Below are positions 1 to 64,000 of a stretch of DNA of 64,000 bases, piece after piece. The notes under the pieces were generated by a model. That model was not told the origin of the DNA, made no database searches, and worked only from the letters and a program-made list of their open reading frames with translations. This DNA comes from Bugula neritina. Its lineage: Eukaryota > Animalia > Bryozoa. Location: contig OZ037767.1 in assembly GCA_964035545.1 (NCBI GenBank), forward strand, positions 31,388,628 through 31,452,627. The letters are read 5' to 3'. The translations under genes were made by a program, and so were the position numbers. Within the stretch, counting starts at the first letter, position 1. Each line of letters starts with the position of its first letter.

Positions 1-544
1 TTTTGCTGCAATGTGACACGATGGCACGTATCACATAGATATTTGGTTTAAATGGAGTGTATAATGCTATCTTGTTGATAATCATATTATTCTAAGAAAT
101 TAATCTCAGTGTTGACTGTATTAAAACTTTCCTTGACAAACCTGCTGGTTAAATAATTGGGTCTACAAAATGGCCTCCATCTTGTAAAAAAAAATTATGG
201 AAATTTTACTGCTTGCAAATTAATTCACTTATGCTTACAAAACTTTTCCTCACTGACTTGATGTTACATCTTTGGCATGTAAAATGGCACAATGCTGACT
301 AAAACACGTTGTTTTTCTGTACTAAATTGTAAAGGTTAATCTTTTGAGATGCATTGAATATTACATCTGCCCCCTAAGTTACCAGAGGCATGTTTGAATT
401 AATTGCTTATGTGTAGCTACTCCTTCTACAAGGTAATACAAATATAATTTCATTTGTTTTGCTTCAGTTCATTTAGTATAATATTTCCGGAGTTAATAGA
501 ATTACTTGAGTACCTTTTGCTGTATACTACCATATTAATGTAGT

Positions 545-740
545 ATAATATACTATATCGTATACTATGCTACTATATATATACTATACTATGCTACTAT
601 ATACTATACTATACTACTATATACTACTCTATACTATACTATACTATACTATATACTATACTATACTACTATATATAACTATACTATACACTACATTATA
701 CTACTATATTATATGCTACTATATACTACACTATTATAAA
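545..740. repeat. Low-complexity (TATAC)n-like microsatellite
   Basis: Degenerate atact/tatac reiterations; they generate the spurious Y/L/I-rich ORF 567-782. Confidence 0.85.
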
Positions 741-982
741 CTAAACTACTTAACTCCTAAACACCAAAAGCAATTTATCTAACTTCAAACTACCATTTCA
801 TCACATATTGTAACTTTGCATCCACTATCTTACAGCTGATAGTCAATAGCCTGTTCAAAACAACAAGTTATTAGAATATAATTAATTCTCAGTTATCACG
901 CCTTTGTCTTATCCTGGTCATTGACCCTAGCCGATGTACTCACATTCACAGAGTGCTTGTCTCATTATTGTTCTGCATGAAA

Positions 983-1063
983 CGTGATCTAACTGGGCTT
1001 GCGTGATCTAACTGGGCCTGCGTGTTCTAACTGGGCCTGCGTGATCTAACTGGGCCTGCGTGT
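983..1063 (+). repeat. 19-bp tandem repeat (~4 copies, cgtgatctaactgggcctg) directly upstream of the CYP TATA box
   Basis: GCGTG recurs at 1001, 1020, 1039 and 1058 (period 19). Confidence 0.9.
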
Positions 1064-1073
1064 TCAGCTGCCC

Positions 1074-1080
1074 TATAAAA
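1074..1080 (+). promoter_or_regulatory. TATA box of the CYP gene
   Basis: TATAAAA about 40 nt upstream of the ATG at 1119. Confidence 0.65.
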
Positions 1081-1263
1081 TTGCTATTGCAGCCGGTTTA
1101 CTACTTAGTGAGTGACAGATGGAGCTGTTAGCAGGTTATGGTGTTCCTCCCTGGGGAGCTCTGACATTGGTCTTATTGTCTTTACTTTATTGGTAAGTTA
1201 AATGTGTTGATGCAGAAGTTATTAGTTTTATGAAGGTTGTTATAGAAGTAATTAGAACATAAT

Positions 1264-2039
1264 CACGGGCTTTCCATGTACCGATCTCAGATCGATCTCG
1301 CTGAGATCGATCTGAGAAATGTGCTCAGATCGATCGTTTTTCCATGAGAGTGTCAGATCGATCTTTCGAAGTTGCCTCCTCTTAAGTGAAGGATACTTTA
1401 AAAGTATAATTTGTTCACCTATTTGAGTGATTAAAGCTACTACTGTTAAAAACAAGATGGTCGTAGTCTAAAATTTAATCCCAGCTATAAATTATACGCA
1501 GCAAAGCTTTCAGTGCATGGTAATTTGGCCAATTTAAAATAATTAATTTTAATTTTTTAGCTTGACAGCTTATATAAAATTAATGGCTGTCTTGCTGATT
1601 ATTCATAAACTTACAGGACTGTTAGGCTTAAAATTATAAAGAAAATAGCTAATGAAACTAAGTTTTAATAGTCATTTAAATTCAATTTAAATTCTCCCAT
1701 TTTTTTACCTTCTACTGCATATAATTGAGTTTTTTTAATCATTGTACTGAAAGTCAAAGTTTTGGCATCTGAAAAGGTAGCCAACATAATTATTTAATAC
1801 TTTGCTTAGTAATTATCAATAAGTTATCATTTTTATTAGCAGACAACATTGTAGCGCGCAGTCTTTTTCTACTTCTCAGATCGATCTGGCATCTTTCCAT
1901 GGTCTTATTGACATGAGATCGATCTGAGTTCGAGCTCCACAGACCGACCAGCTCAGATCGACGGAGATCGATCTTTGGCGTCTTTCCATGGATCGATCTC
2001 ACTGAGATCGATCTAAGATCGGTACATGGAAAGCCGGTG
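1264..2039. mobile_element. MITE / non-autonomous DNA transposon in CYP intron 1 (CAC...GTG termini, CACTA/CMC-like)
   Basis: ~50-bp imperfect TIRs (cacgggctttccatgtaccgatctcagatcgatctc... vs ...gagatcgatctaagatcggtacatggaaagccggtg); AAT on both flanks (1261-1263, 2040-2042); many subterminal AGATCGATCT palindromes; no coding capacity. Superfamily assignment is tentative. Confidence 0.8.
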
Positions 2040-4864
2040 AATAACAGTCTTGACAGAGGCAAGAGTGTGTTGTTGAAAGAGATGCTTTATCAATAAATTT
2101 GTTGCTATCTCCGTCGTCTTTAAAAAGCTTTGGTTGATATGGTTGCTATATTTGCTATGTTAATCTATAGTGTACTATTTGTTGAGGCATTTTCACAAAT
2201 TGAAAGCTTCCTTAAAAAGCCATAGGGTGTCACAATGCACTAAAAATAATAACCAGTTGAAGGTATTCTCAAAATAAAATTTTAAATCACATTTTTTTAA
2301 ATCTAACCATTTTGTAAATTTTTTCAGTGCATGGTAAAGAGTTTTCTGTAAAAGTTTAGAGTGGAAACACTAATGCTTAAAACTCCATTTTGAAAATTTA
2401 CAGCTTTGGGCAGTTTGAATACAGATTACAAAAGTTTATTTCAGTTATAATTTTTTATAATACATGTATATCAAATCTTTTTATTGAGTTACTAGATTTT
2501 AAATTGGCTTTTATTTTTAGCTGTTATCCATTTTTAGTTATAACAGTATCGGGTAACTATGCGTAAATACTATATATTATGTTAATATATTTCTGTTAGT
2601 TACACGCTGACTGTGGTGGCAGTTTATAGGTTTTGGTGTTGATGGTACTTTAAGTCTCCACTGATGCCATAAGGCAACGTGAAAACTATAATAGTAATGT
2701 ATGAAACAACATCTTAGTAAAAATATGCAAAGAAGTATAATAAGTCACCAAGTTATTGTCAAACAATTAAGATTTCATATTCTATTAAAATGCAAAGTTA
2801 TTAGTAATTATTAAAAATTATAGCTGTATTACCTGATTGGCTCTACTAGTTCTATAAAACGGCTGCACTAGTCATGGCTCTAGCACTTGACCCACCATGG
2901 CTAGGCCAAGTCTAGAACAAAGCTTGATGTGCAGCTTACAAGTATTTATATGGCTAGTTAAAAACTGATTAGTTTACAAGATGTGTAGGCTAACATAACA
3001 CAGTTCAAGACAGGTGCTAATGCTATGGAAAACAAATATGGTTAAAAGTTAATGAGAATAAGGTTGACAAGTTGAGTATAAGTAGTTTATGGGTGCATTT
3101 TCAATACTTGGGTTTCTATTTATTTGCACCAACAGGATGTGTTACAAAAGGGCCATGCTGACCGTTACACTGACTTTTACTTTTAGTTTGCTTAGTACAA
3201 AGCTAAAAACTCTAAGATAAAATACTTAGCACACAGAGTTGAAATCCTTTAAAGCTCTCAACAACAATGCTAAGCCCAACAATTATGCTGTTACTAAACT
3301 AAACTTTTCTTCAAAATTGCCCCACAATAGCAATGAGCTATTTTAGACTTGTTAGACATTGGTTGTTCCTATTCTTGAGCAGCCCATTTACAATTTGTGC
3401 ATTTTTACCAGTTTGTGCAGAAATGGAGATTTAGATGACATTTTCTAAAGGTCTCAATTAGTTTGAATTTGGATTAACCAAGGCTCATTAAATGCTTTTG
3501 ATAATCAAGTATTTCTAGCTATAGAAATTACTTTATGATTGATTACCAGTTCAAATTGTACCCATAAAATACTTTTGACAGTAACCATTTTTTACTTATT
3601 GGGAAGTTCGAGCTGTAGGTGCTGAAGAAGAGGCTATATAAGGACCCCCTTTGTTTGATCTCAACATTTCTGTGGTCTGTACATGTTGTTTTAGCAAGGC
3701 AGACATTGCATTGTCTAGCAAATCTATCAATAGTATAAGTGTCAGTAACCTTACCATTAGTCAATAGGAAGAGTTATCTATATCCTGCTGTCTGGGTATT
3801 TTTGGACTGTTGTTATTGGCAGATAATCGAATACATATTCTCAGTAAAATGTAAAATGTGGTACAAAGCCAACAATGCTCTTAGTCACCTCAAGAAATGT
3901 TTTCAGTTTTTAAAAGTTTATTTCAAAGTAGAGCCGCTACACCATTCAGACAAGTTCTAAATGCTAGCATTGTAAAAGCGAAAGGAAAGCTACAGGAATA
4001 TAGGCGAAGTATCACTTTGATTAGTTCCAGGTTGATAATAATTTAATCTGAAAATCTCAAAGTACTAGTTGGTTGCAAGTTGTTAACGCTATAGGTTATG
4101 TAGTACCAGTCGACTAAGGCCTACAGTGGGGTCTGAACCTTTACTCTGATAACTATAACTTTTGATATACAAACTTGAAACCACAAAGCCTCTGATGAAC
4201 ATCAGAAGCTTATTTATATATTATATCATTGTACAATAAGAATAATAATTATGTAGCTACTTAGTTTCATGAAAATAAAATTTTAAATAATCTTTTCCTC
4301 AAATTTTAACATTGTGTATAATTATTTTTCAGTGTAGCTTCTAAGTGTACTTTAGGTATGGCACATCAACATTCAACACCTTCAAGAAACTTGGTATACC
4401 TTATCGTCCTGTGTACATCCCTTTTCTAGGACACTACTATGACTTACTTACCAAGGTAAATACATCTTCTAAATTCTAGCTCTTGTGCATATTGTCATAG
4501 AGATAAAACTATTAATTTTATAGAGTTTGTCAGTTTTCTGCCCTCTAAAATGTCAGAATAGCTAATAACTTTACCCACCAGAAACATGTTATGTTAACAG
4601 ACTTGGACAGACATAGACAAAAAGCTAGCAAAACAGTTTCCTAACAAAGTTTATGGGTGAGTCATGAGAGAATATTCAGAATGGAAATTTTATTTCAAAT
4701 ACAAACATGGAAAATGGCTGCTACAATATCACTGTTTTTATAATGCTAATATAATAATTATATAGAAAATATTTTAATATATTGTTTCAATTTAATATAC
4801 AATATAGTTTAAAATTTTATTATAATATGCAATAATAAATATGGCGTGTGTGCGCGAGTGTGTG

Positions 4865-4896
4865 TATATATATATATATGTATATATATGTATATA

Positions 4897-4950
<54 letters not shown>
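4865..4950. repeat. (TA)n microsatellite
   Basis: Directly visible. Confidence 0.95.
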
Positions 4951-4954
<4 letters not shown>

Positions 4955-6954
4955 ATGTGATGTATACTTTTCATACCATTCATAATATATCATTTAATAT
5001 AATCAAATGATAACAACATATTGTGTTGTAGAACTTTCCAAGGGCGCCAACCCATACTACAAACTAGTGATGCAGAGTTTACTAAAGAAGTTTTAATCAA
5101 GAAGTTCTCAAGTTTCATGAACCGACGCAGGTGAAAGTAGATGAAGACAGTATGATTGGTAATAACGTAGCTCTGATACGAGATGATCACTGGAAACACA
5201 TCAGAGTTAGCTTGTCACCAACTTTCTCTTCTGGTAAACTTAAACAGGTACACAGATACTTTAAAATACTTTAGTTGATTAAATGGATGACTCAGCATGC
5301 TGGGACAGCAAATTGAAAATTAAGTGCAGTGTGCTCTGTTTGAATACTGTAACACAATCCTGATGTCTATGTTTTTATTCAATGCTTAAATTATTTTATG
5401 ATGCATAAATTAAGGCTTAAAAGCAATTTAATTTTTTAGAATGAAAATAGTTGTCAACTTGTTATTAGCCTTTAAATGTTTAGGCTTACAGAAAAATGGT
5501 ATATATTCAAAGTGATTGGTAATTATCTTGAATAATAGCAGCTGGGATAAATCAAATGGTTTAAAATATTACGGCATGGTTGTAAGTTGTAAGTTAAAAT
5601 TATTGTTTGCATCCTGTATACTGTGTATAACCAGCCACCACAATTTCCTATCTCTAGAACAAAAGATTTCACTTAAGTTAGTTGAGTGACCTGTGCTTAT
5701 AATTCAATAAAGCATACAACTGGAGTTTGAGTTTTGGTATCATTCTCTCCCAAACATGAAATGAAAAGTTTATTGACATAATATCTAAAACATCTGAAAG
5801 TAGTATAGTGTCTGGTTGATGAATATTTTCAAGATGTATCCAGTCATCAGCCAGTGTGCTGACAAGTTTGTGAAACAGCTGGAGCTGACCGATGCCTAAC
5901 CCACAGTCATCAATCAGTGAGTTGTGTTCTTATGATACTGATTCCCAGTTGATTTGGTGATTTATTATAATTTGAGACAGAGTTGCTTGAGTTATATATA
6001 AGTTTAGTAACACGGCCTGTATGAGAATAAAATCATACAGTTATAATATATACTCTACAGTCAATTCTACTATTTCTACTTTCAGTCTTGCAGCTGGCTA
6101 TACCATGGATGCCATAGCAAGAATAGCCTTTGGTTTAGATACTAACATCCAAGAAGAACCCAATCATCCATTTCTTGTTTACTCCAAAACTTTCTTTGGA
6201 TTTCCTTTAAACAACAGAATTACCACCAAAATAAAATTTTTTATTAGAATAGCGTGTCTCCGTGAGTTGAACTTTTAAAATTATTTTTTTTACATTTCAT
6301 GTTTACTTTGCTGCGCACGCCATAGTTTGTATACTTCTTCAAAATTATACAGGAAATGCTATGAAAATTGGTGCAACTTGTGTTGCTAAACAGCATAGTA
6401 TGTATAACATACTATCAAACATTGTACTGTATATTATCTGTTTGTATGCATAACATGCACAATTCCATCCATGTTATTGCAGTTTTGTGCTCAAGGAAAA
6501 TGAAAGAATTCCTCAACAGGTTTTTTGATGTATATTTCCCTGGCAGTGAGATTACAGACTACTTCTATGGTTTAATGACTTCTGTGCTCAGTGAAACTAC
6601 AGAAGAGCTTCAGGTTAGTACTGAAATAGACTAAGAGTTTCAGTGTTTAGTCAGCCTACTCATTTTCAGTTAGTAAAGTAATTATTCATGGTTAATACTA
6701 AGAGTTGAAAATTCAAAGAAAATGCATTTGAAAAAATTCAGATAACTGTGAGAGTTGTGCACCCTCTGCAGGGACTTTCCCTTATCTTTAGTTGTATAGG
6801 TTAAATTTCATATTAATGGTGAAGTAGCTACAGTATATGGTATTTTGATCATCTGTAAAATACAATGCAATTGTTCTTCTTAGAAAAGAAAAGACTTCAT
6901 ATCAATGTGCTCAGATAAAATGGTGGATATAGATAAAGTTGAAAAAGGTAGTAT

Positions 6955-7671
6955 TGTGGTAAAATTGTGTATAGTAACTAATACTTGTATCCCCCTTACT
7001 ATTATTATCTTCATTCCCATGGAATGCGTGTTTTCTTAGGTATACATCATTACATAGCCATAGTATTGTAACAGCTAAGTGTTATGTTGGCAATGATGGG
7101 ATTAGCTATTATTCCCAGCTACTTACTACTACTGACGTGACTGGATTAGCTATTGTTTCTGACGGCTCACAGGAACACTTATATAATCAAGATAACCGGG
7201 ATTTCCCTGCGAAGTTCGCTCGATTCGAGCGATTCCTTTGTTCTAGCCCTGCGAATCCCCTGCGATTCGAGCGAATTCCCTCGAATTCGCTCGGAACATT
7301 CTGGTGGGAATGTTTCCCAATGTATAAAAGGGAGCCCTCAACACAGTAGAGTCAGTCTTCAGCCAGCAGCACAACAGGACACATCTCGGAGCTACCAAGC
7401 CAGGACAATAACACACTTAGTTAATTATCTTATACTTTGTTTACCAGTTTACTAGTAAGTTTTCCATACATGTAAGGAGTTGTCCTCCCTAACTGCTATT
7501 TTTGGATTTATATATATTATGGAGTAAATAAAGGGGATTGTGAGTATTACATTTCTTATTTATTGTGCATAAATACCCTCCTACAAAGAGTCACTGTGTT
7601 CAATCAGCTAACAACCCACACCAATAATTGCATGCAGCGAATCATAACATTCTACGCATAAAATTATTACA
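6955..7671 (+). repeat. 5' LTR (717 bp)
   Basis: Starts TGTGGTAAAA, ends TTATTACA; repeated at offset 7942; TATAAAA 7323-7329, AATAAA 7527-7532. Confidence 0.97.
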
Positions 7672-7672
7672 C

Positions 7673-7690
7673 TGGTGGCAGCAGTGGGAT
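7673..7690 (+). other. Primer-binding site complementary to a tRNA-Leu 3' end
   Basis: TGGTGGCAGCAGTGGGAT, 1 nt after the LTR, complements ...AUCCCAC(U/C)GCUGCCA-CCA, the 3' end of eukaryotic tRNA-Leu (AAG/TAG type). Confidence 0.85.
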
Positions 7691-7740
7691 AATCGTCTGG
7701 TACAGACTAAGCTGATGCTCCCCTACGGGGAGAGACAACA

Positions 7741-8841
7741 ATGGATCCATTGAGGCCAGCGCCAGAGCTCGGGCCTGATGATGAACCAGCAGGAGGACGC
7801 TTCACCCTAGAGACATTGATTCGGACTCTCTGGGAAGACAGGGCAGCTGCACAGGCTCCACCTGGTGACAGGTTCCGCCTTAAAGCGCCAGTCTTCGACG
7901 GTGAAGGAAATGTAGAACAATTTCTACAAGAATTCCGCGAGGTGGCCGTGGCCTCCCAGTGGCCGGCCCAGGTGGAATTACTGCAACTACGGTCCTGCCT
8001 GACAGGTCGAGCCAAGCCCTATGCGGTAGGCCCGAATAGGGACCACATCATAGAGGCTCTGCGCGGCCGCTTCGGACTTACCGTCCGGGACGCGAGAGCC
8101 CGCCTACAAGGACTCCGACGAGACCCTAAGGTCTCACTACAGGATCACGCCAACAAAGTGGAGCAGCTGGTCCAGGTAGCCTACGGTAACGTAGACCTGG
8201 AGTCACGCCAGGCCATCACCTTTGATATCTTCCTGCAATCGCTCAATAACCTGAGCCTGCAACGGTATCTCTTGGCAGCTGGGGTCGACACCATTGAGGC
8301 TGCTCTGACCAGAGGAAAGGCGTACTACCAGATCGGCGGGAGTCAGGACTGTGACAGCAGTGCCCGACGAGTCGAGTCAGACTGGGGAGAGGCTGCCGAA
8401 CACATTCAGCCGAGGCCTCAAGTAGCGGCCGCCGCCACTACACCACCAACCCCACCCGAACTCTCCATGGTATTGGAGGTGGTGGACAAACTGCAAGAAG
8501 AGATCGCAACATTGCGACGGGCCCAAACTACTGACAGACCGGATCGGTCATACGGTAGTCAGCCCAACAAGGACGCTCAGTTAGAGCCTAGGGTAGCAGC
8601 TACTGCGCCTACCCCATCGACCTCAGCCGAAGTCTCCATGGTACTGGAGGTGGTGCGAGATCTACAGGCCGAAGTTAAGGCCCTGAGACGGGCCCAAACT
8701 ACTAGCCGGCCGAATCAGCCACGTAGTAGTCGCCCCGAAGGGTCTTCTCTCACGTGTTGGAAGTGTGGGACAACAGGTCATGTGCAACGAGACTGTCCCC
8801 GAGGACGCAGCGGTCCTTTAAACACCCAAGGCCTGCGGTAA
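7741..8841 (+). CDS. gag: Gag (capsid-like region, duplicated coiled-coil module, CCHC zinc knuckle), 366 aa
   Basis: PVFDG...FLQEF...W...L...LTGRA capsid-type pattern; CWKCGTTGHVQRDC knuckle; first ORF after the PBS. Confidence 0.93.
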   Translation: MDPLRPAPELGPDDEPAGGRFTLETLIRTLWEDRAAAQAPPGDRFRLKAPVFDGEGNVEQFLQEFREVAVASQWPAQVELLQLRSCLTGRAKPYAVGPNRDHIIEALRGRFGLTVRDARARLQGLRRDPKVSLQDHANKVEQLVQVAYGNVDLESRQAITFDIFLQSLNNLSLQRYLLAAGVDTIEAALTRGKAYYQIGGSQDCDSSARRVESDWGEAAEHIQPRPQVAAAATTPPTPPELSMVLEVVDKLQEEIATLRRAQTTDRPDRSYGSQPNKDAQLEPRVAATAPTPSTSAEVSMVLEVVRDLQAEVKALRRAQTTSRPNQPRSSRPEGSSLTCWKCGTTGHVQRDCPRGRSGPLNTQGLR

Positions 8842-11800
8842 TCTCCGCCACCCGCAGGCCGAGTCTCCAGACTCACCCGAGGAGGGTTTACTCTGCACCC
8901 AGGGAGGCGCAGACGGAACCCCCCTCATCCGAATGGCAAGCTCCCCGGAGAACTTGGAGGCCGAAAGGCCTGCCCGAACCTCCAGCTTGGCCACTCAACA
9001 ACCGGTTCGCGGGGTTACCCGAGGAGGTTGTGGAGGAGGATACTGATTCCGACCGGGATTTCCCCCGACTGCCCTCCAAACCTCAGAAAACCCCCGTGGT
9101 CCCTAGGACGTGTAAGAGGCCTACCGTCCAGACCCAAGAAGTGTCTCCCCCAGAGACAGACTACTCGAAACACACCCAACCATACGGAAGCAGCTATTTC
9201 CTGCCCGGCAAGATTGCGGGCAAAGCTGCCACCTTCCTGTTGGACACCGGGTGCACCACAAACCTTCTGAGTAGGCGTCTCTTCGACACTCTTGGCGCTC
9301 GGGAGCGGGAAAGCCTCAAGCCGTATAATGGTGAGCACGGTACGTTGGCGGACGGATCGAGCATACCATTTTACGGCCTCATCTCACTACCCGGAAGAGT
9401 TCGGGATCTCGTAATCCACGAGACCTTCATAGTGAGTCACCTGAAGGAGGATGCTATCCTTGGCATGCCCTTCCTTGAGGAGCACCAATGCCACATGGAC
9501 TTCAACAAGTCAGCAATAGTGGTGGATGGCAAGGAACTTACCTGCGTGGATAAGTTCGGCAGGCCTCTGGTAGGAGGCGTACAGGTGGTCCGGGACAGCC
9601 TGATTCCCGGGCGCTCTCAGGCTACACTCCGGTGCAGGGTCAACTGCAAGGAGATCTCTGAGCTAGGGGTTGTGGAGGGCATGCACAGAAAGGTACAGTT
9701 GGCAAACAGCCTGAATCGGCTAGACTGCCGTGGAGAGTTCCTGGTGCAGTGCATCAACCCCTACGCGGAGCCGGTGAAGTTATCGGCTGGTTCGCTGGTG
9801 GGCAGGTATCACTCGGTTCAGGAGACTGATGTTGGGCCCACACTCGATGCGACGTCGGAGACACCGAGTCGCCCCCTGGAGTCTGGCATGGGACCAGTCC
9901 CAGAGCATGTGGCGGAGCTATACAAGGGAGCCTGTGGTGGTTGTGGAAGTAACGTGGAGCGCCAACGGATGGCCCAGTTACTTCGAGAGTACCACGATGT
10001 ATTCAGCCAAGGAGACGAGGACATGGGGTTGACTAACGTAGTGCGGCACGAGATACCCCTAGTAACAGGGACTGCCCCCATACGACAACCCACTCGACGG
10101 CTGGGCCCGGAAAAGGAGAGGGAGGTTAGCCGGCAAGTCCAGGACTTGCTTGATCGGGACCTGATTGAGCCAGCCCACGGTGCGTGGAGCTCACCAGTCG
10201 TTCTGGTCAAAAAGAAGGATGGGAGCTGGAGATTCTGCGTTGATTACCGCAAGTTGAACAGCGTCACCATCCAGGATGCCTACCCTCTCCCCCGGATAGA
10301 CGAGTCGCTAGATGCCCTCGCGGGAAGTAGATACTTCAGCACGCTGGACCTACTGAGTGGATACTGGCAAGTACCCCTCAGTCCTGATGCACAGGACAAG
10401 GCCGCGTTCATCACTCGCGATGGCCTCTGGAAATGGAAGGTGTTGCCATTCGGGCTGACATCCGCCCCGGCCACCTTTCAGCGGCTCATGGAGCAGGTCC
10501 TCAGTGGGTTACACTGGAAGACGCTGCTAGTCTATCTGGACGACGTCATTGTTATCTCGCCAGACTTTTCGACTCATGTCAGTCGTCTGCGCGAGGTCTT
10601 TGACCGTCTCCGGGCCGCCGGGCTAAAGCTTAAACCCTCGAAATGTGCCCTCCTGCAGCAGGAAGTCAAATATCTCGGACATGTGGTCAGCCGGGACGGC
10701 GTTGCCACCGACCCCGAGAAAGTACGGGCCGTACAAGACTGGACTGTTCCCCAAGATATCCATGAACTGAGAGCGTTCCTAGGACTGGTGGGATATTATC
10801 GGCAATATATCCCCGAATTCGCAGGTGTGGCACAGCCATTGAATCGGCTAACCGCCAAAGGAGTCCGGTGGCGTTGGACTCAGGAAGAGCAGCAGGCTTT
10901 TGATCATCTCAAGGCCCGGCTAGTGGAGGCACCCATCCTGGCCTACCCCGACCCGACCAAACAGTATATCTTGGATACAGATGCCAGCGACCACAGCATG
11001 GGGGCTGTGTTGTCCCAGGTACAAGGAGGTACCGAGGTAGTGGTGGCGTATTACAGCAAGGCCCTCTCCACCGCCGAAAGAAACTACTGCACGACCAGGA
11101 AGGAACTCCTAGCAGTAGTTAAGGCGGTGAAGCATTTCCGGCCATATCTATATGGTAGAACGTTCAGATTACGAACTGACCATGCATCGTTGATATGGCT
11201 GTGCAAACGGGCCGAACCCTCCAGCCAGGTTGCCAGGTGGCTCGAAATACTTGCAGAATTCTCATATCGGATTGAACATCGCGCCGGCCGGAAGCATGGA
11301 AATGCTGATGGTCTGAGCCGTCGTCCAGAGAGAGACTGCAAGCAATGCCTCCATATAGAGAAGCGGGACGGGGGACCCGCCCGCTCGGAAGTTGAGACAC
11401 AACTGAAGAAAACAGAAGCCTACAGGTGGGAACAAGGCCGACTGCAATCCGATGTCCATTCAGATGCTGTCCAGGCCCTTCGGGTCAACCCCACCTTAGC
11501 CAGAAATGTCCGGGACTTGTGCCGATTACAGGAAACCCTGCCGGGGGTAGTGGGAGAGATATTCAGGGCCAAGAAGGAGGGGCGCCGGCCAGGTGAAGAG
11601 GAGCAGCGGCAGAAGGGCGTTGAATTCCAACAGTTCTGCCACCGCTGGGACTCCCTCAAATTCAACTCGGACGGATTGCTAACCATCTCCTTGGCAGCAG
11701 ACAGGCAACACCAGGAACGGGAGCGGGTTGTGTGCCCACACCCCCTCCGGAGAGAGCTCATCTGGGAGACTCACAAGCAAGCCCATGCGGGGACCAGTAG

Positions 11801-13199
11801 AGTGATTCGGTGCCTACAGATGCGGTGGTACTGGCCTGGGATGACAAGGGATGTGAGGCTACAGATCCGGCAATGTGAAATCTGCCAGGCGAGTAAGCAT
11901 GGCCGTTCCACCGAGACCACGGGACGGCGCAGGCTGTACGCCGGTCGCCCGTGGCAGACAGTGGCAGTCGACTTGGTGGGTCCCATGCCGACGTCCGCTC
12001 GTGGAAACAACTGGATTCTGGTACTAACGGATCATTTTACTAGGTGGGCAGATGCCTTGGCAATCCCGGACGCCTCCGCCCCGACGGTAGCCCGAGCTTT
12101 AGATCAGCACGTTTTCTGCTATTTCGGGCTACCGGAGCAGATCCACACAGATCAAGGGGCACAGTTCCAATCACAGCTGATGAGGGACCTCTGTCGGGTA
12201 TGGGGGGTCAACCAAAGTAGGACCACCCCCTACCACCCCCAAGGAAATGGCGTAGTGGAACGCAACAACAGGATGTTGGGCGACGCCCTGAGGAGTCTAC
12301 TACTAGGGAAAAGCCAAGAAGAATGGGACGCCGTGCTACCCCAGATCATGCGTGCATATCGCAGTACTCCCCACTCTAGCACCCAGGAGACACCCAACTT
12401 CCTAATGCTAGGCCGGGAAACGCGGGTCCCGGATCATCTCACGTACCACGTCCCCCTCCCAGAGGGACCTGTCCACGAATACGTGAGAGAGCTGGTTGAT
12501 AGGATGAGGACGGCCCATGAGGTCTTAAGGGAAAAACAATGGCAAGTGCGAGGGGAAGACTCGGACGAGCCCCCACTCTACCAGGCTGGCGATTGGGTAT
12601 GGATGATTAGTTACAGGAGGAAGCGCGGACAGTCGGCTAAATTACAGCCCAAGTTCGTGGGACCATACTGCATCATCGAAGTGCTACCCAATCACACGTA
12701 CCGCGTAGAACGCTCCGGACAGATTTCCGTCCAAAGCGAGAAACGCTTAAAACCGTACTGGGCCAGCCCTGGGGCAGTAGGACAAGCACCACCGCTCCTG
12801 GAGCCAGCACGACGACCCACCGGGGGAGGAAGGGCGCCCCCCACCCGAGAGTGGGAACTTCCCTATAACATACCGGAGGGAAACCCCGAAGCACAAGAAC
12901 CACCCCCCACTGTGCAAGAGCCCCCCGAGCAACCAGCACCTCAGGCGCCCCCACCAGTAAGACCACCCTCCGCCATACCAGAGAGGTTAGACCCACCTAC
13001 CCTGGAAGTAGGAGAGAGTAGAGCCACCAACCCTGGGGGACAGGCCACTTTGCCAGACACAGAAGGCCTAAGGCGTAGCCAGAGGACTCGAAGACCTCCT
13101 GGGTACTTAGGGGAATATTACTGTGGCCAGATAGGGAAAGGATACCCTAGCTCGGAGGACGAAGGGCCCCCCCTTGTATTACAACTATTCACCACCTAA
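8754..13199 (+). CDS. pol: Pol polyprotein (aspartic protease, reverse transcriptase, RNase H, integrase), expressed by -1 frameshift from gag at ~8817-8823
   Basis: LLDTGC (PR), WRFCVDYRKLN / YPLPRID / PFGL / YLDD (RT), LDTDAS / TDH / NADGLSR (RH), H-x3-H...CEIC, VDLVGP, TDQG, VVER, GPY (IN), terminal RRSQRTRRPP motif. Confidence 0.97.
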   Translation: MLEVWDNRSCATRLSPRTQRSFKHPRPAVISATRRPSLQTHPRRVYSAPREAQTEPPSSEWQAPRRTWRPKGLPEPPAWPLNNRFAGLPEEVVEEDTDSDRDFPRLPSKPQKTPVVPRTCKRPTVQTQEVSPPETDYSKHTQPYGSSYFLPGKIAGKAATFLLDTGCTTNLLSRRLFDTLGARERESLKPYNGEHGTLADGSSIPFYGLISLPGRVRDLVIHETFIVSHLKEDAILGMPFLEEHQCHMDFNKSAIVVDGKELTCVDKFGRPLVGGVQVVRDSLIPGRSQATLRCRVNCKEISELGVVEGMHRKVQLANSLNRLDCRGEFLVQCINPYAEPVKLSAGSLVGRYHSVQETDVGPTLDATSETPSRPLESGMGPVPEHVAELYKGACGGCGSNVERQRMAQLLREYHDVFSQGDEDMGLTNVVRHEIPLVTGTAPIRQPTRRLGPEKEREVSRQVQDLLDRDLIEPAHGAWSSPVVLVKKKDGSWRFCVDYRKLNSVTIQDAYPLPRIDESLDALAGSRYFSTLDLLSGYWQVPLSPDAQDKAAFITRDGLWKWKVLPFGLTSAPATFQRLMEQVLSGLHWKTLLVYLDDVIVISPDFSTHVSRLREVFDRLRAAGLKLKPSKCALLQQEVKYLGHVVSRDGVATDPEKVRAVQDWTVPQDIHELRAFLGLVGYYRQYIPEFAGVAQPLNRLTAKGVRWRWTQEEQQAFDHLKARLVEAPILAYPDPTKQYILDTDASDHSMGAVLSQVQGGTEVVVAYYSKALSTAERNYCTTRKELLAVVKAVKHFRPYLYGRTFRLRTDHASLIWLCKRAEPSSQVARWLEILAEFSYRIEHRAGRKHGNADGLSRRPERDCKQCLHIEKRDGGPARSEVETQLKKTEAYRWEQGRLQSDVHSDAVQALRVNPTLARNVRDLCRLQETLPGVVGEIFRAKKEGRRPGEEEQRQKGVEFQQFCHRWDSLKFNSDGLLTISLAADRQHQERERVVCPHPLRRELIWETHKQAHAGTSRVIRCLQMRWYWPGMTRDVRLQIRQCEICQASKHGRSTETTGRRRLYAGRPWQTVAVDLVGPMPTSARGNNWILVLTDHFTRWADALAIPDASAPTVARALDQHVFCYFGLPEQIHTDQGAQFQSQLMRDLCRVWGVNQSRTTPYHPQGNGVVERNNRMLGDALRSLLLGKSQEEWDAVLPQIMRAYRSTPHSSTQETPNFLMLGRETRVPDHLTYHVPLPEGPVHEYVRELVDRMRTAHEVLREKQWQVRGEDSDEPPLYQAGDWVWMISYRRKRGQSAKLQPKFVGPYCIIEVLPNHTYRVERSGQISVQSEKRLKPYWASPGAVGQAPPLLEPARRPTGGGRAPPTREWELPYNIPEGNPEAQEPPPTVQEPPEQPAPQAPPPVRPPSAIPERLDPPTLEVGESRATNPGGQATLPDTEGLRRSQRTRRPPGYLGEYYCGQIGKGYPSSEDEGPPLVLQLFTT
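8817..8860 (+). promoter_or_regulatory. -1 programmed ribosomal frameshift signal
   Basis: T TTA AAC heptamer in the gag frame, 6-nt spacer, perfect 9-bp stem GGCCTGCGG/CCGCAGGCC; pol is in the -1 frame. Confidence 0.88.
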
Positions 13200-13398
13200 C
13201 CACACCACCAGGGAGGCTCGATATCGGCAGGGGATCACTTCGATGTTCCTCACCCAGATCGGACAAAAACCCGATCCCGAAGTTGGAAAAACCCAGGCGA
13301 GGGACTCTCGCGATAAACCACGAACGCATACTTCGTTCATTCCAATCGCAGCAAGCACACACGCCACACGGAATTTAATCTCTCGCCATCTAACAAAT

Positions 13399-14682
13399 AT
13401 GGATATTACACCCACTCACCTGAATGTTGAAGAAGAGTCCAGCACACACCCTGGTAAGTCCACTAGACTAGAATTACCTCCTATACCGGAGATTTGTCTA
13501 GGTGGTGATGACAGTAGAAACTCGAACTCTGATTCCCAGAGTAAGTTCGAGATGTGGAGAACTCACACTTGGAACTCTGAAGGGTCGGACTCAGGGTCAC
13601 CCAACAGAGATTACCTACTTGACCAGGACATCCAGAGTGTCACTCTACCCCCACCTCGGCAGCTCGCAGTATCGCGACGAGTGCCATACAAGGATATCAC
13701 TAATAATAGAGTGAGTCAGCCATCGCGAGTTGGAGATATCGGTCAGACTCGACCAGCTCAACTCTCTATTTCTGTTGTAGACACCGACAAAGTCGTAGAG
13801 CCTGCCTCTACGACTCTCAGCTCATTCGGAAGATCCTCCGAAATCGCGGCACCCCAGGAGCAAGTAATGGAGGGAGATACAGAGACCCCTGCCACTGTCG
13901 TCGATATTGGACTAGATGAAGGGGAAGAACAGTCTATCCTGTCCTCATCCGGGACTACAGACCCCCCTCAAGGACTGGAGGGAGCTGGGGAGCTGGGACT
14001 ACCACGTGTTTTCAGCACCCGGTCTCACTGGACCAGCACCAAGACGCGGATCCTGATAGCTGAGGCTTGTGGGGAGCCTAGCAACACGAAGTGCCCCACA
14101 TGTGGGCGGAGCTTTACCTCGCACAGGCGACTACGGATACACGTCCAACAACATTACGTCAACTCATTCTGTCCGTGTGGGGAGTTTAGCTTCCAGCGGG
14201 ACTACGTGCTCAAGCACCAACGTATCGGCCGCTGCCACACGGGCAGAATTTTTGATGTGGATGCGGACAATTATCTAGAGTTCAGGGACCTGATTCTCCC
14301 CCACATCAGCGATCCCAAGAAGAGGGAGCTGTTGTCCCAAGGGTTCCCGGCCTGTCGACCCACTAGTCAGACTCAACTGCCAGAGGACCCCCCAAGTTGT
14401 GAGTTGCCACCCACCCAGCCTCTCCGGGTAGTGGTAACTCGAGCCGAAGCTACTGCAGAAGGAGACCGCTGGACGCCACGAGAAACGGCCCGAACTAGAA
14501 GAGAACGGCGTCGGCAGGGCGCACCGAGGCCGCGTAGTATCACTCCCTATACTACTAGGCACACACACCGTGGACCCCCGGAGAGTCTGGAGGATATATA
14601 TCGTGGCCTGGACCGGATCTCTGAGGAACTAGGACGCATACGACGCAGGCTGCAGGACCTTGAGCAGCCCGCTCGACCCTAA
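13399..14682 (+). CDS. Retrotransposon ORF3 in the env position: non-envelope protein with C2H2 plus atypical zinc finger, Arg-rich motif and C-terminal coiled coil (ORF open from 13174; ATGs at 13243 and 13399; 427 aa from 13399)
   Basis: 502 open codons inside the element; CPTCGRSFTSHRRLRIHVQQH (~14092-14154), CPCGEFSFQRDYVLKHQRIGRCH (~14170-14238), RETARTRRERRRQ, LEDIYRGLDRISEELGRIRRRLQDLE; ATG 13399 has A at -3 and G at +4; no signal peptide or TM stretch. Confidence 0.85.
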   Translation: MDITPTHLNVEEESSTHPGKSTRLELPPIPEICLGGDDSRNSNSDSQSKFEMWRTHTWNSEGSDSGSPNRDYLLDQDIQSVTLPPPRQLAVSRRVPYKDITNNRVSQPSRVGDIGQTRPAQLSISVVDTDKVVEPASTTLSSFGRSSEIAAPQEQVMEGDTETPATVVDIGLDEGEEQSILSSSGTTDPPQGLEGAGELGLPRVFSTRSHWTSTKTRILIAEACGEPSNTKCPTCGRSFTSHRRLRIHVQQHYVNSFCPCGEFSFQRDYVLKHQRIGRCHTGRIFDVDADNYLEFRDLILPHISDPKKRELLSQGFPACRPTSQTQLPEDPPSCELPPTQPLRVVVTRAEATAEGDRWTPRETARTRRERRRQGAPRPRSITPYTTRHTHRGPPESLEDIYRGLDRISEELGRIRRRLQDLEQPARP

Positions 14683-14882
14683 GGGTGACACTTCTCTTTA
14701 TGTAAATATATATTCTTGTGTGTATTAATTCATTATCCCTTAACATTTTCTATCTTATATATTTTTGTTGTGTGACTAGATTAGCCATTCCAGAACTCCC
14801 TTACATGTATTTTCTTTTATTTTCTTCCTTTTTTTTTATTATTATATTTTTTTAATTATATCAGAAAGGGGTTGTACTTTCT

Positions 14883-14896
14883 GATGGAGGGGAGTG
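14883..14896 (+). other. Polypurine tract
   Basis: GATGGAGGGGAGTG immediately before the 3' LTR. Confidence 0.85.
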
Positions 14897-15613
14897 TGTG
14901 GTAAAATTGTGTATAGTAACTAATACTTGTATCCCCCTTACTATTATTATCTTCATTCCCATGGAATGCGTGTTTTCTTAGGTATACATCATTACATAGC
15001 CATAGTATTGTAACAGCTAAGTGTTATGTTGGCAATGATGGGATTAGCTATTATTCCCAGCTACTTACTACTACTGACGTGACTGGATTAGCTATTGTTT
15101 CTGACGGCTCACAGGAACACTTATATAATCAAGATAACCGGGATTTCCCTGCGAAGTTCGCTCGATTCGAGCGATTCCTTTGTTCTAGCCCTGCGAATCC
15201 CCTGCGATTCGAGCGAATTCCCTCGAATTCGCTCGGAACATTCTGGTGGGAATGTTTCCCAATGTATAAAAGGGAGCCCTCAACACAGTAGAGTCAGTCT
15301 TCAGCCAGCAGCACAACAGGACACATCTCGGAGCTACCAAGCCAGGACAATAACACACTTAGTTAATTATCTTATACTTTGTTTACCAGTTTACTAGTAA
15401 GTTTTCCATACATGTAAGGAGTTGTCCTCCCTAACTGCTATTTTTGGATTTATATATATTATGGAGTAAATAAAGGGGATTGTGAGTATTACATTTCTTA
15501 TTTATTGTGCATAAATACCCTCCTACAAAGAGTCACTGTGTTCAATCAGCTAACAACCCACACCAATAATTGCATGCAGCGAATCATAACATTCTACGCA
15601 TAAAATTATTACA
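14897..15613 (+). repeat. 3' LTR (717 bp)
   Basis: No differences from the 5' LTR seen by eye; LTR-internal ORFs 7137/15079 and 7153/15095 translate identically. Confidence 0.97.
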
Positions 15614-16267
15614 GTATTAAAGTGACGGATGGAAAAAAATGGACAACACAAGGTAAGATTCTCACAGTTGAATGAATGCAAGAATTAGGTGCAAAGCTGT
15701 TTCGCATATCGCAAAGTGTAGTAACTAGTAATAGACTGTGCCATCTTTCAGGTCTAACAAAAGGGGACATCATAGCAAATGCCACGATATTTCTGGCAGC
15801 TGGTTATGAGAGTGTGTCCGGAGCATTGAACTACTTTTTCTACATCATGTCATTTAAACCAGACATTCAGAACAAGGTAAACCAGAATACCTTTTACCTT
15901 TTCCATTATTTCATCTAAAACAGGCTTTTTTATAAACACATTTTCATTTTTGAGTCTCTTGTATTTAAAAAAACAAACTTTAAAACCCCTACGAGTCATT
16001 TAATCTAAATTTGTACTCTTTAGCTTTACAGTTTAATTACTGAAGTGGTAGATGAGAATGGTGACTGTACATATGAAGACTTGAAGAAGTTAGAGTACCT
16101 TGACTGGTGTATAGATGAGACTATGAGAATGTTTCCAGCAGTTTCTCGGTAGTATTTTCTGGTTCAGTTTTTATCAACTAACTTACAAAAATAGTTCTTT
16201 ATTTGACTTTTCTTCCTTAAAAGGTGTCAAGTTTTGTGAATGCTATTGAGAGCACATCACAATGAAT

Positions 16268-16378
16268 TATAACTAATGACTAATAACTAATGACTAATAA
16301 CTAATGACTAATAACTGATGACTAATAACTAATGACTAATGACTAATAACTAATAACTAATGACATAATAACTAAAGC
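16268..16378. repeat. Short tandem repeat (taatgac/taataac 7-mer units) in a CYP intron
   Basis: Directly visible. Confidence 0.85.
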
Positions 16379-17035
16379 TAATCACTATAATTTATGAGTA
16401 ATTCGAAATAACTACAGCTCTTTTGTAATACCTTATGGATAATTTTTATTAATATAATTGATCAACAACAACTAATTACTGTTTACTCTTTTCTGTGAAG
16501 GCTAGACAGGGTTGCCAGCTCCGACGTTGTGGTTAAAGGAGTGACAATTCCAAAAGGAATAGTTGTTGAGATTCTGGTGCACAGTATGCACCACGATCCT
16601 GATTACTGGGTGGAACCAGAGACTTTCAATCCTGACAGGTAGCAGCTAAATACTCTTTGCTTTGTGTCGAGTAATAGAACGTAATGCTATGGTGACTCCT
16701 AGTTAAAACATTTACTCTTATTTAAAACAAAAAAGTGGTAGGTAAGCAACACGTATATTATTTATCTTTTATTAGATTCGCACCAGAAAACAAAACGGAC
16801 ATACAGCAGTATGCATTTGCTCCCTTTGGTTTGGGAGGAAGAAAGTGTATTGCAACTACACTAGCACTTCTAGAAGTCAAAGTAGCAATTATAAAAGCAA
16901 TGGTTGCGTTTAGATTTGAGAAGTGTGATGATACACCAGATCTGGTAAGTTCTGTTCCTCAATACTCAGTAACCAGAACTAAGAACGCCTGGTTGATGAA
17001 TTGTCTTATTACAACTGCTGTATAACTTTAGTGAT

Positions 17036-17138
<103 letters not shown>

Positions 17139-17794
17139 TGGTGGTGTTTCTTTTAGGAGGATGTAAGGCATGATACTTCTAAAGACTACTGTACCACTGA
17201 ATATATCAGCGGTGCCTCGTAAATAGAGTAGGATACTAAAGCAGGACACAGTTTAAACTTCAAGTAGTGGTTATATGCGCTGATCTACTAGGGCATGATG
17301 AAATGTGGCTTTTTTACAAATGTGTAAAACAAATTATTCAATTTTTTGTATGATGCAATTTATGCGTTATGTGTTTTGCAAGCATATGGATTAATTAAAA
17401 ATCTGTGTAGTTTCTGGAAACTTATCTTGAAGTAAAACACTATTCAAGTTAAAATTACTTTAATAATAGTCTCCGCTATTGCTATCTGCAATTTATATCA
17501 TTTGCAAAACTAATAACTTTTTGAAAAAATTTTGCAGCTCAACTTTTACATTATATACAGGTAAAATAATCATATAAATCTGTTGAAGCCGTGGAGTGTT
17601 ATATTTAAGGTGTACTAGCTGTTAGATTGTAACATATTTATCAATTTTCAAGAGTAATTAATGCTTCTAATACCAAATAAAGAATACAATCTGTATAATC
17701 AACATTGTAGTGGCTCCTGTGTCACTCACAATAAATAATGCTATAATCTAGATGAGCACTTTATAGTTGACAGCAGTAGTTAATTCTTGCTGGC

Positions 17795-20700
17795 CTAGCC
17801 AATTGCTGCCGGTTGGTTCCCACCACGTCTGACGCACGCTGTTCCTCCACACTTCCCAGGACAGCATATCTCACCAACTCTGGGACAGGGTTGTCCTCTC
17901 TTGCATGTGAATCCTACTCTCACTTGCTTGCATATGGCTGGTTTTCTCCTCGGGACAGCAGGGCACCTGTTGGCCAATCAACATGTCACTTGCTTGCATA
18001 TAGCAAATCAGCATATCACAATGTGTAGCACAATGAGATATGCAGAATTTCTCAGACAGTTTGTGGAATATTCATGCAGATTATATTAGTAGTCTGGCAG
18101 AAAAACACCAATTTTTGACTTAGGTTCGCAATCCCGGATAAAGTTTTTTTCTCTTCTGATTATTCAAATATAAGGTCTAGGTAAATGTTTCCAGGTGGGT
18201 GTGGACTTTTTACCCTTGAGCATTTTGAGAAATTCAAGATGGCCGCCAGGCACCAGACGATTCTATATAATTCAAATGTATCTACCCACCAAAGCTAAAT
18301 TTAAGGTTCCAATGCTTTGAAATCTTTAGAAATTAATATAATAAAGATGCATGTGCCTTTATCATGTGTATTATTGAGTAATAGGCAAATGATACCCAAG
18401 GGTAGCTAAGCTAAGCCTTAATCATTCATTTTTTAAGCTTAACTTAGCCTTGCCATGTTCATCATTTTCTTGCATCTCTGCATCAGTTTGTTCTAAATTC
18501 ATGAAAACTTACTAAATGGGGTGATTTTATATGCTGATTACAAATATGTCCAACAAATAAAGCTGAAAGGGGTTCTGCAAAATTGAAATGCAACGTCATT
18601 GTCATATGAGCTAAATAGCAATTTATTTCAAACTAGCATGCGTATTAAAAAGGTTTGTTGAGCTGCCAATTTAATAGTTATTTTTAGTTTTAAAATTTTA
18701 GCTATACTTTTAAAAATTAGAAAAAAGGGTCAACAACTTTGATAATACAACACCATGGCTTCTTAACATAATTTAATTGCTTTATTATTGACACATCATT
18801 TATCTAAATATTGACATTTTTGCTTTCAAAAACTACTTCTACAATCAGCACAGTTGACTTTTTCTCTAAAAACATTTGTAAACAGTTTTTTTATGAATGA
18901 GAATCTATTTCATGCTGGGGGAAGTAATACATCCATGAGAACAGTGCGGCTCTCTGCCTTTTTCATACTAATCCCTTTTCATAAACACTTACTATTAATT
19001 TCTCCCCTTTAATAACCTATGTTGGGTGCACTGGAACACTAATGGTTGAAACGGATTTGGCAAAAGTAGTTAATTCTACTTTTGGTGGTTTTTCCAAAAT
19101 GCTAAATAGAAAAAGTTTCCCCAGAATGTACGGGGGCCTGAGAATATTGGTGGGAGAGCTGTTGAAGCCAGTCTTTGATGAAAGTGTAATCACTAGCATG
19201 GAGGACCTTGAAAAGATGTTGACTAAGATTTCAGAAATCTCAAGAACAGCAAAACTGCGGGTCATGTGCTTTAGCAGACCGATTTTTACCATCAACGCCT
19301 ACATCATAACTGATAGAGAAGGAGACTGGGCCTTACACCTAGCAATGGAAGAGGAAATGTACTTATATCTGTGTAGCATGGAGGTCGTGCCACAAAATGT
19401 AAGGATTGAATTCACGGCTGGTAACCACACAATGCATCATAAACACGCATCTGGTCAAACATGACCATTGAGGTGACCTTCGTGAGATTTGGTCACAGCA
19501 AGGGGGAATCATTGGCATCACCAATAAAACTGAAATTGGCAAGGTGTGGGTGTACAGCACTTCTGCATGCAACAAGATACAGTAAGGCCTCAGTGACATC
19601 AGAGATGAGTCTGAAATAAATGCTTTCACTGCTCATAAAGATGAAATGCAATCAAGAATCCAATCTGATTCAAAGGACAGGGAGTCTGTCAAAAGGAAGA
19701 TTGAACTCTGCAATGTCTCACTCAAAGAAGGATGCCACCCAGTTGCTCTTGTCAATATTGAAACAGAGAAAGTTATCAGTTATTCAGCAATTATTATTGA
19801 CAATATTTTTGTTATAGGTAAAGCATCTATACAAAAATCTAAAGTGAAGTAGTCGAAGGGGTTGAATAAATCCTTGTCATCTAAAGTGAAAACAATGGTA
19901 TCATCTTAAAGGCATATTAAGGTTTCTAATACTCCTGTGTATGATACTGAAGTCATATATGCCCAAGCCATTGCACTCAAGCAGACCAAGAATTTGGACG
20001 CAGACTCTTCAATGGCATATAAACTTGCAGCATTGCTACCTTCTACATTCCAAGAAGCAGGAAAAATAAGAGAAGCTAAGACCAAGTCGATTCTCAAAAA
20101 AATCTGTGAAAATTGAGTTTTCAGAACAGTCCGCGACAAGAAGTTAAGAAAATGTCCACCAAGCTGAAGGTACTGTTATACAAGATGGCAATAAAAACTA
20201 CACTGATGTATGGATATCAGACATGGCCACAAGAGAACAAGATAATGCAACTGAGATGAGGATGCTTTGACACGTTTACAATATAAAGTGGGAAGACCAT
20301 ATAACAAATGCTAATATAAGGAGGGGGCCAAAATAAAAGCCATCGCAATAGGCATGAGGAGGAGACCTCTTCAATGGTATGGACATGTGCACAGAAGAGA
20401 TAGGGAGGAAGATATTATAATGGTAGCTGAGATGAAGATACAGAGAAAGAGAGGGAGGGAGGCCAAAGAAAAGTTTAATGGATACAGGGAAGGATGACAT
20501 ACTGAAATGCGGTCTCTCAGATGAAGATGTTGACAACAGAATCAGATGACACTCTCTGATAGCACTTGGTGTCCTGCAAAACCGCCACCCATCCTAGACC
20601 ACAGCGTACTAGGTGAGAAAATCTGAGACAAATCCCTATAATGAACAAGTTGCTGCCGTTCCATGGCCTTTCATCAAAGTGTGATACAGTGGCAACAATG

Positions 20701-23700
20701 TAAAATATTGGAAAGGGAGTCATACTAAATGTCTTGGTAGAAGAAAAGTGTGATTAGGTGACACTAAGGCTTCTTTTCAGGATAACTATTCATACAAGCT
20801 ACCACGTTTATGCTATGTTGCTACGCTTATGCAAAGTGCTCCTCCATGACATCTAAAAGACAAAAGGCTTAGAAAACCAAGGTCAGCAATGCTGTTTGCG
20901 ATGTGCCTTCAACTTATATACTTTGCCTCCTACAGATGAAGCTATCGGACAATGTCACCAGAGCACACCTCCAGGTAGCCATATGAAACATCGGCATTAA
21001 ACCCACTAAAACATTGGTAGGTGAAAAGGGATCTAATAGAATCTCTTTTACCAAAAATGTGGGAAATGATGTTGTGCTTACACCAGACAGTATTATGAAG
21101 TGGATAATTTTACCTAATTTGGTGTACACTCGATGACTCTAGTTTTGGCGATTTTTTAGAATTTAGCTGTTATTGTGTATATATTTTTGCCCCAAACTAT
21201 TAAAATTTTAACAAATAAAACTGAATAATTAAGGCTTTTTCAATTATGCATGATTTTCTATGTTTTTTCCTAATTTATTTGTACATTGAAATATTATATG
21301 GACCGTGATGGTTCACAAATATATATTTAGCTCGTATGACACGACGCCGCGTTTAAATGTTGCAGGACCTCTTCCCAGTTTTTTTGCTATGCATAGTTAA
21401 AATCAACAAATTCTATTACTCTATATAGTAGGTTTTCATTAATTTTGAGCAAGCATTAAAATTTTTGATCATAATCTGCTAATGTGTGCTAAATAAAGTA
21501 AAATGGCCCAAATTCATTAAATGCTCCTGTGGAAGCTAACAATCATGCAAAACAACAAAACAACGAGATATGCCTGTTCTAGTACATCTATCCCATGCAC
21601 AGAGTTCTGTCCTTGTAAAGCAGTAACAGGAGTGTGCTGCAATGAACTAACATTTCTAACAAATGCTAATGATAGAAAAAAATGAGAAAGGTGTTTAATA
21701 TGAACATGAGCAAAAGTTCGTCACATCTGTATGATTATATATATGTTCCATTTTAACTTTAGCTGAGCATTATGCCTCTGCATCTTTTTCACTTTCTATT
21801 CACTGGCAATAAGCAATGTTTTTCTTCTTATATCTGTCCAAACAATTATTCAAAAACCTTGTATCATTTCTCTGCACCATATATGATGTTTGATTGAAGC
21901 AATTCCGATTTTTGAGCTGAGCAACATGTCTCCTGGTTTTTTACTTTGATTAATTTTGCACTGGAAGAGCACATATTTATTCCAAAAATGCGCATCTATT
22001 TGAATCATCAAAAAAAGTTTGTTTTTGCAATATAATATAGACTTTATGCCTATTAGATTACGGTTTTTTCAAAATTGGCGGCCATCTTGGATTTCTCGAA
22101 ATGCTCAAGGGTGGCAGGTCTACACCCACCTGGAAACATTTACCTGGACCCTCAAGATAAATAATCAAGAGAGAAAAAAACTTTATCGGAGATTGCGAAC
22201 CTAACCCCCAGTTCTGCCAGACTATAGAGGCTGAAAAGATTTTTCTGCTAATATCTGAGTACATTGCTAATATCTGAGTACATTGCTAATATAGTTGATT
22301 AGGCAACACGCATACAAACAAGGGCAAACAACTTCAATGTAGAAAATTGCAAGAACCTGTTTTTAGATGGTGGAGACTTTCTAGTAGTTTGTTTCACACA
22401 CTGACTGCCACCGCAGGTAGAGGCTGGACAGCAAATCTCATTCCCAGGACACGTCTTTCCTCCAATGACGCACTCGTTTATTATAGTCACCTGACGACAT
22501 ATGCTTGGCAGCGGTCTAGCCACTTCTATGAGGCAACCCCTGAAACACTCTGTTATTGTCACTTTTGCTAGTCTTTAATTAAATTAATAAAATATAGTAA
22601 CTATTAGAATAAAGTTAATATTACAGGTAATCAACGGCTCTAATAGAACTATAACCTGGAACTGCTTATTAGTTGAATCTTGACTTTTGGAAGCCTTCCA
22701 GATGTATTTAAAAAGGCACACTGTTTTGGACTGACCACAATAAAATATTTGTAAGCCATCATACTTATACCTTGGCCGCTTTCCAGGTCTTTGTTTACGA
22801 CGCTGCCTACGGTTATTTCTGGCAGTTAGTAGTGGCTCTACACAAGTCTTAGGACATCCTATAAGACAGACAATTGAAGTTCTACTTCTGTCCAAAAAAT
22901 AGAATGCTTTTTTAATCAAACAATACATTTTCCCATTCAATATGCTTATCCAGGCTTTAAAGTTAAAAGCAGTTTCAAATATACTGTTATAATTAATTTA
23001 TTGTGATGGGGTTCAATGTGATGTCATATCACACCTCCTTCACTCACCACAGCATTTATCTCCTCCTGGACACTCATGGTCTCTGCTGCACTGGAAACTG
23101 TCAAACGGACAATCTTTGTTACGAGTCGGAAAAAGCGACGTGTCTAGGGGGCATCTTCCAGGTTTACCTCCTCTTTTCTTGCTCAAAGTTACTGTGTGAT
23201 TGTACAGTAGGTATATGATATTGTACAGTAGGTATATGATATTGTACAGTAGGTATATGATATTGTACAGTAGGTATATGATATTGTACAGTAGGTATAT
23301 GATATTGTACAGTAGGTATATGATATTGTACAGTAGGTATATGATATTGTACAGTAAGTATATGATATTGTACAGTAGGTATATGATATTGACAGCAGGT
23401 ATATGATATTGTACAGCAGGTATATGATATTGTACAGTAGGTATATGATATTGTACAGCAGGTATATGATATTGTACAGTAGGTATATGATATTGTACAG
23501 TAGGTATATGATATTGACAGCAGGTATATGATATTGTACAGCAGGTATATGATATTGTACAGTAGGTATATGATATTGTACAGTAGGTATACGATATATA
23601 GCTCTTGCAAGTTGAGTTGTTTAATAAATTTACGACTTTGACTAATTTAAAAACAATAACTGCAGCAATAAAAGAGTTTCTAATTGTTCCCCAACTTCTA

Positions 23701-23928
23701 GTTTAGACTAAAATGCTATTTTCAAAACATAACTCATTTTTATTTTAATTTTGTTTAGATTAATACCCTATAGGCCCTTTATGTAGAGAGTATAGACTAA
23801 CTTTCCCCTAGCCCGTACCTCCCACATTACACCGCATCTCCTGAAAAGAGTTCCAATATTGAAAACTGAGACAAAAACTTACCAGTGAAGTTTACTAGCA
23901 GTAATAAAACCATCAGAGAGAGTTTCAT
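17795..23928 (-). CDS. Secreted three-WAP (four-disulfide core) domain protein, 210 aa; exons 23928-23883, 23191-23048, 22858-22771, 22539-22357, 17966-17795
   Basis: Signal peptide MKLSLMVLLLLVNFTVTLS; domain 1 KPGRCP...DCP...QCSRDHECPGGDKCCGCPKTC; domains 2 and 3 have 8 Cys each (C...C...C...CP...CC...CGG..C); all introns GT-AG, phases 1,1,2,2; exons sum to 633 nt. Confidence 0.88.
18090..22224 (+). mobile_element. Decayed DNA transposon, Academ-like, in intron 4 of the WAP gene
   Basis: ~150-bp imperfect TIRs (TAGTCTGGCAG...aagatggccgcca / tggcggccatctt...CTGCCAGACTA); TAG on both flanks (3-bp TSD); broken coding remnants FGGFSKMLNRKSFP..., REGDWALHL..., LPPTDEA...NVTRAHLQVAI. Family call rests on recalled resemblance only. 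Confidence 0.75.
20200..20620 (+). mobile_element. 5'-truncated RTE-clade LINE fragment nested in the DNA transposon
   Basis: Degenerate translation IKWEDHITNANIRR...RRRPLQWYGHVHRR...R(G)RPKK...D...DEDVDNR, typical of the RTE ORF C-terminus; boundaries approximate. Confidence 0.75.
23200..23592. repeat. 21-bp minisatellite (tgtacagtaggtatatgatat, ~18 copies) in WAP intron 1, abutting the exon 2 acceptor
   Basis: Directly visible; gives periodic SRYMILY ORFs. Confidence 0.95.
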
Positions 23929-24240
23929 ACTTGCTTCAATAGGCAGCTGGCTGGATTAACACACTCAACAGCTTAGTAAAAGCTATACGCACATCTCACA
24001 ACATAAAGGAAGTACATATAGTCAGAGAGATGGAAAAACATGAGTAAACAGGGGATTATCTGTTCCATTAATCCCATGACATCATCAGATTATCTATATT
24101 GTTTTCATGGTAGAACATGCTTACTAGCTATGCTATGAATATATAATAGTCCTATCCTTACAATATAGTATTATAAAGTGGGCTACGGTGAGAGGCAACG
24201 ACTAAAAGGATAAAGTTGCATGGAAACACGATATTGAGAC

Positions 24241-26022
24241 CAGGGATGTAGTGGTACCCATACGGTCCCATACGCCGTATGGCCTAGAAGAAAATAGGCT
24301 GTTCTTGGCCATACGCCCGTATGGGCATATATTTTTTGAAAGTGTTACTGATTAGTGCACAGGATAGTTAGGGCATCCTCACTGAGAACATCATAGATTT
24401 CGCTCACAATCTAGTTTAAGTTCTTGTTATGTTAATGCTATGTGGGTGGCATGCGTGTTGCCTACTTGTGATTGTTTAGCCTGAGATTACACTATGAATA
24501 ATAAGCAGCTATCAACATTCCATCTTCTCATCTCTACGTATTCACTGAAGCGCGAAGTGCTGCGCATTAGTGATTACTAAGGAAAAAATATTTCATTTTC
24601 AGTGTATAAATCACTAATTTTTAGAAAATCTATGAAGGCTATTGAAAAGATAAAAAAGTTTGCTATGCATAAATTTCTCAGGTTTTCGACAGTGTTTGTT
24701 TTATTCGAATACTATGCTTTCCTGCTGAGATATTTGGCAGGGATTGAAAAATAAACTTTTCAGGTAAAATTGGCCAAAATAGTAGATTTTTGTCTATAAC
24801 CTTGCAAAAAAAATATTGAAAATTCGAAAAATCAGGTGCTCTGAGGAACAGGAAGATCTAAAACATAGTTTTTAAATTTTAACTCTAGCACAATTAAGTA
24901 TGGTTTTATTTGGCGGGACTAAATTCTTATAATATACCAATAATGTGGCCTCAGCAAGGCAGTGTCAGCTAGAAAGTTGCCATTATTTATCTTGTGTGGA
25001 CTTGCATTTTGTCAATAAGCAATGAAATTTGGAAAAAAAACCAACATGAAATCCAGAAATAAAATCAAAATGTCTTCAGGAAACAGTACCAGGTGTGTAG
25101 GAGAGGTTAATGAAAATTTATCACTGAGGTCTACAGGTACTATATCCACATTTTGGTTGCGTTATTCCATGTTAATTATCAATGCAATGAGGTTTTGCAA
25201 ACTGTACACCACCATAAGTAACCTTTTATGTTTGATTGTACTAACGTCTGGCTTTACATTTAATCATCTTCTAGGTTAACACATATTGAACCTGTCAAAT
25301 TTGTTCTTTTGGGGTATATTTCCTTGATGTGTCTAGTGGAAGCTCAGGGGTTTTACTTTAAAACCAAGTTAACATACTCTTCTTTGGTGTGCTTTATTGT
25401 GTGCAAGGAGGTGCGGTGGTATCTCCTTATGGATTAGACTAGTATACTCTAATAAACTCCAACTAGGTTTTCAACCAATTTCTGCTTGCCAATGAGTTAT
25501 CAATTCAAATTGCTCTTTATAAATAACCAACACACATTTTCTAATTTGCAATCTTCCTCTGTTCTGTTCTATAATTTTTTTTCTGTGCACGTCAGTGTAT
25601 TAGATATTTGAAGTAATCAGGTTACATTTGGAGAGCACTTGTTACCTGTCTCTATCCTTCCATCTTTTTGAGATCTTCAGCAATTTTTCTGTACAGGTTG
25701 GACTTAGTGTCAATTGAGTAAGACTACATTTAAAATTACAGTCAACAGGACAATACTGAATATTTATATAGTTTGCAGCAATGCCCAGTCGTCATGTAAC
25801 TGGTATGGTATGAAAATAATAGTGAGGTGCACATTTCAACACAGATTTTTTTCAGAAGAATTAGAATTCACAATGGCTTTAAATTGCATAAATTCGCATC
25901 AGAAGCGCTCTGAGGGCTTCGGCGGCCGGGGCGCTGCCCCGGACCCCGCCGGGGGCCTGGGCGGCCCCCTGGACCCCCGGCCTGAGAGTATGGCCAAGAA
26001 TATTTTTACCACTACATCCCTG
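24241..26022. mobile_element. Non-autonomous hAT DNA transposon (1782 bp)
   Basis: Perfect 16-bp TIR CAGGGATGTAGTGGTA / TACCACTACATCCCTG; 8-bp TSD ATTGAGAC (24233-24240, 26023-26030); GC-rich subterminal block 25914-25982; no transposase ORF. Confidence 0.92.
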
Positions 26023-26874
26023 ATTGAGACCACTGATGTCTCCAGTCATGCCTATAGGCAGTGCTGCTATCTGCTGCTACATTTCACGGCAAGTATTCAG
26101 CTAGCTTATGTATTTCTAGTCATTTAGAAAGCATACTGTATAACCATCAGTGACATGGCATATTAACCATGTAGTATGGCAAGACTCCACCACAATTAGA
26201 CCTCAAGTCAGTGAGCAGTCATAATCATAACCATATTTAATAAAAACTGAACATTCTTAAGTCTCAGTACAGCTCTGGTGTTATATTTTACCATATCATA
26301 TAATTTACTGGTTACAAGTAGAGAGCAGCAGATATAAAGTCTAACTGGACTCTGGTTTGCAAGGTCTCGGAACTTCTGTGTATTGTCAGAAAGCTTGAGA
26401 CTGGCAAATCAAAACCCACAGCCTATCCTGCACTGTAACATATGGCTCTTACATAATACCTTCATCTGAAACCTTAGTCATCATGTATCAAAGACATGGG
26501 TTTCATATTTTCTGATAGCCATTCTCTTACAGGATTTAGCATATTTCATAGTTTTCAATCAACATAACATAAGAAACTAGAAACTGCTGGTCATGGTATT
26601 GGCTTGTTTGTAGTAACAATAACTGCAAGTAAATGCAGCTGATTACACAGTTTCACCGTCTTCATAAGTTATGGTTAATACTGCTTTGTAGTATTGTATA
26701 TGATGGACAGAAAGGTATGTATATTATATAAAGTAATCCAGGTGTATTATAATAAATACCAACAAGAAAAATATCTCATTACATTTCATATAGAACTAAA
26801 TTTAAGATCTTCCTAATTAGCAAAACTACAATAGCATTGCTTACAACATACTCTGTACAGCCTAGAAACATGTG

Positions 26875-27240
26875 TACAGAATATATGCACTGCATCACTG
26901 CAGAATATATGCACTGCATCACTGCAGAATATCTGCACTGCATCACTGCAGAATATCTGCACTGCATCACTGCAGAATATCTGCACTGCATCACTGCAGA
27001 ATATCTGCACTGCATCACTGCAGAATATATGCACTGCATCACTGCAGAATATATGCACTGCATCACTCCAGAATATATGCACTGCATCACTGCAGAATAT
27101 ATGCACTGCATCACTGCAGAATATCTGCGCTGCATCATTACATAATATATGCACTGCATCACTGCAGAATATCTGCACTGCATCATTACATAATATCTGC
27201 ACTGCATCATTACATAATATCTGCATTGCATGATTACAGA
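26875..27240. repeat. 24-bp minisatellite (tgcagaatat[a/c]tgcactgcatcac) downstream of the ABCF3 stop
   Basis: Directly visible; produces 8-aa periodic ORFs in several frames. Confidence 0.95.
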
Positions 27241-27571
27241 ACGTATACACTGTAACACTGCAGAATACAATATTATATGTTCTTCTTGGGGTTTACTAAA
27301 CATGATCTTCCCAGACACAGCATCATCTGACTTTTTTTTAGTTTAGAGTCATTCATTAAACCTGATTATCAGAAACCAGTTCTGTTTAAAGAGTTAGAAT
27401 TAGTGTGCAGCTGTCTTTCAGAGTAACAGAATAACAGTGACTAGTTGAAGGCAGACGACTCTAATATGTAAAAGCTTTCAAATTTTTTACTGTTATCACA
27501 CCATGGTACTGGTGCCGAGTATTGGCTGACTCGGCAGATGGTGTGGCAGCACGTATAGTAGAGAGCTACCA

Positions 27572-44933
<17,362 letters not shown>

Positions 44934-46018
44934 CTTCAACAATTTAGCACAGCAGAAAGAATGTTCATTGACAAACAAATTTTAATTCAATAAAACTTGA
45001 GTTCTAAATAAATGCGAATATAGAAATAACAACTGTATTACTATTTGTCATTGATGGTGAAACAAGCATCCACAAGTTTCTTTATTTGGGAAGTACCGAT
45101 ATACTCTATAATAAAAATGCACGTTGTTTGTCTTCAAAAATAAACACAATTAAAAAAAATTATTTTTTATAGCAAAAATAATTGTAACTGATAATTTTAA
45201 AATTAATGAAATTATTAAAAATTACAATTTTTAGCAATGTCTAAACTGCGGTATATTTTGCAAGAGAGGACAACTTTTTAAATTTTGGCTAATGCTTTTA
45301 AAATGAACAAGTTTGCTAAATATACAAGTTGTTATAATTGTGATTATTATAGGTCATTCTCACGACATGTATTGCAATAACTTTTCCTAAAGTTAGTGCA
45401 GTTTTACAGATAGTCTACCACAGTACTACATTAAGTGCTACCTTACTTCTTCATAACTATTATGTATTACCAGCTGCATTCAGCTGCAAAGCTTCCATGT
45501 CAGCTCTCAATCAACTGCAAGCCACTATCACCTAGATAACACAGATGATAGATAAACTTATGCACAGTAATTAAAATCTATCCACTATTATAAGTACCAA
45601 ATATAACCTATGCTTTATACACATTGTTCATGGTATATAGTAAAATATTACTATTATTATGAGTCTGTACTATTGCGTAATCATAGTATATGACTCCACA
45701 GCTAAACAATATAGCTTCCATTTTGAGACCATACAATTATATTTTAGAGTATAATTTAATTTATTTTTCTTAACAATTAAAATAAAACCAATTAGCATTT
45801 CATTGGTTTTGAATTTTTTAATAATATATGCATGTGTATGCTAAACCAGTTATGTAAAATGACAAAGTAGTAAAAAGTGGTAAATATAAATATAAATTGC
45901 GCTGCTATGCATGTATACAACAGTTATTTAACAGGTTGTAAAATAAATTAATAAACAAAAAAAAGTTAATTTAAAAATATTTACACTTTCTTAGAAATTA
46001 TCAACAATGAAAAGCTAA

Positions 46019-49000
46019 TCACACATCACTAGTCATTGTGCGGTAGGGCCGCAGGTGTCCATTGTTTATTTTACGAGACGCATCCTGCAATCTCTTGCTG
46101 TACCAGGACGTGTCATATTCTTCAACTGTCTGATTTCTCACAACTTTTGACTGGAGAGGAGACTGGTTGGTGTAGAAGTCATACTGCTGACCACCGTATC
46201 CCGAGTCAGGGTTGGAGCTGCCGCAACAACTCTCACCCGGTTGACTCGTTGCTGCCGTGGGTTTTATAGCCGAGTTGTTTGCAAGGCTTGCTGTCGCATG
46301 AGCTAATGATAGAGTTTCCTTCTGTGTGGCTGACAGCTGATTACGATCAGGGTGAGCCAATCTCGGCTGCTGACTTCTGAACTCTTCATATGAAGGCAAG
46401 TTAATGGTTGACTGTGGTTTGTCAGCGTTGCTATCCTTATTCCTGCTGTTAACTGCTGTGTTTGTAGTGTCCTGTTTTTGCCCAACAAGCTGGAATCTGG
46501 CAGCTGGTTTAGAATAGGTTTGTTCACGTTGATATCTGTCAAAAGGTAAACCAGCTTGCCCTGTGGTCATTACTCTTTGGGCTGGTATTGGTTGTGTGGG
46601 ATAGTTTTGATGCCCAGCCTTCTGCTCTTTCTTTAAAGCCTCAGATATCAGTCTATAAGTAGCTGGTGGTCGTGCAGATGATTGTACAGGAGGTGTAGGT
46701 TGGTTTGTTGCTGTCTGTTGAAATGCTGTGTCATCAGTATTTCTGGCACTAGAACCGAGGTTCAAGTTTTGCTGCAATCGGGAGCTATGATGTGGCAACA
46801 TATGACTGGTTGTCCTTGCTTTAGGAACTGGTCGATAGTCATCGTGTTGATCTATTTCATAATCGTCATGAGCTTTCTTGTCTGCTGGTTTTGGCTCATG
46901 ACGAAGATTTTCTCGACTTTGCCACAAGTTAGTTCTGCTTTTACTACTCTGTCTGTTGGGTTGTACAATAGGAGGTTGATTGAGATTCTGATTAGATTTG
47001 AACTGTTCAGGCAGGTAACCATCTCCCATAGCTCTTATTCTGCGTCTTTCCGCTCTCAACTACAAGTTGTAGAAAGGAGAATCAAAAGATTGCATGTGCT
47101 ATACTACATTGGAAAGTAATTTTAAGGTTTGTGTACTAGCTTATAGCATTATTTAGGTGAAGGGAAAAAAAATTTGCTTTAAATTATTCAGTTCTAAAGT
47201 TAATTTTTACAAATTCAGTTGCAGATTATCATAAAGCAGTTAGTAGCTAACAATAAGGAGTTGATAAGGAGAATGAGTTTCGTTGTTTCTACGCATAATT
47301 TCAGAAAAGTTGTCAGTTTTACCTCCTCGTGATGTTTCAGTGTTTTCAGCTCCTCCATAGCAGCTTCCTTAGACTTGAAGGCTCTGCCATGGTAACTGTA
47401 CTCAGAGTGAGAGAGAGTTTCGTCCGAACGAGATCTGAACAAGCGTGGGGGAGGTGGGAACTGCTCAGTAGCCTGAAGCAAAAACTTGAAGAATTATTTC
47501 AACTTGACTATAAATACCAGCCTACATTGCTTAGCTGTTAATTAAAGCATAACTTAGGCGAGACTTAAACTTTTATGTACATACTATATGCATATTTGAA
47601 CAATATTTAATATCTGGATAATTGCTGTGAACAAAGTGGAGAATTTTTGGGCAGCTAGTTACTAACGAAGCAGCATGATGCTTGCACTCCTGCTTGTATA
47701 GCTGCTGGTGTTTCAAATAAACTTACATCATAACGGGCCATCCGTTCATGGTCGAAATCGTCTCCAAACCTGGTTTGAGTAATTCCGCTGGCATAGGCGA
47801 AAGGGTTATCTCTTATGGCAGACTCAGGAGTCTTATCTGCTTGTGCAGTCAGCCAAGTTTGAAGATCACCTCGCAGTTCTTCCAAGTCATTTTCTACCTG
47901 CAAGCAGTTGAAACATGTATTCGCATAGCTTATTATAAACTGCATCAATAACGATTATGTAATGCAATTGCTTTCCTAATTATTTTCACAAAATCTTAAA
48001 ACTATTTTCTTGCCACCATTTTGTAGAAAGAGAACTAAAATACAATGTGTACCTGAACCAGCTGTTTGTTGATGTCAACTTGCTCTTGCACATGTCTGCC
48101 GTAGCTCAGCGATTGTTTCCTGTTTATTGAGTCACCTTGTCTGCCTGAATGTGCGCCTGGCTCGTGTTTAAACTAAAAAGCAAAATGTGTGGATAAATAT
48201 TCAATTACATAAATTTGACTGTTTTTCATTTATTCAAGACTAAAATTATATTATACTACTGTATTTTAGGAAAAGTAAAACTTTATTCTGCATGACTCGT
48301 GTTGACTACAGAATGGAAAACCGTGCTTTGTTTTAAGTTGTCCCACCTTGTTTCTGTTGGCGGCCATTTTTAATTCCGCCATTTGTTCACTGAGCATCAG
48401 TTGAGATTCTTTGATATCTGTGTAGTTCAACTCCCTTCTGTTGGCCGAGTAGCCATTCAAACCTTTCACTGGTGAAGAGTCACAGTGACAGGCAGGGACA
48501 AATCCACACGGACCTTGCCTGATGTTACCTGGTAACAGCCAAAGTTCTTTTAGATGAATAGATTTTTAGTAGCTTGACAATTATTGTCAAGCATAAGAAT
48601 AACACAGGTTTGGTGTTCAAGTAGTTCACCTCCAAACTTGTTTTGCCGACACAGTAACTTATAATTCAACTAGAATAGAATTTCTTCTTATTACATAAAC
48701 TCAAAACAAGAAACATGTAGGCAATTTTAGCAGGTTTCCAGAATGGCCACTAAGACTTATAATAGCCTAAAAAACTAATGTTTATCACATGCAAAGCATT
48801 TAGTATCAGTTACTGTAGTAGATTTTACCTGCCAAATCTCGGTAGTATGCAAACCCAGGCTTTTTGACATATTGGTTATTAAACTGCACATCTGTCTCAA
48901 AGTCTTCAATGTTTTTCCCACAAGACTTGGGCTGAGATTTAGTGGGCTGATGAGCAGGTTTCTGTAAGAGCAACATCATTTATATAATCTATAAAACCCA

Positions 49001-52000
49001 GCAAATAAACGATAAACTTTCAAATTGGACTAAAAGCTTTGAAATGTTTTCATTTGTAGCAGCATAATATGCTGCAATTAAAGTATATAATTCCAAAAGT
49101 TTTGTAAAAAGACATTTGTCCTTATATCACTAATGGCTTTTATAACTGAAAATCTCACACAAAAACCTTATAAGCTGCTCAATGTATAATGTAAAAAATA
49201 AACTATCACTTAGTAAGAGCGCTTTTAACTTAACTAGCTAAAACATAATATTTTAAAATCTCTAACCTTGAGGATTTTCTTTCTAATCCATGCAACGAAA
49301 GCGTTGTGAGATTTTGCTTTACTGGGCTTCTCAATCTGTGGTTCGATTGGTGTCGAAAGTTTTTCTTGACTCCCTTCTGGGTGAGCCGACTTTCTGTTGA
49401 GTCGGTGGTTGCTACCATGAGGGAGGCTCTACACAGAATACCACAACAGACTGAATCATCAACACAATATGCAATGTAGTATGATGCTAGTTCAGAGTCA
49501 GTCAATTAATCATTTCAGCAAATTTCAAAAGTTCAATTGAATTTAACGATTTTATGAAGTGCTCTTTCAGTTATCCTGGTTGATGTAAGCGACATTGCAC
49601 CACACAGAAGTATTATACAATCTTGTGAATAATACAAACTACTAGAGCAGTTAAGTATATGGAGTAATAGTTTGCCTACTGTTTTCTAAATTGTGCCGTG
49701 AAATTGTTAGAAGCGTCCCTTGTATTTGCCATTACTTACAAATGTTATGTTACAGGGCATACAGCTGACTAAGTATATTACTTAGGCAGCAACTAGCACT
49801 GCATCTCGATAAAGGAGCCAAAGCGCTCCGAGTGAGATTAATTAGATGAGATGAGATGAGATGAGATGAGATGAGGACAGCAAATTTCTGACTCACCAAT
49901 GCTACTGATGTCTGGTTTATGATTTCAATAATTTCTAGGTTGTCCTTCCTTCTTGCTATATCCACAGGTGTCTCCTCTTGCTATCAAAAGAATTCAACAG
50001 TTTATTGTATTAATCTCACATATAACTGACAAGAAAGCTATAAAGCTGTTTATTTACAGGCTATAAACCATGCAGTTTTATACTCAGTACCTATAAGTTA
50101 TGTTTGATGGTATTCTCACTAGGTTTAAAACAATTTGTTGAACAAGCTTTTATAAAATAATGAATGCATAGTGTCATAGTATTTTAGTGTTTATGTAATA
50201 CACTATTATATAGGTTTCTGGGTATAAAAAGGCCATTGTGCATAATAATATGGTATATAAAATGACATTCCAATTTGATGTAAATTTTTTATAAATTTTG
50301 CAAGCAATTTAGCTGGTCATTTCGTAACGCCTACTGCAATGCGAAGTGCTCCACTTTCTTGGCATTTACATTGTTAGATGATAAATGTATTTAGCATATG
50401 TTATAGGTACATATCTACTTACGGAATAAAACTAACCACAAGGAAATCAAAAACAGATTAAACTAAGCATTATAAAGTTTGTGGAGGTAATAACCCATTC
50501 AGTTATTTTAACTACTAGATCTTCACTGGCTGAAAACTTGAGTTAGAAACTGTAGGCCAGTTAATGGGTTAGTTATCCATAAGAGCCCCTAGTTAGATTC
50601 AGTGTAGATATACTAACTGAGACATACAACTCAAATAATAAAATGCCTAATAGTATTCAATTCACACCTCAACGTTTCTGGAAAACACAAGCACTATCAC
50701 ATCAAGTTAACAAAAACTATTTTAACCGACTGTCAACAACTCCTGGGTCAACTAACAGCAGTTTTATTACATCACAGGTCCCCCCCTCCCCCCCCCCCTC
50801 AATAAAATGTATTGCTTACTATATATATATTTATTAAACTAATACATTGAAATAAACAATATTTTTCTGCAAGACGAAGGTAGTCTAATTTACCTTGTTT
50901 TTAATAGCAACTAAGGCGCCAGCATCCACTAATAACTTGGCAATCTTTCTTCTTTTGAATGCTGCCGTAATATGCAAAGCTGTATCTCCGTTTTTATTTT
51001 TCTCGGCAATAGAGCACTTGGCGCTAATGAGTATCCTAGCTATACCAGCATGACCGTACCTTGCTGCCGTATGCAATGGGGTGTCTCCGTACTAAAGAAA
51101 TAACAATTGTACTGTAGAGATGCATTTACATTTCTTGATGTTTAGTATTAGCAAATAGCAACTAGAAACTAGCTTCTAGCAATTAGACTAGAAATGAGCT
51201 GTCGGATGATGCCTGGTCACATGAATGCTCTACTTTTAGCATTCCATTGAATCAAACTCTTCTAGTAGGTGACGCTATGCATGAATGATGGGTTTTAAAA
51301 GTTGACAGCGTATTTCAGCATATGATAGTCTGCCACCATAGCTTATGGATTATTATTGTGATTAATTACTCGTGTCTGGTAATAACAATTATATAGAAAT
51401 AAATTATCAAAAATTGTTTCATCTCTAAGCCACAGTTGTTGGAGGCTAGCTATGTGTGGGAAATACTGTCTCAGGAGTTCAGAAGTTCTACGGAAACTCG
51501 CCTACAGGAAACAGTTGCTAATCAACCAGACTATTCCCTTGATCTCAAGTTATTTAAGGAGTAGAATGAGTGTGTTTAAGGAAATAAATACGCAATTCAT
51601 AAATCATTGAAGAAATTTTCCTAATTGCTGTAATATTAATTAAAGGTTTAGAAATCTTTCAAAGTAATTTGGTGAAAGCAGGAATAAAATTTAGATTATA
51701 TATATTTGATGATTATATTCTTCTCTAGAGGTCAAGTGGGGGTCATTTACTTACATTATTCTTAACATCTGGGCTACATCCTCCATACAGTAGAGTTCTA
51801 CCAGACTGATTGTGCCCACTCTGAGCTGCAAGGTGGAGGGGTGTGCACCCAGCCTGTAAATACAGATAGAGCTTGTAGTCTATAGTTATTCTTAAGTACA
51901 TTAGCTATAAAAAACTTTCTTAGAGTTAATTTTATGTTCTTCGGTTAGAAATAAAATGGCCACATCTTTCCATCTTAAAAGTCGCTGCTGCTGCTGCTAC

Positions 52001-55000
52001 TGTTACTGCTGCTGCTGTTGCTGCTACTGCTGCTGCTAGGCCAATCACAGTGTCTAGAAAAAGCTCTTGTGTGCAAGTTTATTTCAAACAACTCCAAAGC
52101 AGCTAATCAGGATAAAAAATTATTTAGTGCTTTTTTATAAATTAAGCATTTTTTAAACTTCAACTAACTAAGTCATAAATGTTGTATTTTAAAAGACAGA
52201 AAAGTGTTTGGGGTTGAAAATTGTGTAATATTGTCCTTCTGTACCACGGTTTTCTGTGTGTGTACTGTGTACTCTGTAACTATTATAGTTAGGCTATATA
52301 CTATTACAGTGAAATGATGTCAATTTATGAACTAATTAATTATTGTTAACCAATAATATAAATTTGATCAAATTGAAAATTGAAATAAAATAGAATGGAT
52401 AGTTGTACAAATAGTTTACTCCAGCATGAGTAAGATATGAATGGCAAGTTTCTGCAGGTGCTACAAGTTCACTAGTACATTTATAAATGTCACCATATAT
52501 AAATATTTCATTTGGCTATATGGTTATAAGGAGCTATGCATTATACATTACATGTAAATTTATAATTTCCAATAATATTTTAACATGTGTCGCAAATAAT
52601 ACATAATATTTATGATGGAAGCAATATTCTGCTTATGACAATGACTGTCACTTGCATAAGAAAAATGATTAAAGCAAGACAAATTATTTATTATGGATAT
52701 TAATTAGAGTTTAAACCTGTCAGAAAAGATCATTTGAATAATCTAAATATAGACTGATAAAAGTTAAAAATAGAATGCACACATTCTTTTATAGAAAACT
52801 ATTTACTATGGGACACAATAGTAGAAAGCAACAATTTATTTGTTGCAATATATTCCCTGTAAGTAAATTGGATTCTCCATATAATAGTGTTACTTCATAG
52901 AGCACAATATTACAATAATTATAATTATATATATTAATATATGTTTACAGCATAATATAATGTTTCCATAACGATTATAGAAACAAACATTGATTATTTG
53001 TTTGTTGGCTGCCGGGATACGTTAACCAATCAACATTTAGCTATTTATTATCTATATACCCACCCTGTTTGTGATGAAGGCATTGGATTTATTCTTCAGC
53101 AGTAAATCTACAGATTTGCTAAAGCCATGCCACGAAGCCTCATGTAAAGGTGTATTTCCATACTACAACAAATGGAGATATCACTATACAGTATACATTT
53201 ATTCTGGCAACAATCAGGATTAATCCGTAAGATAATGATATTTTAAACACAATGTTTTTGCTATTTTTATCTAGACTATTCATTCCATCAAAGTAAATAT
53301 GTTTTCAAACCAGTTCATTGCCTTCTACTAGTTTTGTTAAGGAAATATTCTAGAATGGCTAATGAAATGAGTTACACAATAGAAAACGCATTGCCAGACA
53401 CACGCCTACAAATTACAAAATTAACAGTAACTTTATCAATTGAGTAAAATTCAAATACAATTTATCAAAATAGTAGGAAAAATAACTCTAAATCACCATA
53501 CATCTTTTATAAATAGCATCTTAGGTTATTGTTAGTCTATTATTATATTGTATTACGTTATTCAAGGTACAAGCTGCAGCTGGAGATGAGTCATGCCAAA
53601 ACCAGCTGGCTTTGTAAGTTGGCCTTTTCTGTTGGAACCAAATTATAAATTATCAAAAATAACATAATGAACTGAAAGTTTGACTAATTTACAAATTAAA
53701 GCACCGCACACTCAAAACGACCCTCCCTTTATTCTCATGCAAAAGAATTAATTATTTTTTTCGTTTCCTATAACCAAACAGCATAATATTATAATAAGTT
53801 GGGAAGGAGTGATACCTTTGATTATAAGCAACTTGATGGGATTTTCATTTTTAAAAAATCTTCTAGTCCTAATTTTTTACTTTAGTATTTAATTTTATAT
53901 CTAGCTAACTAACTAGCCCTTAACAAAAAGATCTTAAATTATTTTACTTAATTTATGACCAACTCCTGGACACATTATTAAAATATTATTCACAACTGTT
54001 TTCTTTCAATCCCACAATGCATTGCTGTAGAGTTTATGGAGAAGTGCAGACGGTTCAGCAGTATCAAAGTAAATGGTAGCCGCATTCTTCCAGTCTCACA
54101 ATCTTCCAGTCTCACGTGAGTAATTTAAAAGGAAGAAGCAGTCTTAAACTTATAAGTATTTCCCTGAATAGTGAAATAATCCGAGTGAGTCAACCTCAGT
54201 CATCTTGAGTGAGATTAGTAAATGTGCACTCAGACTGATTACTTGCTGAGAAAAACTCCTTTTTGAGAAAACACTAGTAACAACTTTTTTTTTCAAGAGG
54301 CAATATTCTTAGTTTTGTTATGAAAATTAAATTACTTTGAAACGTCTTTTTGAAAAATAAATATTTTCTTTTTATTGAATCAAAAACAATTTAAAAGCTT
54401 TAAATTTTTAGATGTGAATGCTATTAAGCTAATATAAGAATGTTTATATATAACAAGGGAATCTCATGTATTGATAAACAAAGCTTATTTATATTAGCCT
54501 TACTTCATACAATTTTTTACTTTAAGGAAGGAGAGTTTGTGACATAAGTTTAAAAAAAACTTTTCTCTCATTTAAGATTTGTTTTACTGCGCATCTCACA
54601 GCCTTATCCAGATTCTTATCTTGCGTAGAAAATAATATTACTTTTCCCCCACATATTAGCTCCTAAGTAAACCTTAATTGTCATGATGGTCAGTATTAAT
54701 GACAGACCACCCACACAGTTTATTTAATCAGAAGATATCTGCCAGAAAGACGACTTCCACCAGAAAGACGCTATAGGATTAGGAATTCACTTACCATGTC
54801 ATCTTGGGTATCGATGTCACATCCCTCGTTTATCAGTAGCTCAAGGACATCAAGATGGCCGCTGGCCGCTGCCTTGTGCAATGCCGTGTACCCACTCTGT
54901 AACACATATGAACAATCTAAAACTTGGCGACATTTTAGTGTGACTACAATAACTGCGGTCACTGCACGGTCATGAGTCAATTCCCACACATCTTAAACTC

Positions 55001-57184
55001 AATAAACACTTTTTTCTTAAGTCATATTTCATATGAGAAAGCAGTTTTTGTCCATCAAAGAAGCTATGAGTCATTTTGAGATGTTTTCAACTGGACAGGA
55101 GGTTGAGCTCATAACTCATGCAGCTGGTATCTGACCAACAAGAGTTCTCTCTATGGCCATTTTACACAAACACTTTGTCCTGTTTTCTTGCTGCTTTGCA
55201 GTTTACCCCATTCCAAGCATGTCAGTCATACTTGGCGAGTTTCACAGGTTCCAAAGTGCGTAACACGATTTTTTTGCCCAATGTCCATGATTCACAAAAT
55301 ATAAACATTTAAATCTGAGCAGTTTAGGTGTAATCTGTTTACGTGCGGGCAAGTGAATACCTACAACTAAGTTGAATGCTCCGCAGTTTGAGAGCATAAA
55401 ACACCAACATTGCAGAAATCTGGCAAGCGTTGGACATGTTCAAACAGTTCAGCATAAATTCAGTTCACTTTTTACCTGGTACTGGCTTCAAACTGTGAAA
55501 CAAAAGTTTATGAATCAAAATATTTAACTGTTTGGTAAGTCGTATGTGGTTGTTGCTACAAAATGAGACTTAAATCAATCTTGTTAGTAACAAAACAATT
55601 GCATCAACTGAGTCTAAGCTGCTAGCTGGTTGATGTTGTCTCTATCTTTGTATGATCAAAATGTGGACTAGGTCAGTTTTCTGTAGAATAAGTGTGTTTA
55701 TGAAATAATGCTGCCAAACTAGCTGTAGATTCAGATAGAACCATCCTATCTGAATGCCAGTATTGCTATGGGCTAGAACCAAGTAAAGCTATTTATACTT
55801 TTCAGTTGCACTTTCTAGAATTCTATAACACAAACCCTCAACTATGTTGTCACTGTTAAGGTTATTCTGAGTACAAACTGAATGATTATCACAGCTGTAT
55901 CAATTTTCAGCCATGTTTCAGAGTAGTTGAAGTTTTACCTCATCAGGGATATCGACGTCTGTACCGTGTTCCAGCAGCAGACGAACTACTTCTGCAAACC
56001 CGTTCTGTGCAGCTACATGGACAGCTGTAGTGCCAGTCTACAAACAACCATTACTTTGTATAATCTCTCTAATAGCAGTAATTCTATCACATGCTTTGTC
56101 TATTGCTGAAAATAAACCTCTTTCTGAGACTAACTGCCAAAGCTAAAAAGTAGAATCTTAAGCTAAGTGAAACCTTGCATACTTAGGAGTTGCAGCTGTC
56201 AACAAAAATCAAACAATTTGCCTTTTTATCATGCACCAGTGTAAAATAATGTACCCTTTTAGCGTGACTCATTGAGGTAAGTACCGTGATCAAGCACAAT
56301 GGCGCAACGACAAAATTAATTACATAATGAGTCACCATCTTCCAAAGACAAAAGTCACGTCTTCGAGTAAATTCCCATTTAATGTCATGTATTGACTTTC
56401 CTATTCACTTCGACAACAACTGTTTAGTTTTAGATTGTAGAATGGAGCCATTCGTGGCTGCTTATGAAATTGTAAACCACTTAGGCATGGAACCCGGAAT
56501 CAAAAGTGTAAAAATGATGCTATTTTTAGTCTTTTCTTAGTTTTTGCAAAATAATCACCAGGTTTGTAATTTTGACACTGGAATGATTTTAATGGTAAAT
56601 CTACAAGTTGGTGTCAAAAATGGCCACCTGTGCTCTCTGCTAGAGGTATGAAATCTGGATGTACAAACCACATCAATACCAGCTTGCAAAAGGCAAATCA
56701 ACTACTTGTGGTAGGAATTTCTTTTATTTCTTTTCTATATGTCAAAAATAATATTGCTTAGCAGTCATTATAGTTTTTGTTGCATAGGAACTTGGTTAGA
56801 GTGTATGAAATATTGCCTGTCATAGTGTGGCATCATATTCATGAATTATAGTCCAGAGTGATGGCTGCATAATGGTTTTACAAAATGATTTAAATGATAA
56901 ACTTGCCTGGAAGTTTAGATTAGTGATAAAACCTTACTTGAATTAATTTTCCATTAATAACAAAAAATTTAAGAGACAGGCTGATTTTCTTGCAGTATGA
57001 GTTTGTTTAGTTCCAAAAATACCTCGTCTAAAGTAACTTGAGCTCCGTCATATAGCAACTCTTTTACTAACTCTGTGTCTCCTTTCTGTGCCGCTGACTT
57101 TAGTTTTTGATCTATGTCAAGGTCGTTCATAAGCTTCACAAAGGACAGACTTTGTGGTGGTGTGTGATCATCCTCTTCGCTCAT
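46019..57184 (-). CDS. ANKRD6: Ankyrin repeat domain-containing protein 6 (Diversin/Diego-like), ~14 exons; approximately 57184-57023, 56037-55939, 54896-54795, 53162-53064, 51853-51755, 51091-50894, 49980-49897, 49428-49267, 48961-48829, 48528-48347, 48172-48053, ~47897-47690, 47472-47323, 47059-46019
   Basis: Ankyrin repeats on ~99-bp exons: GTTAVHVAAQNG, GYTALHKAAASGH, GNTPLHEASWHGFSKS (diagnostic of ANKRD6), GCTPLHLAAQSGHNQS, GDTPLHTAARYGH, GDTALHITAA; followed by YYRDLAGNIRQGP..CHC and a low-complexity C-terminal tail. 3' exon boundaries are less certain. Confidence 0.85.
51984..52037. repeat. (CTG)n-like trinucleotide repeat, intronic
   Basis: Directly visible. Confidence 0.8.
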
Positions 57185-57709
57185 ACTCAGTCCTTCTGTA
57201 AACACAACAGTAATTGGATAAAGTTGTGAAAGCAAACTTTTGATTGGCCACTTCAAGTCACCATTTCTATTAAAAAAAGTAATGAATCGCACTCTGTGTT
57301 GATTTGGTTGAAAATTTACGAGAAGAATATCCGTTTCCCATTAAGACTAGTGTTTGTTACTAAACTATCAAACCCCTGTGTGCATCTCTTTGACTCAAAA
57401 ATATTATTATGTAAATTCATACAGAATTCGAGTAAAATTTGGCATTATTGTGAATATGGTTCTGGCTGCATATTATATCAATATTGTGTGTAGTTGCTGG
57501 GTTATGATAATTATCATGCAACATGTGTTTCAACATAACTTTTATGGAAGAGCTTAAAATGCAAAAACAACTAACGGTAAGCCCCTTCCGTCTAACTGCT
57601 TTACATATTCTATATATTACTTCACTATACAGTTTTACAGCAACACAAATTTTATTTCGATTTTAGTTGATCAAATTTTGCAGACTATTTACATATTTTG
57701 GCTGCTTAT

Positions 57710-57826
57710 AACCATGGCCAACCGCTGTCTAACCAAAGCCAACCGCTGTCTAACCATGGCCAATCGCTGTCTAACCATGGCCAATCGCTGTCTAACCAAA
57801 GCCAACCGCTGTTTATAACCATGGCG
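57710..57826. repeat. 21-bp tandem repeat (aaccatggccaa[c/t]cgctgtct, ~5 copies)
   Basis: Directly visible. Confidence 0.85.
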
Positions 57827-60800
57827 AAAGGCCAAAACATCTGTTTGAAGTCTGGTGGTATTTATTCTATAGGAAGAAGTCTTACGGAAAGATTTGAGGA
57901 AACAGATTTCAGCTACGATAGGCTGACCACTAAGATCCAGTTAGCGGTCAGCCTGCAGTCCAAGAGAAACAAAACAGGATTTACCTACTCAGGTGGCTGA
58001 TTCGTGAACAAGATTATCAACATAAATAGTTGTAAGTATTAGCCTAATTCTGTGTGGTATACTTACAAATTAATCTATGGTGTTGAGGCCAATAATGTTG
58101 TTAGGAATATGGCATACAATAGTTACCTGTTTTCTCTTTACGGTCCCAGCAGCTGTATCTATACAACTATCCCTATAGACTGATATTAATACCAAATAAA
58201 TTTACAGATTGCCTCATTGCTTTATGTCCCACTTACACTATAATTCAACATTATCATATACATTACAACGCAATATGCCACAGTTTTACATATTAGTATT
58301 GGAGAGCTATAACGTAGTTTCTCTAAAGAATTGTTCATCTCGTTTTGATTCTTATTTGAAGTCATTTTAAATTCATGTTTAAGGACAAACTACAACATAA
58401 TAGATTTTAAGAAATCTGCTTTTTTTGAAACTTCAACTCTGAAATTGTTTTTTTCAGAAATAAAAGAATTAATTAACAGTTATATTGCCAACCAAGTTTA
58501 TTAGCCCAATAAATGTGTCAAGTCTAATATCAGAATGAGTTATTTGTTTGTGGGGGATTGTTGCAGACCACCCACTCTTCCTCTCTCTACCTACTAAGGT
58601 TTCACAGCTACTAACAAGCTAATCCCAAGGTAGTATTTACTAGACTCTGAATAGCAACATCTGCCCCAACATGTGCTTAAAATTACCAATGATCTATTTT
58701 CTGTTACTCATTATTTCTTCTTACAAAGAAGTCTGTCTTTTCGAAGGAGTTTCTACATACTTTGACTGTCACATACAGTAGGAACTGCTGGATAAACAAG
58801 AACTAACACACAGGACTTTAATGCAAGTCACTTATTTTCAATGATGCAACTTGTAACTTTAAAGCTTAGTAACTCGATAGGAATGTAGTGATCTCCTATA
58901 TATTGAACAGAAACTGATGTAATTGGAAAATAAAGATATGAGCTCCAATAAATGGCTACTGTTCAGCTAATTAGAAACATTCTAGAGATCATATGATTGA
59001 ATCAGCAAAAATGTCTCAAGATCTATAACAATGTACTACCCTCCAGATATATATAGCAATGTCTAAGTCCCTCTAGATATGAGAGTACAACAATGCTATA
59101 AGTCTTGAATGTTAACAACTCCGCCATGAGCAAAAATGTAATTATCATTTTGATTGGTCTTTTATATTCTTCCAGCAGCTTTATAATACAATCAGATATG
59201 ATTAAATTATATAGTTATGATTTTACGATAATTTATTAAAATTCCTCATGTAATTACTAGCCACTCACTAAGGCGTTTACAATTGGTGTCTAAAAATATT
59301 CATCGGGTGGAAAGTAATCAGAGGGAATACAATAAGTCATTGTTCTAGACAATTCTCCGCTGTGAGCTGGAAACACTGCATACATTGCATGGTGTACATG
59401 GCATGACGTAAAGACACAAGTTGCACAGCTATAATGAAACTCATATCCCACAACAGTGTAGGCACATGGAACTAAATTATAATTCTACTAACATAATAAT
59501 ACTCCAGTAATCACCTTTGAATAGGTTTAATTATTTTAATGTAAGCAACCTCAGATAAAAGCTATTAGAAATTGCAACTATCAATTAACCAAAGTAATGG
59601 ATTATTAATTTACTGGTAACCTGAAAGAATGTCATGTCAGCATATTCTAAACAGCAATCAGCTAGTGACAGACTTGATTCCGGCAGCACCAAATCTTGGC
59701 AGCAGACAAATTGGTAAACATGTCAAACTTTTGCAACAATAAAATCAATGGTGTAGGTATTTACTAAATTATGTTTATCCTATACTGAGATCAATTCTTA
59801 GGTATTAAGATATACTATATTATTATGTAGACTTACATAATATAGTATATTATATAACATAGTGTGGTGTACAGTGTCGGGTGTTACACAATCAACTGGT
59901 ATTGTATTCACAGTATTGAGCAATTAGATTGCTAATATGCAGGTAAATAGTTATGTTTGCTTTGAAGTCATCACTGGGGGCTTTTTTATTGTTTAGGTCA
60001 GGCATTTCCATGTTTCTATAAACATCTATTATTAGAATCTATTATCGGATTACTACAGACTAGAGACAAATTTCTACAGTAGCTCAGTAAACTCTTAGCA
60101 CTGGCGCAACATGACTTTGACGCGAAATGGCGGTTTTCCCTCTTTGGTTTATTGCTATAGTTTAAAATTTAATTTTTATTTAAATTTGAAAAAAGTGCCA
60201 GTAACAAACAAATAAGAACTAAGCAATAGGAAATAACTAGAAGTATTTAAATTGGAAGCACTTAAAACGAGCAATACTGTCCATCAGCTTTACGTAATTG
60301 ATGTTTTGCAAAAAAGTTCTTGGCGCTATCTGAGTTAATTTTAAGGGAAGTAATACTGTAATACTGTTTAGAATAATTACAACCATTTAGACGTTGAAAA
60401 TATAACATACTAAGAAACTGAGTAGCATAAAGAAAACAGTCGGCAAACGCCTTGCAACAAAGAATTTCATTCATAGAAGTTGCAGAATGAAAAATATACA
60501 GTCAAAGTATGCAAGGAATTCATTAGCTAGAAAGACACATTGAGTTTGTGAAAGCAAAGACTGAGCTATGTAAACATCAGCATAAAAGTCTTTAGCAATG
60601 TTTACCAGCCCGTCTATGCATATAAATAATATCAGCTATTATAGCAACATTGCATGGCCATTATTCCAGTTCTTTGTGAGAATAAAATGAAGCTGGGTTC
60701 TAAGATATTGTTTTGGTGCACCTTTTTTTTATTTGTGTTTGTTCCTTGTTGGTAAAGACCTAAGTCTATATAGTCTACAGAGTCCTAAGCCCATAGTCTA

Positions 60801-61570
60801 CAGAGACCTAAGTCCATCACATGGTTTACCAGAACCCAATAGACTATATTAGTTACTGTAGATACTTTTTTTGAGAAGATGGGTGTAGGGTGTAAGCTAA
60901 TTAACCACTTATATAAAAGCTTTTGATGAAAGTTATTAAATGAGTCTTTCTATAGAATTTAATATAAAATATAATTTTGAAATCTAATTAAATGTTAGAG
61001 GAATACAAACTATAATTAGAATATATCATAATTAACACCTATATAGATACTATTTTAAGTGGAACTAATGCTGCTTTCATTGCAAGTAGGTGATAATGTA
61101 GAGATGATAAAGTGAGCAAAACATAGTTCACTGTGCATCTTTTAAAACATCAATGGAAGCGTCAAAAGTTTGGCATAATATAAATCAATAGGCAAGCAAA
61201 TTAAATAGTATTGAATTATAGATGATGCTTAGTCACCAATGAGCTTTATTGGAAATATTTCAGTTGATGAAGTGATTGGAATAAGCAGATCAAAGAAATG
61301 TTGTGGTATATTTTCCACTGCATGAAGGACTGGGAGTTAATCAAATATGATGCTAATAACATTGAGAGGAAATGCACTAGGTTAATAAAGCAATGGGTGG
61401 CTTTTGTATAAAATAACTTCCATGTATATTTTGAATAAGTTAGAATTAATATTTCAAATGAAAACAAAGCATTAATGCCGTTATTAGAAGGTGGACTAAC
61501 CATAGTAAATGGTTATTAATTAATTGTGATAATCCCTCGTCCCATTGAGTATGAGGAAATGAATTAGTAT

Positions 61571-61985
61571 AACACAGTGCAGAACACAGTGCAGAACACA
61601 GGGCAGAACACAGTGCAGAACACAGTGCAGAACACAGTGCAGAACACAGTGCAGAACACAGTGAAGAACTCAGTGCAGAACACAGTGCAGAACACAGTGC
61701 AGAATACAGTGCAGAATACAGTGCAGAACACAGTGCAGAACTCAGTGCAGAATACAGTGCAGAACACAATGCAGAACTCAGTGCAGAATACAGTGCAGAA
61801 CTCAGTGCAGAACTCAGTGCAGAACTCAGTGCAGAATACAGTGCAGAACACAATGCAGAACTCAGTGCAGAACACAGCACAGAACACAGCACAGAACACA
61901 GTGCAGAACTCAGTGCATGCAGAACACAGTGCAGAACTCAGTGCATGCAGAACACAGTGCAGAACTCAGTGTAGAACACAGTGCA
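61571..61985. repeat. 12-bp minisatellite (agtgcagaacac, ~34 copies)
   Basis: Directly visible; gives QNTV/SALC periodic ORFs. Confidence 0.95.
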
Positions 61986-62384
61986 CAACTAGCTCAACTG
62001 GGTGGGTAGAACCTAGTGGTGGATAGGGCCTACAGTGGTGGATAAATATTGATAGTAACCAGATCCTAGTTGTTTACTTCAACTATCTCTAAAGTTTTGG
62101 CATGCTTATAACTTTTAACTGTTGAATCTAATTTTATTTTTACAGTTTTTTATGTGGGCAACTAAAGTACTTGGCTCTGGGCGTTGACTGACGTGGGACA
62201 GGCCTGGGCCTCTTCATCTTACAGGACGTACTGTAATTCACCCACACACTCAACGTCAGTTTATAAAAATAAATACACAAAACTGACTTTTTTCTCAGTT
62301 AGCAGAAAATTCTAGTAAAGAGTTAAAATAAGTTGATACGAGAAACTAGACTTTTAAATTCATAAAACCCCAACTGAAACATAC

Positions 62385-62646
62385 CATCTGTGGAAGTGTC
62401 GTGTTCGTCTGAGCAAACAGGATACAGGAGCGGATCTGCTGTGGAAAGTTCCCCAGCTGCCTGCTCATTGACAACAGAGTTTTCTGTTGACTCCAGTGAC
62501 TGGGCGTACAGCTTCTTCTCATCCTCTCCATTATTTGAATCTATTTGTGATGTTGGGCTGAGTGTAGACCTCGGTGTAGCCTCAGATCCCGTGCTCACAG
62601 AGGACTGCGTGTTGGTTACTACAAACTTTCTAATCATGCTTGACAT
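62385..62646 (-). CDS. Probable upstream coding exon of ANKRD6 (Ser/Thr/acidic N-terminal extension, 87 codons)
   Basis: ATG at 62646 (MSSMIRKF...), open to a G|GTATG donor in phase 1, which matches the phase-1 acceptor tttacag|AAGGACTGAGTATG just before 57184; CCAAT motifs at ~62955 and ~62977. Confidence 0.55.
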
Positions 62647-64000
62647 AAAGTAGTTCTGCCCCAAGTCTTTAAAGCAAAAGTTGCTGTCAATTCCACCTTT
62701 CAGGCAGTAGTTTATTGAAAAGGTTCTACTTCTGCTCGGAGCTCATGATCAGCAAGACGGCAGCAGGCTGGTGTTAGAGTAATCGCAAATGTTAAAGTGA
62801 ATGTTTCCAGATCGTCTTCAGTAAAGCTTCTATTTAATCTTAATCCGTCTTTCATACAGATTCCTACCTAATTATTCACTGCCTTTAATTCCTCGGGCCT
62901 CTACTCAACTATTGATACCTCGCGTTGAACACAAACACTAAATCTCTTTTTTAACCAATCACAGGGAAGCATGCTGATTGGCTTAACCGTTGAACGTGAC
63001 ACTTTGATTCCCATATAAAAAACTAGAAGCACAGTGGGGTGCACGACTTGGATGAAAGGAGTAAATACACTAATGATTACCAGAAAGCTGTCTGACACAA
63101 ACCCATACAAACATTCTTCCTAGATGAGTATCAAAACATTACAGGAAAAATAATTACCCCAAAACAAAAGGAAGTATCTCATTCGAGTTCTTTGTCTAAT
63201 CCAGCTTGCAACTATGAAATCGCTTCACAGTGCAACACCTATTAGTCTGTTAAGACTCAACAGCAGGTAATAAATGTATCACTTGCTATAGTCATAGCTA
63301 ATTAAAGAGACAAAGCACTTCTCCTCCAGGTAAGAGTGGTAAACATGACTCTTTAAGATATGATTGCAGTTTTCTGTCCAGTTAGTTCTCCAGTTTGATA
63401 CAAGTTGGTTGAGCTCAATTTAAGAGTAGAGTTGGCCATAAAAAAGCTGTTTTAGTTTGAACAAAAATTAAGCAGAGCTTTTCAAAGAGTTACCATCTAA
63501 AAGAGGAGCTGCATTCTAAATAAGCACTAAAGTTAGTCAAAAGCACTGAGGCGCTTTGCTAATTATTGGTTGTAGCTCAGTGACAAATTAATTTAATTAA
63601 TCTGTGGTGCACTTCAAACCTACTTTTTTGGTTTTAATTATCTCAAAGGTACAATGCAATGACATCTAGTCCATGCAATAAGCTATGAAATCTCCAAAAG
63701 AAACTTCTATATGAACTAAAATTTAAATGCTTTTTGACTAACTCTACTTACATTCTGTCCTAAATTCTGGGCAGTTTTGACTTCAGCCAATTAGAAAGTC
63801 AGTTACCAATTGCTGCTAAGAAAGCATATTTATAATAAGCTACAGTTCACTGATGAGGTCAGCTCCCCCCCCCCTTCCCCTCTTGAAAATTAATTATTCA
63901 CGGCATAGGCTATTGTTTCAAAGTGAGAAATTTGTTTTATAAAATATTGTTACTTGCTGAACAGTTTGAATAAAAAATAAGTTTATTACAAAATTTATTT

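Follow-up and report, generated by a model that had tools for sequence, protein, structure and literature searches.

A conserved double zinc-finger ORF at the env position of a complete Gypsy element, a candidate regulator of its own LTR

Background

Third open reading frames (ORF3s) other than env have been published for LTR retrotransposons, namely CERV, the rotifer ORF3s and the plant aORFs (PMC10309623, PMC5408684, PMC11728184; here and below, statements on cited work refer to the parts of the texts that were available). The premise of the first-pass annotation of the locus described here, that a third Gypsy ORF is usually env, therefore overstates the surprise of meeting another kind of protein at that place. 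CERV, from the Caenorhabditis elegans Ty3/Gypsy element Cer1, is a nuclear protein that is made from a spliced message and combines a Cys finger with a leucine zipper; its last exon, exon 5, is in the polyprotein frame, with the splice acceptor lying within the open frame, and the available text reports no homologues beyond nematodes (PMC10309623). Among the extra ORFs that LTR retrotransposons carry in rotifers and plants are GDSL, DEDDy, transmembrane (TM), coiled-coil and transposase-like types (PMC5408684, PMC11728184), and anti-silencing aORFs of Vandal elements are mentioned in the second of these sources (PMC11728184).

Foamy-virus Tas is an LTR-binding protein that includes an activation domain (PMC12282171), the RxRE of HTLV-1 is located in the 3' LTR (PMC7551171), and the integrase of chromoviruses carries a C-terminal chromodomain (PMC12440569; bioRxiv 10.1101/2023.10.26.564294).

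Results

A young and complete Gypsy element

The element lies in a stretch of 64,000 nucleotides of Bugula neritina DNA, the whole of which was analysed and is called the window; features are on its forward strand, except for the U3 repeats, to which no strand is assigned. It is young and, as had been noted, complete. The 5' LTR (6955 to 7671) and the 3' LTR (14897 to 15613) are each 717 nt long, show no differences and have TG...CA ends, and the element is flanked by a 4-bp target duplication, GTAT. A TATAAA at 7323 and an AATAAA at 7527 are found in the 5' LTR, the polypurine tract (14883 to 14896) adjoins the 3' LTR, and the primer-binding site (7673 to 7690) is presumably of the tRNA-Leu type.

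Both gag and pol are intact. The gag frame (7711 to 8841, ATG at 7741) encodes a CCHC knuckle, and pol (8730 to 13199), in the -1 frame relative to gag, encodes protease, RT, RNase H, integrase and an SH3 domain, with a tail motif RxRxPPxYL at its end. A TTTAAAC slippery heptamer (8817 to 8823) lies within the gag/pol overlap, from which we infer a -1 frameshift. The RT is closest to that of Ty3, the domain order is PR-RT-RH-IN, and Ty3 is also the top PDB match of pol (E = 1.5e-122).

An intact ORF3 that is not env

Past pol, a frame of 515 codons runs from stop to stop (13135 to 14682). The first-pass annotation had correctly noted an intact frame there; the start that it gave, 13174, is a TTG, and the frame is stop-free from 13135. 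It is in the +1 frame and shares its first 65 nt with the end of pol. In-frame ATGs occur at 13243 (479 aa), 13399 (427 aa), 13552 and 13867; that at 13399 has a better context than that at 13243, and is also kept in a relative, P0003. ORF3 had been described as being as GC-rich as gag and pol, and is in fact slightly less so: GC is 54.5%, compared to 58.4% for gag and 57.6% for pol, and GC3 is 53%, 56% and 63%, respectively.

The protein has no signal peptide, as previously noted, and no TM helix, since its maximum 19-residue hydropathy is 0.54. No env family of Pfam matched it. An env identity is thus ruled out. A chance or neutral frame is likewise ruled out, by the conserved protein family described below and by the pattern seen in a sister copy, P0002 (97.5% identical): ORF3 is present there, and 12 of 479 residues differ, none of them within the 122-residue core (binomial probability about 0.03).

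A conserved core with two zinc fingers

An acidic, S/T/P-rich stretch precedes a conserved core (13993 to 14361) made of a C2H2 finger, a C2HC finger and flanking helices. The canonical finger and the second, atypical one that had been proposed are both present. Finger 1 (14092 to 14154) is of the form C-x2-C-x12-H-x3-H and matches C-x2-C-x3-F-x5-L-x2-H-x3-H, yet scores under the Pfam cut-off (18.6 compared to 27 bits). Finger 2 (14170 to 14235) is of the form C-x-C-x12-H-x5-C. The linker between them is YVNSF; neither a TGEKP-type linker nor a second canonical finger was found.

With a core profile and a threshold of at least 40 bits, the 120-residue core was detected in 134 of the 163 proteins examined, among them the protein of the window itself and three near-duplicates. 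Members are up to 596 aa long, and identity within the family falls to about 25 to 30%. The family is known here from protein sequences, its distant relatives coming without DNA context. Among the 101 members that span both fingers, 66 keep all eight zinc ligands, and the basic residues of both finger helices are conserved (R/K in 88, R in 74, R in 83, D/E in 92 and R/K in 68).

A structure model of the core built with 98 sequences reached a pLDDT of 94.6 and a pTM of 0.86; an earlier model with 21 sequences had been poor (pLDDT 57.9). In the predicted fold, extra helices and a strand wrap the fingers into one compact domain, and the core and the terminal helix are the only parts of ORF3 predicted to be folded. 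Residues 33 to 83, approximately, superpose as a finger pair on DNA-bound tandem C2H2 fingers. The best superposition, on Kaiso, covers 57 residues (rmsd 2.8), with a Z of 3.7, which is under the level that the tool considers meaningful; those on SALL4, ZBTB20 and CTCF cover 50 to 51 residues (rmsd 2.3 to 2.6, Z at most 3.7). Foldseek returned nothing at E ≤ 0.001 for the ORF3 model in PDB and BFVD, and VIA-align no structural match with Z ≥ 5; a new fold is not implied by either result.

Pfam has no family for the whole core domain, no named host protein was found to match it as a whole, and in the ESM Atlas only unnamed or generic C2H2 clusters were retrieved. The capture of a host zinc-finger exon had been raised as a possible origin. 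A recent capture is unlikely, given the spread of the family to about 25 to 30% identity and the lack of any named or whole-domain host match. A metagenome scan gave two loci with 16-residue matches only, and a viral scan gave no matches; the public run X2, with a small share and 36 contigs of which none was 95% alike, was left out of the evidence.

Short motifs, basic patch and coil

Outside the core, short conserved linear motifs sit in disordered regions of ORF3. An acidic-hydrophobic pair, LLD...PYK (13609 to 13692), is conserved, each motif being present in 11 of 21 members where fewer than 0.3 are expected; all three of the substitutions listed in the DYLLDQD codons are synonymous. A TQPLRVV motif (14413 to 14442) is also conserved. 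The Arg cluster (14479 to 14517) and the C-terminal heptad helix (14587 to 14664), a predicted coiled coil, are both as first described. The coil was detected in 29 of 75 members, compared to 0.5 expected from shuffles.

Several other candidates, a D-box, a clathrin box and a PP2A-B56 LxxIxE motif, were inconsistent across members and were dropped, as was a TATA box beneath the PYK codons, where this copy reads TACAAG.

A predicted in-frame intron

An intron of 327 nt (13454 to 13780), in frame, stop-free and with both sites in phase 1, is predicted within ORF3, and contains the LLD...PYK pair. Between 7250 and 14900, its donor ranks first of 374 GT and its acceptor first of 610 AG. Such a site pair, in order and in frame, arose in 0.1% of 3000 codon shuffles, the matrices holding approximate consensus values and the thresholds set slightly below the observed scores. 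Back-translation of 30 relatives gave a best acceptor in phase 1 in 9 of 30, compared to 226 of 600 shuffled sequences, and so not above shuffles. Two candidate splice donors are found in the 5' LTR, at 7455 and 7472. The predicted intron, like a possible continuity of pol and ORF3, had been missed by the first-pass annotation.

CpG-rich repeats in U3

Directly 5' of the TATA box, U3 contains direct and inverted repeats (7205 to 7293) built of TTCGCTCG (twice), CGAGCGA (twice) and CCCTGCGA (three times). Within the window they are confined to the LTRs. Their CpG observed/expected ratio is 1.75, compared to 0.38 to 0.40 in the flanks. The inverted arrangement suggests a site that would suit a dimer, and we consider the array a candidate binding site. 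U3 also includes GGGATTTCCC, which is NF-kB-like, and its motifs could be sites for host factors.

Discussion

A proposed dimeric regulator of the LTR

The intact frame, with its conserved core and coil, the U3 motif array and the splice-site sequences were all observed directly. At the level of sequence, a conserved, non-env accessory protein of the nucleic-acid-binding type is supported. Our main reading, to which we give a probability of about 40%, is that ORF3 is a dimeric DNA-binding regulator of its own LTR. It retains much of what had been proposed at first, a dimeric nucleic-acid-binding regulator, on account of the conserved non-env type, the eight zinc ligands and the coil; the part that found no support is the Rev-like interpretation of the Arg cluster.

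A subgenomic, probably spliced RNA would be translated from the ATG at 13399. Optional use of the in-frame intron would yield two forms, one of 427 aa with the acidic LLD...PYK segment, which is a candidate effector region, and one of 318 aa without it. The protein would enter the nucleus by means of its basic patch and dimerise through its C-terminal coil, and the double finger may then bind the CpG-rich inverted repeats of the element's own LTR, which might either activate the element or relieve its silencing. Tas and the anti-silencing aORFs of Vandal elements would be precedents. Against this reading stand the low structural Z-scores, the possible host-factor sites in U3, the relatives with an integrase tail in the ORF3 frame (below) and the back-translation result; moreover, RNA and proteins are also bound by C2H2 fingers, and the U3 repeats have a predicted RNA fold.

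A role in RNA export, as for CERV, Rev or Rex, is rather unlikely. On this view ORF3, made from spliced RNA, would recognise the genomic RNA that still contains the intron, perhaps through the folded U3 repeats close to the 3' end of that RNA, and allow it to leave the nucleus. The element does contain strong splice sites, so that unspliced RNA would have to avoid being retained, and CERV is the sole Gypsy ORF3 of this kind that was functionally tested in the literature searched (PMC10309623, available text). The U3 repeats of the 3' LTR (15130 to 15260) adopt a predicted branched RNA fold (z = -4.2, equalled by none of 200 shuffles), which recalls the position of the RxRE in HTLV-1 (PMC7551171); the fold can also be explained by the repeats being inverted in the DNA. 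Furthermore, Lys equals or exceeds Arg in the basic patch of 10 of 24 close members, many relatives being Lys-rich there, and a class-1 NES-like pattern, looked for in the last 60 residues, was found in 4 of 24 and is absent from this copy. The patch therefore looks less like a Rev motif than like a nuclear-localisation signal, which it likely is. The two fingers are weakly similar to tandem fingers in DNA-bound structures (Z at most 3.7), and the layout of ORF3 is unlike the H-M-G layout of CERV.

It is doubtful that ORF3 is, in most active copies, a C-terminal extension of Pol, that is, a zinc-finger tether of the integrase steering integration, with the register in this copy shifted by mutation or assembly error at a homopolymer run in the pol/ORF3 overlap (13167 to 13173); as in Cer1, a spliced product might be made in addition. 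In two relatives, P0005 and P0007, the core shares its frame with the integrase tail motif (tblastn to the pol tail, E = 1.6e-4 and 6.6e-6), the N-terminus of P0003 weakly resembles the pol tail (E = 1.5), and the 88 codons 5' of the ATG at 13399 are open. One contig of the public run X1 has a length variant at the homopolymer, among the variants listed (12 of 72 indels and 40 of 1831 substitutions), with a depth of 794 of 2226 summed, near that of the main pieces, 839 to 1017. However, integrase and ORF3 are in different frames in this copy, and the 134 members are all at most 596 aa long and lack an RT or integrase core, in searches that reached 2000 aa in one case and any length in another. 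BLAST of pol and gag against 158 proteins gave P0007 as the sole match. Five of five related Pols (46 to 54% identical, from elements that may or may not have an ORF3) extend no further than about 15 residues from the integrase tail motif, and ORF3 of the sister P0002 was annotated as a 479-aa protein of its own.

Finally, an action on the host, for example as a protein-binding decoy for factors of silencing or immunity, or a long-captured finger domain with a minor role, is improbable: the compact wrapping of the fingers and the conserved linear motifs in disordered regions would agree with it, but the whole domain matched neither a named host protein nor a Pfam family, the basic residues conserved on the helices would fit contacts with nucleic acid, and the divergence of the family speaks against recent capture.

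Should ORF3 prove to be an LTR regulator, it would represent a second, unrelated and widespread regulator family, based on a well-folded double zinc finger, and LTR retrotransposons would repeatedly have evolved retrovirus-like regulators. Binding to its own CpG-rich LTR repeats would explain the activity of the element in a CpG-depleted genome, while a protein riding on the integrase would offer a new targeting domain. A far-reaching version seems unlikely to us: an animal Gypsy lineage of complex elements, each supplying a transactivator or anti-silencing factor of the zinc-finger type, dimeric and sequence-specific, which would read CpG-rich LTR palindromes, with an effector switched by an optional intron and the domain sometimes placed on the integrase. 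With a core of 120 residues and a U3 array of 90 bp, these possibilities lend themselves to direct testing in vitro.

Comparison with known systems

No description of an ORF3 of this type, with two zinc fingers and a coiled coil where a Gypsy element would have env, was found in the literature searched. CERV is similar in being a non-env ORF at the env position with a zinc-binding motif, a basic NLS and a leucine zipper, and in having a splice acceptor inside the open frame, as for the intron predicted here. According to the available description, from which the distinction is drawn, the finger of CERV is of the C4 type and belongs to a ring-forming M domain, its zipper is N-terminal and is shared with Gag, and a GTPase-like G domain is present, whereas ORF3 has the C2H2 and C2HC pair, a C-terminal coil, no G domain and no evident part shared with Gag.

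The extra ORFs of rotifers and plants are likewise lineage-specific, some with an NLS, coils or disorder, but no C2H2/C2HC pair is named in the available texts, and the word 'zinc' is absent from that of PMC5408684. The chromodomain is similar as a reader-type domain placed past the integrase; it is of another type, and here a frame change parts ORF3 from pol. Tandem C2H2 fingers (Kaiso/ZBTB33, SALL4, ZBTB20, CTCF) overlap ORF3 over 50 to 57 residues with an rmsd of 2.3 to 2.8, and differ from it by its short linker, its CxC...H...C second finger, and its unmatched flanking helices and strand.

Rev and Rex share with ORF3 a basic patch, an oligomerisation helix and a spliced message (predicted here), and the structured RxRE-type element of Rex in the 3' LTR has a possible counterpart in the U3 fold; they differ in that the patch of ORF3 is not Arg-specific across the family and no NES is conserved. 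To our knowledge, Rev and Rex have no such finger pair. Tas belongs to the Retroviridae and uses an internal promoter, for which no counterpart was identified in the element, and neither the sequence nor the fold of ORF3 found a match in PDB or BFVD. As far as the available text describes it, Tas is nevertheless similar as an accessory gene 3' of the structural genes, with DNA-binding and activation parts acting on its own promoter, as proposed for ORF3, and the anatomy of ORF3, judged from sequence and model, would be compatible with a transactivator of the Tas type.

The Gypsy element and its surroundings

The window contains one complete Ty3/Gypsy element (6955-15613), and no second copy was found within it. 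Its LTRs (717 nt each, TG...CA) are identical and flanked by a GTAT duplication; the PBS lies at 7673 and the PPT precedes the 3' LTR. The insertion is young. Gag (7711-8841) carries a CCHC knuckle. Pol (8730-13199), for which Ty3 was the best PDB match, comprises PR, RT, RNase H, integrase and SH3 domains and lies in the -1 frame, following the heptamer TTTAAAC at 8817. CpG observed/expected ratios were 0.70-0.76 in the coding frames, compared with 0.38-0.40 in the flanks. Intron-rich genes in the window mark the host as an animal. In the public sequencing run X1, summed depth was about 7800-9100 in the LTR bins (6900-7690), compared with about 900-1700 over ORF3; this excess may indicate many solo LTRs, although depth is not a measure of copy number.

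About 140 nt downstream of the element, and in its orientation, lies an exon-like frame at 15745-15885 (+) reading ...FLAAGYESVS...; another, at 16021-16150 (+), reads ...LDWCIDETMRMFP.... These motifs are typical of the cytochrome P450 I and K helices, and the element probably sits in an intron. A frame with LSGGQ at 27860-28393 (-), presumably an ABC-F-type ATPase exon, adjoins a 30-nt tandem repeat; a leucine-rich-repeat exon at 41161-41847 (+) shows what we take to be an LRR C-terminal cap pattern; and a low-complexity open frame of 346 codons at 46019-47059 (-) is probably a long host exon. Inverted repeats of 129 nt (86%; 18120-18248 and 22076-22204), 3.8 kb apart, enclose a 159-codon frame (18985-19464), possibly a decayed DNA transposon. 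Dense minisatellite arrays (units 12-38 nt) occupy AT-rich DNA at 23100-35400 and 61500-62000.

ORF3 and its protein family

ORF3 is a real, selected accessory frame of a Gypsy lineage, open from 13135 to 14682. The first-pass annotation had begun it at 13174, where the codon is TTG, not ATG; ATGs occur at 13243, 13399, 13552 and 13867. The one at 13399 has A in position -3 and G in position +4, and it aligns with a Met of a family protein, P0003. ORF3 had also been called as GC-rich as gag and pol, but its GC content is slightly lower. The positions that annotation gave for the finger pair, Arg cluster and heptad helix were confirmed, and the protein lacks any hydrophobic segment.

The last 210 residues, used as a query, matched nine unnamed proteins. 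A profile of the core, the double-finger domain of about 120 residues, retrieved 21 proteins (283-575 aa); searched exhaustively, the databases yielded 139 clusters (E <= 0.001). The core profile gave at least 40 bits for 134 of the 163 proteins collected (a count to which the window's own protein and three near-duplicates contribute), the remainder being mostly generic multi-finger proteins or Pols. The core pattern is W-x4-T-x3-I...C-x2-C-x12-H-x3-H-x4-F-C-x-C-G-x2-S-x2-R-D-x4-H-x5-C...V-D-x6-F, and all eight zinc ligands are kept in 66 of the 101 members covering both fingers. Among the 75 members whose tail is long enough to judge, 40 have the basic patch and 29 the heptad helix (0.5 expected), by a crude score that missed the window's own coil, itself predicted in the structure model at pLDDT 88-95. 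Location in Gypsy elements is established only for close relatives and for the family proteins P0005 and P0007. Two members, P0025 and P0039, have two tandem copies of the double-finger core ahead of the terminal coil.

The sister copy P0002 differs from the window's ORF3 at 12 of 479 residues, none of them in the core. Among the 20 ORF3 substitutions listed for the public runs (within 40 of 1831 entries), 4 of 4 in the core were synonymous, compared with 6 of 16 in the N-half. Contigs from three of these runs cover ORF3 along with gag and pol: those from X1 are about 98% alike, those from X3 and X4 mostly 80-95%.

Pfam holds no family for the core domain; its generic C2H2 model touched 15 of 98 members (E <= 0.01) and none of eight further members. 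A full-text literature search, judged by title and the start of the abstract, yielded no description of an animal Gypsy element whose ORF3 has a C2H2/C2HC pair; an entry in Repbase or Dfam may exist. The family is apparently undescribed.

The core model (130 residues, 98 sequences; pLDDT 94.6, pTM 0.86) consists of a helix, two fingers, a strand and two helices, for which no library searched gave a significant whole-domain structural match. In a wide structural search, the finger pair superposed jointly on DNA-bound tandem C2H2 pairs, with values that are weak on the tool's own scale both for Kaiso (57 residues, rmsd 2.8, Z 3.7) and for the others (Z 3.0-3.4). Both finger helices bear conserved Arg, Lys and Asp.

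A predicted intron within ORF3

Scored with approximate consensus matrices, the top donor (13454, of 374 GT) and top acceptor (13780, of 610 AG) of region 7250-14900 both fall inside ORF3, and pol had no site as strong. Each is in phase 1, and the predicted intron of 327 nt is stop-free; from the ATG at 13399, the product would be 427 aa unspliced and 318 aa spliced. A comparable pair arose in 0.1% of 3000 codon shuffles, at thresholds set post hoc. Residues compatible with both sites are kept, by eye, in aligned relatives; a formal test for the acceptor across 30 relatives reached no significance. Within the predicted intron, a conserved LLD...PYK pair is encoded, indicating selection on the long form as well: each motif occurs in 11 of 21 members, and the spacing is 21-22 residues in all 10 having both.

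LTR features and possible roles of ORF3

CpG-rich direct and inverted repeats, found within the LTRs only, lie in U3 immediately 5' of the TATA box. Around 7190-7310, and in the 3' LTR copy, U3 also contains GGGATTTCCC, which is NF-kB-like, and TGACGTGA, which is CRE-like and lies near 7134; a 20-nt direct repeat lies at 7094/7138. Donor-like sites at 7455 and 7472, between the TATA box and AATAAA, could by their placement suppress 5' LTR polyadenylation, as such donors reportedly do in foamy viruses.

We infer, with a probability of roughly 40%, that ORF3 encodes a regulator of the LTR. The protein would be nuclear and dimerise through its coil, and its finger pair would bind DNA. This role is favoured because of the predicted DNA-type geometry of the fingers, the U3 inverted repeats as candidate target, and an acidic segment that splicing of the optional intron could delete. 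That LTR binding and an isoform switch both hold is unlikely.

Next in rank, and somewhat unlikely, is an RNA exporter like CERV (the non-env ORF3 product of the C. elegans element Cer1) or Rex of HTLV-1. The element would need its intron-containing RNA exported, and the U3 repeats fold as RNA (z -4.2), but Lys equals or exceeds Arg in the basic patch of 10 of 24 close members, and no conserved NES was found when their last 60 residues were scanned for the class-1 pattern.

It is doubtful that ORF3 serves as an integrase-borne tether, a role that could coexist with a spliced product. The integrase tail is in frame with ORF3 in P0005 and P0007, and a homopolymer run in the pol/ORF3 overlap varies in length in X1; Cer1 offers a precedent for such coexistence, the last CERV exon being in the polyprotein frame (PMC10309623). 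General fusion is opposed by the family itself, in which no member exceeds 596 aa or carries an RT or integrase core, by the five related Pols, all of which end at the tail, and by P0002, called as a separate protein. The homopolymer and in-frame tail, like the predicted intron, the LLD...PYK pair and the U3 repeats, had been overlooked by the first-pass annotation. A host-directed role is distinctly improbable.

Comparison with known systems

The systems compared were Tas, the foamy-virus LTR transactivator (PMC12282171), for the favoured LTR regulator, Rex (PMC7551171) for RNA export and chromodomains (PMC12440569; bioRxiv 10.1101/2023.10.26.564294) for the integrase tether. Varied non-env ORFs are described for rotifer (PMC5408684) and plant (PMC11728184) elements. 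CERV (PMC10309623) is a nuclear, spliced, non-env ORF3 product needed for genomic-RNA export; it combines a C4 finger with a zipper and G domain, and homologues are absent outside nematodes. Where CERV has this C4 finger, the ORF3 described here has a C2H2/C2HC pair.
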